Shown piece after piece: positions 1 through 64,000 of a stretch of DNA of 64,000 nt. Made by a program: the position numbers and the translations under genes. The stretch is taken from NCBI GenBank assembly GCA_965232515.1, contig CBDDPY010000002.1, positions 4,224,001 through 4,288,000 of the forward strand, given 5' to 3'. Positions within the stretch are counted from its first letter, which is position 1; every line of letters begins with the position of its first letter. Origin of the DNA: Alphaproteobacteria bacterium (GTDB taxonomy: Bacteria; Pseudomonadota; Alphaproteobacteria; GCA-2731375). A model generated the notes under the pieces. That model was not told the DNA's origin. It was given only the letters and a program-made list of their open reading frames with translations, and ran no database searches.

Positions 1-133
1 GCCGGCGCAGCGCGGGTTGCGGTTCCGCAGCTCCGTCACTACCAAAAAGCGATCCTTGCACCGCCGCACTGGTATTTTCCGCGCATTCGTGGTTCGCTTA
101 CAGCTAAGAAGCTTCCGCCAAAGGGAGGCCGAC

Positions 134-622
134 ATGCGAATGCTTATCGTCGCTGTGACATTTTTGGTTGGCTTGACATCGTCGGGCTGGACACAGGAAA
201 GCCAACCGGCCGAGGAACCACCGCCCGCCGTCATCGCGGACGTGCAGGTGCTGCTGACCGATCTGGGCTTCAAGCCCGGACCGATCGACGGCATCTGCGG
301 CGATCGCACGGTCGCCGCGATCAAGGCCTATCAGATCGCGGCCGGCGTCTCGGTCAGCGGCAAGATCACCGACGACCTGATCGCCAGGCTGAGAGCCGCG
401 CGCGAGCGCGCGTCGACGCCGATTCCGGCGACGGTGCGGACAGCATCAAAACACCGATGCGAGTCCTACATCATGCTGATCGCCACCGGCGCCGTGCGCA
501 TCACGGGCGGGTGCCCGGACGACGCGCCGGCGGCGCTACGCCAGCGTCATCAGGAAGAGATCCGGGCGGCCATGGCGCGCGATCCGGATCCGATCTTCAA
601 AATCGTGCGCACGGCGCAGTAG
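134..622 (+). CDS. Secreted peptidoglycan-binding domain protein (PG_binding_1-like)
   Basis: GGAGG RBS before ATG 134; signal peptide; motif VQVLLTDLGFKPGPIDGICGDRTVAAIKAYQ. Confidence 0.85.
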   Translation: MRMLIVAVTFLVGLTSSGWTQESQPAEEPPPAVIADVQVLLTDLGFKPGPIDGICGDRTVAAIKAYQIAAGVSVSGKITDDLIARLRAARERASTPIPATVRTASKHRCESYIMLIATGAVRITGGCPDDAPAALRQRHQEEIRAAMARDPDPIFKIVRTAQ

Positions 623-715
623 TCGGCTGTCATTAGTGAGGCAGCGCACAGGCCGGCCGCGAAGCAAAGGACATAATATCGACACACAACCTGGAAGAGG
701 GGGGCAAGTCCGTCC

Positions 716-1777
716 ATGACATCGGTGTCACGGCGGCTGCCGACGACCATGAAACGACCTCAGGCACGCACCAACACCATCACATCGACCCCGGCGAGTC
801 GGTTCTGGCCGGTCTGGACGGCGGCGCTGATGCTCGCCGGCCTCCTCGGCGCACTGATATCGGCGTCGGCCTTCGCGCAACAGTCGGAGAACCTGGCCGA
901 CAAGATCAACAAGGGCACGGTCGGCATCATCTCGGGCGGTGTCGACGGCACCTATATCCGCATCGCCACCGATCTCGCCTCGGTGCTGGACAAAGGCGAT
1001 CAATTGCGCGTCGTGCCGATCGTCGGCAAGGGCTCGATCCAGAACATCGCCGATATCCTCTATCTCCGGGGCATCGACATCGGCATCGTGCAGTCCGACG
1101 TGCTGGCGCATATCCGGCGCGAGAACATCTATCCCAACATCGAGCAAAAGGTGAGCTACATCACCAAGCTCTATAACGAGGAGTTCCATCTGCTGGTGTC
1201 GCGGGACGTCCAGTCGGTGCAGGATCTGGCCGGCCGGCAAGTCAACTTCGGCGTTGCCGGCAGCGGCACCTTCATGACGGCGTCGATCGTCTTCGACACG
1301 CTGGGCGTCGACGTGCGGCCGGTCTCGCTCGATCAGGCCCTGGCGCTGGAGCGGCTGAAGACGGGCGAGCTGGCCGGCATGGTCTATGTCGCCGGCAAGC
1401 CGGCGCGGATCTTCTCGGACATCACGGCCGACGACGGCGTGCGGCTGCTCCCCGTACCGCTATCGCCCGAGCTGCTCGACACCTATCTGCCGTCGCGGTT
1501 CTCCAGCGAAGACTATCCACGGCTGCTGTCGTCGGGCGACACGGTCGACACCGTCGCCGTCGGGGCCGTCATGGCCGTCTACGACTGGAAGCCGGGCACC
1601 GCGCGCTATTACAAGGTCGCGCGTTTCGTCGACGAATTCTTCGGCCGGTTCGGCGATTTCCAGATGGCGCCACGCCACCGGAAATGGCTGGAGGTCAGCC
1701 TGACGGCGGAGCTACCGGGCTGGAAGCGCTTCGCCCCCGCCGAGAAGGCGCTGGCAAAGGTGAAGGGCGCGAACTGA
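716..1777 (+). CDS. TAXI family TRAP-type solute-binding protein
   Basis: Signal peptide; motifs GGVDGTY, GKGSIQNI, DIGIVQSDV, KLYNEEFH. Confidence 0.9.
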   Translation: MTSVSRRLPTTMKRPQARTNTITSTPASRFWPVWTAALMLAGLLGALISASAFAQQSENLADKINKGTVGIISGGVDGTYIRIATDLASVLDKGDQLRVVPIVGKGSIQNIADILYLRGIDIGIVQSDVLAHIRRENIYPNIEQKVSYITKLYNEEFHLLVSRDVQSVQDLAGRQVNFGVAGSGTFMTASIVFDTLGVDVRPVSLDQALALERLKTGELAGMVYVAGKPARIFSDITADDGVRLLPVPLSPELLDTYLPSRFSSEDYPRLLSSGDTVDTVAVGAVMAVYDWKPGTARYYKVARFVDEFFGRFGDFQMAPRHRKWLEVSLTAELPGWKRFAPAEKALAKVKGAN

Positions 1778-1812
1778 CGCGAGACGGCGGCGCATCGAAC
1801 CGGTATCGCCTG

Positions 1813-1915
1813 CTTCGAGACGACTCCTTCGGGGTCTCCTCAGCATAAGGATTCTTATTTGATATCAGTGCCTTACCTCATGCGGAGGAGGACCAACGGC
1901 CCGTCTCGAAGGATG
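1813..1915. repeat. Degenerate alphaproteobacterial REP-like inverted pair between convergent genes
   Basis: CTTCGAGACG..CTCCTCAGCATAAGG and CCTCATGCGGAGGAG..CGTCTCGAAGGATG are imperfect inverted copies. Confidence 0.65.
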
Positions 1916-1941
1916 GGCCATCATGCACTCGCCAGCCGAAG

Positions 1942-4900
1942 TTATTGCACCTTTGCGCCGGCCTGTTCGCGTAGCCAGGTTTTGAGCAACTCGATCTGGG
2001 TGGTGGCGTCGAGGTCGCCGCGTTCGGCGCCGATGGTGTACCACTCGAAGGCCCGCTCGGTATTGGTCGAGGGTCCGCGGATACCGACGCGGTCGAGATA
2101 GGACGGATCGTGGCTTTTGGCGAAGGCAGTGGCGCCCTTGGCACTGCCGCGCTTGGCGGCGAACTCGAACAGCAGGCGGGCGCCGGCGACATCACCCTCC
2201 CGCATCAGCTTGTCGCCCCGCTCCATCATGCGGGCGATCAGCAGTTCGCTCGACTGGCTGCCGCCGCTCAGATCGGGCGCCTTCCCGGCCGCGGCGTCCG
2301 CGACGCCGAGCAGTGCCGGCGCCGTCGACATGGCGACGGCCGGCCGCGTCTCGTCGGCGCGCGGCGGCAGCGGCGTGCGTTCCTCCTGGCCCGCCGTGAC
2401 CGTTGCCGCGTTCAGCGGTCCATCCTGCGCCGGTTCGCTCGATTCGGCCGGTGACGGCGACGGATTTTGTTCGGTCGTCGCCGCCGTCGGCGTCGCCTGC
2501 TCCGCCACCTCCAGCGGGTCGGTCTCTCTCGGCGCCGGCGGCTCGGTGGTCGTCGCCTCGTCGAGGTTTGCCAGTACTTCGAGATCCTCCGGCGGTATCG
2601 GCTCAGGTGCCCGGGCCGGGGTGGCCTGACGCGCCGGAGCCGGCTTTTGGGCGACTTGCGGCTCCGCCTTGGGTTCCTCAACAGGTGGCGGCGCGTCGAC
2701 CGTCACGCTGGCCCAGCTCACGGCGACGTCGGCGCCGTTCCTCTCGGTCGCGGCGGCCGCGACCGTCAACTCGAACGGATCGGACAGGCCGGCCGGCGGC
2801 GTCAGTACCAGGTTCGCGAGATCGGCCGCCGCCAACCGCCAGCGGCCCTCGCCCGCGGCCCGGCCGGCCGACAGGATCGCGCCCGCCGGCAGTCCGGAGA
2901 CGGTGAGCGACAGGCGTTCGGAGCCGTCATCGTCGACCAATGCCGCTTCAATCGGCAGCTCGATGGCGCCGTCCGCCGTCGCCGACGTCGCGCCAATGGA
3001 CAGCGACGGCGCATCGGCAATGGCGGCGATCCGCAGCGGGACGGCGACAGCGGTCGTCGCCGTGTCGCCGTCGGCCTCGGTCGCCGAGGCGGTGACGCTG
3101 AGTTCGAAAGCGCCGCTCGAATGCTCGGGCAGCGTCAGCGCGAGACCGTCGAGGTCGTCGACCGTCAGGCGCCAACGGCCATCGCCTTCATCGCTTCCCG
3201 CCGACGGTCGCGCGCCGTCCGGCAGACCGGCGATCTCGATCGAAAGCTGTTCGGAACCGTCGGTGTCGGCGAGGCCGGCATCGATGGCGAGCGGCGTCGC
3301 CGCGCCCTCGCGGCCGACCGCGTCGGCCACCGCCAGCCCCGGCGCGTCGGCGGCGCCGCGGATGTCGATGCCAACCTCGGTCACGGTCTCGGCGGTGCTC
3401 TCGTCCGCCTCCGTCGCGGTCGCGGTGATGGACAGATCCAGCCTGCCGCTGAAATCGGCGGGCGGGATCAGCGTCAAGTCGGTCAGGTCATCTGCCGACA
3501 GCCGCCAGCGACCGTCCGCGTCGGCCTCGCCAGCGGAAAGCCGGGCATCGTCCGCAAGGCCGGCGACCGTGAGCGTCAAACGCTCCGAGCCGTCGTCGTC
3601 GGCAAGCGTGGCGACGATGACGAGCGGCACGGCCTCGTCCTCGACGCCGGTCGCCGTCTCGGCCGACAGAACCGGTGCATCGGCGACCGGGTTCATGGCG
3701 ACGCGGACGACGCCGGTTGCCGTGGCGCTGTCGCCGTCGCTCTCGTCCGCCGTCGCCGTGACCGACAACGCGATCAGACCGCTGCGGTTCGGCGGCGGCG
3801 TGAGCGCGAGGTTCGCGAGATCGGCCTCGGCGAGCCGCCAGCGGCCGTCGCCCTCGTCCTGGCCGGCGGACAGCGTGGCGTCGGCCGGCACGCCGTCGAC
3901 GATGACGGCCGACAGTTTCTCCGAGCCGTCAGCATCGGCGGGCTCAGCCGCAATCTCGAGCGGGATCGGCTGGTCCTCGAGACCGACGACATTGGTCAGC
4001 ATGAGACGCGGCGTGTCGGCGACGCCCGCGACGCGGACCCGGACGATACCGAGGCTGACGGCGGCGTCGCCGTCGGCCTCGCGCGCGGTGGCGTTAACCG
4101 CGAGCTCGAAGGCGCCGCTGAAATCGGCGGGCGGCGTGAGCGTCAGGCCGTCGAGCGCGCCGGCGTCGAGCCGCCACCGCCCCTCGCCCTCGTCGTCGCC
4201 GGCCGACAGGCGGACGCCGTCGGGAACGCCCTCGAGGACGATGTCGGCGAGCGTTTCGGAGCCGTCCGTATCGGCCGTCGCGACGGCAATGGCGAGCGGC
4301 AGCGGCGCGTCCTCCGCGCCGTCCGCGTCTTTCAGGGTCAGGACGGGCGCGTCGGCGACCGCGGCCACGTCGACCGTGATGGCGCCGTCGCTGCTGGCCG
4401 TGTCGCCGTCCCGCTCCGTCGCCGTGGCGCTGAGCGACAGCTCGATCCGGCCGCTGAAGTCGGGCGGCGGGGTGAGGCTGAGGTCCGCGAGATCCGATGC
4501 CGCCAATTGCCAGCGCCCGTCACCGGCATCCTCGCCTGCGGACAGCGTCGCCCCCGCGGGCAAGCCGGCCAGCAACACACTCAAGCTCTCCGAACCGTCC
4601 GCGTCGGCGGCCGCGACCGCCAGGTCGAGCGGAATGGCACTATCCTCCTGACCGGCAAGCGCGTCGGCGGTCAGCACCGGCGGATCGGCGACGCCGGCGA
4701 GCGCGACCTCGACCCTCGCCGTGGCGCTGGCGTCCAGGCCGGCCTCACTGGCGACGGCCGTCAGGTCGAGCGCGAAGGTTCCGCTGAAATCGGCCGGCGG
4801 CGTCAGTTGCAGGCCGTCGAGATCCTCAAGCGACAGCCGCCAACGGCCGTCATCGCCGGCCTGGCCGGCGGACAAAGCGGCGCCGTCGGGCAGCCCGGCC

Positions 4901-7716
4901 AGGGCGAGGGTCAAACTTTCGGAGCCGTCGGGATCGGCCGACGAGAGCGAAATGGTCAGCGGAACCGCCTCGTCCTCGGCGCCCGTCGCGTCCTCGGCGA
5001 CGAGGATCGGCACATCCGGAACGCCGGTGACCTTGACCTGAACGATATCGGCGATGGTCGCGCTGTCGCCGTCGGCCTCGATCGCCGTCGCGGCAATCGC
5101 CAGCTCGAACACGCCGGCAAAGGACGGCGGCGGCACCAAGGCAAGGTCCGCGAGCTGGTCTGACGACAAGCGCCAGCGGCCGCCCCCGATCTCCTCGCCG
5201 GCCGAGAGCGTGGCGCCCTCGGGCAGGCCGGCGACCGTCACGGTCAGGCGCTCGGAGCCGTCCGCGTCGGCAACATCGGCCGCGATGGCGAGGGCGCCGG
5301 CCTGATCCTCGACGGTTTCGACCGGGGCGACGGCGAGCAAGGGATCGTCGGCGCGGGCCGCGAGCGTGGCGCGCAACGGCCGCGTGGTGGCCGGCGCGTC
5401 GGCGTCGTCCGCGCCGGCGCGCGCGGTGACCTCGAGCTCGATGGCGCCGCTGAAATCAGCCGGCGGGATCAACAGCAGACCGGCAAGCTCGCCGGCCGAC
5501 AAGCGCCAGGCGCCGCCATCGGTCGCGGTTCCGGCCGACAGCGTGGCGCCGGCGGGCAGGCCGGCGATCTCGACGACCACCGGCGTCGCGGGCGTCGCGG
5601 ACGGCAGGGCGATGTCGAGCGGCAGCGGCTGGTCCTCGACGCCGACCGCCGCCGTCACCTCTAACGCCGGCGCCACGGCGGCCTGCGCCACCACAACTTG
5701 CGACGGCGCGGCGTCGGCCAGTCGAGTCTCTCCCGCGTGGGCCGTGGCATCCTCAACGCTGTTCGCCAGGATCAGCGGCGCGACCGGCCGCGGCGGCGGC
5801 GCCATGGGCATGGTCCTGGTGGCGCCGATCCCCGGCACCGGATCGGCCGCAGCCGGATCGACCAACGTACGCCGCAGCGATTCCTCGGCCGAGGCCTGGC
5901 GGTCCTGCATGGCGCGCACGATGGTCAGGTTGTCGGTCACCAGGTCGGTCGCCTCGGGTTGCGCGACGGCGCGACTCAGGAGCGCGACGGCGCCGTCGAG
6001 CCGGCCGGTCCGGGCCAGCGACAGGGCGTAGTTGTTGAGGACCACAGGGTTGTCCGGCGAGAGCCGCAGCGCCTGCCGGTAGCTGTTGGCGGCGTCGGGC
6101 CGCTGCCCCAGGCTGTCATAGGCGGCGCCGAGCAGCGTGAAGATCTGCCAGTCCTCGGGCGCGCGCTCAGCGGCGCGCTCCAGGACCTGGATGGCCCGCG
6201 CGGATGCGCCATCGTCAAGCTCAACCTTGGCCAGCTCGATCAGCAGCGGCGGGTTGTCGCCCCGATCCGTCAACGCGGCCTCGACCAGGCCGCGTGCCTC
6301 GGCCGGGCGGTCGAGCTGGCGCAGACTGCGCGCCAGGCCCAGCAGCGCGTCGAGATCGGACGGCTGACGGTCGTAGAGGGCGCGGTAGCGGTCGACGGCG
6401 GCGGCAAAGTTGGCGTCCTGCTCGGCGTCGAGCGCGGCCGCGCGCAGGTCGGCGTCGGGCCGAATCGGTGCAAGCGGCGCGAACGGCGCGGTCGCGAGCT
6501 CCGGCACCGACGGCGGCGCCGGATCCATGACCCTGACGACGGGCGCCATCACGACCGAATCCTGACGATCGGCACGATCGAGATCGGCGCCGACCGCCGT
6601 CGCGCCGATGCCGATGACCAGGCCGAGCATGACATGGCCCGGCCGCAGCGGTGGCAGCAGACGCGGCAGCCACACCGTGCGTGGCGGCGTTTCGACGTCG
6701 CGGCGCCGTCGGGGCGGTCGGGCTGGCGGCGGCGTGCTCGTCTGGATCGTGACGGCCGGCGCCGGCGATGGCTCGGCTGCCGCCTCGGCCCGCGCGGCGG
6801 ATACCGGTTCCGTTTTCGGCTGTGACACGCTCGACGACGGATTGAGGTCGACGAGGTCGATCAGCCGGGGACGGTTCTCGGCGACGGGCACCGGGACGGG
6901 GTCGTCCGCCACCGGCAGCAGCGTGTCCTGCATGGCCTGCGCCACGTTCTCGGCCGTAACGCGCTCGGCGCGGGCAAGGCCGGCGAACAGCAGCGCATGG
7001 CCGGCGAGCTGCGCAACCAGCCGAAAGCTGCCGCCCGCGCGTTGCATAATCGCCTCGCAGGCATCGTCACCGAACAGATCGGGTCCCTCATAGCCGGCCT
7101 GCGCCAGGTGATGGTCGATGAAAGGGCGGATCTCGTCAGGCGCGATCGGCGCCAGAACGGCGTGCGGCAGGCTCGCGCCGGCGACCTCCTCGCCGGTGAG
7201 CGCGTCCAGCCGCGCCGCGATGTCGGGCATACCGACCAGCACGAACTGGGCGACGCCCTTGTCGGCGGGCGGGCGCGTCGACAGGCGCACCAGGTCGGTC
7301 AGCGTCTCGTCCGACAGATGCTCCGCTTCGTCGACCAGCAGGATCACACGGCCGTCGCCGCCGGCCGCGGCGATGCGGTCGGCCATGGCCTCGACCGACA
7401 GCGGTCCGTCGTCGGCCGACAGATCGATACCAAGATCGAGGCAGCAACGCGACAGCAGGTCGGCCAGGTTTTCGGACGCCCGGTAAGCCAGGAAGACGCG
7501 CCGCGACTGTGCTTCAAGGTCGCGTTGCAGCCGGCGCAGCAGCACGGACTTGCCGGCGCCCGCCGCGCCGGTCAGCAGGACGAGATCGGCGTCGCCCGAA
7601 AGCGCCGCCAGAAGCTGCCGGTGCGCCGCGCGGCCGCTGGACGTGAAGAAAAAGTGGGACGCATCCGGGGAAACCCGGAACGGGTTTTCTGTCAATTTCC
7701 AGTGTTCTGGAAACAT
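1942..7716 (-). CDS. Large multidomain protein: ExeA/GspA-like AAA ATPase, TPR region, 9 cadherin/Ig-like repeats, Sel1-like C-terminus
   Basis: ENPF start, Walker A GAAGAGKS, Walker B LLVDEA; TPR motif NPVVLNNYALSL; nine ~110-aa repeats with DGSE..GLPxGAxLSAG..GRWxL..PPADFSG; C-terminal GDVAGARLLFEFAA..AFEWY. Confidence 0.85.
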   Translation of the reverse strand: MFPEHWKLTENPFRVSPDASHFFFTSSGRAAHRQLLAALSGDADLVLLTGAAGAGKSVLLRRLQRDLEAQSRRVFLAYRASENLADLLSRCCLDLGIDLSADDGPLSVEAMADRIAAAGGDGRVILLVDEAEHLSDETLTDLVRLSTRPPADKGVAQFVLVGMPDIAARLDALTGEEVAGASLPHAVLAPIAPDEIRPFIDHHLAQAGYEGPDLFGDDACEAIMQRAGGSFRLVAQLAGHALLFAGLARAERVTAENVAQAMQDTLLPVADDPVPVPVAENRPRLIDLVDLNPSSSVSQPKTEPVSAARAEAAAEPSPAPAVTIQTSTPPPARPPRRRRDVETPPRTVWLPRLLPPLRPGHVMLGLVIGIGATAVGADLDRADRQDSVVMAPVVRVMDPAPPSVPELATAPFAPLAPIRPDADLRAAALDAEQDANFAAAVDRYRALYDRQPSDLDALLGLARSLRQLDRPAEARGLVEAALTDRGDNPPLLIELAKVELDDGASARAIQVLERAAERAPEDWQIFTLLGAAYDSLGQRPDAANSYRQALRLSPDNPVVLNNYALSLARTGRLDGAVALLSRAVAQPEATDLVTDNLTIVRAMQDRQASAEESLRRTLVDPAAADPVPGIGATRTMPMAPPPRPVAPLILANSVEDATAHAGETRLADAAPSQVVVAQAAVAPALEVTAAVGVEDQPLPLDIALPSATPATPVVVEIAGLPAGATLSAGTATDGGAWRLSAGELAGLLLIPPADFSGAIELEVTARAGADDADAPATTRPLRATLAARADDPLLAVAPVETVEDQAGALAIAADVADADGSERLTVTVAGLPEGATLSAGEEIGGGRWRLSSDQLADLALVPPPSFAGVFELAIAATAIEADGDSATIADIVQVKVTGVPDVPILVAEDATGAEDEAVPLTISLSSADPDGSESLTLALAGLPDGAALSAGQAGDDGRWRLSLEDLDGLQLTPPADFSGTFALDLTAVASEAGLDASATARVEVALAGVADPPVLTADALAGQEDSAIPLDLAVAAADADGSESLSVLLAGLPAGATLSAGEDAGDGRWQLAASDLADLSLTPPPDFSGRIELSLSATATERDGDTASSDGAITVDVAAVADAPVLTLKDADGAEDAPLPLAIAVATADTDGSETLADIVLEGVPDGVRLSAGDDEGEGRWRLDAGALDGLTLTPPADFSGAFELAVNATAREADGDAAVSLGIVRVRVAGVADTPRLMLTNVVGLEDQPIPLEIAAEPADADGSEKLSAVIVDGVPADATLSAGQDEGDGRWRLAEADLANLALTPPPNRSGLIALSVTATADESDGDSATATGVVRVAMNPVADAPVLSAETATGVEDEAVPLVIVATLADDDGSERLTLTVAGLADDARLSAGEADADGRWRLSADDLTDLTLIPPADFSGRLDLSITATATEADESTAETVTEVGIDIRGAADAPGLAVADAVGREGAATPLAIDAGLADTDGSEQLSIEIAGLPDGARPSAGSDEGDGRWRLTVDDLDGLALTLPEHSSGAFELSVTASATEADGDTATTAVAVPLRIAAIADAPSLSIGATSATADGAIELPIEAALVDDDGSERLSLTVSGLPAGAILSAGRAAGEGRWRLAAADLANLVLTPPAGLSDPFELTVAAAATERNGADVAVSWASVTVDAPPPVEEPKAEPQVAQKPAPARQATPARAPEPIPPEDLEVLANLDEATTTEPPAPRETDPLEVAEQATPTAATTEQNPSPSPAESSEPAQDGPLNAATVTAGQEERTPLPPRADETRPAVAMSTAPALLGVADAAAGKAPDLSGGSQSSELLIARMMERGDKLMREGDVAGARLLFEFAAKRGSAKGATAFAKSHDPSYLDRVGIRGPSTNTERAFEWYTIGAERGDLDATTQIELLKTWLREQAGAKVQ

Positions 7717-7937
7717 GACGTCATTCAGTCTGCCCTGATGTTGCGCGTACGCAACTGCCCGAGATCAGGTATTGCCATCCGGCACCCCCCGGAACCGGAA
7801 CGCATAAGCACTGATGTCAGATTATCACATCTTAACCAAACCGTCGAAACACGCGTCGGCGAGCGGTCTAAGGCGTTGGCTGTTCGATGGACTCAACGAT
7901 CGGCAACGGTCTTGGCGCCCAGGGCCGCATTGGCGCC

Positions 7938-8381
7938 TCAGGGCGTCGTGTCGGGCCCCCCGCCGAATGTCGACCCGCCCATGGCTTTCAGCATTCGGCC
8001 CATTTCGGCGTGAACCGTCTGAACGGCCTTTAGCGGACGAATCATTACCTTGAAGTCGATGATCTTTCCGTCGCTGTTCCATTCAATTATGTCCACGCCA
8101 TTGACGTAGAAGCCGTTCATTTCCGTCTCGAACTCCAGAACCGCGCGCTGGGCGCAATCGAAGATCCGGGTGTATTTGAACGTGTCGTTTCCAAGGGTCT
8201 CACCGGCCGCAAGCAGGTACGCCATGGTGATCTTCTTGCCCCTCTGCGGGGTATGGACGACGGGACTCAGGAAAACGACATCGTCCGCGAGTTGATCGGC
8301 CAATCCCGCCGCGGAGTGATCGTTTTCGAGCCAGTCCATCCACCGTTGCACGTTGGTTGGTTGCGTCGGCATTGTCGTCAT
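7938..8381 (-). CDS. SnoaL-like / NTF2 family protein
   Basis: LADDVVFLSPVVHTPQRGK, NGVDIIEWN.DGKI.DFKVMIRPLKA. Confidence 0.85.
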   Translation of the reverse strand: MTTMPTQPTNVQRWMDWLENDHSAAGLADQLADDVVFLSPVVHTPQRGKKITMAYLLAAGETLGNDTFKYTRIFDCAQRAVLEFETEMNGFYVNGVDIIEWNSDGKIIDFKVMIRPLKAVQTVHAEMGRMLKAMGGSTFGGGPDTTP

Positions 8382-8547
8382 ATCGCCCCATGGTCGATTT
8401 GGCGTCGCCTGCAACGCTAAACCTTTTCGACCCGCGCCGGCACATGTTTGTGCCACGATGCGCCGGCATGATGGCCGGCGCCGTCGCCGTGTCCGGCGTG
8501 GCGAGCCATCACGACAAAATCCGACAATTCGAGATTTCAGAAGTAGA

Positions 8548-8602
8548 AAAAGATGGAGCGGGCGATGAGATTCGAACTCACGACTTCAACCTTGGCAAGG
8601 TT
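8548..8602. repeat. Left attachment site: 55-bp direct repeat containing the 3' 49 nt of tRNA-Gly
   Basis: Identical to 44351-44405 (AAAAGATGGAGCGGGCG...GGCAAGGTT). Confidence 0.97.
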
Positions 8603-8706
8603 AGGGTCGTAGATTCCGCCTCGTTCCCGACTGTGCCTCGTGTGCCCTGTTTCCAAAGGGTTACGCTCCGAAAATCTCCTTAACATTCCTCAGGATGCCG
8701 CTACAT

Positions 8707-8735
8707 TGATTGCTGGTGATTGCTATTTGATTGCT
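8707..8735 (+). promoter_or_regulatory. Putative integrase arm-type binding sites (3x TGATTGCT)
   Basis: TGATTGCT at 8707, 8717, 8728; the same motif occurs at 44292 and 44303 inside the other end. Confidence 0.7.
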
Positions 8736-8748
8736 GGCCGGCGGTGCC

Positions 8749-10020
8749 ATGAAAGCGAAGATTACAAAGCGGACTGTCGACGCAGCCAAGCCCGGCAAGC
8801 GTGATCAGTTCATATGGGATGCTGAGGTCAAGGGTTTTGGCTTCAAGCTCACACCGGCGGGAAGTCGGGTCTACCTACTGCAAACCCGTGTTGATGGCCG
8901 TGTCCGCAGATACACTATTGGCCGGCACGGCTCGCCCTGGACACCAGACCAAGCCAGGACAGAAGCCCGTCGTTTGCTGGGGATTGTAGCCAGCGGCGAC
9001 GACCCGGCAGCGGAAAGAACACCCGCAGAGCAGAATCTTACGGTTTCGGTATTGTGCGACCGATACCTTGACGCCGCTGAACGCGGTGAGGTGATCACGC
9101 GCTTCGACGTTCCGAAAAAGGCGTCGACGCTGGCGATGGATCGCAGCCGGATAAACCGTCACGTCAAACCGTTGCTCGGCAAGAAGCGCGTTCGTGACCT
9201 GACATCCGACGACATCCGCAAGTTTATGGCCGATGTTGCTGCAGGGAAGACGGCGACCGATGAGAAAACCAAAAGGCGCGGCCGTGCCATAGTTCGCGGG
9301 GGGCGCGGTGCGGCAAGTCGTACAGTTGGCATGCTTGGCGCCATCCTCGATTACGCGGTCACGCAAAAGCTGCGTACTGATAACCCGTGCCGTGGCATCC
9401 GACGCTTCAAAGACGCCAAGAACGAACGCTTCCTATCAGCCAGCGAGCTTACACGGCTCGGTCAGACGCTGACGGTAGCCGAGAGCGATGGCGAGAACAC
9501 TTACGCCATTGCCGCCATTCGGGCGTTGGCGCTTACGGGTTGCCGCAGAAACGAAATTCTGACGCTGCGTCGGGCGTGGATCGACTATGAGCACTCGGCG
9601 CTGCGTCTGCCGGACAGCAAGACAGGCTCAAAGGTCGTGGCGATCGGAGCGGCGGCACTCGAATTGTTCGCGTCAATACCCTCCATCGAGGGATGCCCAT
9701 TCGTCTTCCCCAATGCCAAGGGCGATGGGCACTTTGTCGGCATACAGCGAGTGTGGGAACGCATCCGGGAAAAGGCTGGTTTGGCAGATGTTCGGCTTCA
9801 TGATCTCCGGCACAGCTTTGCCTCCGTCGCGGCAACTGGTGGTGACAGTCTGTTGGTTATCGGTGCGTTGCTTGGACACCGCGATGCAAAGACGACGGGC
9901 CGGTACGCTCATCTGACGCAAGATCCGGTCAAACGCGCCGCTGATCGCATATCCAACCGAATATCCGCCGCCCTGAAGGGCAGCCAGCCCGCAAACGTCG
10001 TCCCAATCAAGAAGGCCTGA
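8749..10020 (+). CDS. Tyrosine integrase with N-terminal arm-DNA-binding domain (P4-like)
   Basis: N-terminal WD..VKGFG..RRYTIGRHG; catalytic TGCRRNE, HDLRH, LLGH, RYAH. Confidence 0.96.
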   Translation: MKAKITKRTVDAAKPGKRDQFIWDAEVKGFGFKLTPAGSRVYLLQTRVDGRVRRYTIGRHGSPWTPDQARTEARRLLGIVASGDDPAAERTPAEQNLTVSVLCDRYLDAAERGEVITRFDVPKKASTLAMDRSRINRHVKPLLGKKRVRDLTSDDIRKFMADVAAGKTATDEKTKRRGRAIVRGGRGAASRTVGMLGAILDYAVTQKLRTDNPCRGIRRFKDAKNERFLSASELTRLGQTLTVAESDGENTYAIAAIRALALTGCRRNEILTLRRAWIDYEHSALRLPDSKTGSKVVAIGAAALELFASIPSIEGCPFVFPNAKGDGHFVGIQRVWERIREKAGLADVRLHDLRHSFASVAATGGDSLLVIGALLGHRDAKTTGRYAHLTQDPVKRAADRISNRISAALKGSQPANVVPIKKA

Positions 10021-10023
10021 ACG

Positions 10024-10842
10024 ATGCCCAGGAAGTCTGTCGACGACTTCAGGCCAAGAGGGCTGCGAATTGGCGAGCGAATTTATTCTGACAAAGATAT
10101 CGAACAGATAATTTCAGCGGCTGGCGGTCTGCCTGACAGCAAGATATGGCACCTGCAACCTAACCAAGATGCATCCGACCTGGAGCGCAAGCTTGTGCGT
10201 CGGCATGTTGCGTTGGTCGAGCGAATCGAGTCTGCGGCACAGAATTACCTGATCAATTCGGAGTTCGCGACCCGTCCGACAGGCAAGCAGCTCTCCGACG
10301 AGTTCAAACGAATTGCCGAAGCTGCGGATCGACTTCTTGAGGCGCTTCATGTACCAGAAGACGGAGATGTCGACCAAATGCCGGACGCGCTACGGTTCGG
10401 CGGCTTGCAGGCGTTTGCTGGGAACGAGATTGATGCCCTTGGTGGCGACTACCGAGGACGCGGCGCGGCGGGCGTGCTGCAGGACGCGATTTCCGGTGTT
10501 GTTCAGATACGTCACTGGGCGTCGGCGGCTACAACCCGACACGCATTGAGGCATGCCACACCTCGTAAAGACAGAAATAAGGGCGATCAGTCGCTTGATC
10601 AGTTCATTGGCGATCTCGCCGACATTTGGATTGAGGTTTTCGAGCGCTCAATCGCAACGTCAGTGGGTGCGCCTGGCCGGTCGAACGAGGGCGAGGCCAG
10701 CGGGCCGTTTTTGCATTACATGGCCGCTTGCCTCGATCCTGTCCTTTGTAGCGATACGCCATCAATAGACGCGTTGCGTAGCCGAGTGCGCCGCCACCTG
10801 GTGCCCAAGCCGCTAGGCAAATCAACCTCTGAAAAAAGTTAA
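10024..10842 (+). CDS. Hypothetical protein, coupled to the integrase
   Basis: 272-aa ORF starting 4 nt after the integrase stop. Confidence 0.7.
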   Translation: MPRKSVDDFRPRGLRIGERIYSDKDIEQIISAAGGLPDSKIWHLQPNQDASDLERKLVRRHVALVERIESAAQNYLINSEFATRPTGKQLSDEFKRIAEAADRLLEALHVPEDGDVDQMPDALRFGGLQAFAGNEIDALGGDYRGRGAAGVLQDAISGVVQIRHWASAATTRHALRHATPRKDRNKGDQSLDQFIGDLADIWIEVFERSIATSVGAPGRSNEGEASGPFLHYMAACLDPVLCSDTPSIDALRSRVRRHLVPKPLGKSTSEKS

Positions 10843-10926
10843 TCTGGCCATTTCGACTGAGCGGTAGCGCTTCAGCATCTTTGCCCCTGCCCGCCGGTTC
10901 GTTCCGGCCGTTAGATGCAGAGGTAA

Positions 10927-11163
10927 TTGATGACCATCACGCATGCGAAGAAGGAAGCCGCAGCCAATGCCCATCTGGGTTGGCTCCGGGCTCCTGACGC
11001 CGCCGCCTATGTTGGGCTGTCGGAATCCACGCTCGCCAAGATGAGGTGTCGCGGCGACGGGCCGCGCTATTCGAAGGCCGGGAAAATCGTCCTTTACGCG
11101 ACAGCCGTACTGGACGACTGGCTTGAGGCCCGTTCTCGTCTCAGCACGTCCGAGGCGGCGTGA
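10927..11163 (+). CDS. AlpA/excisionase-like HTH protein
   Basis: LRAPDAAAYVGLSESTLAKMRCRGDGPRYSKAG..VLY...LDDWL; GAGG RBS. Confidence 0.88.
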   Translation: MMTITHAKKEAAANAHLGWLRAPDAAAYVGLSESTLAKMRCRGDGPRYSKAGKIVLYATAVLDDWLEARSRLSTSEAA

Positions 11164-11283
11164 ACCTCTTGAACTCAGGAATGCAAAGCCCGCTCCGGCC
11201 AGGAACCGGAAGCGGGCGTATTGCATTGGTGGCTTCGAAACATCGCCCTGACAGCAACAGGGCCGACAAAAGGTACATTGGAT

Positions 11284-11490
11284 ATGCAAAATATACACTC
11301 AGTCCACGAGCTTTTCAATTCTAGCCGTCCCTCCTCCGCGGCGACTGAATTAGCCAAAAATCTCTCCGATCTGGGAACCGACGATCTGGCTTTCGTCCGG
11401 GCGATGATCTGTCGTCTACATGTGTCGGCACCGGTTGCCCGGCTGATCGCCGATATGACTCAAATCGAACGCGAAAGGTCGCGGCGATGA
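11284..11490 (+). CDS. Small hypothetical protein of the element core
   Basis: ORF co-oriented with the replication module; ATGA overlap with the next ORF. Confidence 0.5.
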   Translation: MQNIHSVHELFNSSRPSSAATELAKNLSDLGTDDLAFVRAMICRLHVSAPVARLIADMTQIERERSRR

Positions 11491-11621
11491 CGCCGGCACA
11501 GAAGCTTCCAGCCGCCGTCGAACAGGCCGTGATCACCACTTTGCGCAAAACCTGGTGGCAATGTCCGCAACGCGATTTTCCACCGCCTCGATATGTCGTC
11601 CTTGAGGGCGGACGAAAATGA
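11487..11621 (+). CDS. 44-aa hypothetical protein
   Basis: Translated by hand (MTPAQKLPAAVEQAV...); ATGA overlaps at both ends. Confidence 0.45.
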   Translation: MTPAQKLPAAVEQAVITTLRKTWWQCPQRDFPPPRYVVLEGGRK

Positions 11622-12205
11622 ACGACAGCTTGCTTGCCGAGTTTCGTAATGCCGAATGGGAATTCGCCCGATCGTCGCCGGCAAAAATTCTGCGCCGCAA
11701 TGATATTGAACCGGCCGCCGCTATCGCTGTTGGCGGCATTGGCATGCAGCAAACCATTTCCTTCGGGGGGCGGCTGTACGAGCCGTCCGAGGATGACGGC
11801 CAGAAGATGCTGGTTCTCTGCGTCCCCCCGCCGTGGCGCTGTGCCGACGGTTGGGAGCTCAACGTCAATGCGGTGGATTTGTGCGCCTTCGATCCGCGAG
11901 CGCCGCGCGACTGGCGTCTGAGACTAGGCGACGCCGACGGCATCGGTTGGTGGTGGCGTCATCAGTGCTGGGAGCTGGATCAGCCTTTGCTGGTGGTGAG
12001 CGACCCGTTGTCGTGGCTGCGCGCCGCTGGCGAAGCCTTCTGCATCTTGAGGCCGGAGGCCGTCAAGCCGGCGCTGGACGGGCTGGGCCGCGTGCTGGTG
12101 CCGGATCTGGAAACTAAGAAGCTGATCGACGACGGCGTGCGGATGCCCGCAATCCCGATGCCGAAAATCAAGTTGTTGGAAAGAGAATATGAACACGCAG
12201 CGTAG
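11618..12205 (+). CDS. Hypothetical replication-module protein preceding the helicase
   Basis: VDLCAFDP..PRDWRLRLG and PLSWLRAAG motifs; overlaps the helicase start. Confidence 0.65.
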   Translation: MNDSLLAEFRNAEWEFARSSPAKILRRNDIEPAAAIAVGGIGMQQTISFGGRLYEPSEDDGQKMLVLCVPPPWRCADGWELNVNAVDLCAFDPRAPRDWRLRLGDADGIGWWWRHQCWELDQPLLVVSDPLSWLRAAGEAFCILRPEAVKPALDGLGRVLVPDLETKKLIDDGVRMPAIPMPKIKLLEREYEHAA

Positions 12206-13148
12206 TCAGGCTGAGCGGCTTTGGGAGGGGGCGACCGAAATCGAACCGGAGCGCCGGCTAAAGGCCGTCAACGTCGGCGATCTGTTGGCGATGGACATCC
12301 CGCCAAGGAAGATGCTTCTCGCGCCCGTCCTGCCGCGTCAGGGACTGGTGATGCTCTACAGCAAGCGCGGTGTTGGAAAGACGAACCTCGGCCTGCGCAT
12401 GGCCTATGCCGTCGCGGCAGGCGGGCCGTGCCTGCGCTGGGAAGCGCCAAAACCGAACCGGGTTCTGTTCATAGACGGGGAGATGCCGCTCATCACACTT
12501 CAGGAACGGCTAGCTTCCATCGTGGCAGGCGCGAGCGAAGAAATAGATCCCGAGTTCCTGCGCATCATTGCCGCCGATCACCAAACTGACGGCATCCCGG
12601 ACCTCAGCACTGAGGACGGGCAATCGGCTATTGAGCCGTATCTGCGTGATGGCGTCGATCTGGTCGTATTGGACAACCTCTCAACGCTCTGTCGTTCGGG
12701 CCGGGAGAACGAGTCCGAGAGTTGGGGTCCGGTGCAGGAATGGGCGCTGTCCCTGCGCCGTCGCGATATCTCGGTGCTCTTGGTCCATCACGCCGGTAAG
12801 GGCGGTCACCAGCGCGGCACCAGCCGACGTGAGGACGTGCTGGACACAATCATCTCCCTTCGCCACCCGGAGGACTACAGCCCGACGGAAGGCGCACGGT
12901 TCGAGGTTCATTTCGAGAAGGCGCGCGGCATCGTCGGCGACGAAGCAAAGCCATTCGAGGCCCGGCTCGAAGTTGTGGACGGTGCCGCACTCTGGTCTAC
13001 CCGTGATCTGGAAGATGCCGAAATCGCCAGAGCCGTTGCGCTGTACGCTGAGGATATGAGCGTCCGGGACGTGGCCTCGGAAATGGGCATCAGCAAAAGC
13101 AAGGCGCAACGTTTGCGTGCAAAAGCCGATGAAGCGGGTTTGTTGTGA
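12189..13148 (+). CDS. AAA_25 / RepA-like replicative helicase with C-terminal HTH
   Basis: Walker A variant SKRGVGKT, LFIDGEM, VVLDNLSTL, LVHHAGK..QRGTS. Confidence 0.9.
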   Translation: MNTQRSQAERLWEGATEIEPERRLKAVNVGDLLAMDIPPRKMLLAPVLPRQGLVMLYSKRGVGKTNLGLRMAYAVAAGGPCLRWEAPKPNRVLFIDGEMPLITLQERLASIVAGASEEIDPEFLRIIAADHQTDGIPDLSTEDGQSAIEPYLRDGVDLVVLDNLSTLCRSGRENESESWGPVQEWALSLRRRDISVLLVHHAGKGGHQRGTSRREDVLDTIISLRHPEDYSPTEGARFEVHFEKARGIVGDEAKPFEARLEVVDGAALWSTRDLEDAEIARAVALYAEDMSVRDVASEMGISKSKAQRLRAKADEAGLL

Positions 13149-13882
13149 TGTCCGGCGATATCAACAAAGTATATCAAACCGATATAGGTGTCCCAGTGTC
13201 CCACCCCCTAGGCCATGGGACAGTGGGACACTTGGCCGAAAAGCGGGACAGCGCTCGGGACAGTGATGGGACACCTAGCCTGAAAGCATTAGCTGCTAAG
13301 GTCTTGGCGCGGGACACTGGCCGGGACACCAGTGGGACAGTTGGCGAAAAAGGTGTCCCACCGGGGTCCGAAGGCGTGGGACACCAAAAGCAGCCAGTTT
13401 CCGGCGGCTGGAAAAAAGAACGGCTCGACCACAAGGCGAATACGCCCGCAAGTGACGTTTCAGGCGCTCCCGGCAACATCGTGCTCCTAAGGGTGCCGAA
13501 GGGCTGCCCTGCAGACTGGGTACTAGGTGTCGACCTGCTGCGCCGATCCGCACCGTTGCCGGGCTGGAAGGAAAAGCGCTGGCGGCAGATGCAGGCGGAC
13601 GCGACCGACTTCATTGAAAATTGGGCTGCGAAGGCTCACGGGCTCGGGTGGACGGAAACCGAGCTTTTCGGCACCGACGGCAACTATCAACGCCTGAACG
13701 CCTACGGCCTGCTTCCAGTCGTCAGCGGGAAAACAATCGTCGCGCTGACGGATGAGACCGCGACGCTGCGACCTGCGACATTCTGCGACAATCGAAATGA
13801 TACCCGATTCTACCGCCGGCCGATGCCGGCTTCATCCCAGCTTGTTTGGAAATTCTTGGAGTCACAACGCGATCTCACATAA
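13145..13882 (+). CDS. Hypothetical protein; its 5' part overlaps the iteron-like cluster
   Basis: Overlaps the helicase stop; motif WAAKAHGLGWTETELFG. Confidence 0.6.
   Translation: MMSGDINKVYQTDIGVPVSHPLGHGTVGHLAEKRDSARDSDGTPSLKALAAKVLARDTGRDTSGTVGEKGVPPGSEGVGHQKQPVSGGWKKERLDHKANTPASDVSGAPGNIVLLRVPKGCPADWVLGVDLLRRSAPLPGWKEKRWRQMQADATDFIENWAAKAHGLGWTETELFGTDGNYQRLNAYGLLPVVSGKTIVALTDETATLRPATFCDNRNDTRFYRRPMPASSQLVWKFLESQRDLT
13188..13383. repeat. Iteron-like cluster (12x GGGACA/TGTCCC), probable replication origin
   Basis: 9 forward and 3 reverse copies in ~195 bp directly after the helicase. Confidence 0.7.
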
Positions 13883-13982
13883 ATCCGCGTGGTTCAGAAC
13901 TCAAGAACCCAATTTCTGATGCGACTTGGAGTGATGGCCCAAAGATAGCGGATATGTTTGATAAAGGACTGACAAGGTGACA

Positions 13983-14663
13983 TCACCGACACTGATACAA
14001 GAAGGAATACACACAGGTTTCGTCGTCGGTGAATGGTCGAGATGCATACAGGGTTATCCAGCAGCTAGATTTCTTAGGGATCCTAAAATTTTCTGCAATA
14101 TTGAGTACGCCATTGGAGCTCGAACCTTCGTTCGATGCGCGAATTTTTGGCTCAGGGCAGACTAGGTCAACTTTTTTGTAGTTTTTGTCATAAGCGGTGA
14201 TAATCCCACCGCCATCTAAACTAATCGTGTCTCCAATACGTAGCGCAAATCGTTGGCCACGTTCCACGCGAGCCAAACTATCAGGCACCAACAGGCGACT
14301 CTCAGATGATGTCTTCGTCTCATCAAGGTCCAGGTTGTAGACGATTTGGAGAGCACCTAACACACACTCATTGTAAACACTACGCGCCTCAAGGCGGAGG
14401 CGTTCGTCGTCGAATGAGTCGAGAAAGTCCGTTTCGCTTTTGGAAATCTCCAACTCGCCTTCACCTTCGAGCACTTTGCCGAACAGGCGCTTGATTCCCC
14501 CTTCGATTTGGCCTCGAAACTCGATACTTGCACCACTCGAACAAACAACGGCGAGCGCTCGTAACTCTTCCGGAAGGTCGCGTTCCTGGCCGGTTGCGTT
14601 GGTGCTAATGGAAACAGAACTAAGACCACAAACTGCCGATACCAAGAACAGGCGCGTCCACAT
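13983..14663 (-). CDS. Secreted hypothetical protein
   Basis: Signal peptide MWTRLFLVSAVCGLSSVSIS; purine-rich RBS upstream. Confidence 0.65.
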   Translation of the reverse strand: MWTRLFLVSAVCGLSSVSISTNATGQERDLPEELRALAVVCSSGASIEFRGQIEGGIKRLFGKVLEGEGELEISKSETDFLDSFDDERLRLEARSVYNECVLGALQIVYNLDLDETKTSSESRLLVPDSLARVERGQRFALRIGDTISLDGGGIITAYDKNYKKVDLVCPEPKIRASNEGSSSNGVLNIAENFRIPKKSSCWITLYASRPFTDDETCVYSFLYQCR

Positions 14664-14771
14664 ACCTCGTCCCCTTCGACTGCATAGGCGTCCAATGCAA
14701 GTTTTGCAGGCATTGAATGCTAAGGCAAAGCTTCCGAGGGTAGCAACGATTTCTGGTCGAGAGACGACCGA

Positions 14772-14999
14772 TATGGCGCCGCACAGTGCCGATGGCACCT
14801 GCTGCACGGCGAGCGGCCGGACAGCGCCCGCTGTGCCGGTTGCGACGCTGTTCTAAGCGGCACCGAAGTTCGAGATTTGGGCGGCGGTGTTCGCGTGCAT
14901 GACAAGCCGGACAACGGATGCTTGATCGCCTATGGCGAGCGTTGGCGCACAAGAGCTTCGGCGGGATTGAAAAGACTAGGGATCACAAAGCGATCATAG
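14772..14999 (+). pseudogene. Start-less fragment of a zinc-binding phage/satellite protein
   Basis: Hand translation QCRWHLLHGERPDSARCAGCD..RVH..CLIAYGERWRTRASAGLKRLGI*. Confidence 0.45.
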
Positions 15000-16211
15000 A
15001 GTTCATGACGCAATGTCGTACTTGTTTCCCATCAGATCGCACATGTGCGCTGCGTCGAATAAGACAAGCGCCAACTCAAGCACCAGACTGCCTCTACTAC
15101 ATTCTCGCAAAAATTAGTGTTGCGATTGCACCCCGGAGCGGTTGTTCCAGGGCGCTGATCGCTGTGTGGTTTCTTGTCAAGTCGTTGAATTCACGATTAT
15201 TTCCAGGGCGATGTTGATTTCTGGAATGTAGAAACCCACAACGGTAAATCCCAAGCCCAGAATCCAACGCTTTGGCCGGATCGCCTCTAGCGACTTCTTA
15301 ATACGCATATGCCGTCCCCTTCTAAGTCCGTTACAAGACCTTCTCGAAGATCCTTGCTGATTAGCTCTCGAATTGACGTTGAAGCCGTTCATGACCGTCC
15401 TCCATCAAAGGGTGAACGGGTCGGTTGCCAAACTACGGCCGCGCAAAGCATTGCAGATATGTCCTCTTCAGCCTCTCGTTCCTCGCTCTTCCTCCCCCGG
15501 TGTCCCAAGTTGTGCATTTGCCAGTTCTCGGCTTATGTCACCCTGCTTTCGTTTGACCCTTCTTAGTTGTAGCGTCTCATTGGAACACGGCTACCCTGGT
15601 CCATTCGTGTTTCCATATCCCCTTGAAGATTGGCCGCGCGAAATCAACGGGTTGCTTCGGCGGTCTTGAGGCGGCGTCGAACGCCGGATTGACTCGACCC
15701 TCGTTGCAACGTGCAGGTGACGACGTGTAATCAATTCGTCATCATTGCAAGTATGCAACACACGATCGCGGTGATTCGCCGTCAGGCACTGGGTTTCGTG
15801 AGCGCGCGGCGACGTTTTTGTTGCAATGATCTTGGCTGTGTGGGGATGCGAAACGGCGGTCATATCGCGCCTCGCGCTGCTGTCGGCGTCAAGCCGTGGC
15901 GCGTCATGTCGAGATATGTCGTCTGCGTATCGCATTTTTCCCCTAACCGCTTAAGTGTCGTGCCGGAGAGCCTAAATTACGGTCAGCTATGTCACTAAAT
16001 TCGAGAATATGATCGACAATGCACAAATGTGATGCGGCAACCACCGTCCCAACAATTACGCGAGACAAGAATGTCGATCCGTAGTTGTCAACATCGTCAC
16101 TGAGCGAGACAGGACAGATTGGGAGGTCCGGGCGGCGGCTTCGACGGCAGTCGATAATCTGGTTGGTATTGTCTTTCAATGCCAATTGGCACGGACTAGA
16201 GGCACTCGCCC

Positions 16212-16730
16212 ATGAATAGCGCTCACGAATATGTCGTGACCCGGAAGCACCATGAAGCCTTCGGCATGATCGTTCAGGCGTTCGCACGACATGAACAGTT
16301 GATGACGATGACGGCGGCTTGGCTGTTGGATGCCCAGCTTTGGCCAATTGCCGTGGTCATGGCCGGACTCGGATATGCCGGGAAGCGGGACGCGATAGTG
16401 AGCATCATCAAGCACGTCGAGCCAGCAGATGAAAGGACCGATGCGATATCCGGTTTTTTGAATAAGCTCGATAAGTTTTCCAAGCTACGAAACAACATCG
16501 CGCATAGCACGTGGACAGAGGGCAAGCGGCCGGACTCGATAAAGCCCATGACGGTGATTGTTCGTCACGGATCTGGGCGCTTTATCGGCGCGAACCAGAA
16601 TGAGCCTGACTACACCGTCAAAGAGCTGTTCGAGGCTGCCAACCAATTGAACATCCTCTACAACAGCTTTGCGCAATTCGTGCAGCAATCGGGTATTGGG
16701 GCGGCTGTCCAAGCTAAGACAAACCCTTAG
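16212..16730 (+). CDS. Hypothetical protein with HEPN-like RxxxxH motif
   Basis: LRNNIAH preceded by an FARHE helix. Confidence 0.65.
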   Translation: MNSAHEYVVTRKHHEAFGMIVQAFARHEQLMTMTAAWLLDAQLWPIAVVMAGLGYAGKRDAIVSIIKHVEPADERTDAISGFLNKLDKFSKLRNNIAHSTWTEGKRPDSIKPMTVIVRHGSGRFIGANQNEPDYTVKELFEAANQLNILYNSFAQFVQQSGIGAAVQAKTNP

Positions 16731-16818
16731 GCAGAGATCGGCCCGCCTACCGCTCAACGATATCAATCTCGATGTGGCCCCTCGACTTGTAGGTCGTGCA
16801 AGTCAGCTTCCGGCGCGT

Positions 16819-17343
16819 CTACGACTTCTGTTTCGTCTTCCTGGCCTTACCTGTCCGGGTTTTCGCCTTCGCGCTTTTGCGGGCACGTTCTACGGCTTCG
16901 TCAGCCCACTTCTTGCGCTCCCGTTCACGAATAGCGCCGATCTCCCTAAGACCGTCATACATCTCTCCGCGCCCGGCTGATTCCTGTGTGCCTTGACCGA
17001 TCAGCCGCGATGCGGCCTGTTGAAGCGAACCACGAATGATTGACTGTTCCGCGTAATAGCGTTCCAGGTGGTCGTCGGTCATGCGGTCAACTAGCTCGGG
17101 GTCGCGTTCAATCGATAGCATCTCGTCAAGATCGAACGCGGGTGGGTAATGACCAAAAGCCTCTCGATAGGCCGTAAGGGCATTGATGAGATCTACGGCT
17201 TGCTGTCCAATCTCATAAGACCTGCCAGCGCCACGTGCTACGCGTATCAGGTTTGTTGTAAGGCTCCGGAGCGCCCAACTGACTTCTTGCTCAGCCCGTT
17301 TGCGAGCTAGATCGCCTTCTGAGTTGTCGCTAACAACACGCAT
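16819..17343 (-). CDS. Hypothetical protein
   Basis: ~175-aa ORF with a basic C-terminal tail; exact start uncertain. Confidence 0.6.
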   Translation of the reverse strand: MRVVSDNSEGDLARKRAEQEVSWALRSLTTNLIRVARGAGRSYEIGQQAVDLINALTAYREAFGHYPPAFDLDEMLSIERDPELVDRMTDDHLERYYAEQSIIRGSLQQAASRLIGQGTQESAGRGEMYDGLREIGAIRERERKKWADEAVERARKSAKAKTRTGKARKTKQKS

Positions 17344-17477
17344 CTGCACCCCCACATCGCCTCCACCGCACTAGCATGAAGGGTTGTTAACGGGCTGTCG
17401 AGATACACCGTCTGCGAGGGGCGAGTTTGACGTCTCTGACCGCCCCTTGATCTAATTTCGGCGGATGGGGTGATTCG

Positions 17478-17684
17478 ATGGTGCGGCAATCAACACGACA
17501 GGGCTTGAGTGATCCAAGGCCGGTGCTTCAGGCACTGCGCCAGATGAAAGAGGCCATGCGGGAATTACAGCGGACGCACCGGGCAACGCATCCCGTTTAT
17601 CGAGCGGCTCGCGATCTGGAAAACCAGATACCCGACATCGGGACGCTGATTACCCGCGACCCGAATTGGCTAGACCTGCGATAG
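17478..17684 (+). CDS. Small hypothetical protein
   Basis: GGGGTG RBS; 68-aa ORF. Confidence 0.5.
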   Translation: MVRQSTRQGLSDPRPVLQALRQMKEAMRELQRTHRATHPVYRAARDLENQIPDIGTLITRDPNWLDLR

Positions 17685-17815
17685 TCGCAATTCAGCCATT
17701 GAGGCCCGCCCCTTTCGTCATTTCTGCTGAAATCTCTCAACCATCCAAGATTGACGCTGCTATCGGCGAAACCACGCGCTTGCATACAGTTGGTTAATGG
17801 CCAACATTTGCACCT

Positions 17816-18222
17816 ATGAGACGTATCATCATCGCAATGCCGCTCCTTGCCGGCTGCCAGACGACGCCGGTTGTCATTGAACCGACGCCGGAGAAAGTGG
17901 CAGCCCAGTTCGAGGTCGCAGCATTCGAAAACGACTTCGGCGACGGCCCTGGCATAATCCACAAATGGCCGAAAGGTCCGCTAATTGCCGGCCTCGATGC
18001 GGGCGATCCATCGCATCACGCGGCTTTCCTCAGACGGCACGCTGCCGATCTCACGGCCGCTATCGCCCGTCGGTGATCTGCGAGGCCGACACCGTGTTCG
18101 AGCTAACCGAAGCCGACAAGATCCTCCTCCGCACCCTATACGACCCGCGCCTCAAGCCCGGCATGACGAAGGCCGAGGCCATGCCGATCGCGCGCCAGAT
18201 CATCGCCGAGCAGATGCAATGA
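17816..18222 (+). pseudogene. DUF2927-like lipoprotein, internally deleted and frameshifted
   Basis: Lipobox LLAGC and IHKW in one frame; ELTEADKILLRTLYDPRLKPGMT in another frame. Confidence 0.6.
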
Positions 18223-18494
18223 CGCCCGAAGAATGGCACAAGCTCCACGTCACCCGGATATCGCAAAGAAACAAAATTATTAACTGCGCACTCATAGCAA
18301 CGATGGCCTCTTTCTGCGCCCAAGTGTTCGCCGGCGGCACATTCAGCGAGGTCTTCTACGGCTATCTAATCGCTCTCGGCTTTCTGGTCTATGCGTTACT
18401 CCTGCCGCGCAAATGGCACGCCGAAGACTGCAGGCTCCACGGACATGAACGATGGTGGCGCGAACAATACCCAGACGATGAAGACAGCCTATGA
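18219..18494 (+). CDS. Small two-TM membrane protein
   Basis: Two hydrophobic segments; ATGA overlaps with both neighbours. Confidence 0.55.
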   Translation: MTPEEWHKLHVTRISQRNKIINCALIATMASFCAQVFAGGTFSEVFYGYLIALGFLVYALLLPRKWHAEDCRLHGHERWWREQYPDDEDSL

Positions 18495-18688
18495 CCTCCG
18501 ACCTCGACATCTACCGCACGGCCAACATCGTGCTTAAGCAGTACGGCGACGACGCGGTTGCAGCGGCCAAGAATCGCGCCGTCGAGCTCTACGAACAGGG
18601 CGCAGCGACCGGGGCCGCCACTTGGCTAAGGATCGCGACGGCGATCGAGGAGCTGCAGAAGACCTTGCCCGACAGCACGACGCATTGA
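18491..18688 (+). CDS. Small hypothetical protein
   Basis: DIYRTANIVLKQYGDDA..W.RIATAIEEL, resembling small alphaproteobacterial phage proteins. Confidence 0.65.
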   Translation: MTSDLDIYRTANIVLKQYGDDAVAAAKNRAVELYEQGAATGAATWLRIATAIEELQKTLPDSTTH

Positions 18689-18701
18689 TTGTTCTGTTCG
18701 A

Positions 18702-18935
18702 TCACTCCACGCAATCGTAACGTCGCTCGAACGCCTTTTCCTTCGGCGCCGGCCGAGCATACCGCCCGTATTTCTTGCAATGCTCGTTCGCCATCTCCAG
18801 CGCCTCGCCTTGCGTGAACGTGGTCACGTTGTCGAGCTGGATGAACCGTTCGTTCGCCATCTCGACAAACATCATGTCCGTCAGACAGCCGGTGGTGAGC
18901 ATGGCGACGAAAGCAGCGGCGATGATGCGTGACAT
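18702..18935 (-). CDS. Small lipoprotein
   Basis: Lipobox LTTGC; paired cysteines. Confidence 0.6.
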   Translation of the reverse strand: MSRIIAAAFVAMLTTGCLTDMMFVEMANERFIQLDNVTTFTQGEALEMANEHCKKYGRYARPAPKEKAFERRYDCVE

Positions 18936-19107
18936 GAGCGGCCCCCTGTACAATCTGCGGGGAGGCTAGCCCGAATGTCGTACAACCGCAACGCCGCCGG
19001 CCTAAGCCCCGCCAGAACGTCGAACTCGGTCTTGGCCGCCGTCACGTGGTTTGCCCGGCCGGTGGCATCTCCTTGAAACCAACCGCGAAGTACCGGAACG
19101 TACCCAC

Positions 19108-19185
19108 GCGCTGTCGAGCTACCGCAAGGAGTATGACGACCGCCTGAAGATGCACCGCAACAAGCCGCTGCACGACTAGTCGTCA
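19108..19185 (+). pseudogene. Remnant resembling the C-terminal nuclease region of a phage large terminase
   Basis: ALSSYRKEYDDRLKMHRNKPLHD*SS, with TAG where the W of PLHDWxSH is expected. Confidence 0.5.
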
Positions 19186-19865
19186 TCGGCCGGTCGTATC
19201 CACTCAATGACTGCTGAGCAAGATTCGTTTGCCGGTATGGCGAACCCTTGGTGCTGGTGCGGCTCGGAAAAATCCGGACTGTCTTGGAAAAGGTGCGCGA
19301 CAAGTTCGAGAATCAGCGGCCGGCCGCCCTCGCATTCCTGCCGCAGTTCGCCCAAGATCATCGGCGGCACATAGATCTCTGCGGTCAGCGATGCCGCCAT
19401 GCCGCTGCCAGCGCTTAGATGCAGGATGCGCCCGGCCAGCTCGTTTTCGCCGGCATGGTCAAACAACTCTATATCGATTTGACGGAAACTTTCCCGCCGT
19501 TCGCCATCCTCTAACGGCAAGGAGTCGACGCACCGGTCTTGCACAAACTCGCCCTTGCCGGTCAATCGCAGCGTCATCGGATGTGGTGCGCGCGAAACGC
19601 TGTCCAGGTGAGCCCTTGCATAGCCGGCCCTTTCAAACTCTTTCAGCGCCTCATAGCGCGATTTCTCATGGGCGTAGTCGTGATCCATGGGCGGCTTGTT
19701 TTCGCGCTGTGACCGCATGTCGACGTCAGCCAAATGGAACACGCGAAGGAACCGGTATTCGGTCACGCGGACGCTCAGGCGCAGCCAGCGCTTGACCAAG
19801 AAATGCTCCCAGTCGCCGTCGATGCACTTGATGATGTTCGGAGTCAACATGGTGTAATCGGTCAT
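19176..19865 (-). CDS. Hypothetical protein
   Basis: 229-aa ORF overlapping the thermonuclease stop; GAGG RBS. Confidence 0.6.
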   Translation of the reverse strand: MTDYTMLTPNIIKCIDGDWEHFLVKRWLRLSVRVTEYRFLRVFHLADVDMRSQRENKPPMDHDYAHEKSRYEALKEFERAGYARAHLDSVSRAPHPMTLRLTGKGEFVQDRCVDSLPLEDGERRESFRQIDIELFDHAGENELAGRILHLSAGSGMAASLTAEIYVPPMILGELRQECEGGRPLILELVAHLFQDSPDFSEPHQHQGFAIPANESCSAVIEWIRPADDD

Positions 19866-20392
19866 TGCGTTACCTCACATGGCAGCCGCTCGCCGCGTCG
19901 CCATCTCCACGGCTCGATAAAACGTCCCTTCCAAATACCCCTTTTTGCCTTTCGCGCCCGATCCTGCACAAACAGGTAGTCGGCGCGCAATTCGTCCGGC
20001 AGATAGCGCTCGTAGACGAGGGCGTAACCCTGATCGACCATGTACTTGTTCATATCGACGCCCATCAGAAAGGGCGTTACGACAGGCCGGCCGTAGCGGT
20101 CGATTGACCAGATCTTGAGCTTCAACTCCCGGTACTTGGTATCGCTGCCGGCTGGCTTGCGCAGCATGGCATCAAACACGGCCTTTGCCGCCAAGCCGCA
20201 ATCGTAGCAAGTGCCGTCGGCCTTCTCGCACAACTGCCCTTTCTCGGGCGCGTCGATGCCTTGTGAGCGCAGATGCAGGACAAGGGTATCGCCGTCATCG
20301 ACGCCACGCGGGACGGCTTCAAGGGTGAGTGGTTCGGCATATGCTGTGGCAGCGGCAAGAGCGCAAATGGCGATGATGATCAAGGATTTCAT
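19862..20392 (-). CDS. Secreted thermonuclease (SNase family)
   Basis: GGAGG RBS, signal peptide, DGDT, GIDAPE, DRYGR, GIW.G.F..PW.WRR. Confidence 0.9.
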   Translation of the reverse strand: MKSLIIIAICALAAATAYAEPLTLEAVPRGVDDGDTLVLHLRSQGIDAPEKGQLCEKADGTCYDCGLAAKAVFDAMLRKPAGSDTKYRELKLKIWSIDRYGRPVVTPFLMGVDMNKYMVDQGYALVYERYLPDELRADYLFVQDRARKAKRGIWKGRFIEPWRWRRGERLPCEVTQ

Positions 20393-20447
20393 GATGACCC
20401 CTCCAGTACCCGAAGGTTGCATCAGAGGACGTCAAATCACCACCGCA

Positions 20448-20684
20448 TCACTGTGCGATCATCTCTCGACGCCCACGAAAAGACGTGAACAGCCGACAGC
20501 CGATCCCGCCACACTTCCGGCATTCAACTGAATTAGCCAGCTCGTAGAGCGGGATGTTCCGGCTGAACTGCTGTATCAGCTCGTCACTGTCGAAATCGCT
20601 TATCCGCCCGCACCGTGGGCACTTGCCGTGGATTCGAAAGTCTTCGATGTACTCGCCCAGCGTCGCGATCACTGTGCCCGTCAT
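20448..20684 (-). CDS. Small zinc-ribbon protein
   Basis: CPRCG and CRKCG; adjacent to the SRAP gene. Confidence 0.65.
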   Translation of the reverse strand: MTGTVIATLGEYIEDFRIHGKCPRCGRISDFDSDELIQQFSRNIPLYELANSVECRKCGGIGCRLFTSFRGRREMIAQ

Positions 20685-20739
20685 ACCCGTCTCCCATGTT
20701 CTTGTTATGTTCAGATATTGAGAATGGGCGGCGGGAGAG

Positions 20740-21200
20740 TCAAGAAAGCTCCTTCACGACAATCTCACCATCGTATGGGCGTAGCAAATTCTTGCGGGGC
20801 TCGGTCAGCCAGGCGCCGTATTCGTCCGGCAGCAGGATCGCTGGCATGCGGTCGTGGTAATCGGCCACAACCTCGTTAGGCGGCCCGACGACCATTGAGC
20901 AGGCTAGCGACGGTTCGTCGCCTTCGCCCTTATAGAATTTCCAGACACCAGCAATCCCATACGGCTCGCCGTCGGGCATCGAGAACGCGAACTTCTTCTT
21001 GCCGCCCTTTGGGCCTATCCATTCGACGAAATGGGCTGCCGGCAGGATGCACCGACGCTCGGCGAACGCTTTCCGCCACATCGGTTTCTCATTGATGGTC
21101 TCGGCGCGGACATTGTTGATCGGCCGCTTTGTGAACTGGCGCTCGAACCCCCAACGCATCTCGGAGACGCTTCGCTCGCTGTCCATCTTGTGGACGGCGG
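20740..21200 (-). pseudogene. SOS response-associated peptidase (SRAP/YedK), N-terminally truncated
   Basis: MRWG, NVRAET, RRCILPA..FVEW and HDRMPAIL present; N-terminal MCGR with the catalytic Cys2 not found. Confidence 0.75.
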
Positions 21201-21343
21201 ATGGCTTCGACGTTTGTTGTGTTGTTGTACAAATTGCACGTCGATACATCTTAGCTGGAGCAGCAAGGCGATGCACAAAGCTGGAGGTACGGCGCCTTAT
21301 CAGTTTCGATGGAAGGGCGCTTACTTGATGGAAAGGGGGGCCC

Positions 21344-22396
21344 ATGGATTACAGAGTTGAGGCATATCAATTCTTCTCAAGACGTTCCATCAACCTCGAA
21401 CCCATCGGGGAATTTCAGGCCAGCTCCGTCAAGCGGCCTGACATAAAATTTCATCTTACTTTCGAATTCGCAGACAAGAGCTTCGATCTAAACTTCGCAC
21501 AATGGTTTCCCGGGCGCCCCACGATTGGCCCCCACCAAATTGTTGATCCCGTCGTTAACGACTACTTTTCAGAAAGGTGGCCCGTATGCATGCTGGCTAA
21601 AGGTACCGTCAAGTTCCCCCTCGGCGAGAGAGCATCTTCAAATGACATTCGCCGCGAACAGCTGACCTTTCTTCGCAGTCTTCTGTGGAACGGGCACAAA
21701 GGACATCCGCATATAGCTATCCCCTCGGATCAAAGAGCATCCGTCTTGAGCTATCGACGCGAGTTTTTTCACACTCAGTTGTTCGATGTATTTGGTCAGA
21801 GGCGACCTAACGATTTTGCTGGGTTTTCTCCAACCGACCTTAATGAACCGATCGGCCCAGGCTTTGCATGGCTGCCAGACGAGCGGGGAATCGACCTGAT
21901 CAACGAGTTTGTCTGGAGCCCAATCCTTCCGTTCAAAAACAGATCAACATTTGAGCAGGATATGCCAATCGTAGGCAGAGTCCTGGGCTCCCTCAGACGC
22001 TACTACAATAGCTACAGTGAGCTGCGGGATGCACGACGTCACCTTGATGCAAACGAGCTGAAGGCCTCAGTTCGCTCCTCCGCATCTGCTTTGGAAGCCT
22101 GTTTGCTTCATCTCAGGCAAGCATGGGACGGCTCCTCACCACCAAGACACCTTCCCTTTGACGAGAAAATCGAGTGCGTGCTTCGATCCATCGGAAAGCC
22201 TTCATATCGAGCCGTCGAACCCGATCTGTCGAAAACCCTTCTCTACTTGTATAGGTCTCGGAACTCGATGCACGAGGGTGATTGCTACTATGACCGCGAT
22301 GACGGAAAGCGAATTCATATAACAAAGAAATCTCAGGCAAAATGTTTCGTCGAGGCAGTCGAATCCTTTGTCATATGGGCAGATGCGATTGTTTGA
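21344..22396 (+). CDS. Hypothetical protein with C-terminal HEPN-like domain (ApeA-like layout)
   Basis: SASALEACL ... LYRSRNSMHEG; low GC. Confidence 0.65.
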   Translation: MDYRVEAYQFFSRRSINLEPIGEFQASSVKRPDIKFHLTFEFADKSFDLNFAQWFPGRPTIGPHQIVDPVVNDYFSERWPVCMLAKGTVKFPLGERASSNDIRREQLTFLRSLLWNGHKGHPHIAIPSDQRASVLSYRREFFHTQLFDVFGQRRPNDFAGFSPTDLNEPIGPGFAWLPDERGIDLINEFVWSPILPFKNRSTFEQDMPIVGRVLGSLRRYYNSYSELRDARRHLDANELKASVRSSASALEACLLHLRQAWDGSSPPRHLPFDEKIECVLRSIGKPSYRAVEPDLSKTLLYLYRSRNSMHEGDCYYDRDDGKRIHITKKSQAKCFVEAVESFVIWADAIV

Positions 22397-23073
22397 GTTC
22401 GCCGCGAGCAGCCATCTATTGCAAACGTGAATTCGCCCGAATTGGCGCTGCAATTGTTCGTCATGATCAATCAGTTTCCCAAAGTTCCTCAGCCCACTCC
22501 GGATGATCGATAAAAGGTTCCGGTTGCCCTAACGCTCAAATATCCGATCGTTTCTCCGCCGCTCTCAGTCGCTCACTGGGTCCTATTTGTGCCAAGCCAA
22601 CAGCGAGCAGAGATCACCTAGACGAGGCGACTTTTCCGTCTAAGTGCTTCTGGTAGTGACTGCCACCGAATGCCGTGGCGAGAGCGTACCACTTGCAGGC
22701 CTCCGGATAATCGAACGAACGTAGCGCTTCAGCGCCGCGCGCCAAATAGGCATCCGCATCTTGCCGTGCGGCGGTTAGCTGGTCCCGAGCGCTGGTCGAA
22801 TCGGCGATAGAAATCGCGAGTGCGATGGCTGGAGCAAAAAATCCACTGTCTCAAGGTCATGCCCTCAACTTCCAGGACGGAGATGGCAAGCTTAGTGGAT
22901 AGGCCCGGCTGAGGTTGTGATCCGAAGCACTTCGGTCGCTTCGGCAGTCCTTAGTCAGGCAGTCTGGCCATCTTGGTTCCCTATCTCCAAAATTTTCTAG
23001 CCAAATAGTGGCCTGCAAGCGAGCCCCTATGACATGTCTTCGGGTTGAACACTGATGGCAAAGGGGACAGCTC

Positions 23074-24252
23074 TCAACCGCTGATCATGGATTTTCGAGC
23101 AAGAACTGAACAAGCCGCGATGATCGATATCAGAATGACGATAGATGGAGGCTCGTCTATTGGCCGTGGGCGCGGCCGCCTTAGTTCGGCGTCGCCAAGA
23201 TGCGCAATCCAAGCCTCAATTCGACCATCTGGGTTCCTGCCGTCGCCGACTATCGTTTTTCCATCGTCGGAGATGGCGGTAGCATCAGACAGTCGCCAGC
23301 CAGACAAATCAAGTCCGAGATCGTTTTCGAGCACGCTTTTCAGGTTCAGAAGTCCGGTTCTTTGGCTCCAGACAAATGCTTTGCTTGTTTGTCGCCCAAC
23401 TACAATTGAGCCGTCGGACGATGCATCAAAAGCTACACCGACACCCTCATCCGGACCTAGGCCGATACTGGTAAATCCGGAGCTTTCCTCCCAGGTAAAC
23501 GGCTCGAATATGTCGGCAAGAGTAGTACGCCCACCGCCCACGATGACCTGGCCGTCAGCGGATATCCCGAGCGCCTGACTGTGAAACTGTCCGCCTGGTA
23601 AGTCGCCAATGCCGGTCATCCCGGTTGGCTCTGTCCACCGAAATGCTTCTCGACCGGAGGCCGATGTTGCAGATCCAACTACGATAGAGCCGTCAGCAGA
23701 TACGCTGGCCGTTCCGCTTATGAAATCTCCGCCATCCAAGTCGCCAAGGCCTACCATTCCCGACTGTTCGGTCCATCGAAATGCTTCAAAACCTCTCGCA
23801 GAAAAACTGCTTCCAACTACGACACTACCATCCGCCGAAATATCCGAGCCGCTGCTGCTGAACTGACTTCCCGGCAGACTACCCAATCCTTCAACTCCAG
23901 ACTGCTGGGACCAGCGGATAGCCTCGGCTCCAACTGAGCGGATTTGTCTTGTGCCCACGACAAATGAGCCGTCGGCCGATGCGCCCCTTGCGTTGCTAGA
24001 TATCAGGTCCGGAGTGTTGTCGACGATTTCCGTTATTCCCTCCGCGACGGTCCACTTGAATGCTCGAATGCCCGCATCCGATTTGCTGTTCCCAACGGCC
24101 ACCAAGCCATTTGCCGAAATGCCACCAATCCGGCTTTCAAACTCTCCGCCAGGAAGATCACCCAGTCCCATGAAAAATGGCGCGGCAACTGCTCCGCACT
24201 CGATGTAAGCAGTAAGCGCACCGACCAGCAAAACTGTTCTCAACTGACACAT
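23074..24252 (-). CDS. Secreted HAF-type repeat protein with PEP-CTERM-like C-terminus
   Basis: Repeats GLGDLPGG.F.S.A..SADG.VVVG..AFRW; tail IDEPPS + TM + RK. Confidence 0.8.
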   Translation of the reverse strand: MCQLRTVLLVGALTAYIECGAVAAPFFMGLGDLPGGEFESRIGGISANGLVAVGNSKSDAGIRAFKWTVAEGITEIVDNTPDLISSNARGASADGSFVVGTRQIRSVGAEAIRWSQQSGVEGLGSLPGSQFSSSGSDISADGSVVVGSSFSARGFEAFRWTEQSGMVGLGDLDGGDFISGTASVSADGSIVVGSATSASGREAFRWTEPTGMTGIGDLPGGQFHSQALGISADGQVIVGGGRTTLADIFEPFTWEESSGFTSIGLGPDEGVGVAFDASSDGSIVVGRQTSKAFVWSQRTGLLNLKSVLENDLGLDLSGWRLSDATAISDDGKTIVGDGRNPDGRIEAWIAHLGDAELRRPRPRPIDEPPSIVILISIIAACSVLARKSMISG

Positions 24253-24520
24253 GACCCCAAAACACTCCCACCGCAAAACGCGTTAACCGACAAGCGATTA
24301 GACCGAAACTCCATTGAGCCATTGCACCATTTTGGTGTGGAAGTGGCAATGGGTTCTCGCGCAACCCAAAACTGCGGAACGAGCAATTTCGCAGATTGGC
24401 GTCCGCTCAGGGACTGTTTGGACGTGGTACCGACATGCCTCTGTTTGGACACCAGAAGGTCGCCGACGAGGACCCAAATTTGCGATGAGAATTGAGCCGG
24501 CAGCTTACATTAAGGAAGTT

Positions 24521-26260
24521 ATGAGAGTCCGACAGCCGGTTTCAGTATATGAGCGCAATCCCTTTGTTGGGCCCAACGAATTGACGTTGGCAGACGTTGC
24601 CCGATGCCTCAAAGACGACCTGCAGATCCCGCCGGCACTTCGCAATGAGATTGCCACCTCAATCGATGCTCTCGCTGCTGCCCTGGAGGTCGCACCGTCA
24701 ATGGTGCCGGCGCGTGGACCGGACATCAAACATGCTCACAATCGCCTATGTCGTATGCCCGATGCTGAGAGCGAGAACGCCGCCATGCGGCACCATCGCA
24801 ATGCTTTGGTTGCCTGCCGTCTTCTAGGTATCGATCTGTCTAACAGGGCGTTTGCAAATTACCTAAGTGCTGATTGGCTGGATCTATGGCGTCAGTTGTC
24901 CGAAAGGCACGATCAGATCGTGCTGACACGCCTCATCCAGTTCTGTAGTGCCAACGAAATCAAGCCAACGCAAGTCAACGATGAAACGGTGAGAACCGTC
25001 AGGGCGGCATGCTTGGTCGGCGCGTTCGGCCAAGAATCCTGTACGCTCGCGAAACGAATCGAAAATGTCTGGAACAGACAGGTCGACGCGAACTCAAGCT
25101 GGCCGCGCCAGCGACTTACCCCACCGGAACGAGGATGGCGGGGAACAGCACTGCCGTTCGATGCCTTTCCTGAACAGTACCGCGAGTCCGTTGCGGCCTA
25201 CCTTTACTGGATCAGTGATCGCGACCCATTGCTCGAGAACCCGCCGCCTCGAATATGCGGACCGGCGACGGTGCGACATCAGCGAACGATGCTGAGACTG
25301 GCGGCGTCAGCATTGGTGAATTCCGGCTGGGCCGCAGCCGACATTAAGACGCTCTCGCATCTCGTCGAACCCGCTTCATTTCGGGCCATCCTTCGGTTCT
25401 ATCTGGCGCGCAATGGCGGCGAGCCGTCGGTCTTCGTCCGTGGTTTGTCGAGACTGCTCTACAACATCGCGCGCCACTGGGTGCGGGCGGACCGGGCGCA
25501 GTTGGATCTCCTTTGGCGGTTGGTGGAACGGCTGGGGCGGGATGACAGGGGACTGTCGATCCGCAACAGAGCGGTGCTGCGAGCATTTGACGATCCGGCC
25601 GAACGGCAAAAACTATTGAGTCTGCCGCAATGCATCGTTGTGTCAGCAAAACGTCGCCGACTGTGCTCGCACCGACGCGCGGTACGGGTGCAGGTCGCTC
25701 TGGCCCTGGAGCTGCTTCTTATGGCGCCAATGCGTATTGGGCAATTGATCCAACTTCAGATCGACAAGCACTTGCGGCTCGCTGAGCAGGGGCAGGATTT
25801 GGCAAAGATCGTCGTGCCGGACAGCGAACGAATCCTCGGCGATCCTCTCGAATACGAGCTGCCGCGGGAATCTGTCCGACTTCTGAGAACGTATCTGCAT
25901 GAACATCGCCCCCATCTCGCTATTCAGGGCGGGCAGTGGCTATTTCCATCGACGAGCGGCGCGCGGAAGGGGGCTACGCATTTGTCGTGCCAGATCCGAC
26001 AAGCCGCCCGCGACCATGTTGGGATTGATTTGGCGCCCAAACACCTCCGGCATTTCGCCGCCAAATTGGTGCTCGAAGCAGATCCGTATAGCCTGGAAAC
26101 AGTGAGGCGGCTTCTCGGGCATAGCACCGTGAGCCTCACCAAGTCGCTTTACGAAGATCTTGCCGCGCCAGCGAGCGCGCTTATGCATGACGAAATTGTC
26201 GCCGCGGGGCTGCGGTCGACAACAGGGGCCCAGAGCCGGCCGCGCCGGAACTGCCAGTGA
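24521..26260 (+). CDS. Large tyrosine recombinase family protein
   Basis: APMRIGQL, KHLRH, LLGH, SLY; AAGGA RBS before 24521. Confidence 0.8.
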   Translation: MRVRQPVSVYERNPFVGPNELTLADVARCLKDDLQIPPALRNEIATSIDALAAALEVAPSMVPARGPDIKHAHNRLCRMPDAESENAAMRHHRNALVACRLLGIDLSNRAFANYLSADWLDLWRQLSERHDQIVLTRLIQFCSANEIKPTQVNDETVRTVRAACLVGAFGQESCTLAKRIENVWNRQVDANSSWPRQRLTPPERGWRGTALPFDAFPEQYRESVAAYLYWISDRDPLLENPPPRICGPATVRHQRTMLRLAASALVNSGWAAADIKTLSHLVEPASFRAILRFYLARNGGEPSVFVRGLSRLLYNIARHWVRADRAQLDLLWRLVERLGRDDRGLSIRNRAVLRAFDDPAERQKLLSLPQCIVVSAKRRRLCSHRRAVRVQVALALELLLMAPMRIGQLIQLQIDKHLRLAEQGQDLAKIVVPDSERILGDPLEYELPRESVRLLRTYLHEHRPHLAIQGGQWLFPSTSGARKGATHLSCQIRQAARDHVGIDLAPKHLRHFAAKLVLEADPYSLETVRRLLGHSTVSLTKSLYEDLAAPASALMHDEIVAAGLRSTTGAQSRPRRNCQ

Positions 26261-27279
26261 ATGATTTGCCACGTCAGGATCGGGAAGCGTGGCACCGCGC
26301 ACTTACGCCCGGTGACATTCTTGCCGGCGAGGGGCTGGCGGCGCACTGGTCGGACAGCACTCGAGAATCGATCATGGTCGCCTACAAGCGTTGGCTTGGA
26401 TATCTGAACAAGATGGATCCGACGGCAATGGCTGAGCGACCGGGCGACAGGATCACGCCCTCCCGTGTGCAAGGTTACGTCAGGCAGCTTCAGCAGGAAG
26501 TATCGCTCTGCGCGCAGCGGGACTACATCGGCCATCTTTGCACAGCAACGCGGGCGCTCGCGCCGGACCTTGATCGCACATGGTTGTTGGCGATACGGCG
26601 GCGCCTTACTCAGCTATCACGCCCGACGCCGAAGCGAGATCGCCTTGTCCCAACAGAACAGCTTATCGAGCTCGGCATTTCCCTGATCGAGCGTGGCAAA
26701 TGGGCGACGACGTTGACGCCCCTGTATCGGGCGGTGCTCGTCCGGGACGGCTTGATGATCGCGCTTCTCGCGACGCGACCGATCCGCCGCAGCAACCTGG
26801 TGAACCTTCGGATCGGTCAGCACATCCTGACATCGAGCAACGGTGACTTCGACCTACTAATCCCCGCTGCGGAGACAAAGAATCGGCGTCACATCGATTG
26901 GCGGCTTCCGGAGTTGCTGACGCCACACATGCAGACGTATCTAACAGACTATCGTCCAAAGTTCCGCAATGCTGAAAATCATGAATGGTTATGGGCGTCG
27001 GCTAGGGGCGGCGGGCTCTGCGCCGCGGCAGTCAATCATCAGGTTGCGCGCCGTACGCGTGACGCGTTCGGATTCGCCATCAGCCCTCACATGTTCCGAA
27101 GCTGTGTCGCGACAACGATCGCAGAGCGAGATCCTGCAGCTACGCCCACGGCAACGCACTTGCTGGGCCATCGCAGTGCAGAAACAACCGAACGGTTTTA
27201 CAACAGGGCTGGGGCGACTTTGGTGACTCAAGCGCACCAAGCGCGCTTACTCGCGATCCGACGCAGCAGCGGTGCTTGA
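26257..27279 (+). CDS. Tyrosine recombinase family protein (second of tandem pair)
   Basis: RPIRRSNL, ETKN, HMFR, LLGH, RFY. Confidence 0.85.
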   Translation: MNDLPRQDREAWHRALTPGDILAGEGLAAHWSDSTRESIMVAYKRWLGYLNKMDPTAMAERPGDRITPSRVQGYVRQLQQEVSLCAQRDYIGHLCTATRALAPDLDRTWLLAIRRRLTQLSRPTPKRDRLVPTEQLIELGISLIERGKWATTLTPLYRAVLVRDGLMIALLATRPIRRSNLVNLRIGQHILTSSNGDFDLLIPAAETKNRRHIDWRLPELLTPHMQTYLTDYRPKFRNAENHEWLWASARGGGLCAAAVNHQVARRTRDAFGFAISPHMFRSCVATTIAERDPAATPTATHLLGHRSAETTERFYNRAGATLVTQAHQARLLAIRRSSGA

Positions 27280-27775
27280 GGTCTCCGGCTCGAGCTTTTC
27301 CGAACAGGTTTCCCGTTGCGAAAGACAGTCAGCCAGCACGGGCCTTTGCTCTGTTTTATACGCGAAACGCAGCTTGTCGCTTTGAAGCAAGAGAAGACGT
27401 TTCCGATGGACAGGCGCGGACGTCGCACGGCCGAAGATTCGACTAAGCAAGGTCGAGATTGCCCTACTGAACGATCGCAGCACATCGAACAGATCCACGG
27501 CGGAACCTCCGAAGTCTTATTGAACTGAATTGGGCAGCACGAATGGCGCCGACACTCGCTGTGGAGCGCGGCGTTCTGCGGCTGGTCGATTTAGGTGTCA
27601 GCCGTCAGCTTCAGGACGAGGCCTGAGGCAACAAGGCAACCGGAAAAGAAAACGCGCCTGACCGAATCAAGCGAGTCGCGAAGCCTAATAGGAATCGCGC
27701 ATTTGGATGTGCATCGTCAAGTGAGCTATCTGCCCGCCTGCCATGAGACCTTGATCGCAAGTTTAAAGTAACGGC

Positions 27776-28024
27776 TTAGTCAGCAAAATCCCGCAGTCGG
27801 GGGCAAACGGCCCGGCCCATGATGTTGTTGGGCGCATACCAGAAATCGACGCTGACAACCGACATACCTGTGAAGTAGGTGCATGTCAGCACGTCCTGAC
27901 CTTGACCAGATGGCTGATGCTGCTTGGAGGCTACTAACAGACCCTGAGTTGTGAGAATCAAGGTCAGCCAAGCAATCAGCCCGATCAGAGCACAAAGGCT
28001 GGCTGCCAGCCCTAACGCTCGCAT
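27776..28024 (-). CDS. YobH-like small membrane-anchored protein
   Basis: N-terminal TM, GLLVAS, CTYFTG, G...CP pattern. Confidence 0.55.
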   Translation of the reverse strand: MRALGLAASLCALIGLIAWLTLILTTQGLLVASKQHQPSGQGQDVLTCTYFTGMSVVSVDFWYAPNNIMGRAVCPRLRDFAD

Positions 28025-28250
28025 GGAAGCCGCTCACCACGCCGCCATAAACGCGGCTCGACAAATTCGCCTCGCCAAATTCCGAGGCCGTTCTCTCGGG
28101 CTTTGTCTTCCGCCACGATGTACTCGGTGCGCAGCTCATCAGGCAGGTATTGCCGGTATGCAGCGGCCCAGCCTTGGCGGATAAGCTCTAGGTGTAGATC
28201 AAGGTCATCGGCATACGCAGTGACAATCGGGCTGCCATAGCGGCCGACCG
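28012..28250 (-). pseudogene. C-terminal fragment of a second thermonuclease
   Basis: RYG.P.VT, YLPDELR..Y and WRRGERLPCE shared with 19862-20392; lacks DGDT/IDAPE. Confidence 0.75.
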
Positions 28251-28370
28251 CCGCAACGACATTGACTGTCATAATCAAAGAATCTGCCATAGCAACTTAA
28301 GATCTTCACATGTAATCTTTTTCAACCAATGATAATTATTCCTGTCCGACTTACCAGGGAGACGACGCTA

Positions 28371-29321
28371 ATGTTGATAAGGATGTCGGGCGTATTTTCG
28401 GTCATGTTGTTGGCAAGCGCGCCAGCAAGTGCGTTGACATTGGACGACTGCATTCCGCTTAACAACGATCTGAAGGCGGCCAGTCTCGAGGAACATCTTT
28501 TCGGCGGCGCACCGGATACTGGCGATTTGATTGTCCGACGTGGCTTTGTATTGGGGTACGACGAAGATAGGCGGGTGCCGGCATGGGCGGCTTGGAGGGC
28601 GATCAAGGATTATCGCGATACCCCCTCTCGTAAGAGCCGCTGGAAAACCTTTAGAACCGATGACTTGGTGTCAGATGTGACGACCGACGACTATATCGGT
28701 TGGTTCGACTCTGACGACAACTTCGCCCGCGGCCATATCGTTCCCTACTATATCTCCGGCGGCGATCGAGACCACGACGGTGAGGACGCCGAGATTGAAA
28801 GCACGCTTGCTGTCGAAGACGACCACGATGCCTGTGTGGTGTTCGAGATCAATTCAATGATCAACATCGCGCCGCAGTACCACGATAGGTTCAATGGGCA
28901 GCCGGGCGTGTGGTGGAAACTTGAAACCGACGTGAGGCAGATGATCGATGATGGTCGGTCCTTTAATGTCCTAGCGGGATCAGTGTTCAAAAACGATCAG
29001 GCTATTCAAAAAATCGGCCCCATAAACGATGACACCCAGTGGGATATCTCAGTGCCGCATGGGTATTTCAAGATCGTCGTGGATGTCGAGAATCTGTCCG
29101 CAGTTGGCTTCCTCTTTGACCACCAGGGCGATCTGGCCAAGGGCTGCGATATCGATCAGATCAACTGGCCATCGGAATGCGTCAGGCCGATCAATGACAT
29201 CGAAGAGGCAACTGGCCTTAGGTTCTTTCCCAATCTCACCAATCCCGAAAACGAGTTGCTTCGCGCGACAAGCAATAAAGGTACGTGGTTTCGTTGGCTT
29301 AAGGCTGCCGGAGTCATTTAG
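28371..29321 (+). CDS. Secreted DNA/RNA non-specific endonuclease (NucA/EndoG family)
   Basis: Signal peptide; ARGH, NIAPQ...FN..W..LE, VPHGYFKIV, IEEATGLRFF. Confidence 0.9.
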   Translation: MLIRMSGVFSVMLLASAPASALTLDDCIPLNNDLKAASLEEHLFGGAPDTGDLIVRRGFVLGYDEDRRVPAWAAWRAIKDYRDTPSRKSRWKTFRTDDLVSDVTTDDYIGWFDSDDNFARGHIVPYYISGGDRDHDGEDAEIESTLAVEDDHDACVVFEINSMINIAPQYHDRFNGQPGVWWKLETDVRQMIDDGRSFNVLAGSVFKNDQAIQKIGPINDDTQWDISVPHGYFKIVVDVENLSAVGFLFDHQGDLAKGCDIDQINWPSECVRPINDIEEATGLRFFPNLTNPENELLRATSNKGTWFRWLKAAGVI

Positions 29322-29381
29322 GTCCTGGATATTACAGGTGCCAGCCCGCTTCCGATTGGCCAGTTGAGCAAACTGCTAACG

Positions 29382-29756
29382 ATGACAAATGAACAAGAAT
29401 CTGGCGATAGGGCACGAAGGTCTCGCCATCAACGTCGTCGTGATGAAATGCTTCGGCTAGGCGTTCAAAGCGCCTTTCTGCTCAACGGCGGAGGAGCGGT
29501 TGCACTACTCGCCTATTTGGCTCAGACGGCTTCGACTTCAGATCCGCTACGGCAATTCATTGTCGTTGGCCTCATTCCGCTGGCATTCGGAGTGGCCATG
29601 GCTGGCGCGATACATTTTTTTCGGTTGTGGACCTGGGAGAAATGGGAAGAGTCAGAACGGCTCCGAAAACTCTCCGGCATGATTTATTTTTTCGGATTTC
29701 TCAGTATCGCGTGTTTCTTGGTCGGTGTTGGTATCATTGTCGTTGGAGCTCTCTAG
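29382..29756 (+). CDS. Membrane protein
   Basis: LLNGGGAVALLAYL plus further TM segments. Confidence 0.65.
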   Translation: MTNEQESGDRARRSRHQRRRDEMLRLGVQSAFLLNGGGAVALLAYLAQTASTSDPLRQFIVVGLIPLAFGVAMAGAIHFFRLWTWEKWEESERLRKLSGMIYFFGFLSIACFLVGVGIIVVGAL

Positions 29757-29959
29757 GCTTAATGCGTCAGCCTGCCTAGCCTGACGCACTAGGTGCGTTC
29801 GTCGTCCGTTCAAAATGGCCTACGGCAACAAATCGAGTGGACTTACGAGGCAATGCCCCAGGTCCGATTACCGAGGAAGATATCGAGATGCAGCGCAGCC
29901 TGGTCCGGATGCGCGAGGGCTGAGGATGTCGGCAGAACGTCGACGGACGAGCTGCGGCT

Positions 29960-30658
29960 TCAATTAAAACCTGCCTTTGAGGCTTGGTCATCCCTCCAAA
30001 CTTCGTAACTGATTGTCATGTCATGACACACTGTGGGTAGCCGAATCCAATCACTTTCCTTTCCCGCAGTCTGAATATCAATACTCACCTTACATTTAAA
30101 AATCCATGGTGCCGACAAATTAGGTTTGCGCCCTACTGTTCTGAATAAAGAGCTTGACCAAACTATAAAGGGTCGTTTTATAGTTCTTTCGGTTAAATCA
30201 TAAGTAACTATCTTTGCATTTCCTGGATTTATAATTAAGTCACTAATATTTTTTTTAGATATTCTGTAAGACATGTTATATGAATCAGAAATACCTGTTC
30301 TTCCTTCCACATAAACACTTACGAAATCTGGCAGAGCACCCGGCAGCTTTCCAACGTTGTAGTACGAAATAGAAATTTGGTCTGTACGACTTCCGAATAC
30401 CTCAGGATAGATCTTAAATTCTTTTGTTATAAGATGATTGATAATAATAGATACGAGCAAAGTTGAAATTGAGGCTAGGGCAATTAGCAGCGAAAGAGAT
30501 GAATTTCCTATATCCAAAAACCTCCGAAAGTTCTGAAAGGAACCACAATTACTGCACTTATTTGCGGTAATGGGGATCCTCCCCATGCAGGCAACGCACT
30601 CCTTCGTTTTTGTCTTATCGCCGACAGCATTGCTATTATGTGTTGTGCAAGCGATCAT
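29960..30658 (-). CDS. AT-rich zinc-ribbon/TM hypothetical protein
   Basis: CVAC...CSNC followed by a TM helix. Confidence 0.6.
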   Translation of the reverse strand: MIACTTHNSNAVGDKTKTKECVACMGRIPITANKCSNCGSFQNFRRFLDIGNSSLSLLIALASISTLLVSIIINHLITKEFKIYPEVFGSRTDQISISYYNVGKLPGALPDFVSVYVEGRTGISDSYNMSYRISKKNISDLIINPGNAKIVTYDLTERTIKRPFIVWSSSLFRTVGRKPNLSAPWIFKCKVSIDIQTAGKESDWIRLPTVCHDMTISYEVWRDDQASKAGFN

Positions 30659-30765
30659 GCCCTAACCGCATAGTTGTCTACGGTCGATGTGTCAAGAATT
30701 AGCCGCTCAAATCCATAGAGAAAGCCCGGCCGATGCTGGGCGAGTTGACCACACACCAGAGATTG

Positions 30766-31035
30766 CTATATCTGAGACCCGACACGGGCCAGCCGTTGAA
30801 TACCGATCTTGAGCGCCGCGTCGGCTAGCTTGGGATCGACCTGACACCACGCCAACAACAGCCATGAAGCCATGATCTTGTCGCCACCTGCCGCCGCGGC
30901 AGCCTGAGCCGCCCGCTTAGAGGCGATGGCATCGGCTTGCTGCATGACGTGCCGGTGTAGTCTGTCGCGCCTGTTGGGATCGCTGCCGGCGCTGCCGGAT
31001 GTGGTTTCGGCAACGGCTTGGCTTTCGTCCATCAT
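30766..31035 (-). CDS. Hypothetical protein
   Basis: ORF in the leftward cluster; start uncertain. Confidence 0.45.
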   Translation of the reverse strand: MMDESQAVAETTSGSAGSDPNRRDRLHRHVMQQADAIASKRAAQAAAAAGGDKIMASWLLLAWCQVDPKLADAALKIGIQRLARVGSQI

Positions 31036-31183
31036 GTGGTGCCCTGCCACTCGACGGCATAGGCACAGGCGACGCGAACGAGGCTCTCCCGGAAATCGCT
31101 ATCGTGCCTGGATCGCGCCCACAACAGGCGGCCACGTGCCCGCTTGGCGACAGCCTCGCGGGACTGGGCCAGTTTCTCGGGCG

Positions 31184-31513
31184 TCATGGCTGCCTCCCGA
31201 AATCGACGGTGACGACATTGCCAGTTGCCACCCTGCCCTGCCGGGACCGCCGACGCTTCCGCTTGGGCTTGGCAGGCTTGACACCTTCATAGGCCGCGCT
31301 GATCCGATTGGCGATATTGGCCACCTCGTCACTCACCGGATAGTCCGGGTCGCAATAGACGCGCTTCAGGTGGCCCAACGTCATGCCGATGCGGGACGGG
31401 TCTTTGAGACGGCAGGCAAAGTCGATCAGCGTCAAGCTTTGGCGCAGTCGCTCGGTTGCGAAGTTGCGCAACTCGTCAGCGCATTCTTCGATGATCTGGC
31501 GAGGGTCGGTCAT
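31184..31513 (-). CDS. Hypothetical phage-type protein
   Basis: ATGA-coupled to the upstream gene; NVVTVDFG tail. Confidence 0.6.
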   Translation of the reverse strand: MTDPRQIIEECADELRNFATERLRQSLTLIDFACRLKDPSRIGMTLGHLKRVYCDPDYPVSDEVANIANRISAAYEGVKPAKPKRKRRRSRQGRVATGNVVTVDFGRQP

Positions 31514-32172
31514 GACTGCACCCCCATCAGTCGCTCTAACTCATTGGGCAACGTAGCGAGCAGCGGATCATCGAACGGCTCGATGTCCGCGTTGATCGTG
31601 ACGAGCGTCCGATACTTGGCCAACAGTCCCCCGAGTGTCGTCGGCTTGGCCGCGATCAGATCGGCCTCTGCCGCATAGAGCTTGTCGCTAGCCGTCTTGC
31701 ACGCGGCTTCTGCTTGTTCGAAGCCCAGTTCGCGGCAGCGCCGTTTGTAGGCGTTCTTGTGATCGGAAAGGGATTCCAGCAGCGGCGCAAACCGTTCCTC
31801 TACCGCCTGCCGTTCCGCGTCGGTTGCCGCCGCGTCGTATTCCTTGCGCAGTTGCTTCCAAGTCCGCACGTCGAACATGCGCGGATCAGTGCTGGCGAGC
31901 TCGCGCATCTCGGGCGTGAGGTGTTCCGCAACCTCGTCCGGGAGACACAGCGGCGTTTCACTGTGCGCACGATCGGAAATGGCCGCTTCGATATCGGCCA
32001 GTTCATCAGCCCGGCGGTCCAGGTCCATGACGTGACTTGCCAGCCCGATGACCGGGTCGGTCGCAGCGAGGGCCGGTAATGCCGCTGTTGTGGCGGCAAC
32101 GGGCAAGATACCGGCGCCGGCAACGATTGCACGGCGCGTGACGGTATTCGGTTTGTGGTCTATCGTTGTCAT
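31510..32172 (-). CDS. Hypothetical phage-type protein with twin-arginine-like N-terminus
   Basis: TRRAIVAGAG; DPV; PTTLGGLLAK. Confidence 0.65.
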   Translation of the reverse strand: MTTIDHKPNTVTRRAIVAGAGILPVAATTAALPALAATDPVIGLASHVMDLDRRADELADIEAAISDRAHSETPLCLPDEVAEHLTPEMRELASTDPRMFDVRTWKQLRKEYDAAATDAERQAVEERFAPLLESLSDHKNAYKRRCRELGFEQAEAACKTASDKLYAAEADLIAAKPTTLGGLLAKYRTLVTINADIEPFDDPLLATLPNELERLMGVQS

Positions 32173-32484
32173 GCTTCTTTTCCCTTCGCGGGTGATTGAG
32201 GCAAAGGGGCCGTCCGGGAGGTCCAGTCCTGGACGGCCCGCTGCATTACACCTCGAGCTGGGTCGACAGCCTGTCGAGCCTGCCGGCGATTTCCTGAATG
32301 ACGGATGCCTGTTTCCGCACCACGGCGGGATGGGCTTCCGCAAGTTCGTGAAGCCGCGCAGTGTCGCGCCATGCGTCCATCACGACGGCTTCGGCTTCCT
32401 GTCTTGGGTTCTGCATTCATCCTCCCTTTGTGACCGGACACGGACTGTCCGCCAGTACCCCGCGGACGGAGCAATAGGAGACAG

Positions 32485-32814
32485 TCACGCGGCTTCGCGG
32501 GAGAGTTGGCGGCGCAGGTTTGCGGCCTCGCCCACCATCACAATGCAGATGCTGGTGGCCATGGTGGAACGGCCCAGCGGGTTGGCTCGGTGATACTTCA
32601 GCGCCCGCGCCAGCTTCAGCAGGATATGCCCGGTGAAATCCGCCCCGATGTCGTTGTGCACCGTCAGCAGATCGTCGGTCAGGTTGCCGGGATAGACCGG
32701 GGCTAGATCGCGGGCGCGGTCGTAGAACTTGGCGGCATCGCGGACCTGGCGCTTGCGGCTGGCAATACCCATTTGCCGGGCTTGCTGGCGGGCTTTGTCG
32801 AGAGCGGTTGTCAT
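32485..32814 (-). CDS. Hypothetical protein, divergent from the HTH regulator
   Basis: 109-aa ORF ending REAA. Confidence 0.55.
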   Translation of the reverse strand: MTTALDKARQQARQMGIASRKRQVRDAAKFYDRARDLAPVYPGNLTDDLLTVHNDIGADFTGHILLKLARALKYHRANPLGRSTMATSICIVMVGEAANLRRQLSREAA

Positions 32815-32852
32815 GATCGTGCGGCCTTGGACGATTGTATTTGCATCTTATG

Positions 32853-32909
32853 TGACTTAATATAAGTCATTATTGACGCAGTTTCAACAGATTTCGGTCA
32901 CAAATGACC
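32853..32909. promoter_or_regulatory. Putative operators in an AT-rich divergent promoter
   Basis: Inverted repeats TGACTTA-ATA-TAAGTCA (32853-32869) and GGTCA-CAAA-TGACC (32896-32909); TTGACG at 32873. Confidence 0.55.
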
Positions 32910-32923
32910 AAATTTAATTCACT

Positions 32924-33157
32924 ATGATGACCGGCGCACAAATCAGGATGGCTCGCGGCTACCTCAAATGGTCAGTTCAAGAGCTGGCGAGCAAAGCCGG
33001 CGTCGGCGCGTCGACAGTGCAGCGGATGGAAGCGGTTGAGGGTGTCCCGGCCGCGTCGGGCAAGAACCTTGCGGCCGTCCAAAAAGCCCTAGAGGCTGCA
33101 GGTGTCCGGTTCATAGACGAGAACGGCGGCGGGCCGGGCGTGCGACTGAAGGGCTAG
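32924..33157 (+). CDS. XRE family HTH regulator
   Basis: QIRMARGYLKWSVQELASKAGVGASTVQRME..ALEAAGVRFIDENGGGPGVRL. Confidence 0.9.
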   Translation: MMTGAQIRMARGYLKWSVQELASKAGVGASTVQRMEAVEGVPAASGKNLAAVQKALEAAGVRFIDENGGGPGVRLKG

Positions 33158-33160
33158 GCG

Positions 33161-33322
33161 ATGTGGACGACTATCGCGGCCCTCATTTCCCTGTTCGCCA
33201 TCAGCGCGACGATCTGGGTATTCGTCTATCTGGATACCGGCCTTGGGCTGATGTGCGCGGCCATCCTGGCTGGCGGATTGTTTTATCGTTGGATGCTCAA
33301 TCGAGACAATCCGTCAGCGTGA
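33161..33322 (+). CDS. 53-aa two-TM membrane protein
   Basis: Hand translation MWTTIAALISLFAISATIWVFVYLDTGLGLMCAAILAGGLFYRW...; starts 4 nt after the XRE stop. Confidence 0.55.
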   Translation: MWTTIAALISLFAISATIWVFVYLDTGLGLMCAAILAGGLFYRWMLNRDNPSA

Positions 33323-34174
33323 CTATTTATCCGAATCGCGCGCGCGATTCGGATAAAGCAAGAAAACCAATAGCTCGGCCGCTTGGGCCAACTTGGCGTT
33401 TTCATCTTCCAGGCATAGGGTTTCTAGGAGAGTGAGGGCGTGCCCCAAGTTCATGTTGCCGAGTATGTTTTCGCTGTCGTTCAGGTTCTTGTTTGTGGCG
33501 GTCAGATAGCCGGCAACCCATTGCTCCACGGCATATCGATAATTGATTGTCTCGCCGTCGTCTGGTTGCTGTCGTGCTGCGACAAATTCGGCACAACTGC
33601 GCTGGCCGGCGGCAAAGGCTACGTAGCCGCTTCCGGTTGGCGGCGGGCCTACCCGCGTAGCCTGTTCGCCAAAGCGAGGCTTGGGTTTGTCATCCAAAGC
33701 CGCCGCACATTTAGCCAAACGCAAGAGCGCCTTGTTAGAGCCGGTCAGATCAAAGCGGAACGTCTGCGGGTCGGTTTCGACGTAGAGGGCGAACCCGCGT
33801 CGCAATGCCTCAACGTGGCCTTCTTCAGCGCCAAGCACGACACGGAAAGAATCAACGTCGAGCACCTCGATACGGAAGTTGCCCAACTCAAGCGCATCCG
33901 TTCGCACGAAAGCGACCAGATCTCTTTCATAGAAGTCGAATCCGTCTTTTGCGATCACGACAGACAGCCCGCCTTGGCGTGACAGCAATATTGCTAGCCA
34001 TTCACCATTCGGATATCGCTGGTTTATCTGGCATTGCCGATCCGAAATAGCGGAGCCAGACCATAGTCCGGCTTTGAACTCATGACGGGCATCGGCCCGG
34101 GTAAAGGCCGGGATCGCGAGCGCCAATAGCGCCAACATCACGCCCCATACGATCCCTGCCTTAATGCCGTTCAT
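33323..34174 (-). CDS. Secreted two-domain hypothetical protein (C-terminal HdeA/Rap1a-like Cys pair)
   Basis: Signal peptide; SCAEFV..WVAGYLTATN..LC. Confidence 0.65.
   Translation of the reverse strand: MNGIKAGIVWGVMLALLALAIPAFTRADARHEFKAGLWSGSAISDRQCQINQRYPNGEWLAILLSRQGGLSVVIAKDGFDFYERDLVAFVRTDALELGNFRIEVLDVDSFRVVLGAEEGHVEALRRGFALYVETDPQTFRFDLTGSNKALLRLAKCAAALDDKPKPRFGEQATRVGPPPTGSGYVAFAAGQRSCAEFVAARQQPDDGETINYRYAVEQWVAGYLTATNKNLNDSENILGNMNLGHALTLLETLCLEDENAKLAQAAELLVFLLYPNRARDSDK
33326..33357. repeat. Perfect 32-bp palindrome with no loop
   Basis: TTTATCCGAATCGCGC|GCGCGATTCGGATAAA. Confidence 0.95.
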
Positions 34175-34350
34175 GGCCAACCCCAACCGGTTGCGATACC
34201 CGATTAGATCAGTCTGACGCATCGGCGTTGAAACCGGAATAACGGCCGGGATGTCCGGCAGTTAAATTACACATAAATAACGTAAAATTTTTCTTCATAC
34301 GGATCGGTGCTGGTGATATTGTATTTTCGTAACCAGCAAAGAGGTTAGGC

Positions 34351-34557
34351 ATGGGCCGATACACCAAGATCGTTTCGCACGCCGAAGACCCGGACGTGGT
34401 TGAGCGTGTTCGGGAGCTTGCCGAGCAAGCCGGCACGACGCCGAGCGCGTGGATACGTCAAGCGACGCGGGAGCGGTTGCGCGAAGCTGAGTGGAACGAG
34501 GCTGAATGGGAAGACGCCGAATGGTCGGATGGCTCAGACTTTGAGGGAGCGACCTGA
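34351..34557 (+). CDS. Ribbon-helix-helix-like small regulator
   Basis: VERVRELAEQAGTTPSAWIRQA; GAGG RBS; leads the virion-module operon. Confidence 0.65.
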   Translation: MGRYTKIVSHAEDPDVVERVRELAEQAGTTPSAWIRQATRERLREAEWNEAEWEDAEWSDGSDFEGAT

Positions 34558-35969
34558 TGGCGAGTGGATGGAACGGCAGCGGTCAGGTTGTTCGCTCGGA
34601 CGGCACGAGAACGGGAACAACGGTCTGGGCGCAGGCGAAAGCAGCCGGACAGAGGATCATTGCGGCGTCGCACGATGTCCACGATGAGACGCTGGCCGAC
34701 TCGATAGAGGACTGCATCAACCGGAACGGTGAGAACGCGGTTACCGCCGATATCGGTTGGGGTGGCAACAAGATCACCAATATCGTTGGCATCACGGATG
34801 GTGACGGCGACACGCAAGTTCAGATCGAAGAAGGAGCCGACGACGACACGATCCGACTTGATGCAGCGGGCACGGAAGTTGCGTCGTTCACATCCACGGC
34901 GGCATCGATCAACACCGAACTGACGGTTGCGGAAGCCAATGACGGCGCGGATACATCTCTTGTCCTGAACAATTCCGCCGCTGCCGGATCGACGGACGAG
35001 ACGGCAGCGTTCGCCTTTCAGCAGGCAGGGTTACAGGCGGGCAAGATCGTCGCCGGCCGGATCTCGAACTATTCGTCCGATGCGAACGAAGACAGCTATC
35101 TTGCCCTGTTCACGTCACAAAGCGGGACGGACACCGAAGCCCTTAGGATTGACGAGGCGGGCAAGGTCTTCATCGGCGATACGCTGAATGCAAACGCCAC
35201 CGGTTCGTCGCTCACCATCAACCAGGGCGCGAGCGATGATGAAATCCTGGCGCTTAAATCCAGTGACGTAACGCATGGAACAACGGCCGTGACGGAAACC
35301 GATACGTTCGGCTTCGTTGACAAGAATACCGCCGCTGCGGGGGGATTGAACGTTCGCGGGCTGGCGGCGGCACAGAATGTCGGCCTTAATCTTTTCGCCT
35401 ATTCGCAGAATGACGACGCAAACAAAACCACAACGGCCGGTGGGCGGATGGTGTTGTCCTCGTTCAAGGTTTCCGGGACCGATATCACTGACTCCGGCGC
35501 AAACTCGAACATCTGCATCTGGCAGCATCGTTCGGGTGGCGCTAATCGTATCGCCATGATCCTTGACGAGGACGGCGATCTTCATGTCGATGGCTCGGGT
35601 ACGCTTTCGACGTTTGACGCCTTCAATGACGCCGCTCTTGTGCGCACTTTTGACATGATTCGCTCGCCAAACGAGGTCATCAAGTCGAAGTGGGACGAGT
35701 TTGTCGAATACGGACGTGCCGATCTTGTGAGAGCCGGCATCCTCGGTGATATCTCGCCGGAAGATGAGGCCCGAGGCCATGCACCGATGGTCAATGTTAC
35801 CCAGCTTCAGAGGTTACATAACGGTGCGATCTGGCAGCTTCACTGTCAGATGCGGGAGATGGGCGAGAAGCTCGAAAACCTGCATCGGGACGTTGGGCTT
35901 ATTCCGACGTTCAAGCGGGGGCTGCGGCGGATCTTCTCGGGCGGAAAGTCGGCGGTAGTGAATGGGTGA
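34557..35969 (+). CDS. Phage tail fibre-like protein
   Basis: N-terminal anchor-like WNGSG..CINRNG...TADIGWGGNKITNI; DGDTQVQIEEGADDDTIRL; Gly/Thr/Asp-rich body; chaperone-like helical C-terminus. Confidence 0.7.
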   Translation: MASGWNGSGQVVRSDGTRTGTTVWAQAKAAGQRIIAASHDVHDETLADSIEDCINRNGENAVTADIGWGGNKITNIVGITDGDGDTQVQIEEGADDDTIRLDAAGTEVASFTSTAASINTELTVAEANDGADTSLVLNNSAAAGSTDETAAFAFQQAGLQAGKIVAGRISNYSSDANEDSYLALFTSQSGTDTEALRIDEAGKVFIGDTLNANATGSSLTINQGASDDEILALKSSDVTHGTTAVTETDTFGFVDKNTAAAGGLNVRGLAAAQNVGLNLFAYSQNDDANKTTTAGGRMVLSSFKVSGTDITDSGANSNICIWQHRSGGANRIAMILDEDGDLHVDGSGTLSTFDAFNDAALVRTFDMIRSPNEVIKSKWDEFVEYGRADLVRAGILGDISPEDEARGHAPMVNVTQLQRLHNGAIWQLHCQMREMGEKLENLHRDVGLIPTFKRGLRRIFSGGKSAVVNG

Positions 35970-36363
35970 GATTATGCATAGCACCGCCGAATTGATGGCC
36001 CTGCCGGCGGATGAGCTGGAACGGCTGATAGCCGAACATCCCGAACGTGTGGCCGCTGTATTGGCGGACGGCAACCCAACCACAGCAGACGGGCAGGCGC
36101 TGGGCTCACGGCTCAGCAGCGGTGCGCTGCATACCTTGGTTGCGGCTTGGCATGGCTTAGATATCCCGGCGCACCTGAACCTTGACGACAATGCCCGCTG
36201 TGACGTGCTGCTACGTCTCTGCGGCATTGAGCCGCCGGCCTATGACGCGTTGTCGGAAAACGACAAAGGCAAGATCAACAATTTGATGCAGGCCGGCATG
36301 GATGCCAAGGCCGCGTGGATTGAGGTGACGGGCGAGCCGGCTCCGGAAGCGAGGACGCACTAA
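35962..36363 (+). CDS. Hypothetical protein in the virion module
   Basis: Overlaps both neighbours. Confidence 0.6.
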   Translation: MGEIMHSTAELMALPADELERLIAEHPERVAAVLADGNPTTADGQALGSRLSSGALHTLVAAWHGLDIPAHLNLDDNARCDVLLRLCGIEPPAYDALSENDKGKINNLMQAGMDAKAAWIEVTGEPAPEARTH

Positions 36364-37778
36364 TGACGGGCACAATGTCACGATTGCTCAGTGCCATGAC
36401 GGAAAGGCAGGCACTTGGACCCTCGGGACAGACGCCGGCTTCTGCTTTTGCCCAACAGCTTCTGACCAATCAGCCTGGCGGGCTTGGAAACCTCGCCAGC
36501 CCGATCATCGCAGCGATGTTGTTGAAACGAGACCAGGAACAGCGACAGCGCATCGAGGGCGAGGACGCGGACATGTTCCGTCAGGCGTTGAAAGCGCTTC
36601 AAGGCGGCGTCAAAGAGTTCCGCAGCCCGGACACGGGCGAGGTGCTCGTACCCGGACAACAGCCCGGCGCACAGGCGTTCGCGCAGGTGCTGGCGGGTAA
36701 CCCCCGCACCGCTCCCATTGCAGCAAACGTCATGGCCGACGCATTGCAGCAGAACCGGCCTAAGTTCGTGAACGTGCCGAATGTGGGGCTGGTCCGAACA
36801 CAGGGCGACACGGCGGAAACGGTCATAGAGGCGCGGCCGGACGAGTTTGAAACGATCAGGCTCAATAACGGTGTGCTGGCCCAGCGGAACAAGCGCACCA
36901 ACAAAATTTCATCTTTGCCACAGACACGCCCGCCATCGGCGCGACAAGCGCGCATACAGTCGTTGATGGACCAGGGCTTGGACCAGACAACGGCAGCCAA
37001 CGTCGCGGATGGCTTTATTCAGATTTTGCCGGACGCGCTGGGCCGACCCGTTGCCGTTAATGTCGTGACGAACGAACAGACGCCCTTACGTGTCAGCAGC
37101 GTCCAAACCAGCCAACAGCCAGCGTCAGCCGCGTCACAAGTTACACAGCCGACACAGAGTCCCGAGCCGGCGAACGTTCCGCAATCTGCCGTCAATGTAG
37201 TTGACGGCACACCCAGTGACAGCGCATCTCCGCCCGCGTTGCCAACCGACCGACCGCCTTTGACGGCCTTCGAGGCTGTCCAGGGCGGTACGGGCATCCT
37301 GCCGGCTATACAGGGCGCAATCTCAAGCACAGCCGGTCAGTTCTTCGAGGGTGCGCAGTTTCCGGGGGTGGCCCAAAGGCGCGCATTCTTTGCCGGCCTT
37401 CAGCAGCAAGCCATTAGAGCGTTCTCGACTGGCGGCAAGACGCCCGTGGTCGAGCAAGAGCGGATCGCAAACATCTTCGCGAAATTGGGCGCATTGGAAA
37501 GCGAGGCGGACGCCGTGGCGTCGCTGCAAACCGCCGTGCAGATGATCGACCAGCGCATTGCGCAGAACGAACGAGCGATGCGGGCTCCCAATACGCCGAC
37601 AAAAGATATCCCCGAGCTGGCCCGAGGCATCACCGAACTCAGGAACCTGAAAGAAGTTGTGGGCGTCCCTTTGCCAGGACAGGTGCAGCAGAACGGGCCG
37701 CAGCAGACGGGTGAGGATTTCGGCGACCTGACGACCGATGAAGCGGATGAGCTTCGACGCCTGCGGGGGCAGCAGTGA
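36363..37778 (+). CDS. Putative DNA-ejection (internal virion) protein
   Basis: Gln/Ala/Gly-rich and helical, no Cys or Trp; positioned after the fibre gene and before a large helical ORF. Confidence 0.6.
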   Translation: MTGTMSRLLSAMTERQALGPSGQTPASAFAQQLLTNQPGGLGNLASPIIAAMLLKRDQEQRQRIEGEDADMFRQALKALQGGVKEFRSPDTGEVLVPGQQPGAQAFAQVLAGNPRTAPIAANVMADALQQNRPKFVNVPNVGLVRTQGDTAETVIEARPDEFETIRLNNGVLAQRNKRTNKISSLPQTRPPSARQARIQSLMDQGLDQTTAANVADGFIQILPDALGRPVAVNVVTNEQTPLRVSSVQTSQQPASAASQVTQPTQSPEPANVPQSAVNVVDGTPSDSASPPALPTDRPPLTAFEAVQGGTGILPAIQGAISSTAGQFFEGAQFPGVAQRRAFFAGLQQQAIRAFSTGGKTPVVEQERIANIFAKLGALESEADAVASLQTAVQMIDQRIAQNERAMRAPNTPTKDIPELARGITELRNLKEVVGVPLPGQVQQNGPQQTGEDFGDLTTDEADELRRLRGQQ

Positions 37779-40348
37779 TGCCGACGCCGCGCGAAGAACT
37801 CACCATTCGCCGCGAGCTAGCCGCCGGTAATCTGTCACCGAGACGGGAATTGGAATTGCGGCGTCAGTTGTCGGATATCCCGACGCAGGGTGTTTCACCT
37901 TTCAACACGGCGGCGCAACCATTTGTCGGCTTCAACATGGGCTTGGCCGATGTTATCGATCTTCCGCAACGCGTCGGCACGGCGATAACGAACCCGGTTC
38001 GTGAGCTTGTCGGTTTGGAGCCGGCTCCCATCGATCAGACATCGCCAATTACCGATGCGCTGAGATCGGGTGCCGAGACGTTCCCGGCTACGACGGGCGT
38101 AGAGCGCGGGCTAAGGCGTGTAGGGCAAGAGTTCGGTGCAACGGCTCCGATAGCCGCACTGCCGTTTGTCGGCGCGTCGGGACGTGCCGCACAGACAGCC
38201 GCCAACGTCGGCACGCGAGGCTTTCAGGCTTTCCTGAACACTGTCAGGTCCACACCTGGTAGGGCGGCGGTAGGTGAAACCATTGCCACGGCCGGCGCTG
38301 GTACTGGCGCGGCAATAGCGAACGAACTAGCGCCCGGAAGCCAGGGCGCGGAGATCGCCGGCCAGCTAATTGGCGGTGTATCACCCGCCGCCCTTGCCAC
38401 GACGCCGACAAGCCTTGCCGTTCGCGCCGGTCGGAATGTCGCAAGCCGGTTTTCCGAGGATGCCATGCGCACCCGCGCACAGGATCAGGCGCGGGAAGTG
38501 ATCGGCGGCAACCTGACGCAAGAGGCAACCCAGAACCTCAATCAAGCCGACGACGTGACACGCGAGATACCGGGCTTCGATCCGACGCTTGCCGAGCGCA
38601 CAGGATCGCCCGGCCTGACGGCAACGCAACGGCGCATCGAGGCGCAGTCAAGCGGCGCGGACCTGGAAGCGGTCGCGGCCCGCAGACGCGCCAATGAGGC
38701 GGCTATCAACCGCTTCGGGCAGGTACGCGGCCCTTTGGGCGAGGACGCACCCGAATTTGTGATCGATACCGCGGCCCGCCGCGTTGACGATCTGCGCAGC
38801 ACGGTGGAACGCCAACAGGCCAGGACCGCCGGCCAGCGTCAGGACTTGGCGGAAAGCCTGCAACCGACTGACAGGGCTGCACAGGGCCGTGGCTTGCGGG
38901 ACACGCTCTTTGAGGCCCGGTCACGATCAAGCCAGGAAATGACGGCGCTTGCCGAACGGTTGGGCATCAACGACGCTGATGTCACCGCCGAGTTCACGAA
39001 TGCCCGGCAGCGCATCGAACAGGCATTTGCGCCGGGGTCGGTTTTTGAGGACCGGGCCAATGCGCCCGCCGTCTTGCAGGCAATCCGGAACGCTCCCGAG
39101 CAAGTGACGTTTCAGGATTTGAAGGCCCTTCGCGAACGCATCGGTGACGATCTGATGGACGCCGAAACGTCCGCCAATCCGAGTTCGAAGAAAATCCGCA
39201 CGCTGTCTACGTTGCAGCGGATGGTCGATAGCGTGATTGACGATCTTACCCGCACGGCAGACCCGGACCTGGCAGACCGTTACCGCCAATTTCGCACGAC
39301 CTATTTCAACGATCACGTTGCCCGGTTCAACCAGGGCCCGGCCTTCCGGGTAAGGCAGAAAGACGGCCGCGGATTTTTCCGTATCGCCGACGAAAAGGTA
39401 GCGCAGGCGTTTTTCGCACCCGGCGACGTCAGGTCCGCCCGTCAGTTCCGGGCGGTGTTCGGTGACAACCCCGACGCCAACAGCGCCATACAGGCCGTGG
39501 CTATGGATAGCTTGAGAAATGGCGTCGTGCGGGACGGCGTGATTAATCCGAGGGCGCTCGAAAACTGGGTTCGCAAACATCGGTCGGTGTTGGACGAGTT
39601 TCCGGAGATCGACGCGCTGGTGAGAGATGTTGCGTCGGCCGACGAATCCTTGCGAGCGCGTCAGACGCAACTCAGGGCCAGAACACAGACCATCGAAAAC
39701 CAAGCCATCACGAAGGAGCTTACCGCCTTCGGCCGCGCCACCAAGACGAGCGGAAGTGTGATTGACGCGGCCATCCGCGAGCCGCGCAAGATGGCCCAAC
39801 TTGCCGGCCGGTTGAAACGCAACCCCGATGCTTTGGCGGGATTGAGGCGGAACGTCTGGAACCGTGCGATATCGGGAAGCTCGGAAGACATCTTGCGGTT
39901 CATGAACGACAACGCCGGATCGCTAAGGGTGTTGTTCGGCGGCCGGCATTTCCGGGACATCGAAACCATCGCCGCCGCGCGAGCCATGCTCGAACGGGTG
40001 CCGTCGCCGACCGGGGCCGCATTTCAGCCCCGCCCGCTAGAAGGCGTCGAGCGCGCCATAGGCCAGGGCTTGCCGCAACTGTCTAGCCGCCTGTTTGCCG
40101 CCAGGACCGGGCGTGTCGGACGCGGCTATCTGGCGGTGGATACGTTCCTCAGAGGCATTCGAGGCCGTGCTGCCGTCGATGCCGACGACCTGCTGCGGGA
40201 AGCGCTCTACGACAGTCAGGTTGCCCGCGACATGGCCGAAGCCGTCAGGGTCGGTGAAGTCAAGCCGGATGTGGCGAAGCGCCTTGGTGCGCGCCTGTTC
40301 AATCTCGGGCAGCCATTCGAGTTTAGCGACGAGCAACAGAGGCCGTAG
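37775..40348 (+). CDS. Putative large DNA-ejection / DNA-transfer protein
   Basis: 857 aa, Ala/Arg-rich, Cys-free; Gly/Ala hydrophobic stretch; PTLAERTGSPGL motif; layout like podoviral ejection proteins. Confidence 0.65.
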   Translation: MMPTPREELTIRRELAAGNLSPRRELELRRQLSDIPTQGVSPFNTAAQPFVGFNMGLADVIDLPQRVGTAITNPVRELVGLEPAPIDQTSPITDALRSGAETFPATTGVERGLRRVGQEFGATAPIAALPFVGASGRAAQTAANVGTRGFQAFLNTVRSTPGRAAVGETIATAGAGTGAAIANELAPGSQGAEIAGQLIGGVSPAALATTPTSLAVRAGRNVASRFSEDAMRTRAQDQAREVIGGNLTQEATQNLNQADDVTREIPGFDPTLAERTGSPGLTATQRRIEAQSSGADLEAVAARRRANEAAINRFGQVRGPLGEDAPEFVIDTAARRVDDLRSTVERQQARTAGQRQDLAESLQPTDRAAQGRGLRDTLFEARSRSSQEMTALAERLGINDADVTAEFTNARQRIEQAFAPGSVFEDRANAPAVLQAIRNAPEQVTFQDLKALRERIGDDLMDAETSANPSSKKIRTLSTLQRMVDSVIDDLTRTADPDLADRYRQFRTTYFNDHVARFNQGPAFRVRQKDGRGFFRIADEKVAQAFFAPGDVRSARQFRAVFGDNPDANSAIQAVAMDSLRNGVVRDGVINPRALENWVRKHRSVLDEFPEIDALVRDVASADESLRARQTQLRARTQTIENQAITKELTAFGRATKTSGSVIDAAIREPRKMAQLAGRLKRNPDALAGLRRNVWNRAISGSSEDILRFMNDNAGSLRVLFGGRHFRDIETIAAARAMLERVPSPTGAAFQPRPLEGVERAIGQGLPQLSSRLFAARTGRVGRGYLAVDTFLRGIRGRAAVDADDLLREALYDSQVARDMAEAVRVGEVKPDVAKRLGARLFNLGQPFEFSDEQQRP

Positions 40349-40355
40349 CCAGCCC

Positions 40356-40778
40356 ATGGAATATTACCTTTCCCCCTGGCGTTTCGAGGCAGAGCCATAT
40401 CCGACTTGGCGCAGTCCGTTCGATGATGACGTGGGGTTGATCGATCTGCGCTCGCCGGCCCAGATCCGGTCGGACGGCATTGCCGAAGGCTACGGCCTGT
40501 TTGCAACGCGGGTGCGGCAGACCATTCCTGACTCGATCTACCTCGGGGACTCACTTCACGGCCAGATCGATACAACGACCCTCAAGCGAGAATTGGGTCT
40601 TGGTGAAGACATCGTTGCGACCGGCCTGGGCGAGGTAATTTACGAGTTGCTGACGATGCATGCTGATCCGATGGTATCGACACGTTGGGGCTGTCTGATG
40701 CCCTGCCAAAACGGTCGCAATGAAATTTGGCTTGGCGGTCGCATTGCTCGAATGCTGGTTCTGCCCGGTCAGTGTTGA
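40356..40778 (+). CDS. Hypothetical protein
   Basis: ATG 8 nt after the upstream stop. Confidence 0.5.
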   Translation: MEYYLSPWRFEAEPYPTWRSPFDDDVGLIDLRSPAQIRSDGIAEGYGLFATRVRQTIPDSIYLGDSLHGQIDTTTLKRELGLGEDIVATGLGEVIYELLTMHADPMVSTRWGCLMPCQNGRNEIWLGGRIARMLVLPGQC

Positions 40779-40936
40779 GCGTCCGCGTCTGGAATGGATG
40801 CGCGCGCAATATCCGGATCTGTTTCGCCGCGCCTTGCTGTTGATGCGCGACGTGAACGCGGCTGCTGCAGAGATCGTCATGCACAACGCGGCGATATTGG
40901 ACGCCGCAAGTGAACAACACCGGGAGGTTCGCGAAA

Positions 40937-41356
40937 ATGCCGCCGCTCGATAACCAGCGTCATGAAAAATTCGCCCAAGCCCTCGCGGAAGGCATGTCAG
41001 CAGATGCCGCTTATGCCGAAGCCGGCTACAAACCCGATAGAGGCAACGCGTCTCGCCTGACGTCAAAAGACAGCATCCAAGCCCGTGTTTATGAGCTGCA
41101 GCAGGCAGCAGCGAAAAAGGCCGTGCTGACGCTTTCCGATCATCTGGAAACGCTCAAAGACATCAGGGATGCGGCCATAGCTGCACGACAGTACGCCGCT
41201 GCGACGAATGCGGAGGTCCATAGAGGCAAGGCGGCGGGTCTGTATGTTGAGCGCATTGAGACATCCGATGTGGTGCGTGTCGTAAGCGCTGAACCGATGA
41301 CGGATGACGAATGGGAGCAGCAGTATGGCGCCCAGACATCGGAAGCGACGCATTGA
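40937..41356 (+). CDS. Terminase small subunit-like protein 1
   Basis: GGAGG RBS; NQRHEKFAQALAEGMSADAAYAEAGYK...NASRL...IQARV.EL. Confidence 0.8.
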   Translation: MPPLDNQRHEKFAQALAEGMSADAAYAEAGYKPDRGNASRLTSKDSIQARVYELQQAAAKKAVLTLSDHLETLKDIRDAAIAARQYAAATNAEVHRGKAAGLYVERIETSDVVRVVSAEPMTDDEWEQQYGAQTSEATH

Positions 41357-41643
41357 TGCCGGACACCAGATTCAAACCCGGCCAGAGCGGAAACCCGAAA
41401 GGCAGGCCGAAGGGCGCACGCTCGAGGCTGTCTGAGGCTTTCTTGCAAGAGCTGGCCGAACACTGGGAACAGAATGGGCGCGACGTGCTGGACCAAGTGA
41501 GAAACAACGATCCATCAACCTATCTGCGCGTCATTGCCTCACTAATCCCGAAGGGCATCAGTTTCTCGGGCGATATCAGCTACGCCGCTATACCAATTCC
41601 GGTCAGCGAGCGTGCGCCACTCGATATCGAAACCACGCACTGA
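41356..41643 (+). CDS. DUF5681-like (TerS-type) protein 2
   Basis: TRFKPGQSGNPKGRPKGAR..L...FL..L...W...G. Confidence 0.75.
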   Translation: MPDTRFKPGQSGNPKGRPKGARSRLSEAFLQELAEHWEQNGRDVLDQVRNNDPSTYLRVIASLIPKGISFSGDISYAAIPIPVSERAPLDIETTH

Positions 41644-41670
41644 TCAGCCTGTTCTTACAGGGATATACAG

Positions 41671-42096
41671 ATGGCGAAGTGGACACAGTGGACGGCAAAA
41701 AAAGAGGCAGACTTCCTCGCGATCCTTAGCAATGGCAGCAGCGTACAGGCGGCGGTACAGGCTATCGGGTGCAGCCGGTCGAACGCGTACAAGCGCAGAC
41801 AGAATGACCCGGAATTCGCCGCTCAGTGGGATGCGGCTATCGAAGCCGGCAGCGACCTACTCGAAGACGAAGCCAAGCGCCGCGCGCATGAAGGCGTTCT
41901 GGAGCCGGTCTACTACCAGGGCCAGGAAGTCGGCCAAGTGCGAAAATACTCTGACACGCTCTTGATGTTCATGTTGAAAGCCAGACGCCCGGACAAGTTC
42001 AAGGAACGCAAGGAACAGCAGCTAACGGGCAAAGATGGCGAGCGTCTCAAGCCAACCATCAACCTTACTATCGGATCTGAACCTTCATCTGCATGA
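41671..42096 (+). CDS. Terminase small subunit-like protein 3 (HTH type)
   Basis: FL..L..G.SV..A...G.SR..AY..R..DPEFA..WD.A; LEDEA.RRA.EG; RKYSDTLLMFMLKARRP.KF; LTGKDG. Confidence 0.8.
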   Translation: MAKWTQWTAKKEADFLAILSNGSSVQAAVQAIGCSRSNAYKRRQNDPEFAAQWDAAIEAGSDLLEDEAKRRAHEGVLEPVYYQGQEVGQVRKYSDTLLMFMLKARRPDKFKERKEQQLTGKDGERLKPTINLTIGSEPSSA

Positions 42097-42139
42097 GAAG
42101 CAGGGACAGGCGTTCCTGAGCCATGCGACGGAGATCATG
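42035..42139 (+). pseudogene. N-terminal stub of a large terminase
   Basis: LHEKQGQAFLSHATEIM overlapping the TerS3 end; similarity stops where a YGGAAGGGKS-type Walker A would begin. Confidence 0.55.
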
Positions 42140-42215
42140 AGAGAACTCAGCTCTTCTAAGACCGACATACCACGTAACGTTGATTTTCGCTCGCCAATGG
42201 GTCAGATTAGTTGGC

Positions 42216-42719
42216 ATGGGGGAAAATGGAAAATCTGCTATCCAAGCAGCTCTTGTCGGAGGAATATTCGCCGTCGTAGCTGCAGTGTTGGGGGCGTTTG
42301 TAGGATATTGGATAGCTTCGCCGGGCGCGGACAGATTAAGGCAAATTGAAGCAGACACTGCTAGAGATCTGGCAACATACTTCTCGGAATTCATAGCATC
42401 TCGTGAACGCTTAGTGCGGCACTTGAAAGGTGAACCTCAGGAGAAAGCACCAGAAGAAGAGATCAACAAATACGTCGAGGAAGCCAAAAAGCTGGACCAG
42501 CAATGGAGAACATCAACGGTAGCGCTGGCGGCTGCACTACGTTTTGCCGAACATAATTTTGACGAGGGTGTTCAGAGCTTAGCCAGCGAATTCATCGAGT
42601 GGCATGCCGAGCAAGAAGCAGCGCGCGCTGGAAAGGCAATCACAGAGTGGGTTGATACAAGCAAGTACCAAGATTGGCGGGATAGGATCTTGAAGGCAAC
42701 ATCTCAAGCTGTGAGATGA
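42216..42719 (+). CDS. Membrane-anchored hypothetical protein
   Basis: N-terminal TM helix; helical body. Confidence 0.6.
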   Translation: MGENGKSAIQAALVGGIFAVVAAVLGAFVGYWIASPGADRLRQIEADTARDLATYFSEFIASRERLVRHLKGEPQEKAPEEEINKYVEEAKKLDQQWRTSTVALAAALRFAEHNFDEGVQSLASEFIEWHAEQEAARAGKAITEWVDTSKYQDWRDRILKATSQAVR

Positions 42720-42738
42720 GCCGTACTCAGGGGCGAAA

Positions 42739-42939
42739 ATGAAAGCTTCGGCTTTTGTCGGATTTTTGTTGCTGGGCTTTCTCGTTGGGGCATTTTCGGC
42801 TGCAGTGGCGGAGGTAAAACAACCCGGCAAGCCGCCTGGTTGCCGGTATTTCTGCCCACCGCCGAACCCGTTGCCGTTTCCAAAGCCGATTAGGCAGCCA
42901 ACCGAGAAAAGCATCAGCAGTCTGGATACATATCGCTAA
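42739..42939 (+). CDS. Small secreted Pro-rich peptide
   Basis: AGGGG RBS; signal peptide; CRYFC and PPPNPLPFPKP. Confidence 0.45.
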   Translation: MKASAFVGFLLLGFLVGAFSAAVAEVKQPGKPPGCRYFCPPPNPLPFPKPIRQPTEKSISSLDTYR

Positions 42940-43057
42940 CGCCGGCTCGAACCTTCGGCCGTGAGTAAGGGCCAATGTCGAGACCCATCGGCAATGGCAG
43001 TGGTGCGGGTGATGCTGGAGATTTTGGGCGGCGTAAGGTGTATCGGACAACAGCAAA

Positions 43058-43582
43058 GTGAAATCGACGCACGAGACGGACCGCTTAACTGCGAGCAAGG
43101 CGTTCTACAGAGCTTTGACAGGACGCGATGAGCTTGGAGTCGTCATACGGGCTCACATCTACATCGAACAACTCGTCAACGAGACGCTAGAATGGTTAAT
43201 TCCATACCCTGACGCCTTGGATGCTATGGACTTGGATTACTCTCAGCGGGTCCGCCTATTGGTGGCACTCGGCTTGAAGGATCAGCACCTTGGTTCATTG
43301 CTAGCGCTCGGGAAACTAAGGAACGAGTTTGCGCACAGACTGGACGCCAAACTTACTGCTGGAAGGATGAATGACTTTTACAAGCGCTTCGACAGCGAGG
43401 ATAAGAAAATCATTCAGAGAGTTTACGATTCGACACGAAAGAAAGCTGGCGATCGCTCCAAGCCGAAGAAAATAACCAGCCTTGAGCCGAAGGATCGGTT
43501 TGCCCTATACGCAGCGACAATTCATGGGGCATTGCGCGCTGCGATAAGCGAATTGTCGGAGCAAAAAGAGCAAGCCCGTTAG
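43058..43582 (+). CDS. MtlR/HEPN-like protein
   Basis: RAHIYIE ... LRNEFAH. Confidence 0.7.
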   Translation: MKSTHETDRLTASKAFYRALTGRDELGVVIRAHIYIEQLVNETLEWLIPYPDALDAMDLDYSQRVRLLVALGLKDQHLGSLLALGKLRNEFAHRLDAKLTAGRMNDFYKRFDSEDKKIIQRVYDSTRKKAGDRSKPKKITSLEPKDRFALYAATIHGALRAAISELSEQKEQAR

Positions 43583-43609
43583 ACTGAGCTTGCTCTTTCC
43601 GGGGTAAAC

Positions 43610-44011
43610 TCAATCTTCGTCAAACCGATGCGTATCCTCATACAGCGCGATGGCTGCAAAATACTCTGACACTTCGCCAGGATCGGCCAGCCAGACGTTA
43701 TCTTCGGTGATAAGCAATCCCGACTTATCGAAAGCGTAAATAAGCTTCGGGTCAATGCCAGATCTGCGCATTGCCTCTATCATGTCCTGGTGCACGGCAT
43801 CGGCATCGCGCGACGTCGGTTCTTCGGCGTCGGGATCGAAAAACACTGGATCGCCAGGCGCCGGCTCGCGGCCGAATTTTTCGATGAACGCCGGTCGCTG
43901 CTTTTTCAACACCTCCATTGCTTCCGGCGATAGCGGCGTACTGGTTTCTTGGCGGCTGGATTTGGTGGAACGACGTTGACGCCGCGGGCGCCCTGATTTG
44001 CTCTTCGGCAT
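43610..44011 (-). CDS. Conserved hypothetical protein
   Basis: AGGGAGG RBS; FIEKFGREP.PGDPVFFD, GIDP.LIYAF.K.GL. Confidence 0.7.
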   Translation of the reverse strand: MPKSKSGRPRRQRRSTKSSRQETSTPLSPEAMEVLKKQRPAFIEKFGREPAPGDPVFFDPDAEEPTSRDADAVHQDMIEAMRRSGIDPKLIYAFDKSGLLITEDNVWLADPGEVSEYFAAIALYEDTHRFDED

Positions 44012-44350
44012 AGCTGCCTCCCTTCTGAAAGCAGCTACCCATTATGTAGATCAGAAACAGGCCGACTATGGAATTTCGCGGGTAATCTTCCATAGTCTCG
44101 TCACGGTTTGTTCGCTACTAGTAGCCGCCGAGTTATGCTCCGAGCAACGCCTGAGCCAGGGAAGCCGGACCTATTTGGGCCGTGAGGGAGTCCTGCCCCT
44201 CCAGGCGCATCCCCAATCTGACGGCAGCCGTCCCGCTATTTCCCGGAACTACCCGAAAAATCCCGCTTCAGAGCTTCGAAACCGCGATTTCTGATTGCTA
44301 TGTGATTGCTAGCCGAGCGCTTGTTCGGCAGTGGTATTGCTAAGTCATTG

Positions 44351-44405
44351 AAAAGATGGAGCGGGCGATGAGATTCGAACTCACGACTTCAACCTTGGCA
44401 AGGTT
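44351..44405. repeat. Right attachment site (55-bp direct repeat)
   Basis: Identical to 8548-8602. Confidence 0.97.
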
Positions 44406-44431
44406 GCGCTCTACCCCTGAGCTACGCCCGC
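44357..44431 (-). tRNA. tRNA-Gly (GCC)
   Basis: GCGGGCG acceptor stem, anticodon arm CAACC-TTGCCAA-GGTTG, TTCGAAT T-loop, encoded CCA. Confidence 0.98.
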
Positions 44432-44584
44432 GTCGCTATGCTGCTCGCCATATCCGGAGAGCGAGCGGATAATAAGCAAATCGCTTGCCGTTGCAAGCGT
44501 CAAGAGGCGGGTTTTCCGGCGAACCCCGATCTGGCATAACGGCGCGCCAAAGCGACGATAACAAAACCGCCAACAGAACCCGCC

Positions 44585-45076
44585 ATGCCCGCGACACCGG
44601 AAGACCTGTTTGCCCGCCTGGACGACCTGGGCATCGCCACGACGACGCACGCGCACCCGCCGCTGCACACGGTCGAGGAGAGCCGGCGGCTGCGCGGCGC
44701 GCTGCCGGGCGGGCACTGCAAGAACCTCTATCTGCGCGACAAAAAGAAGCGCAACTGGCTGCTGGTGACGCTGGAGGACCGCGAGGTCGACCTGAAGACC
44801 GTGTCGACGGTGCTGGGCGCCGGGCGCTTGAGCTTCGGCAGCGCCGACCGGTTGATGGAGTTCCTGGGCGTGACGCCGGGCTCGGTGACGCCGTTCGCGC
44901 TGATCAACGACCCCGAACAGCGGGTGACCGTGGTGCTGGACGAAGCCATGCTGAAGGTCGATCTGTTGAACTATCATCCGCTGGTCAACACGGCGACGAC
45001 GGCGATCGCGCCCGACGACCTGCTGGTCTTCATCCGCGCCGGCGGCCACGAGCCGCAGATCGTGGCCCTGGACTAG
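44585..45076 (+). CDS. YbaK/ProX family aminoacyl-tRNA deacylase
   Basis: HPPLHTVEES, KNLYLRDKK, LGVTPGSVTPF, HPLVN. Confidence 0.92.
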   Translation: MPATPEDLFARLDDLGIATTTHAHPPLHTVEESRRLRGALPGGHCKNLYLRDKKKRNWLLVTLEDREVDLKTVSTVLGAGRLSFGSADRLMEFLGVTPGSVTPFALINDPEQRVTVVLDEAMLKVDLLNYHPLVNTATTAIAPDDLLVFIRAGGHEPQIVALD

Positions 45077-45193
45077 CGGGATGCCGGGCCGCGCCATGCC
45101 CTTGTATGCCCGCGTAACTGCTCCATAATTAATCACCTGGGGGGCGCGTTCCGGATGCGGACGCCACCCTCCGCAACGGCAAGGAAAACCATA

Positions 45194-46096
45194 ATGGAAC
45201 CGATCATCGCCCCGACACAGGCGCCGCCGGACGCGATCAAGGACAGCGATACCGCCAATTTCGCGCAAGACGTGCTGCTGGCCAGCCGCGAAACGCCCGT
45301 GATCGTCGACCTGTGGGCGCCGTGGTGCGGCCCGTGCAAGACGCTGGGGCCGCTGCTGGAGAAGATCGTCAAGGAGAGCGGCGGCGCGGTGAAGCTGGTG
45401 AAGATCAATATCGACGAGAACCAGCAGCTGGCGCAGCAGTTGAGGGTGCAGTCGATCCCGGCAGTGTTCGCCTTCGTCGACGGCCAACCGGTCGACGGCT
45501 TCGTCGGCGCCCTGCCGGAGAGCCAGCTGAAGCAGTTCGTGCAGCGGCTGACCGGCGATCAGGGCCCGTCGCAGATCGAGCAGGCGCTGGAGGTGGCGAA
45601 ACAGGCGCTGGAAAGCGGCGATCTGGAACAGGCGCTGGGAATTTATGGCCAGATCGTCCGGGCCGAGCCTGGCAATCCGGCGGCGCTCGCCGGCATGGCG
45701 CAATGCTATCTGCAGAACGGCGATGTCGAGCAGGCGAAGCAGGCGCTGGAAGGCGTCGCCGAGGCCGACGTCAAGCATGCCGACGTGGTCTCGGCCCAGG
45801 CCGCGATCGAGCTGGCGGGCCAGGCCGGCGATGCCGGCGAGGTCGGGCCGCTGCGCGCGGCGGTGGCGGCCAACGCCAACGACCATCAGGCGCGCTTCGA
45901 CCTGGCCATGGCGCTGGTCGGCCAGGGCAATCGCGAGGAAGCCGTGGACGCGCTGCTGGAGATCGTGCAGCGCGACCGGCAATGGAACGACGAGGCGGCG
46001 CGCAAGCAGCTGCTGACGCTGTTCGAGGCGTTCGGACCGACCGACGAGTTGACGGTGTCGGCCCGACGGCGGCTGAGCTCGATCCTGTTCTCGTAA
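45194..46096 (+). CDS. cnoX: Thioredoxin-TPR chaperedoxin (CnoX/YbbN family)
   Basis: WCGPC plus TPR region; C-terminal RRRLSSILFS. Confidence 0.9.
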   Translation: MEPIIAPTQAPPDAIKDSDTANFAQDVLLASRETPVIVDLWAPWCGPCKTLGPLLEKIVKESGGAVKLVKINIDENQQLAQQLRVQSIPAVFAFVDGQPVDGFVGALPESQLKQFVQRLTGDQGPSQIEQALEVAKQALESGDLEQALGIYGQIVRAEPGNPAALAGMAQCYLQNGDVEQAKQALEGVAEADVKHADVVSAQAAIELAGQAGDAGEVGPLRAAVAANANDHQARFDLAMALVGQGNREEAVDALLEIVQRDRQWNDEAARKQLLTLFEAFGPTDELTVSARRRLSSILFS

Positions 46097-46134
46097 GGCG
46101 GAGCCGCACCGACTTGGCCGAGCAACAACGCCAA

Positions 46135-46785
46135 ATGCCCGAGCAGACTCTGCCGGAACGGCTGCCGGTGTTTCCGCTGACCGGCGTGTTGCTGCTGCCC
46201 GGCGGCAAGCTGCCGCTGAACATTTTCGAGCAGCGCTATCTGGACATGGTCAGCGACGCCATGTCGGGCGACCGCATGATCGGCATGGTGCAGCCGACCG
46301 ACCCGACGCACAACTCGCACACGCCGGATATCTATCCCGTCGGCTGCGCCGGACGGATCACGGTCTATGAGGAGACCGACGACGGCCGCTATCTGATCAC
46401 GCTGACCGGCCTCTGCCGGTTCGACATCCGCGAGGAACTGTCGACGACAACCCGCTACCGCCAGGTGCTGGCCGACTGGTCGGGCTATGCCGACGACCTG
46501 GAGCCGCCCGACGAGACCGGCATCGACCGCGCGTGTCTGCTGCCGGCGTTGCGCGCCTATCTCGACGCCGCCGACATTCCGGCCGACTGGAACGCCATCG
46601 AGAACGCCTCCAGCGTGGCGCTGGTCAACTATCTGTCGATGATCTGCCCGTTCACGCCCAGCGAGAAGCAGGCCCTGCTGGAAGCCACCGATGTGGTCGA
46701 ACGCAGCAAGGTCATGACCTCGTTGATGGAAATGGCGGTCATGCAGAGCGGCGGCGCCGACGGTGACGATGGCCAACGGCACTAG
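46135..46785 (+). CDS. LON peptidase substrate-binding domain protein
   Basis: LPVFPL.GVLLLPGG.LPLNIFE.RY. Confidence 0.92.
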   Translation: MPEQTLPERLPVFPLTGVLLLPGGKLPLNIFEQRYLDMVSDAMSGDRMIGMVQPTDPTHNSHTPDIYPVGCAGRITVYEETDDGRYLITLTGLCRFDIREELSTTTRYRQVLADWSGYADDLEPPDETGIDRACLLPALRAYLDAADIPADWNAIENASSVALVNYLSMICPFTPSEKQALLEATDVVERSKVMTSLMEMAVMQSGGADGDDGQRH

Positions 46786-46837
46786 GCCGGTGTAATAAGC
46801 GCGGGCAAACCAAGAATCGCGAGGAGGGACGCGCGCG

Positions 46838-47044
46838 ATGACGGACACCGAGGCGGTGGACCCGAAACTGCTGGAGATCCTGGTCTGTCCGCTGACCAAG
46901 GGCGAGCTGCGCTATGACCGGCAACGCCAGGAGCTGATCAGCGAACAGGCCCGGCTGGCCTATCCGATCCGCGACGGCATTCCGATCATGCTGGTCGACG
47001 AGGCGCGCAGCCTCGATGACGACGACGGGGCGGCCCCGGCCTGA
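46838..47044 (+). CDS. Trm112 family protein
   Basis: [25 protein letters not shown]. Confidence 0.93.
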
Positions 47045-47412
47045 TGGCCGCGGGCAGCGCAACGCCCTGGCCGACCGAGATCCGCCTGAAAAAGGCGGAG
47101 AAGGTCCTGGAGATCGACTTCGACGACAACAAGACCTTCCTGCTGCCGGCCGAACTGCTACGGGTCGAAAGCCCGAGCGCCGAGGTGCAGGGCCACGGCG
47201 GCGAAAAAACGATCGTCGCCGGCCGTCGGCATGTCGGCATCATCGGGCTGGAGCCGGTGGGCCACTACGCGGTGCGGCTGATTTTCGACGATCTGCACGA
47301 CACCGGCATCTTTACCTGGGCCTATCTCTACAAGCTGGGCGACGGCCAGGCCGAGATCTGGGACCGGTATCTGGCCGCACTGGAGGAGAAGGGCCTGAGC
47401 CGCGATCCCTGA
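47044..47412 (+). CDS. DUF971 family protein
   Basis: ELLRVESPSAEVQGH, FDDLHDTGIFTW. Confidence 0.9.
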   Translation: MAAGSATPWPTEIRLKKAEKVLEIDFDDNKTFLLPAELLRVESPSAEVQGHGGEKTIVAGRRHVGIIGLEPVGHYAVRLIFDDLHDTGIFTWAYLYKLGDGQAEIWDRYLAALEEKGLSRDP

Positions 47413-47434
47413 TCGCGCCGCCCGCGACAAACCG

Positions 47435-48571
47435 ATGCTGCCATGGCAACGCCACCTGTTCGATATCGACGACGACGTCGCTTATCTGAACTGCGCCTCG
47501 TTCTCGCCGTACCTGAAAACGGTGCACGCGGCCGGCGCCAAGGCGCTGACCCGCAAGCTGCACCCCTGGACCATGGACCGGAACGCGCAGAACGCCGAGG
47601 CCGACGAGGCCCGCGCGCTGTTCGCGGGGCTGATCAACGCGGACGCCGCCGATATCGCCATCGCGCCGTCGACCAGCTATGGGGTGGCAACGGCGGCGGC
47701 GAATCTGTCGGTCGCGGCGGGACAGTCGGTCGTCGTGCTGCAGGACCAGTTTCCGTCGAACTACTATGCCTGGAAGACGCTGGCCGAGCGCAGCGACGCC
47801 CGCCTCGTCACCGTGCCGCGGCCGGACGACGGCGACTGGACGCCGGCCGTGCTGGCGGCGATCGATGACGCCACCGCGATCGCGGCGCTGCCGAACTGTC
47901 ATTGGACCGACGGGGCGCGGCTCGATCTGGAGGCCATCGGCGCGCGCTGCCGCGAGGTTGGTGCGGCGCTGGTGGTGGACGCGACGCAGTCGGTCGGCGC
48001 GCTGCCGACGGACGTCGCCCGCATCCGGCCCGATTTCCTGGTCTGCTCGGCCTACAAGTGGCTGCTCTGCCCCTACACGCTCGCCTTCCTTTACGCGGCA
48101 CCGCATCGCCAGGATGGCCGGCCGCTGGAGCTGCATTACGGCAACCGCGCCGGCGCGACGACGCAGCAGGGCGGCACCGGTTACGCCTACGAGTTCCTGC
48201 CGGGCGCGCAGCGCTACGACATGGGCGAGCGCGTCAACATCATCAACCTGCCGATGGCGGTCGCGGCCATGACCCAGCTGCACGCGTGGGGCGTCGACAA
48301 CATCGCCGCGTCGCTGACGCCGTTGACCGAGGCCGCGGCCGAGATGGCGGCCGCCCGCGGCATGGCTTCGCCCGCGCCGCACGCCCGCGTCGGCCATTTC
48401 ATCGGCATCCGCCCGGGCGCGATGCCGCCCGACATCGCCGAGCGTCTCGCCGCCGAACGGGTTTTCGTGAGCCGCCGCGGCGACAACGTCCGCGTCAGCC
48501 CGCACCTCTACAACGACATGGCCGACATCGAACGGCTGTTTACGGCGCTCGATCGCTGTCTTTCTGATTAA
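47435..48571 (+). CDS. Class V PLP-dependent aminotransferase
   Basis: YLNCA, DATQSVG, SAYKWL, RVSPHLYN. Confidence 0.9.
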   Translation: MLPWQRHLFDIDDDVAYLNCASFSPYLKTVHAAGAKALTRKLHPWTMDRNAQNAEADEARALFAGLINADAADIAIAPSTSYGVATAAANLSVAAGQSVVVLQDQFPSNYYAWKTLAERSDARLVTVPRPDDGDWTPAVLAAIDDATAIAALPNCHWTDGARLDLEAIGARCREVGAALVVDATQSVGALPTDVARIRPDFLVCSAYKWLLCPYTLAFLYAAPHRQDGRPLELHYGNRAGATTQQGGTGYAYEFLPGAQRYDMGERVNIINLPMAVAAMTQLHAWGVDNIAASLTPLTEAAAEMAAARGMASPAPHARVGHFIGIRPGAMPPDIAERLAAERVFVSRRGDNVRVSPHLYNDMADIERLFTALDRCLSD

Positions 48572-48658
48572 TCAGGCCGCGACTGCGGCCCGCCGGCTTA
48601 TCCGGCGCGCCCGCGCAGGCGCGGACCGTCAGGTCCGCTGCCGTGAGCGCCAAATTGC

Positions 48659-49882
48659 CTACAACGCCACGCCGCGGATCAGTTTCGGCAGGTCGCCGGT
48701 CATGGCGGCGGCGCGGCGTTCGAAGAAGCGTTTCAGCGGCGGGGCACGGTTGACGATGCCGAGGCCGAGGTCGCGGGCGAGGCGCACGGGCGTGATGTCG
48801 TTCGAGAACAGCCGGTTCAGGCCGTCGGTCATCACCAGCATGGTGAAGGAGTCCCAGCGCCGCCATTGCTGATAGCGCTGCAGCACGTCGTCGCCGCCAT
48901 GGTCGAGGCCGAGCCGCGCCGAGTCGATGACGATCTCGGCCAGGCAGGCGACGTCGCGCAGGCCGAGGTTGAGGCCCTGCCCCGCGATCGGGTGCATGGA
49001 GTGCGCCGCGTCGCCGACCAGCGCCAGCCGTCGGTCGACATAGCGTTCGGCGTTCTGCAGGCCGAGCGGGTAGCGCCAGCGCGGACCGTCGTTTTCGATT
49101 CGACCGAGATGATCGCCGGCCCGGGCCGCGATCTCGGCGTCGAAGGCGGCATCGTCGAGCGCCAGCATGGCGTCGGCCAGTTCCGCGCGTTCGGTCCAGA
49201 CCAGCGACGAACGGTTGCCCCGCATGGGCAACAGCGCGAACGGCCCGGCCGGCAGGAAATGCTCCTTGGCGACGCCGTGATGCGGCCGCTCGTGCGTCAC
49301 CGTGCAGACAATCGCCGTCTGCGGATAGTTCCAGGCGATGTTCCGGATACCGGCGGCCTGGCGCTGCGGCGAACCGCGCCCGTCGGCCGCGGCGGCGAGC
49401 GGCGCCGAGATGCGGCGGCCATCGTCCAGCACCGCCATCACATGCCCGCCCTCGCGGTCGAGGTCGGTCACGGCGCAGGGCGCGAACAGCGCGATGTTCT
49501 TCTGCGCCCGCACCGCCTTCAGGAGCGCGATGCGCAGGAACCGGTTTTCGACCATGAAGCCGAACGGCCGGTCGCCGACGTCGCGGTGATCGAAATGCAG
49601 GAACAGCGGCGCGGCGCCGTCGGAAACGCGGATATCCAGAATCGGCTCGGCCTCGTCGGCCAGATGCCGCCAGACGCCCAGCGTGTCGAACAGCGCGTGG
49701 CTGCCGTAGGAGATCGAGCTGACCCGGCCGTCGAAGGCCGGCGTCGTCGTGCTGTCCGGCGCCTGCAGGTCGACCACCGCCACCCGCATGCCGGCCCCGG
49801 CGGTCGCCAGCGCCAGCGTCATGCCGATCATGCCGCCGCCGACGATCAGCAGATCCGCATCCATGCGTCCGTTCGTGCTCAT
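48659..49882 (-). CDS. UbiH/UbiL family FAD-dependent hydroxylase
   Basis: GGGMIG, AADG, LVGDAAHSMHPIAGQGLNLG. Confidence 0.92.
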   Translation of the reverse strand: MSTNGRMDADLLIVGGGMIGMTLALATAGAGMRVAVVDLQAPDSTTTPAFDGRVSSISYGSHALFDTLGVWRHLADEAEPILDIRVSDGAAPLFLHFDHRDVGDRPFGFMVENRFLRIALLKAVRAQKNIALFAPCAVTDLDREGGHVMAVLDDGRRISAPLAAAADGRGSPQRQAAGIRNIAWNYPQTAIVCTVTHERPHHGVAKEHFLPAGPFALLPMRGNRSSLVWTERAELADAMLALDDAAFDAEIAARAGDHLGRIENDGPRWRYPLGLQNAERYVDRRLALVGDAAHSMHPIAGQGLNLGLRDVACLAEIVIDSARLGLDHGGDDVLQRYQQWRRWDSFTMLVMTDGLNRLFSNDITPVRLARDLGLGIVNRAPPLKRFFERRAAAMTGDLPKLIRGVAL

Positions 49883-49966
49883 AACGATAGAAGTGCCGCG
49901 CCCGCCCGCCGATGTCCAGCCGTCGACGCGCGATAGATTGTCGCGACCGGCGGCATTTCACCGATT

Positions 49967-50495
<529 letters not shown>

Positions 50496-50523
50496 GAACG
50501 CGCAACAAGGAGGCGAAAAACAG

Positions 50524-51855
50524 ATGATAATCCGTCAGCGACAGATAACGGCGCTTGCGATTGCGGCGATCGCGGCCGTGGGCCTGGCCGGGCCGGCGCA
50601 GGCCGCGGTCGAGGCCGAGACGGCCTATGTCTTCAACAGCTTCTCGTTCCTGGTGCACGGCTTTCTGGTGATGTGGATGGCCGCCGGCTTCTGCATGCTG
50701 GAAGCGGGTCTGGTGCGCTCGAAGAACGTGGCGACGATGTGCGTGAAGAACATCTCGCTCTATTCCGTGGCCGGCATCATGTATTTCCTGGTCGGCTACA
50801 ACCTGATGTATGACGGCGTCGACGGCGGCTTTCTCGGTTCGTTCTCGTGGTGGAGCGCCGACGACACGGCCGCGCTGGAAGGCACCGACTTCGGCGACGG
50901 CGCCGGCTATTCGGCGACATCGGACTGGTTCTTCCAGATGGTGTTCGTCGCGACCGCGGCCTCGATCGTCTCGGGCTGTCTCGCCGAGCGCATCAAGGTC
51001 TGGCCGTTCCTGGCCTTCGTCGTCGTGCTGACGGCGATCATCTACCCGATCCAGGGCTCCTGGCAGTGGGGCGGCGGCTGGCTGTCGGAGCTCGGCTTCG
51101 CCGACTTCGCCGGCTCGACGCTGGTGCACTCGACCGGCGGCTGGGCGGCGCTGGCGGGCGCGATCATCCTGGGTCCCCGCAAGGGCAAGTACGACGCCCA
51201 GGGCAACGTGCATCCGCTGCCGGGCTCGAGCCTGCCGTTGGCGACGCTGGGGACGTTCATTCTCTGGCTCGGCTGGTTCGGCTTCAACGGCGGCTCGCAG
51301 CTCGCCATGGGCTCGGCGGCCGACGTCGTGGCGATCGCCAACATCTACGCCAACACCAACCTGGCCGCGGCCGGCGGCGTGGTCGGCGCGATGATCGTCA
51401 GCCAGCTGGTCTACCGCAAGATCGACCTGACCATGGCCCTGAACGGCGCCATCGCCGGCCTGGTCTCGATCACGGCCGGCCCGGACACGCCGTCCATGGG
51501 CGCCGCTGTTCTGATCGGCGCGGTCGGCGGCGTGTTGGTGGTGTTCGCGATCCCGCTGTTCGACAAGTTCAAGATCGACGACGTCGTGGGCGCGATCTCG
51601 GCCCACCTGGTGGCCGGCATCTGGGGCACCATGGTGGTGCCGGTGACCAACGGCGACGCCACGTTCTGGGCGCAGTTCGTCGGCGTGATCTCGATCGGCG
51701 CCTTCGTCTTTATCCTCAGCCTGATCGTCTGGACGGTGCTGAAGTTCACCGTCGGCATTCGTCTTGACGAGGAAGCCGAGGAAATGGGCGGCGACCGCTC
51801 GGAACTGGGCCTGGAAGCCTATCCCGAGTTCGGCCGCGGCTCGCAAACCATCTGA
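50524..51855 (+). CDS. amtB: Ammonium transporter
   Basis: FFQMVF, DFAGSTLVH, GWFGFNGGS, DDVVGAISAH. Confidence 0.96.
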   Translation: MIIRQRQITALAIAAIAAVGLAGPAQAAVEAETAYVFNSFSFLVHGFLVMWMAAGFCMLEAGLVRSKNVATMCVKNISLYSVAGIMYFLVGYNLMYDGVDGGFLGSFSWWSADDTAALEGTDFGDGAGYSATSDWFFQMVFVATAASIVSGCLAERIKVWPFLAFVVVLTAIIYPIQGSWQWGGGWLSELGFADFAGSTLVHSTGGWAALAGAIILGPRKGKYDAQGNVHPLPGSSLPLATLGTFILWLGWFGFNGGSQLAMGSAADVVAIANIYANTNLAAAGGVVGAMIVSQLVYRKIDLTMALNGAIAGLVSITAGPDTPSMGAAVLIGAVGGVLVVFAIPLFDKFKIDDVVGAISAHLVAGIWGTMVVPVTNGDATFWAQFVGVISIGAFVFILSLIVWTVLKFTVGIRLDEEAEEMGGDRSELGLEAYPEFGRGSQTI

Positions 51856-51902
51856 GTGGGGGGTCGTGACCCAGCGACCTGCTGTAATGTAGCGTAGCGT
51901 AC

Positions 51903-51938
51903 CGGCCCGGGCGGCATTACCGCCCGGGCCGTTTTTTT
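51903..51938 (+). terminator. Rho-independent terminator
   Basis: 12-bp stem CGGCCCGGGCGG/CCGCCCGGGCCG followed by T7. Confidence 0.9.
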
Positions 51939-52302
51939 AGGTCGGCCTTGCGGCTTGGCTCGACCCGTCCCCTTGACGTGGTTGTCACGCCCGAAGGGCG
52001 CTGGACAACCGAGCCAGCGTCGGCTTCGCCGACGCGCTCGGCACGACAAGCCCCACCCGACCACCCATCAAGCATACTTCCGTGGGTGGTCGGGTGTGGG
52101 AGTGGGATGGGTCGAGCATTTGCCCACAGGCAATCCGAATCGCTTTGCGATTCGCGAACAAAGCGGGAATCCGATTCGGCGTGGTTGCGACGCTGGATTC
52201 ACGTCGACACCCAACCCCTTGTGAGGCAAGGCGAACGCCGATACATTATCTGCCATCGTTTTTGAAATGTTCTAATCTGCGCGAATCGGTTGGCGAATCG
52301 GC

Positions 52303-53493
52303 ATGATCAATCCCCGGCTGGCCCTGCTGCCCGACTATCCGTTCGAGCGCCTGCGCGGTCTGTTGGACCCGCTGACGCCGCCAGCGGACATCAGGCCCAT
52401 CGTCATGAGCCTGGGCGAGCCGCAGCACGCCTATCCCGACCTGGTGGCCGAGACGCTGGCCGCGAACAGCCATCTTTATGGAAAGTATCCGCCGGTCGCC
52501 GGCACGCCGGAATTCCGCGCCGCCGTGCACGACTGGCTGGTCCGGCGCTATGACCTACCCGACGACATGTTGGACGCCGACCGCCATATCGCGCCGGTGG
52601 CGGGCACGCGGGAAGCGCTGTTCATGTGCGCGTTTTTGGCGGTGCCGCCGGAAAAGGCCGGCGCCCAGCCGCTGGTCCTGATGCCGAACCCCTTTTACCA
52701 GTGCTACGCCGGCGCGGCGGTGGCGGCGGGCGCGACGCCTGTGTTCCTACCAGCGAGCGCCGAGACCGGATTTCTGCCGGATCTGTCGGCTTTGTCGGCG
52801 GAAACGCTTGAGCGCACGGCGCTATTCTATCTCTGCACGCCCGGCAATCCGCAGGGCGCCATCGCCGACCTCGATTACATGAGCGAAGCCCTGCGTCTCG
52901 CCCGGGAATACGACTTCGTGCTGGTGCTGGACGAGTGTTACGCCGAGATCTACACCGACGCGCCCCCGCCCGGCGGGTTGCAGGCCTGCGCCGGGATGGG
53001 CGGAAGTCTGGACCACGTGCTGGCATTTCATTCGCTATCGAAGCGCTCGAACGTGCCGGGCCTGCGCTCGGGCTTTGTCGCCGGCGACGCCGACCTGATC
53101 AAATTGCTGCTGCGGTTGAAGGAATATGGCGGCAACCCGTCGCCGCTGCCGGTCTACGCGACGGCGACGGCGCTCTGGCGCGAGGAAAGCCATGTCGCGG
53201 CCAACCGCGCGCTCTATCGCGAGAAATTCGATATCTCGGACCGCATTCTCGGCAACCGCTTCGGCTATTACCGGCCGGCGGGCGGGTTTTTCCTCTGGCT
53301 CGACGTCGGCGACGGCGAGGCGGCGGCCCGCGATCTGTGGACGAAGGCGGCCGTGAAGGTGCTGCCGGGCGCTTATTTGTCACAGGCCGTCGATGGACAG
53401 CCCAACCCGGGCGCGGGCTATATTCGCGTCGCCATGGTGCATGACGCGGCGACCACGGCGGAAGCGCTCGCGCGCATCGCCGACGCCTTGTGA
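52303..53493 (+). CDS. Class I/II aminotransferase (DapC-like)
   Basis: YPFERL, NPFYQ.Y, DECYAEIY, SLSKRSNVPGLRSGF. Confidence 0.9.
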   Translation: MINPRLALLPDYPFERLRGLLDPLTPPADIRPIVMSLGEPQHAYPDLVAETLAANSHLYGKYPPVAGTPEFRAAVHDWLVRRYDLPDDMLDADRHIAPVAGTREALFMCAFLAVPPEKAGAQPLVLMPNPFYQCYAGAAVAAGATPVFLPASAETGFLPDLSALSAETLERTALFYLCTPGNPQGAIADLDYMSEALRLAREYDFVLVLDECYAEIYTDAPPPGGLQACAGMGGSLDHVLAFHSLSKRSNVPGLRSGFVAGDADLIKLLLRLKEYGGNPSPLPVYATATALWREESHVAANRALYREKFDISDRILGNRFGYYRPAGGFFLWLDVGDGEAAARDLWTKAAVKVLPGAYLSQAVDGQPNPGAGYIRVAMVHDAATTAEALARIADAL

Positions 53494-53524
53494 GCTGAGC
53501 CGGCACCGTTCAAGGAGTTTGTCC

Positions 53525-55900
53525 GTGGCGCAACGCAACGAAACCAGGCAGCGGGCGGTGTTCCTGCCCGAGGGAATGCGAGAGTTCATGCGCCGGCGCG
53601 CCGTCGAATTGCTGGGCCTTGGCCTGCTGGCGCTGGCCGGCGCGCTGGCGGCGGCGCTCGCCAGCTACAACCCGGCCGATCCGAGCTGGAGCACGGCGAC
53701 GGGCGCGGCGCCGACGAACTGGCTCGGCCTGCCCGGCGCGCATGCCGCCGACCTGATCCTGCAAACCTCGGGGTTGGCCGGCGTGCTGCCGGCGCTGGTG
53801 CTGGCGGCCTGGGCCTGGCGGGTGATCTCGCACCGGGGCCTGCCCATGTTCTGGCTCAGGCTGACGGCGCTGGTGCTGTGCCTGATCGCGGCGGCCACCT
53901 TCGCCTCGGCCCTGCCGGCGCCGTCGGCCTGGCCGCTCGCGACCGGCCTCGGCGGCTTCTACGGCGATCTGTTTCACAACGGCGCGGCGCGGGCGCTGGC
54001 GGCGTTCGGCCTCGACACCTGGCCCTACACCATCGTGGTGGCCACCGGCGTGATCGCGCTGGCGCTGCTGCTGTTCGTGCTGTCGATCAGCCTCGCCGAC
54101 TGGGGCGCGGCCGGCCGCGGCGGTCTGTGGGCGACGAAAACCGCCGGCCGCGGCGTGCAGACGGCGGGCGCCACGCTGGCCCGGATCGGCCGCGGCGCGG
54201 CGCGGCACGTGCGGCGCGAACCGCGGCTGGTGCCCGGCGATGCCGACGACGCGCCTGACCTGGACGAACGGCCGGAGCCGACCATGGCCCGCGCGGCGAA
54301 GCGCCGGGTGACGACGCCGGCGCGCAAGCCGAAGAAAAGCCGCCGCGCGCGGGCAGAAGAACAGCCGAAATTCAATCTCGGCAGCGAGGACGGCTATCAG
54401 CTGCCGCCACTGGCGCTGCTGCAGGAGCCGGGCGATCAGGCCCGGATCCGCCGCGTCAACGAGGAAGCGCTTGAGCAGAACGCGCGCCTGCTGGAATCGG
54501 TGCTGGACGACTACGGCGTGCGCGGCCGCATCATCAAGGTACGGCCCGGCCCGGTGGTGACGCTTTACGAGCTGGAGCCGGCGCCCGGCACCAAGACCAG
54601 CCGGGTGATCGGCCTCTCCGACGACATCGCCCGCTCGATGAGCGCGGTCAGCGTGCGCGTCGCGGTGGTGCCCGGCCGCAACGCCATCGGCATCGAGCTG
54701 CCGAACCAGGACCGCGAGACCGTGTACCTGCGCGAGCTGCTGGCGACCAGTGATTATGAATCCGCCAACGCCACATTGTCGCTGGCGCTGGGCAAGGACA
54801 TCAGCGGCGCGCCGATCATCGCCGACCTGGCGAAGATGCCGCACCTGCTGATCGCCGGCACCACCGGCTCGGGCAAGTCGGTCGCCATCAACACCATGAT
54901 CCTGTCGCTCTTGTACCGGCAGCCGCCGGAGCAGTGCCGGCTGATCATGATCGACCCGAAGATGCTGGAGCTGAGCGTCTACGACGACATCCCGCACCTG
55001 TTGACGCCGGTGGTGACCGACCCGGGCAAGGCGGTGGTGGCGCTGAAATGGACCGTGCGGGAGATGGAGAACCGCTACAAGGCCATGGCGCGGCTGACGG
55101 TGCGCAACATCGCCGGCTACAACCAGCGCCTGGCCCAGGCCAAGGCCAAGGGCGAGACGCTGACGCGCACGGTGCAGACCGGCTTCGACACCGAAACCGG
55201 CGAGCCGATCTTCGAAGAGCAAGAGCTCGACATGGAGCCGATGCCGCATATCGTCGTCGTGGTCGACGAGATGGCCGACCTGATGATGGTTGCCGGCAAG
55301 GACATCGAGGGCGCGATCCAGCGCCTGGCGCAGATGGCGCGCGCCGCCGGCATCCACATCATCATGGCGACGCAGCGGCCGTCGGTGGACGTGATCACCG
55401 GCACCATCAAGGCGAACTTCCCGACCCGGATCAGCTTCCAGGTCACCTCCAAGGTCGACAGCCGGACCATTCTGGGCGAACAGGGCGCCGAGCAGCTGCT
55501 GGGCCAGGGCGACATGCTGTACATGGCCGGCGGCGGCCGCATCACCCGCGTGCACGGGCCGTTCGTCTCGGACGGCGAGGTCGAGCAGGTTGTCGCCTAT
55601 CTGCGCGCCCAGGGCGAGCCGGAATACCTGTCGGCCGTGACCGAGGACCTGGAGCCCGAGGACGACGGCGGCATGGGCGCCGGGCCGGCCGGCGGCTCGG
55701 GCGACGCGCTGTTCGACCAGGCCGTCGACGTGGTCTCGCGGCACCAGAAGGCGTCGACAAGCTTCATCCAGCGCCACCTGCAGATCGGCTACAACCGCGC
55801 CGCCCGGCTGATGGAGCGCATGGAGGAAGAAGGCATCGTCGGCCCCGCCAACCATGTCGGCAAACGCGAGATCCACGTGCGCAAGCCGGACGAGTTTTAG
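53525..55900 (+). CDS. ftsK: DNA translocase FtsK
   Basis: AAGGAG RBS, N-terminal TM region, GTTGSGKS, gamma domain IGYNRAA. Confidence 0.96.
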   Translation: MAQRNETRQRAVFLPEGMREFMRRRAVELLGLGLLALAGALAAALASYNPADPSWSTATGAAPTNWLGLPGAHAADLILQTSGLAGVLPALVLAAWAWRVISHRGLPMFWLRLTALVLCLIAAATFASALPAPSAWPLATGLGGFYGDLFHNGAARALAAFGLDTWPYTIVVATGVIALALLLFVLSISLADWGAAGRGGLWATKTAGRGVQTAGATLARIGRGAARHVRREPRLVPGDADDAPDLDERPEPTMARAAKRRVTTPARKPKKSRRARAEEQPKFNLGSEDGYQLPPLALLQEPGDQARIRRVNEEALEQNARLLESVLDDYGVRGRIIKVRPGPVVTLYELEPAPGTKTSRVIGLSDDIARSMSAVSVRVAVVPGRNAIGIELPNQDRETVYLRELLATSDYESANATLSLALGKDISGAPIIADLAKMPHLLIAGTTGSGKSVAINTMILSLLYRQPPEQCRLIMIDPKMLELSVYDDIPHLLTPVVTDPGKAVVALKWTVREMENRYKAMARLTVRNIAGYNQRLAQAKAKGETLTRTVQTGFDTETGEPIFEEQELDMEPMPHIVVVVDEMADLMMVAGKDIEGAIQRLAQMARAAGIHIIMATQRPSVDVITGTIKANFPTRISFQVTSKVDSRTILGEQGAEQLLGQGDMLYMAGGGRITRVHGPFVSDGEVEQVVAYLRAQGEPEYLSAVTEDLEPEDDGGMGAGPAGGSGDALFDQAVDVVSRHQKASTSFIQRHLQIGYNRAARLMERMEEEGIVGPANHVGKREIHVRKPDEF

Positions 55901-55941
55901 GGGGCAGCATTCGCGGTTCGGCCCGTTCCGTCACGCGGCCC

Positions 55942-56026
55942 TGGATCACCGGGTCGCGCCCGGTGATGACGAAAAGACTTGGCATTTCAACACCTTCGTC
56001 ATTGCCGGGCTTGACCCGGCAATCCA
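55942..56026. repeat. REP-like doublet (two inverted 29-nt palindromic units)
   Basis: TGGATCACCGGGTCGCGCCCGGTGATGAC and GTCATTGCCGGGCTTGACCCGGCAATCCA. Confidence 0.8.
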
Positions 56027-56084
56027 GGGAAGCGAACAAGACTGGTTCCTGGATGAACCCCATCCTATATATCAGCGCACTGTG

Positions 56085-56708
56085 ATGACCCTTCTTCGAA
56101 CGATCGGTGCCGCGCTGCTGGCGGTGCTGTTGAGCGGGCCGGCGCTGGCGGCGCTGTCCGAGCAGGACAAGGCCGACGTAGCGCGCGTCACCGACTATCT
56201 GCAGGACATCCGGTCGCTGAGCGCGCGCTTCGTGCAGATCGGGCCCAACGGCGAGCTGGCGAACGGCACGCTCTATCTGCGCCGGCCGGGGCGGCTGCGC
56301 TTCGAGTACAACCCGCCGACGCCGCTCTTGGTGGTGGCGGACGGCACCTGGCTCGTACTGCACGACACCGAGCTGGATCAGGTCAACCGCTGGCCGGTCT
56401 ACAAGACGCCGCTCGGCGTGCTGGTCGCCAAAAAAGTCGATCTGGAAGACAAAGTCGAAGTGGTGCGCGTGGCGCGGCGGCCGGGCGTGCTGAGCCTGAC
56501 CATCGTCGACCGCAGCGCGCCGGACGAAGGCGCCATCGAGCTGGTGTTCTCGGAACCGGCCCTGAGCCTGCGCCAGTGGCACGTGCGCGACGCCCAGGGC
56601 GGCATCACCAACGTGTCGCTGTCGGAGACCAAGCTGAACGTCGACCTGCCGCCGACGCTGTTTCATTTCGACCACTTCCGTTCTGAAACCGACCGCTTCC
56701 GCCGTTAG
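56085..56708 (+). CDS. lolA: Outer membrane lipoprotein carrier LolA
   Basis: ARFVQ, RPGRLRFEY, LVVADG; ftsK-lolA gene order. Confidence 0.9.
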   Translation: MTLLRTIGAALLAVLLSGPALAALSEQDKADVARVTDYLQDIRSLSARFVQIGPNGELANGTLYLRRPGRLRFEYNPPTPLLVVADGTWLVLHDTELDQVNRWPVYKTPLGVLVAKKVDLEDKVEVVRVARRPGVLSLTIVDRSAPDEGAIELVFSEPALSLRQWHVRDAQGGITNVSLSETKLNVDLPPTLFHFDHFRSETDRFRR

Positions 56709-56728
56709 CGGTGGAACAAAAAGGCTTT

Positions 56729-56814
56729 CACCACAAAGACGCAAAGACACAAAGATGGCCGGACGGTGGCGCGAGGGTGCAGCGTGATCTTGGTGTCTTT
56801 GCGTCTTTGTGGTG
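56729..56814. repeat. 28-bp inverted repeat built from 9-bp units
   Basis: CACCACAAAGACGCAAAGACACAAAGAT ... ATCTTGGTGTCTTTGCGTCTTTGTGGTG, one mismatch. Confidence 0.85.
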
Positions 56815-56858
56815 GGGGTTTGTTGCGCCGGCTAGCCGGCGCGTGTTAGCGAAGAAGC

Positions 56859-57656
56859 ATGACGAAACCCATGCTACGGCCGCTTGTCGGCATCAGCTGC
56901 AACCGGCAGGACGGCGACGAGGCCGGTTATCCGCGCCACGTGTCGAGCGAGAAATATATCGAGGCCGTGATCGACGCCGCCGGCGCTATGCCGGTGCTGC
57001 TGCCGGCGTTGGGCAACACGGCAGATATCGACGCGCTGCTGCATCGCCTGGATGGCATCGTGCTGACGGGCGGGGTCTCGAACGTCGAGCCACACCACTA
57101 TGACGGACCGCCGAGCCGCGACGGCACGCCACACGACCCGCACCGCGACGGCCTGACCCTGCGGCTGATCCGCGCCGCCATCGATGCCCATGTGCCGGTG
57201 CTGGGCATCTGCCGCGGCATCCAGGAGATGAACGTCGCCTTCGGCGGCAGCCTGCATCAGTATCTGCACGAGGTGCCGGGCCGGTTCGACCACCGGCGCG
57301 AGCGGCACAAGCCGCTGGACGAGCAACTGGCGCCAAGGCACAAGATCAGCCTGACGCCGGGCGGGCAGCTGGCCGAGCTGCTGAACGCGACCGAGGTCGT
57401 GGTCAACTCGCTGCATGGCCAGGGCATCGACCGGGTCGGCGACGGGCTGACGGTGGAGGCCGTGGCCGAGGACGGCACCATCGAGGCGCTAAGCCTGACC
57501 GACCGCAGCCGGTTCGCGCTGGGCGTGCAGTGGCACGCCGAGTGGCAGGCCGTGGAGACGCCGGTGCATGCCGCGATCTTCGGCGCGTTCGGCGACGCGG
57601 TCGGCACGTTCGCCGCGACACGGTCGGGTCATGGCCGACGTATCGAAGTGGCTTAA
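56859..57656 (+). CDS. Gamma-glutamyl-GABA hydrolase family (peptidase C26, PuuD-like)
   Basis: LGICRG.QE.NV, VNSLH.QG, GVQWHAE. Confidence 0.92.
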   Translation: MTKPMLRPLVGISCNRQDGDEAGYPRHVSSEKYIEAVIDAAGAMPVLLPALGNTADIDALLHRLDGIVLTGGVSNVEPHHYDGPPSRDGTPHDPHRDGLTLRLIRAAIDAHVPVLGICRGIQEMNVAFGGSLHQYLHEVPGRFDHRRERHKPLDEQLAPRHKISLTPGGQLAELLNATEVVVNSLHGQGIDRVGDGLTVEAVAEDGTIEALSLTDRSRFALGVQWHAEWQAVETPVHAAIFGAFGDAVGTFAATRSGHGRRIEVA

Positions 57657-58971
57657 GGACCGCCGCGTCACCGAGGTCGAATGCGTGGTGCCGGACCTGT
57701 CCGGCGTCGCCCGCGGCAAGATCCTGCCGACCGCGAAGTTCCGCCAGAGCCTGAAGGACGGCTCGCTGCGCCTGCCGGAAAGCGTGTTCGCGCAGACCGT
57801 GACCGGCGCCTTCGCGCCGTCCGACGTGATCGACCCGACCGAGCCCGACGTGATCCTGGCGCCGGACGCCGGCAGCATCCGCCTGGTGCCGTGGTACGAG
57901 GAGCCGACGGCGCTGGTGATCAACGATTGTCGATACCGCGACGGTGGCCCGGTGCCGTTCGCGCCGCGCCAGGTGCTGCGGCAGGTGCTGGCGGCCTACG
58001 AGAAACGTGGCTGGCGGCCAGTGGTGGCGCCCGAGCTGGAGTTCTTTCTTGTCGCCCGCAACGTCGATCCGGACTATCCGCTGGAGCCGCCGCTCGGCCG
58101 CTCGGGCCGGCCGGAGACCGGCAGCCAGTCCTACGGCATCGACGCGGTCAACGAATTCGATCCGATCTTCGAGGAGGTCTACGACTTCTGCGAGGCGCAA
58201 GAGATCGACATCGACACGCTGATCCACGAGGCCGGCTCGGCCCAGGTCGAGATCAACTTCAACCACGGCGACGCGCTGGCCATGGCCGACCAGGCCTTTC
58301 TGTTCAAGCGCGCCGTGCGCGAGGCGGCGCTGCGGCACGAGATCTACGCAACCTTCATGGCGAAGCCGATCGAGCGTCAGCCCGGCAGCGCCATGCACAT
58401 CCACCAGAGCGTGGTCGACGCGAAGACTGGGCGCAATCTTTTCGCCGGCAAGAGCGGCAAGAACACCAAGCTGTTCGAGGCGCATATCGCCGGCCTGCAG
58501 CGCTATCTGCCGGCGGCGATGCCGCTGGTGGCGCCGAACGTGAATTCCTATCGCCGGCTGGTGCCGGGCCTGGCGGCGCCGATCAACCTGCATTGGGGCG
58601 TCGAGAACCGCACCGCCGGCCTGCGCGTGCCGCACGGCAACGGCGAATCGCGGCGGGTCGAGAACCGGGTGCCCGGCGCTGACGCCAATCCCTATCTCGC
58701 CATCGCCGCCAGCCTGGCCTGCGGCTATCTGGGCATGGTCGAGGGATTGCGCCCGACCGCGCCGATGCAGCGCAGCGCGTACGAGCTGAAGTTCGCGCTG
58801 CCGCGCTATCTGCCGGACGCGCTCGCCAAGCTGCGCGCCAGCCGCGAGCTGCGCGCGCTGTTCGGCGAGGATTTCGTCAGCCTGCTGCTGGACGTGAAAG
58901 AGGCCGAGCTCAACGGCTACCAGAACGTCATCAGCGCCTGGGAACGCGAGCACCTGTTGCTGAACGTCTGA
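57631..58971 (+). CDS. Glutamine synthetase family gamma-glutamyl-amine ligase (PuuA-like)
   Basis: PELEF, HEAG.AQ.E, FMAKP..PGSAMHIH, ENRVPGADANPY. Confidence 0.92.
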   Translation: MADVSKWLKDRRVTEVECVVPDLSGVARGKILPTAKFRQSLKDGSLRLPESVFAQTVTGAFAPSDVIDPTEPDVILAPDAGSIRLVPWYEEPTALVINDCRYRDGGPVPFAPRQVLRQVLAAYEKRGWRPVVAPELEFFLVARNVDPDYPLEPPLGRSGRPETGSQSYGIDAVNEFDPIFEEVYDFCEAQEIDIDTLIHEAGSAQVEINFNHGDALAMADQAFLFKRAVREAALRHEIYATFMAKPIERQPGSAMHIHQSVVDAKTGRNLFAGKSGKNTKLFEAHIAGLQRYLPAAMPLVAPNVNSYRRLVPGLAAPINLHWGVENRTAGLRVPHGNGESRRVENRVPGADANPYLAIAASLACGYLGMVEGLRPTAPMQRSAYELKFALPRYLPDALAKLRASRELRALFGEDFVSLLLDVKEAELNGYQNVISAWEREHLLLNV

Positions 58972-58981
58972 CGGTCCCGGA

Positions 58982-60010
58982 TTAGCCCTGGGGATCTTCC
59001 AGGCGGAAGCGGCGCAACGTCATCGACGGCGGTTCGCCGTAGCGGGCCTTGTAGGCGGCGGCGAACTTGCTGAGGTGATCGAAGCCGCAATCGGTGGCGA
59101 CGTCGGTGACGCCGCGGCCGACGCGGCCCGCCTCCATCAGGTCCCGCCGCGCCATGTCGAGCCGGACCTGCTTGAGATAGGCCATGGGCGACGCGCCGAC
59201 ATGACGCTGAAAGGCCTTGTGCAGAGTCCGCGGCCGGACGCCGGCGGCGGCCGCGATCTCGGGCAGGCGTAGCGGCCGGCGGGCGTTGACCTTGATGAAG
59301 TCCTCGGCGCGCGACAGGTAGTCCGGCCGCGGCGCGCGGGCGCCGGCGATGCGCGCGTCCTCGGAATGCGGCAGGCAGGTCAGCAGCAGCTCGGCGAACA
59401 CCTGGCCCACCCGGTCGGCCATGCCGGGATGGGCCCAGCCGACGCCGCCCGCCCGCGCATCGGCGCAGACCGCGCGCAGGAACTGGAACAGGCTGGCGCT
59501 GCGCGACGTCTCCGTGACGACGCCGGGGCCGAAGCGCGCGAGCGGCAGCACGGCCGCAGCAGCCGGTCGGGCGAGCGCGGCGACGGCGTCGTCGATCAGC
59601 GTGCGGTCGGCCCGGACGATGAGCTGCGTGCAGGCGGCGTCCCAGAACTTCTCGTAGGCGCGGTCGGGATTGATGACGTAGAGGCTGCCGGCGGCGGCGA
59701 GGTCGCTGCCATCCCCGTGTTCGTAGCGCGCCGTGCCGGCGAGCGTCCACTGCACCAGATAGAAGTCGCGTAGCGGCGGAATGCCGATGCGGGTCTCGGC
59801 GCCGTAGGTCAGATGGTTGACGGAGAGCGCGCCGACCGTGGCGTGCGAATGCCGGAAGCCGGCGCAGGCCGCGTCCGCCGTGTCGAGCGCGTGCGAGCGG
59901 AAGAAGCGCGAGACATGCCGGCGTGCCGCCGCGCCCGAGGCCACCTCCGGCACCGCGCCGGAGTCGAACATGGCGGGCGCATTCGGGACGGCGTTGAACC
60001 CCTCTTCCAT
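58982..60010 (-). CDS. AraC family transcriptional regulator
   Basis: C-terminal VTDVATDCGFDHLSKFAAAYKARYGEPPS. Confidence 0.93.
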   Translation of the reverse strand: MEEGFNAVPNAPAMFDSGAVPEVASGAAARRHVSRFFRSHALDTADAACAGFRHSHATVGALSVNHLTYGAETRIGIPPLRDFYLVQWTLAGTARYEHGDGSDLAAAGSLYVINPDRAYEKFWDAACTQLIVRADRTLIDDAVAALARPAAAAVLPLARFGPGVVTETSRSASLFQFLRAVCADARAGGVGWAHPGMADRVGQVFAELLLTCLPHSEDARIAGARAPRPDYLSRAEDFIKVNARRPLRLPEIAAAAGVRPRTLHKAFQRHVGASPMAYLKQVRLDMARRDLMEAGRVGRGVTDVATDCGFDHLSKFAAAYKARYGEPPSMTLRRFRLEDPQG

Positions 60011-60120
60011 TGCAAAGCTCTGTTGTTAGCCAAGGCCGATTCAGGCTAGCCGGGCGCTCCGGGGCTAGTCAGGTCTCAGCCTAGCGGCCAAGATGGCGAC
60101 GTCAATGGGAGGGTCGGCGC

Positions 60121-61173
60121 ATGGATGCCGCGGATGTGAAGGCGATCGCCACGGAGCTCGGCGCCGATCTGGTCGGCATCGCCAGCGCCGAGACGCTGAA
60201 CGCCTTTCCGCCCGATCCGCGCTGGCCGCAGACGCCGGAACGGATCTCGCCGCACTGCAAAAGCGTGATCGTCATCGTCAGCCGCATTCCGGTCGCCGCG
60301 TTCCGGGCCAAGTCGAACGTCGCGGTGCAGTACATGGACATGATGGTGTTGCGGCGCATGGACGTGATCGCCCACCGGCTGGCGGAAGCGCTGGAGCGCG
60401 AGGGCCATCCGTCCTTCGTGACGGCGGCGCAGGAGACCGACTGGGACTACAAGAACGCCAGTTACGGCCGGCTGTCGACACGGCACCTCGGCATCGAGGC
60501 GGGCATCGGCACCTTCGGGTTGGAGGTGAACATCCTGACGCCAGAGTTCGGGCCGCGCATCTATCTGACCGGCATCCTGACCGAACTGGAGCTCGAGCCC
60601 GACGAACGCATCACCGAGCAGGTCTGCATCGGCGAGTCCTGCTCGCGCTGCCTCTATTCCTGCCCGACCGACGCCGTGCGGCATTTCGGCATCGACAAGC
60701 GCGCCTGCGCGCAGGAGGCGCAGGAGTTCGGCTTCATGACGTCGCTGTCGGTGCTGGAGGAATTCATCGAGACCGACGATCCGTCCCGGCGCAAGGAGAT
60801 CATCGCCAGCCGCGACATCTATGGCTTCTGGCAGGGGCTGCTGCGCGTCGTCGGCTCGTTCGGCGACTGTCCGCGCTGTCTCGCCGTCTGTCCGGTCGGC
60901 AACGACTACCATGCCTATCTGGCCGGACCGCAGAAGCAGATCCCGGAGAAGACGCCCGAGAAGGTCGCGAAGGCCAAGGGCTTCAAGGACGCGCGCAAGT
61001 CGGGCGCCGATGTCACCGGGCTGAACGACTGGAACATCCGCTGGGTCGGCGAGGACGGCTATCAGGGCCTGGTGGCGCGGCAGCTTCAGGCCTTCAAGCA
61101 GCTACAGCGCGACCGGCAGGCCGCCTATGAGCGACGCGTCGCCGCGGCCGACACCAACGACTCCGGGGACTGA
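60121..61173 (+). CDS. QueG/reductive dehalogenase-like 2x[4Fe-4S] protein A
   Basis: GADLVGIA, AGIGTFG, TPEFGPR, C-x4-CxxCxxxCP, CxxCxxxCP. Confidence 0.8.
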   Translation: MDAADVKAIATELGADLVGIASAETLNAFPPDPRWPQTPERISPHCKSVIVIVSRIPVAAFRAKSNVAVQYMDMMVLRRMDVIAHRLAEALEREGHPSFVTAAQETDWDYKNASYGRLSTRHLGIEAGIGTFGLEVNILTPEFGPRIYLTGILTELELEPDERITEQVCIGESCSRCLYSCPTDAVRHFGIDKRACAQEAQEFGFMTSLSVLEEFIETDDPSRRKEIIASRDIYGFWQGLLRVVGSFGDCPRCLAVCPVGNDYHAYLAGPQKQIPEKTPEKVAKAKGFKDARKSGADVTGLNDWNIRWVGEDGYQGLVARQLQAFKQLQRDRQAAYERRVAAADTNDSGD

Positions 61174-61178
61174 GGCGC

Positions 61179-62183
61179 ATGGTCGAGGTCTTCCAGGAAC
61201 CGATCACGGCCGAGGCGATCAAGGCGAAGGTGCGCGACCTCGGCGCCGACCTCGTCGGCATCGCCGACGGCGAGGTACTGAACCAGAACCCGCCGGACCC
61301 GGCGAACCCGAAACGCCCCAGCGACATCACCGACCACGATGCGGGGCGCGTGATCGTCATCGCCAAGCGGCTGACCGCCGGCACGACGCGGCTCACGCGC
61401 TGGGACGAGCGGCACAAATACTACAACGACGAACTGGTGCTGAACGCGCTCGAGATGCTCTCGCTGGAGCTGGTGCTGTGGCTCGAGGACCGTGGCTATC
61501 CGGCGTTGATCGTGCCGCCGACCCACGTCGATCCGTTGGATTATCAAGGCGATCCCGGTGCCTCATTGGGGCAGATCCTGTCGCTCGAGCATGCCGCGGT
61601 CGAGGCCGGCCTCGGCACGCTGGGCCTGAACCAGATGCTGCTGACGCCGGAATTCGGTCCGCGCGTGCGGCTGACGGCGGTGCTGTCGTCGGTGCCGGTC
61701 GACTGCGACGAACGCATGACCGAGAGCCTGTGCCGGGGACCCGGCTGCGGGCGCTGCCTCAGCGCCTGCCCCGGCGACGTGATCGGGCATTGGGACCGCG
61801 ACTGGGAAGCCTGCGATACCTACCGCTCGCCGCACGGCTTCCACGCGCTCGCCGACCATATCGGCCGCATCATCGACGAGCCGGATGTGGCCAAGAAGAA
61901 GGCCATGCTGCGCTCGGAGGATCAGTTCTACATCTGGCAGAGCATCCTGCGCGGAGCCGGCGTAGTGACCGGCTGCCGGCGCTGCCAGGACGTCTGTCCG
62001 GTCGGCGACGATTACGCGGCGTTGGCCGACGCGCTCGACGCGATCCCGGAGGACAGCAACGACAAACGCGCCCGCCTCGCGGCCATGCTCGCCGACGAGG
62101 CCGAGGGCGCCCTGCCCGCCAGCTACCTCGCCGCTCAACGCTGGATCGGCGCGCTCACTGGGCCGGACGACGGGGGGACATGA
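61179..62183 (+). CDS. QueG/reductive dehalogenase-like 2x[4Fe-4S] protein B
   Basis: GADLVGIA, HAAVEAGLGTLG.N, TPEFGPRVRL, same Cys motifs as protein A. Confidence 0.82.
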   Translation: MVEVFQEPITAEAIKAKVRDLGADLVGIADGEVLNQNPPDPANPKRPSDITDHDAGRVIVIAKRLTAGTTRLTRWDERHKYYNDELVLNALEMLSLELVLWLEDRGYPALIVPPTHVDPLDYQGDPGASLGQILSLEHAAVEAGLGTLGLNQMLLTPEFGPRVRLTAVLSSVPVDCDERMTESLCRGPGCGRCLSACPGDVIGHWDRDWEACDTYRSPHGFHALADHIGRIIDEPDVAKKKAMLRSEDQFYIWQSILRGAGVVTGCRRCQDVCPVGDDYAALADALDAIPEDSNDKRARLAAMLADEAEGALPASYLAAQRWIGALTGPDDGGT

Positions 62184-62187
62184 CGCG

Positions 62188-63480
62188 ATGGACACCGAGT
62201 CGTTGATGCTGCCGAAATCGGCCGAGGAGTTGGCCGCGTTGCAGTCCGCGCGCAAGCGGGCCGCGGTCGAGCGGGCGCGGACCTCGCGGTTCTGGGCCGA
62301 CAAGCTCGCCGACATCGACCTCGACCGGCTGGACGAGCCTGACGAATGGCGGCGCATCCCGATCCTGACGAAAGAGCAGCTGCGCGAGATCAGCATGGAG
62401 GCGTTCTACAGCGACTTCTGCATCGCCGGACGGCGCGAGACCAGCGAGTTCTGGCGCTCGGGCGGCTCGACCGGACGGCCGCTGTTCTATCCGCGCACCA
62501 CCGAGGATTTGGCCTACGCCATGGTCGGCTTCCGCCGGGTCTATGCCTGCGCCGGCGTCGGGGTAGACGACCTGGTGCACCTGTCGCTGCCGCTCGGCAT
62601 CCATCCGGCCGGACATCTATGCGCCCGGGCGGCGGAGCGCGAGGGCGCGGCGGTGATGTGGGTCGGGGCCGGCAACGCCGCGCCGTCGGCGATGCAGCTC
62701 GACCTCATCCGCAACTTCCGGCCCTCGGTCTGGGTCGGCATGTCGAGCTACGCCATCCATCTCGCCAACCTCGCCGCCGCCGAGGGCGAGAAGCCGGCCG
62801 ACCACGGCGTCGAAAAAATCATCTGCACGGCCGAGCCGCTGTCGGACGCGAAGCGCGCCAAGCTGTCCGAGCTCTGGGGCGCTCAGGTCTTCGATTCCAT
62901 CGGCATGACCGAGATGATGATGATGGGCGCCGAGACTGCGCCGGGCAGCGGCTTCCGGATCTGGTCGGACTTCGTCTATCCCGAGGTGATCGACGCCGAC
63001 AGCGGCGCGCCGGTGGCGCCCGGCGAGGAAGGCCTGCTGGTGGTGACGTCGCTGGCGACCAACAACGCGACGCCGTTCCTGCGCTGGAACACCGGCGACA
63101 TCGTGCGGCTGACCGAGCCCGACGGCGATGGCACGGGTTTCGATCTGTTTCCGGTCATGCGCCACGCCCACCGCACGGCCGGCTTCTTCAAGGTGCGCGG
63201 CGTCAATATCGGCCACAACGACCTGGAGGACATGATGTTCGCGAACGCCGATGTCGGCGACTTCCGGGTCGAAGCCGCGGCCACGGACGGCCGCGACGTC
63301 CTGCTGCTCTACCTGGAAGCCCGCACCGGTGCCGATGCCGATGCGCTCGGCGTCACGATTGCGGCCGACGTGCAGCGCTCCTTCGGCCTCACGCCGGATC
63401 TGGTCTGGTGCGAGCCCGGCGCCATCGCCAAGACTTTCGAGCAGTCCGTCAAGGCGACGCGTTTCATCGACACGCGGTGA
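62188..63480 (+). CDS. Phenylacetate-CoA ligase (PaaK)-like adenylate-forming enzyme
   Basis: SGGSTGRP, GMTE, RWNTGD, KVRGVNI. Confidence 0.87.
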   Translation: MDTESLMLPKSAEELAALQSARKRAAVERARTSRFWADKLADIDLDRLDEPDEWRRIPILTKEQLREISMEAFYSDFCIAGRRETSEFWRSGGSTGRPLFYPRTTEDLAYAMVGFRRVYACAGVGVDDLVHLSLPLGIHPAGHLCARAAEREGAAVMWVGAGNAAPSAMQLDLIRNFRPSVWVGMSSYAIHLANLAAAEGEKPADHGVEKIICTAEPLSDAKRAKLSELWGAQVFDSIGMTEMMMMGAETAPGSGFRIWSDFVYPEVIDADSGAPVAPGEEGLLVVTSLATNNATPFLRWNTGDIVRLTEPDGDGTGFDLFPVMRHAHRTAGFFKVRGVNIGHNDLEDMMFANADVGDFRVEAAATDGRDVLLLYLEARTGADADALGVTIAADVQRSFGLTPDLVWCEPGAIAKTFEQSVKATRFIDTR

Positions 63481-63484
63481 GCCG

Positions 63485-63877
63485 TTAGTCCGCCTCTGAT
63501 TGCCGAAACACCGGGCGTCGCAAGGCAAAGCCGAGCAACAGCCAAGGCAGCGCAAGCGCGACCGTCGGCAGGATCGACGGAATTTCTTGAAACGTGCCAG
63601 ACCAGAGCGCCCAGGCCGATCCCGCGGCAAGCACCACCGCGTAGACCACGCCGACAATCTTCGTTGTGGCCGTCGCCAGACGCTCGTCGACGAACTTGAT
63701 CAGGCCAAGCTGGCACAGCACGGCGCCGACGCTCCCTTGGACAAAACTGTAGATGCATCCGGCGATCAGCGAGCCGTAGAACGGTTTGCCGAGAAGCAGG
63801 TAGATGGCCGCCATCGCATAGTGCACGACCAAGATGCTCATGAAGGCCGCGATGAACCCAATGGCGAAGCGCTTCAT
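63485..63877 (-). CDS. Four-TM membrane protein
   Basis: Four hydrophobic segments. Confidence 0.6.
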   Translation of the reverse strand: MKRFAIGFIAAFMSILVVHYAMAAIYLLLGKPFYGSLIAGCIYSFVQGSVGAVLCQLGLIKFVDERLATATTKIVGVVYAVVLAAGSAWALWSGTFQEIPSILPTVALALPWLLLGFALRRPVFRQSEAD

Positions 63878-64000
63878 GAGACCGGCCCTCAACTCGCCAG
63901 CAGCTTCTGCAAACGCGCGCGGACATCCGCCGGGGGCTCGGCGCTGGCGGGGCCGTGCATGAAGACGACGACGGATTCGGCGGTGGCGAGGCAGTGGCCG

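Follow-up and report, generated by a model that had tools for sequence, protein, structure and literature searches.

A mobile island at a tRNA-Gly gene

The window, by which we mean the whole 64,000-nucleotide stretch of alphaproteobacterial DNA that was analysed, carries a low-GC island inserted at a tRNA-Gly gene. Both of the att ends that a sequence-only reading had reported are in view: an exact 55-nt direct repeat (repeat family D8, 100% identity) was located at either end, and the island bounded by them measures 35,858 bp. There is no third copy in the window or elsewhere in the genome, giving two copies in total. GC content is 0.49-0.64 within the island vs 0.67-0.74 beyond it, and the att repeats, the integrase and an AAA_25 helicase-like gene are all intact. 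The ends and backbone are as follows:

8548-8602, no strand: attL, left copy of the 55-nt direct repeat
8731-10020, plus strand: tyrosine integrase, 429 aa (phrog_1 at 2e-59)
11618-13882, plus strand: replication module (195-aa protein, AAA_25 helicase-like protein, 245-aa protein)
12189-13148, plus strand: the AAA_25 helicase-like protein with a C-terminal HTH, 319 aa (PF13481 at 6.4e-27, phrog_906 at 4e-17)
19862-20422, minus strand: SNase-type nuclease (PF00565 at 8.6e-12)
20740-21345, minus strand: SRAP peptidase (PF02586 at 5.3e-33)
24314-27279, plus strand: two coupled tyrosine-recombinase-like genes, 648 aa and 340 aa (phrog_1 and phrog_216 at 1e-6 to 1e-9)
32924-33157, plus strand: small XRE-type HTH regulator, 77 aa (type read by eye)
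42180-44011, no strand: att-proximal cargo of lower GC (0.53), ORFs of 179, 174 and 133 aa
44351-44405, no strand: attR, right repeat copy, overlapping the 3' part of the tRNA gene
44357-44431, minus strand: tRNA-Gly(GCC)

The phrog_906 match relates the replication module to a DNA polymerase/primase family; a primase domain proper was not recognised in it. The coupled recombinase-like genes are probably an inserted element. An Endonuclease_NS nuclease is also encoded on the island. The 174-aa cargo ORF matches phrog_5483, a family of unknown function. AlpA (PF05930) has no match anywhere in the host genome (G000).

A nine-gene operon with fibre-like, ejection-type and small-terminase genes

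Between 34351 and 42096 lie nine intact genes, all on the plus strand. Their coordinates bear out the claim of a tightly coupled, co-directional operon, as neighbours either overlap by 1-8 nt or are spaced by 7-131 nt:

34351-34557, plus strand: small RHH-like protein ending in an acidic EW-repeat tail, operon gene 1
34557-35969, plus strand: fibre-like protein, 470 aa
35962-36363, plus strand: 133-aa protein, in the slot held by E1 in related phages
36363-37778, plus strand: E2, ejection-type protein, 471 aa
37775-40348, plus strand: E3, large all-helical ejection-type protein, 857 aa
40356-40778, plus strand: 140-aa protein (no PHROG match)
40910-41356, plus strand: TerS-A, small-terminase-like, 148 aa (phrog_51 at 8.8e-14)
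41311-41643, plus strand: DUF5681 protein (PF18932 at 2.9e-11)
41671-42096, plus strand: TerS-B, small terminase, 141 aa (phrog_4044 at 8.9e-39, phrog_1482 at 7.5e-9)

The first gene had been read as an RHH-like regulator. A resemblance is there, and it is weak: PF01402 (6.8e-4, 19.9 bits, cut-off 20.5) and PF07704 (7.8e-5) both score below their cut-offs. The 133-aa protein matches no PHROG or Pfam family and resembles neither the E1 proteins nor the 134-aa ORF of phage contig L006.

The 470-aa protein has 175 homologues, and the coverage profile shows a widespread C-terminal module (about aa 190-445) behind a nearly unique N-terminus. To annotated tail fibres, those of two Synechococcus phages, it is similar (38.5%) over 94 aa only. 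Its structural model (pLDDT 65) gives weak fold matches with fibres in the top rows: the best VIA Z is 4.8, and the best Foldseek match, itself weak (E 0.023), is to a Bdellovibrio fibre. We assign this protein as a putative fibre, only moderately supported by these fold matches and the one 94-aa alignment.

The TerS-like genes proved to be real, on the strength of the phrog_51, phrog_4044 and PF18932 matches and of similarity to annotated phage TerS. TerS-A scores 25.2 bits with PF03592, just below the cut-off of 26.1, and is 42% identical to the gene after E3 in a related island (genome G438, below). For the DUF5681 protein, a start codon check places the likely start at the ATG at 41356, overlapping the TerS-A stop. 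TerS-B is found in 160 phage records and is 43-48% identical to the TerS of RcRudolph, RcSimone-Hastad and POR1.

E2 and E3 occupy the position of podovirus ejection genes

Podoviruses eject internal virion proteins with their DNA (gp7, gp20 and gp16 in P22; gp14, gp15 and gp16 in T7), and the 471-aa and 857-aa products had been proposed to be such proteins. E2 has 108 relatives, 75 of which match by BLAST only the ORF directly upstream of an E3 homologue (loci L006-L009); it also has weak direct matches to the E2 proteins of genomes G228, G249 and G438, and its ESM clusters are viral. For E3, a set of 5.8e9 proteins yields 18 non-self homologues, one of which carries an SLT lytic transglycosylase domain as a fusion, and BFVD gives 66 viral matches at E<=1e-3, including "Injection protein" and LT_GEWL proteins. 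Its AF2 model is predicted to be all-helical (pLDDT 77).

In phage contigs and in the complete prophages of G228 and G215, the E2-E3 pair ends the podovirus virion module and adjoins a PHROG "DNA ejection protein", and E3 is the last large gene of that module in L001, L006, L007, G228 and G215, so that by position these five loci carry a podovirus ejection cassette. L006 reads tail fibres, phrog_3287, phrog_4287 ("DNA ejection protein"), E2, E3 and endolysin, and L001 reads phrog_3287, phrog_1645, phrog_4287, an 819-aa ORF and an E3-like gene; L007 has a head-closure protein upstream. In both prophages the cassette is downstream of TerL (phrog_38), portal (phrog_156) and major capsid protein (phrog_334). 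On gene position, we assign E2 and E3 as a podovirus ejection-type (internal-virion) pair.

What did not hold is membership in the P22 gp20 or gp16 sequence families. The ESM features had offered leads toward the P22 gp20/Inj_translocase cluster (0.91, 139 shared features) and, at rank 25, toward the gp16 family, for which PF26808 was named solely by the ESM Atlas output. PF16928 (Inj_translocase) has no match at E<=0.1 in G000, G249, G438, G228 or G215, and hhalign gave probabilities of 0.2% for profile A6 against gp20 and 0.3% for profile A3 against gp16.

Head, portal and large terminase genes are absent

The absence of capsid, portal, scaffold, lysis and intact TerL genes, noted earlier by eye, is borne out. 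None of these families was matched, in PHROGs and/or Pfam, by the 43 island ORFs scanned, which comprise all candidates of at least 110 aa plus ORFs of 68, 104 and 140 aa; for lysis the negative applies to these scanned ORFs, as a small holin or spanin below 110 aa could have escaped. Three TerL proteins and two portal proteins, used as tblastn queries against the window, gave no match. Across the whole 7.4-Mb genome, PF03237, PF03354, PF04860, phrog_38, phrog_156 and phrog_334 have no matches, and the three PHROGs are likewise without matches in the whole genomes G249 and G438, whereas both positive controls match. The island thus has none of the three genes (TerL, portal, major capsid protein) by which an intact prophage would be recognised. 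The lower-GC cargo at 42180-44011, where TerL would be expected, bears no similarity to TerL.

Could the island instead be a small but complete phage with head genes diverged beyond recognition? Most of the scanned ORFs outside the operon do have no family match, but there is little room for a head: the only ORFs of at least 400 aa are the integrase, the 648-aa recombinase, a 400-aa minus-strand ORF, the fibre-like gene, E2 and E3, the unmatched ORFs are spread over both strands without a late-operon arrangement, and the related islands described below (21.8 and 25.4 kb) offer even less space. We consider this explanation very improbable.

Related islands share the core; related prophages are complete

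A search for related elements with the same gene set found islands in two other alphaproteobacterial genomes, G249 and G438, which like the host are without the cognate head genes genome-wide. Both share the core, in which E2 and E3 are followed directly by a small terminase:

G249 island, 21,798 bp, exact 48-bp repeat at tRNA-Glu: E1, E2, E3, TerS (phrog_1482 at 7.8e-16), SNase, XRE HTH, SRAP, O-like replication initiator, integrase
G438 island, 25,450 bp, 22/23 repeat: 360-aa protein, E2, E3, TerS, replication-module homologues, AlpA, integrase

All three islands have E2 and E3 at full length, with no break in either reading frame, at 33-45% identity. Backbone genes are also common to the islands and not to full prophages: the integrase is 27% and 23% identical to those of the G249 and G438 islands, respectively; the SNase-type nuclease (37.5%) and SRAP peptidase (33%) recur in G249; homologues of the 195-aa and 245-aa replication proteins flank a 501-aa gene in G438; and the 77-aa regulator has homologues in both islands (44% in G249, 36% in G438) and in genome G029 (41%).

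These comparisons bear on the most serious alternative, that a temperate podovirus, or parts of one, came to lie in a tRNA island, lost head, portal and TerL by deletion, and remains as an operon without present function. The sequence-only reading had held that close relatives with capsid and portal would make this a decayed prophage, and this comes out half true, as some relatives are of that kind: G228, G215 and contigs L006, L007 and L001 have full phage modules. In a quick tree the E3 of the window clusters with phage-context sequences, apart from the E3 of the other islands, and for that reason the cassette may have been captured independently instead of being inherited within an island lineage. 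The size of the island, its patchy GC, the inserted recombinases and nucleases and the lower-GC cargo where TerL would follow TerS-B also fit decay. Against it, not one of the nine coupled operon genes is broken, no fragment of TerL, portal or major capsid protein was detected by tblastn or HMM, and the capsid-less G249 and G438 islands keep the E2-E3-TerS adjacency, with ORFs longer than 1000 aa still intact, on a backbone that full prophages do not have. A satellite family predicts capsid-less islands that share an E2-E3-TerS core and a backbone, and random decay does not; the recurring intact genes therefore tip the balance, if not heavily, toward such a family. Decay strikes us as a rather unlikely account, though one to be taken seriously.

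A candidate satellite with its own DNA-delivery parts

We favour, with some reserve, the view that the island represents a family of phage satellites in Alphaproteobacteria that has not been described before. It probably parasitises phages and supplies DNA-delivery parts of its own, because it has ejection-type, fibre-like and TerS genes without head, portal or motor and because two other islands have the same layout. The proposal of a satellite with its own injection parts stands as far as ejection-gene position, TerS, headlessness and the two further islands go; membership in the P22 gp20 or gp16 sequence families has fallen away.

Several findings weigh against a satellite. The host genome contains no paralogue of the island virion genes, no TerL and no portal; no sequence homology is detectable between E2 or E3 and ejection proteins that have been studied by experiment; only three such islands turned up in about 900 genomes searched; AlpA is absent from the window's island; and the island, with its 35.8 kb, its patchy GC and the recombinases and nucleases inserted in it, looks more mosaic than classical satellites.

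In the model we propose, a podovirus of the G228/L006 type would infect, and the island would excise and replicate. One or more island TerS proteins would direct the large terminase of the helper onto island DNA, and the island would therefore fill helper-made heads. E2 and E3 would be loaded into those heads and would later make the channel by which DNA enters the next cell; for the island of the window, the island-encoded fibre would also be mounted on the particle. The three TerS types may let the island exploit more than one helper lineage. As a general scheme, that such satellites take only the head and motor of a podovirus and swap in their own ejection proteins, here with their own receptor-binding fibre and three TerS types for several helper lineages as well, is a tentative suggestion that we would not yet back.

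The same gene content would also suit an interference or defence island, in which decoy ejection proteins, fibre and TerS spoil the particles or packaging of related podoviruses, with no transfer of the island itself. Known satellites do interfere with their helpers, and several nucleases (SNase and Endonuclease_NS) are carried. The integrase, exact att repeats and replication module point instead to a mobile element, and in known islands TerS serves self-packaging; we regard a purely defensive role as improbable.

Were the satellite model correct, the host range and entry route of the particle would be set by the satellite and not by the helper: with its own ejection proteins and fibre loaded, the satellite would decide which cells receive DNA and would also determine the encounter with exclusion systems working at the DNA-entry step. 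Predictions of transduction range would change, and the islands would offer a natural system in which to ask which podovirus ejection parts are interchangeable. That host range is altered or exclusion bypassed is a speculative idea.

Comparison with known systems

Described satellites redirect packaging or reshape capsids, and in the literature we found no described satellite that encodes phage-ejected DNA-delivery proteins. PICI-type elements typically have an integrase with att repeats, AlpA, a primase/helicase module, TerS or an equivalent, a length of about 10-18 kb and induction with high-frequency transfer by a helper phage, and lack capsid, portal, tail-tube and large terminase genes; in many of them TerS redirects packaging. 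The island resembles them in its integrase and att repeats, replication module, TerS and lack of capsid, portal, tail-tube and TerL genes, and its relative in G438 has an int-AlpA-replication backbone. Unlike them, it has no AlpA beside the integrase, is not compact (35,858 bp, with relatives of 21.8 and 25.4 kb), and carries three TerS-like genes along with fibre-like and podovirus ejection-type genes. The cf-PICIs bring genes for capsid, portal and connector proteins and use borrowed tails; P4 alters the size of the capsid. Like these, the island is a chromosomal element that would depend on helper virion parts, a dependence predicted here from its genes; its solution is the opposite one, with no head genes and with its own predicted DNA-delivery proteins and fibre-like protein.

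The likeness to the P22 and T7 ejection cassettes lies in a run of three genes that closes the virion module and grows in size from one gene to the next, in a large all-helical member that is sometimes fused to a lytic transglycosylase (among E3 relatives), and in the PHROG "DNA ejection protein" that holds the E1 position in phages related to the island. The differences are that sequence homology to gp20 and gp16 is not detectable and that the island genes come without a head to enter.

EcCIMP1 of E. coli MP1 is a Gram-negative PICI mobilised by the temperate phage Kapi1, and the words "ejection" and "injection" do not occur in the main text of that paper (PMC11773190). In the main text of the paper on marine VEIMEs, "ejection", "injection" and "tail fiber" do not occur either, unlike the gene set seen here (PMC9618062). 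VEIMEs, which are found packaged in virions, are capsid-less, bear an integrase and encode TerS homologues (PMC9618062). The gene set of our island is likewise capsid-less, with an integrase and TerS homologues.

A single integrated element

An exact 55-nt direct repeat stands at both ends of the island; at the right end it forms the 3′ part of a minus-strand tRNA-Gly(GCC) gene. The 7.39-Mb genome holds two copies of this repeat, both of them the island ends, and a search prompted by the idea of tandem elements found no third, degenerate att copy inside; for these two reasons we treat the island as one single element of 35,858 bp. Its GC content is 0.49–0.64, versus 0.67–0.74 for the flanks. 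Read contigs end at the repeat, and the attB and attP forms are indistinguishable in them. Outside the operon described below, the island includes:

8548-8602 and 44351-44405: the 55-nt repeat
Adjoining the left repeat: tyrosine integrase (phrog_1 at 2e-59)
After the integrase: three-gene replication module with a central AAA_25 helicase-like protein carrying a C-terminal HTH
Island middle, by family scan: SNase-type nuclease and SRAP peptidase
Island middle, by family scan: two coupled tyrosine-recombinase-like genes
Island middle, by family scan: Endonuclease_NS nuclease

The middle is a mosaic in which many ORFs have no family among those scanned. The coupled recombinase-like pair (648 and 340 aa; region 23074-27279) adjoins a divergent 400-aa ORF, also without a family, that has a partial paralogue at C2:3600183-3601193 (C2 being the host contig), and this arrangement looks like an inserted multi-recombinase element within the island. 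The SNase-type nuclease gene (19862-20422) has a second, partial island copy at 28012-28290 (50% identity over 78 aa), and segment 15309-16347 has a protein-level copy, 64-90% identical, about 90 kb upstream in the chromosome and outside the island (C2:4147059-4147874). The high-GC left flank carries a 1924-aa ORF (1942-7716, minus strand) with at least nine tandem units of 333-336 nt, which is therefore a large repeat protein.

Sequencing run X3, from a second sample of the same study, covers the operon region (32800-44600) patchily and at very uneven depth, lowest at the fibre start and the TerS-B/cargo parts. In one X3 contig, position 41516 is joined to 44351, where the att begins, but one side of the joint is just 30 letters long; three joints in X3 have sides of 30 letters or fewer and are too short to trust. 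The contig may represent a variant island with another right end, or noise.

The operon, its small terminases and the fibre-like protein

The sequence-only reading had described a tightly coupled operon here, and at the coordinates it gave that description is correct. Nine co-directional genes occupy 34351-42096, with overlaps of 1-8 nt or gaps of 7-131 nt:

Gene 1: RHH-like protein, 68 aa (weak, below Pfam cut-offs)
Gene 2, 34557-35969, plus strand: fibre-like protein, 470 aa
Gene 3: 133-aa protein
Gene 4, 36363-37778, plus strand: E2, 471 aa
Gene 5, 37775-40348, plus strand: E3, 857 aa
Gene 6: 140-aa protein
Gene 7, 40910-41356, plus strand: TerS-A, 148 aa, TerS-like (phrog_51 at 8.8e-14)
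Gene 8: DUF5681 protein (2.9e-11)
Gene 9, 41671-42096, plus strand: TerS-B, 141 aa, a second TerS (phrog_4044 at 8.9e-39)

With the small terminases annotated in Rhodobacter phages RcRudolph and RcSimone-Hastad and in Pseudomonas phage POR1, TerS-B shares 43-48% identity. Scans gave no PHROG or Pfam match for the 133-aa protein and no PHROG match for the 140-aa protein; a pairwise test of the former against a 134-aa ORF of L006, a recovered phage-type locus, gave no similarity.

For the 470-aa protein we found 175 homologues, whose lengths differ widely. What they have in common with it is the C-terminal region (about aa 190-445); its first ~70 residues are nearly unique. Over 94 aa it is 38.5% identical to proteins annotated as tail fibres in two Synechococcus phages. 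The structural model is mediocre (pLDDT 65) and none of its fold matches is significant (best Foldseek E 0.023, best VIA Z 4.8). Almost all of the weak top rows are fibres, from Bdellovibrio, Mu, T4 and T5 (the L-shaped fibre, chaperone domain included), together with the 9NA tailspike. We regard "fibre-like" as plausible but no more than moderately supported. A pairwise test against an L006 fibre showed no similarity.

E2 and E3 as ejection-type proteins

PHROG and Pfam scans assign E2 and E3 to no family, and no tblastn match to E3 turned up among 50,697 phage records; it is the genomic context that decides. Among 5.8e9 proteins, E3 has just 18 homologues besides itself; none is named, and one is fused to an SLT lytic transglycosylase domain. 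In loci from metagenomes and viral contigs, the E3 gene closes podovirus-type virion modules. L006 runs tail fibre, tail fibre, phrog_3287 structural protein, 134 aa, phrog_4287 "DNA ejection protein" (the E1 position), 555 aa, E3 homologue and endolysin; L001 runs phrog_3287, phrog_1645, 714 aa, phrog_4287, 819 aa and a distant 1131-aa E3; and L007 has a head-closure protein (phrog_578) upstream. PF03237 was found in none of the three viral records behind L001-L003, which are fragments 31-61% complete.

E2 has 108 relatives in 50%-identity representatives, 75 of which match locus ORFs by BLAST, and always the ORF directly upstream of the E3 homologue (in L006, L007, L008 or L009), which makes E2 and E3 a conserved pair of phage genes. 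Window E2 and the E1 of L006 gave no similarity in a pairwise test.

The AlphaFold2 model of E3 is all-helical (pLDDT 77). With Foldseek it matched nothing in the PDB at E<=1e-3; among predicted viral proteins it matched 66 at that threshold, large and uncharacterised proteins of Caudovirales, two of them LT_GEWL proteins and one an "Injection protein". When the E3 profile was searched against the PDB by HMM, the only matches were to homeodomains and are spurious. In the ESM Atlas both proteins fall among viral clusters. The nearest cluster with a family name is P22 gp16 (rank 25) in the case of E3; in the case of E2 it is Inj_translocase, the family of P22 gp20 (score 0.91, with 139 features shared). 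Each is a lead only. Neither membership held up: the gp20-family HMM PF16928 had no matches in five E2-holding genomes, and hhalign gave a probability below 1% for E2 against gp20 and for E3 against gp16. The name ejection-type that we give to E2 and E3 therefore refers to their position and architecture and does not make them members of the P22 families. The proposal that the 471- and 857-aa ORFs are ejection proteins is supported by their place in podovirus modules, but not by P22 homology.

Absence of head genes and of a recognisable resident helper

The further claim that no capsid, portal, scaffold, lysis gene or intact TerL is recognisable between the att ends stands. No such families were found among the island ORFs scanned, and tblastn against the window gave no match to TerL or portal of POR1 and RcRudolph, nor to any virion protein of the G228 prophage (see below). 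As a candidate TerL remnant after TerS-B we considered a 104-aa ORF (42035-42349), which has no PHROG match; tblastn with the TerL proteins of POR1, RcRudolph and G228 gave chance rows only. Across the whole host genome (96% complete, 7.4 Mb), PF03237, PF03354 and PF04860 had no matches, and neither a recognisable tailed prophage nor a terminase or portal of GTA type seems to be present (Terminase_6N, TerL_ATPase and Phage_portal all absent). The island virion genes have no paralogues elsewhere in the genome. Given the lack of TerL and portal matches and of such paralogues, the genome holds no recognisable resident helper.

Related prophages and islands

Relatives were sought by profile searches of about 900 genomes of the host's class, and E3 was found in five further genomes, besides a fragment in G487. 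Of two other alignment profiles run against the genome contigs, A2 gave no relative among 33 pattern matches, and A4 found a G438 contig as the only relative. The G487 fragment (L030; G487:C349:2862-3425) weakly matches the N-terminal part of E3 (2.8e-17); its genome is incomplete and its contig small. In G029, from the host's own family, a distant E3-like ORF of 813 aa (L036; G029:C22:1-20000) has TerS and TerL (phrog_38 at 9.4e-98) about 4.2 kb upstream; the phrog_156 portal has no match in that genome, and an XRE HTH there is 41% identical to the island's.

Whether close relatives are full prophages, as they would be if the island were a decayed one, has a divided answer. G228 and G215 hold complete prophages, with TerL (phrog_38), portal (phrog_156), MCP (phrog_334) and tail genes followed by E1, E2 and E3, but G249 and G438 hold capsid-less islands. 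The G249 island (21,798 bp) is bounded by an exact 48-bp repeat of a tRNA-Glu 3′ end and carries E1 (36% over 83 aa when compared with the phrog_4287 protein of L001), E2, E3 and a TerS that overlaps the E3 stop (phrog_1482 at 7.8e-16), together with SNase, XRE HTH, SRAP, an O-like replication initiator and an integrase. Its 509-aa ORF, considered as a head gene, is not one: it matches nothing in the PDB, and hypothetical phage proteins or DUF4236 proteins match it only in part.

G438, a MAG from Sphingomonadales, shares its genus with G249, and its island (25,450 bp) has a 22/23 repeat at its ends. The cassette there comprises a 360-aa beta-rich protein, E2, E3 and a TerS 42% identical to window TerS-A; its replication region has homologues of the window's 245-aa and 195-aa proteins on either side of a 501-aa gene, and AlpA and an integrase are also present. 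Read by eye, a 535-aa ORF that resembles a large serine recombinase and two ParB-like ORFs lie there too (rc 16242-19583 of C11:1-60000), and because of these the G438 island may be composite.

Integrase and XRE HTH are common to all three islands, SNase and SRAP to the window and G249, and the replication module to the window and G438; G249 and G438 have two further genes in common. None of these shared backbone genes occurs in the G228 or G215 prophages. Phrog_38, phrog_156 and phrog_334 had no matches in the whole genomes of G249, G438 and the window's host, and both prophage genomes scored as positive controls. The profile searches recovered two islands that keep the E2-E3-TerS core and lack head genes.

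A candidate class of satellites

The three islands occupy three insertion sites in two orders of one class. In each, an intact E2-E3 pair is directly followed by TerS and accompanied by the element's own integration and replication genes, and none of the three genomes holds cognate head genes. Three independent decays would explain this less well than a satellite family, since intact E2-E3-TerS, own mobility genes and absent head genes recur at three sites, and we lean towards membership in such a family. The satellite proposal of the sequence-only reading is partly supported: gene content, absent head genes and two further islands speak for it, the full prophages among the relatives against it. 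The window island is also large, mosaic and without AlpA, and no helper phage is known; these points count against the satellite reading.

On the satellite reading, the island TerS would recruit a helper TerL, and island-encoded ejection proteins and fibre would be built into helper heads. This mechanism is an inference; what the analysis shows is the gene content and its recurrence. Both TerS types found singly in the other islands occur together in the window (TerS-A, like G438; TerS-B, of G249's PHROG family), which has the DUF5681 protein besides; this could reflect several helpers, or simply recombination. In a quick tree, window E3 groups with phage-context sequences, not with the E3 of the other islands, which also counts against the satellite reading; separate acquisition or exchange of the cassette may lie behind it.

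Full-text literature searches on phage satellites found no published description of satellite-encoded ejection or injection proteins. "Ejection" and "injection" have no occurrences in the main texts of the VEIME (PMC9618062) and EcCIMP1 (PMC11773190) papers. The element is best filed as a phage satellite, an unusually large member of a candidate class with its own ejection proteins, in this case with a fibre-like gene in addition and with three TerS-like genes.

Follow-up and report, generated by a model that had tools for sequence, protein, structure and literature searches.

Three consecutive small genes at positions 40937-42096 of the window (the whole 64,000-nucleotide stretch of DNA that we analysed) each resemble a different lineage of phage small terminase (TerS) genes. 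ORF1 (40937-41356, forward strand) is a type-1 TerS of the Terminase_2 / Pam5-like kind, recognised by its matches to phrog_51 and Pam5. It encodes 139 aa from the chosen ATG, which has GGGAGG upstream; starting at an alternative GTG (40910), the product would be 148 aa long. ORF2 (41356-41643, forward strand) is a type-2, TerS-like gene of Pfam family DUF5681 whose phage homologues adjoin TerL, and encodes 95 aa, or 110 aa from an alternative ATG upstream at 41311. ORF3 (41671-42096, forward strand; 141 aa) is a type-3, Sf6 gp1-like TerS, identified by phrog_4044 and by Foldseek of its model. All three are co-directional and contain no internal stops, and the three motif sets given for them in a preliminary description of this DNA are present as written. 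The stop codon of ORF1 and the ATG of ORF2 share one base (TGATG), and ORF3 begins after a 27-nt gap. Because of this spacing, and because no terminator-like site was found on the forward strand between 33678 and 42519 in a scan whose promoter and terminator counts were both at or below shuffle expectation, ORF1-ORF3 look like one translation unit. BLASTP among the three, pair by pair, gave E values of 66, 13 and 0.54; they are therefore not detectable paralogues, as the same description had claimed. A split or duplicated single gene was considered as the origin of the trio and rejected, since pairwise similarity is absent. NCBIfam returned no match for the trio and seven neighbouring genes.

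The assignment of ORF1 and ORF3 to TerS families draws on several comparisons. ORF1 matches phrog_51 (TerS) at 8.8e-14 and the solved Pam5 small terminase (PDB 21di) at 2.4e-22 over residues 1-132 of 139; its score against Pfam Terminase_2 is 25.2 bits, slightly below the curated cut-off of 26.1. A literature search for the Pam5 terminase found no structure paper. The ORF1 homologues in Pam5 and phiLM21 sit upstream of TerL, whereas ORF1 itself is not followed by a TerL, and searches of the island and of the genome detected none. ORF3 matches phrog_4044 (TerS) at 8.9e-39 and Pfam Sf6_terminase with 23.4 bits, below the curated cut-off of 27. The top six Foldseek matches of its model (pLDDT 83.6) are all chains of Sf6 gp1 (PDB 3hef/4dzj), with probabilities of 0.98-1.00, TM scores of 0.49-0.60 and E values of 0.012-0.16, above the tool's 0.001 mark. 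On this model, ORF3 is predicted to have the Sf6 gp1 fold, with a helical DNA-binding domain, a long helix and a beta-hairpin. Compared with working phage TerS proteins, neither ORF1 nor ORF3 is truncated, and both keep the ring core.

ORF2 scores 44.2 bits against Pfam DUF5681 (PF18932; cut-off 27.5), with a match that is confined to its N-terminal arm and covers profile positions 2-31 of 77 only, and it is short for the family (95 aa vs. 98-177). It is 48% identical to EVC05_082 of Rhizobium phage RHph_N2, a gene that overlaps TerL, and 42% identical to Pam1 TerS; in tblastn to phage genes, residues 5-71 are covered. The PHROGs families that it matches are annotated 'unknown function', and a literature search on DUF5681 found nothing relevant. 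Its model (pLDDT 77.9) predicts a disordered basic N-terminal arm and a two-helix hairpin, for which Foldseek against the PDB returned nothing at E≤0.001 and nothing below E 3.8. Among relatives of ORF2, a TerL match starts no more than 1.2 kb downstream in 51 of 75 assessable viral loci, and the remaining viral loci mostly have an ORF of 394-564 aa at the TerL position. Judged by gene order, the DUF5681 family appears to occupy the TerS position upstream of TerL; ORF2 itself does not. A recognisable TerL is absent in 14 of the 25 bacterial loci, compared with at most 24 of the 75 viral ones, and some of the bacterial relatives without TerL lie in integrase-primase islands with restriction-modification cargo. 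DUF5681 genes also occur in tandem adjoining ParB-like methylases, with TerL not nearby, so DUF5681 proteins may also serve some other purpose. That three genes inside 1.16 kb each match a distinct TerS lineage significantly goes beyond chance, and the earlier proposal that all three genes, rather than just one, are TerS-like agrees with the profile searches.

The trio lies at the right end of a 35.8-kb island of low GC (0.53-0.63 vs. 0.64-0.74 in the flanks) that is flanked by perfect 55-nt tRNA-Gly repeats. The left repeat, attL (8548-8602), is a displaced copy of the 3' part of the tRNA-Gly gene and is 100% identical, in direct orientation, to attR (44351-44405), which lies within an intact tRNA-Gly(GCC) gene (44357-44431, reverse strand; ARAGORN). 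Next to attL is a gene for a tyrosine integrase of 429 aa with an arm-binding domain (8731-10020, forward strand; Pfam Phage_integrase 1.4e-16, Arm-DNA-bind_3 7.4e-13, Phage_int_M). Repeats that are perfect over 55 nt, together with an intact integrase, point to a recent or still mobile element. An AAA_25 ATPase with a C-terminal HTH (12189-13148, forward strand; Pfam AAA_25 6.4e-27, HTH_23 2.7e-5) is a possible replication or maintenance protein, to judge by its domains, and an XRE-type HTH regulator of 77 aa (32924-33157, forward strand; Pfam HTH_31 2.5e-6) lies upstream of a late-like operon. These two are the only regulatory or replication genes recognised, with no primase match among the scanned ORFs. 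Two more tyrosine recombinases, nucleases and a large number of orphan ORFs suggest that the island was built up from several mobile elements.

The co-directional block that ends in the trio opens with p470 (34557-35969, forward strand), a tail-fibre-like gene with no Pfam or PHROG match and 175 homologues, most of which cover about half of the protein. Its atlas neighbours are viral, some with Peptidase_S74, which we treat as a lead only. Then come p133 (35962-36363), which has no assigned function or family match and ends in -TH as do ORF1 and ORF2; p471 (36363-37778), a low-complexity, Q/P/A-rich protein without a family match; p857 (37775-40348), which is internal-virion/ejection-protein-like; and p140 (40356-40778), an ORF without an assigned function or an NCBIfam match, all on the forward strand. 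The 18 homologues of p857 are 34-49% identical to it, and one has an SLT transglycosylase domain. A profile scan of viral contigs led to three distant loci, with the viral relatives at the ends of structural operons, while a single-sequence scan of viral contigs returned nothing. The atlas neighbours of p857 are likewise viral, one cluster having Phage_P22_gp16; this too is a lead only. Downstream of the trio are two accessory genes on the forward strand, p179 (42180-42719), with a predicted membrane helix and no Pfam, PADLOC or NCBIfam family, and p174 (43058-43582), which matches phrog_5483 (unknown function; 4.1e-8) and, weakly, HEPN_RiboL-PSP (E 0.076). A homologue of p174 with 44% identity adjoins a DUF5681-TerL pair in locus L023. 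A 133-aa ORF on the reverse strand (43610-44011), without assigned function or family match, completes the island's right end. PADLOC gave no match for the 10 cargo ORFs scanned, a set that lies outside the trio. Two RNA runs with the same species label have 0 reads on 34000-46000; these are polyA/RT-PCR libraries, so they are no expression test. The exact sequence of the region is present in DNA run X1, but that run may come from the source sample and so lends no independent support.

We also searched for the packaging motor that such genes would serve. The genome (7.39 Mb, 96% complete) was searched with five Pfam TerL families, PF04860, PF05065, tblastn with four phage TerLs and a G-clade TerL profile, and neither TerL nor a PF04860 portal nor an HK97-type capsid was detected by these Pfam, tblastn and profile searches. 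Within the island, the roughly 38 ORFs scanned gave no Pfam, PHROGs or NCBIfam match at E≤0.01 to a portal, a capsid or a terminase beyond the trio, and no TerL fragment is detectable after ORF3. The island does not appear to be an intact prophage, as TerL, portal and major capsid genes were not found, and the placing of the trio in an island in the preliminary description is in keeping with an integrative element in which neither capsid nor TerL was detected. Three of the other 32 genomes in the order contain G-clade TerL genes; the search for R-clade TerL in the order's 33 genomes was without any match at all and so shows little. With three intact TerS genes and no matching motor in the genome, the island may be a phage parasite that exploits or blocks several kinds of phage.

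The array is also rare. The phage loci that we read all have just one TerS before TerL, and homologues of ORF1-ORF3 sit directly upstream of TerL and portal. ORF3, ORF2 and ORF1 match 95, 6 and 32 phage records, respectively, with no overlap among the names listed. None of these named records matches two types, which bears out the expectation that the trio is not routine upstream of TerL in phages. Two types stood side by side in 0 of 121 related loci, and no two of the three families occurred within 200 kb in 300 other genomes of the class. On an Acidisoma contig, type-2 and type-3 TerS genes are separated by 7 kb and accompanied by a primase and giant proteins; tblastn with eight reference TerLs detected no TerL in 20 kb. 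We found no paper on tandem heterologous TerS genes in an island, judging by titles and abstract openings; supplementary lists of satellites might include some with more than one TerS. Since the full trio turned up in a single genome, conservation offers no argument that the genes work together. A sister genus (genome G001) has two copies of a related element with an integrase, an HTH regulator, a type-3 TerS, a giant protein and TerL. Its integrase, XRE HTH and type-3 TerS are 50%, 75% and 50% identical to those of the island, and it shares the giant protein directly upstream of TerS. However, the G001 element has a single TerS, with the tail DEWRKQH, followed by a G-clade TerL (Terminase_6N), whereas the island carries two additional TerS genes, lacks TerL, and its ORF3 tail does not have this motif.

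In the TerS proteins that have been studied, such as P22 gp3, Sf6 gp1 and lambda gpNu1, the C-terminal tail docks TerL. Of the 61 distinct ORFs that abut a G-clade TerL, 15 have an EW..Q[HY]-type motif, compared with 0 of 24 for the R clade and 0 of 14 for the Pam1/POR1 clade; a terminal His is found in 20 of the 24 R-clade, 4 of the 14 Pam1/POR1-clade and 8 of the 61 G-clade ORFs. ORF1 (tail DDEWEQQYG...TH) retains the complete tail of the solved phage TerS, and its last 16-30 residues match the tails of otherwise unrelated small ORFs adjoining G-clade TerL (E 4e-8 to 3e-4). The C-terminus of ORF2, ETTH, resembles the GPETTH of R-clade partners. ORF3 is without the EW tail motif, which is found at the same position in G001a, RcSimone, 83-24, L135 and G024. 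In these comparisons, TerS tails are modular and track the TerL clade. The idea that the trio are adaptors for several TerL families survives in part: the tails differ and two of them resemble those of two TerL clades, but TerS type and TerL family do not correspond one to one. A look at which TerL follows each homologue, the check proposed at the outset, revealed no such pairing, as the Pam5 TerL (beside an ORF1-type TerS) is 49% identical to the G001 TerL (beside an ORF3-type TerS). The rule of one TerS type for one TerL family was rejected, since TerL clades pair with many TerS head types. A complex prediction for G001 TerL with ORF1 residues 85-139 scored 0.27 and 0.16 against a mark of 0.32 and is no evidence either way.

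In staphylococcal pathogenicity islands (SaPIs), TerS redirects the helper's TerL to island DNA. To our knowledge, satellites that redirect packaging rely on a single TerS, or a single TerS-binding protein, that suits one type of helper. Like the island, SaPI-type PICIs with their own TerS, which include Gram-negative elements as well as the staphylococcal islands, are chromosomal and integrase-bearing and lack capsid and TerL; the same mechanism is only proposed for the island, which has three heterologous TerS genes where PICIs have one. In the accessible part of PMC10085698, PICIs have the integrase at one end, terS near the other, far from int, and accessory genes after terS, and the island has this layout (int 8731-10020, terS genes 40937-42096, three more ORFs before attR). 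The same source gives, as PICI criteria, an alpA/merR/stl regulator, a primase-replicase module and no other phage structural genes, and a median size of 9.5 kb with a maximum of ~28 kb. The island, at 35.8 kb, is far above that described size, has no recognised alpA/merR/stl, pri-rep or capsid-morphogenesis gene, and carries tail-fibre-like and ejection-protein-like genes of a kind typically absent from PICIs, their viral homology being a lead. The likeness to SaPIs and PICIs drawn in the preliminary description fails on these points of size and virion-like genes. The capsid-forming PICIs (cf-PICIs), which according to the part of bioRxiv 10.1101/2022.09.08.507074 available have genes for capsid, portal and both terminase subunits (TerS, TerL) and take nothing but tails from the helper, are also satellites with their own phage-derived morphogenesis or packaging genes; however, the island is without capsid, portal and TerL, and its virion-like genes are of the tail-fibre/ejection type. 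Marine virion-encapsidated integrative mobile elements (VEIMEs) are tyrosine-integrase islands of Alphaproteobacteria, some with a TerS closest to those of co-occurring phages and proposed both to redirect and to interfere with packaging (PMC9618062, in part). The island is much larger, and several TerS per element are not mentioned for VEIMEs in that part of the source. With the phages Pam5 (TerS, PDB 21di), RHph_N2 (EVC05_082) and Pam1 (TerS) the island shares sequence homology in ORF1 or ORF2, and with Sf6 gp1 a profile and fold likeness in ORF3, but in those phages one TerS stands directly before TerL and portal, whereas the island has three and no TerL after them.

We tentatively read the trio as a packaging-hijack or interference module of a satellite-like island, with a probability of about 0.4. 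It would be the packaging-initiation module of a phage-derived, tRNA-Gly-integrated island without its own TerL, portal and capsid. Each product would follow the usual TerS plan, in which an N-terminus that recognises DNA is joined to an oligomerisation core, helical or beta, and ends in a C-terminal tail. Across the trio, three unrelated DNA-binding types are paired with three different tails. We infer that infection by a phage whose TerL is compatible leads the island to excise by means of its integrase, that its TerS ring or rings bind island DNA, and that the recruited phage TerL drives island DNA into phage capsids. The same recruitment would pull TerL off phage DNA and so interfere with the phage, and a set of different TerS types would let the island use or block more kinds of phage. 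A bolder version, which we consider unlikely, is a multi-helper parasite whose interchangeable TerS heads and tails capture and sabotage several phage motors, with its own tail fibre and ejection proteins retargeting the particles. In favour of the module are the TerS ancestry and tight spacing of the trio, the borders and integrase of the island, the lack of a detected motor, the rarity of the array, the tails, the G-clade TerL genes elsewhere in the order, the bacterial ORF2 relatives without TerL, and the related elements of G001 and Acidisoma. Several observations count against a hijack: the tail-fibre-like and ejection-protein-like genes are as in a decayed prophage, the trio occurs in one genome, ORF3 lacks the tail motif of its relatives, ORF2 is short, and the pairing of TerS with TerL is not one to one. 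The size and mixed content of the island and a possible other role of DUF5681 weigh in the same direction, as does the lack of a pac-like repeat; a repeat search over 40300-42300 found no pac-like array and only short two-copy matches, as by chance.

These observations could instead describe an inert mosaic remnant, a decayed prophage with satellite pieces in which separate recombinations at a packaging-module junction left three TerS genes that do not act together. This is the main rival, somewhat less probable than the packaging module. It accounts for the size and heterogeneity of the island, in which three tyrosine recombinases and nucleases stand among numerous orphan ORFs, and for the tail-fibre/ejection end of a podovirus-like structural operon in the absence of capsid, portal and TerL. 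The G001 element keeps TerL directly after its type-3 TerS, so a TerL may have been lost from the island; ORF3 lacks the tail motif of its relatives, and the trio is unique among the loci and genomes compared. However, decay sits poorly with a trio and four large preceding ORFs that are all intact, with tight start/stop coupling and an ORF1 ribosome-binding site. Nor does it fit the perfect 55-nt att repeats and intact integrase, the complete ORF1 tail, as in the solved phage TerS, or the lack of a detectable TerL fragment after ORF3.

Pure anti-phage interference, with the three proteins as decoys that form mixed rings, compete for TerL or bind phage pac sites while the island itself is not packaged, seems improbable. 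ORF3, with a full DNA-binding and ring core and no tail motif, fits a TerL-blind competitor, and no TerL was detected in the genome. Satellite TerS genes are counted among interference genes in the accessible part of PMC9618062, and the accessory genes after the trio occupy a position where satellites often carry defence cargo, according to the accessible part of PMC10085698. However, the tails of ORF1 and ORF2 resemble those of working phage TerS, PADLOC found no match among the neighbouring genes (a scan of the neighbours, not the trio), and the trio lies inside a mobile, integrase-bearing element with virion-like genes. It is very unlikely that we are dealing with a complete virus, so divergent that its TerL, portal and capsid are hidden among the unrecognised ORFs, with the trio serving its own motor. 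Many ORFs are without a family match, including two of 470 and 471 aa, typical TerL or portal sizes, but p470 has tail-fibre-like relatives, p471 is of low complexity, and neither the Pfam, PHROGs and NCBIfam scans of the island ORFs nor the G-clade TerL profile run on the genome gave a match. Re-use of the trio outside packaging, to regulate the island through DNA binding or to partition it, would suit the HTH-like, DNA-binding N-termini of TerS proteins and the DUF5681 genes beside ParB-like methylases without TerL, but is hardly credible given that ORF1 and ORF3 keep their full length and ring core and that the trio closes a virion-gene-like operon, the position of a packaging module.

If the packaging-hijack or interference reading is true, the three heterologous TerS genes would illustrate how a satellite broadens its helper range, or would amount to a broad packaging-level defence, and the trio would offer three small, easily expressed genes for testing either. 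In the bolder multi-helper version, the tail endings EW..Q[HY] (G clade) and ...T-x-H-COOH (R clade) would be a sequence code for the TerL that a TerS serves. The link between tail motif and TerL clade could help to assign helpers to orphan TerS genes, which are common in alphaproteobacterial genomes.

The three small-terminase (TerS)-like genes, ORF1, ORF2 and ORF3 (types 1, 2 and 3), are consecutive plus-strand reading frames at exactly the positions given in the preliminary description, and each of the three motif sets listed there was found in their sequences. ORF1 (40937-41356, 139 aa) has a GGGAGG nine bases 5' of its ATG, the ATG of ORF2 (41356-41643, 95 aa) overlaps the ORF1 stop codon by one base (TGATG), and ORF3 (41671-42096, 141 aa) is preceded by a 27-nt spacer with AGGGA. 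They are, as proposed, not paralogues of each other, since pairwise BLASTP detected no similarity (E = 66, 13 and 0.54), and no paralogue of any of them was found in the 7.39-Mb, 96%-complete genome. Profile searches placed ORF1 among the TerS PHROGs (phrog_51 at 8.8e-14, plus three more TerS families), with Pfam Terminase_2 scoring 25.2 bits, below its cut-off of 26.1. The Pam5 small terminase, whose structure is solved (entry 21di, nine chains), aligns to ORF1 residues 1-132 at 2.4e-22. ORF2 matches DUF5681 at 44.2 bits, above the cut-off of 27.5, over the N-terminal 30 profile positions only. ORF3 belongs to TerS family phrog_4044 (8.9e-39) and scores 23.4 bits against Sf6_terminase, below the cut-off of 27; the six top Foldseek matches of its AlphaFold model (18 relatives as input; pLDDT 83.6) were all Sf6 gp1 chains (TM 0.49-0.60, E 0.012-0.16).

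Phage homologues of all three types lie directly upstream of the large terminase gene (TerL), so TerS homology is not confined to one member of the trio. Single-copy homologues of ORF1 (in Pam5 and phiLM21) and of ORF2 (in RHph_N2 and Pam1) directly precede TerL, with the portal gene usually next in line; those of ORF3 in RcSimone-Hastad, POR1 and 83-24 are likewise single and precede TerL, usually then the portal gene, with one additional unrelated ORF intervening in RcSimone. RcXuper has two neighbouring genes annotated TerS, then TerL. For ORF2 we fetched 78 viral and 26 genomic loci. A TerL match began within 1.2 kb downstream in 51 of the 75 viral loci with sufficient downstream sequence, and the others mostly had an ORF of 394-564 aa at that place. 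Since tblastn detected TerL within the same distance in only 9 of 25 genomic loci, with the downstream ORF matching TerL family phrog_2 in two more, TerL-less ORF2 relatives are common in bacterial genomes. Some such copies (L019, L022) lie inside integrase-plus-primase islands with restriction-modification cargo, and one island (L014) carries a tandem pair of DUF5681 genes. ORF3-type genes have a large ORF or TerL match directly downstream in 15 of 20 loci of the class. Tandem DUF5681 pairs (profile matches) were also seen directly 3' of a 423-468-aa ParB-like/methylase-size gene in alphaproteobacterial genomes G221, G037, G122, G285 and G317 (loci L218-L222), two of these loci having a large serine recombinase close by; no TerL was found near these pairs.

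The trio is not a routine arrangement upstream of TerL in phages, as no phage record is known to match two types. ORF3, ORF2 and ORF1 matched 95, 6 and 32 phage records; the full ORF1 and ORF2 lists have no record in common, and the ORF3 organism tallies share with the ORF1 list only the word Rhodobacter, the phages being different (for one ORF3 record the organism name was not given). Among the 104 ORF2-related loci, none contained an ORF1-type gene and one, from Acidisoma (L013), contained an ORF3-type gene 7 kb distant; 17 further ORF1- or ORF3-related loci contained no second TerS type. In 301 sampled genomes of the class, source genome included, DUF5681 occurred in 52, phrog_4044 in 29 and phrog_51 in 47 (the first and last counts also including the unpublished genome G270). 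When the listed coordinates were compared, no sampled genome other than the source had two families on one contig within 200 kb. Judged from sequence, the arrangement is real and rare: the three-TerS island, known from a single genome, is a novel variation on the already known satellite-TerS theme.

A packaging motor and virion genes were sought throughout the genome. The tblastn queries (four phage TerLs, two portal proteins) gave no match; nor did the Pfam profiles TerL_ATPase, Terminase_6N, Terminase_3, GpA_ATPase, Terminase_6C, Phage_portal and Phage_capsid, each of which gave matches in control genomes, or a profile built from 48 sequences of the TerL clade found in the sister genus. Contigs C3 and C4 (5.5 and 10.9 kb) have a GC content of 0.46 and 0.42 versus 0.655 for the chromosome, and may be foreign or contaminant DNA.

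The TerS proteins of SaPIs and PICIs recruit the TerL of a helper phage to island DNA. The 35.8-kb element carrying the trio fits a mobile island of phage origin that lacks capsid and motor genes and has three different TerS genes in its packaging module. By analogy, its TerS proteins would bring the TerL of a helper phage to the island's own DNA, and interference with the phage would be a side effect of that recruitment. PICI criteria and satellite TerS roles are treated in parts of PMC10085698 and PMC9618062.

In alignments, TerS C-termini vary independently of N-terminal (head) type. We grouped the small ORFs abutting TerL by TerL clade, collapsing identical sequences (which removed 3, 2 and 8 rows) and leaving out 12 loci without an abutting ORF. 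An EW..Q[HY]-type motif occurred in the last 30 residues of 15 of 61 distinct ORFs in the G clade (G001/Pam5/83-24/RcSimone), none of 24 in the R clade (RHph_N2) and none of 14 in the Pam1/POR1 clade; a terminal His was present in 8, 20 and 4, respectively. ORF1 ends in ...VVRVVSAEPMTDDEWEQQYGAQTSEATH; searched by itself, this stretch matches the C-terminal ends of small ORFs that neighbour a G-clade TerL gene and are unrelated in the rest of their sequence (L183, 4e-8; L171, 1e-7; L184/L185, 1.6e-6; L190, 6.5e-6; L157, 2.9e-4). The Pam5 tail is parallel to it, and the motif recurs in the type-3 TerS of the sister-genus genome G001 (DADEWRKQHAPK) and in some DUF5681-type genes. The ORF2 C-terminus, ...IETTH, resembles R-clade partners ending GPETTH or GSETAH, a likeness confounded by shared descent because the R-clade set was gathered via ORF2 relatives. 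The alignment of ORF3 with its relatives runs through to the C-terminus, but ORF3 has GSEPSSA where G001a, RcSimone, 83-24, L135 and G024 have [ED]W. This loss of the relatives' tail motif, like the uniqueness of the trio, would suit the main rival reading, that the array is a functionless mosaic, but the complete phage-type tail of ORF1, the intact frames and the coupled starts argue against it. Apart from these links, heads and TerL clades occur in mixed combinations: of 72 ORFs that abut a G-clade TerL, 56 have no match to any of the three heads, and the TerLs of Pam5 and G001 are 49% identical. Within the order, 3 of the 32 other genomes encode a G-clade TerL. A -TH C-terminus is found in ORF1, ORF2, a 133-aa ORF (35962-36363) and a 65-aa ORF (18491-18688), against a genome-wide background of 25 in 27,239 frames that are 120 aa or longer, and such ends might mark TerL-binding tails.

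G001 harbours a related element in two copies (L010 and L011, roughly 14 kb each), with 50% identity to the island in the integrase, 75% in the HTH protein and 50% in the ORF3-type TerS. Its order is a 1598- or 1640-aa PBECR3-domain polyvalent protein, TerS and a 465-468-aa Terminase_6N TerL; with no capsid or portal gene evident in either copy, it is a terminase-carrying, capsid-less element. TerL directly follows TerS there, whereas the island has none at that place, a difference that favours the functionless-mosaic reading. An Acidisoma cellulosilyticum contig (L247, 1-20000) carries a DUF5681-type gene and a phrog_4044-type TerS (2.9e-35) 7 kb apart, together with a 1052-aa primase. Downstream of the type-3 TerS come an 819-aa transglycosylase-domain protein and giant proteins of 1391 and 596 aa, and the 20 kb fetched contained no TerL match.

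The island is large and composite, as a mosaic would be, but its perfect att sites weigh against that reading: a 55-nt direct repeat (8548-8602 and 44351-44405) equal to the 3' part of the minus-strand tRNA-Gly(GCC) gene (44357-44431). GC content is 0.53-0.63 between the repeats versus 0.64-0.74 outside. An arm-type tyrosine integrase adjoins attL, and the mobile island further encodes an AAA_25+HTH protein, an XRE HTH regulator and nuclease-rich cargo (SNase homologue, SRAP SOS-response peptidase and secreted-type Endonuclease_NS; 19862-21345 and 28329-29321). Two further tyrosine recombinases (648 and 340 aa), encoded by overlapping genes at 24314-27279, may be part of a nested mobile element; a 400-aa minus-strand ORF without a family adjoins them. 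The trio ends a co-directional plus-strand block (34557-42096), whose earlier genes encode proteins of 470, 133, 471, 857 and 140 aa, in that order, without family matches in Pfam, PHROG or NCBIfam. For the 857-aa protein there are 18 homologues over the full length (34-49% identity, on contigs up to 54 kb), one with an SLT transglycosylase domain, and for the 470-aa protein there are 175, the majority covering about half of it. Protein-atlas neighbours of both are viral, a lead only: the 470-aa protein lies near Peptidase_S74 fibre clusters, the 857-aa protein near a single P22 gp16 cluster; in distant viral relatives, such proteins stand at the end of the structural operon. No terminator-like site was found on the plus strand from 33678 to 42519. 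Three small ORFs of unassigned function separate the trio from attR. In run X3, a second DNA sample, one contig joins 41516 (mid-ORF2) directly to the att repeat at 44351, with 30 nt on the shorter side of the junction and a depth of 22.6; the contig may represent an island variant without ORF3 and the accessory genes, or an assembly artefact. Just beyond the left border, very GC-rich DNA contains a 1924-aa minus-strand ORF (1942-7716).
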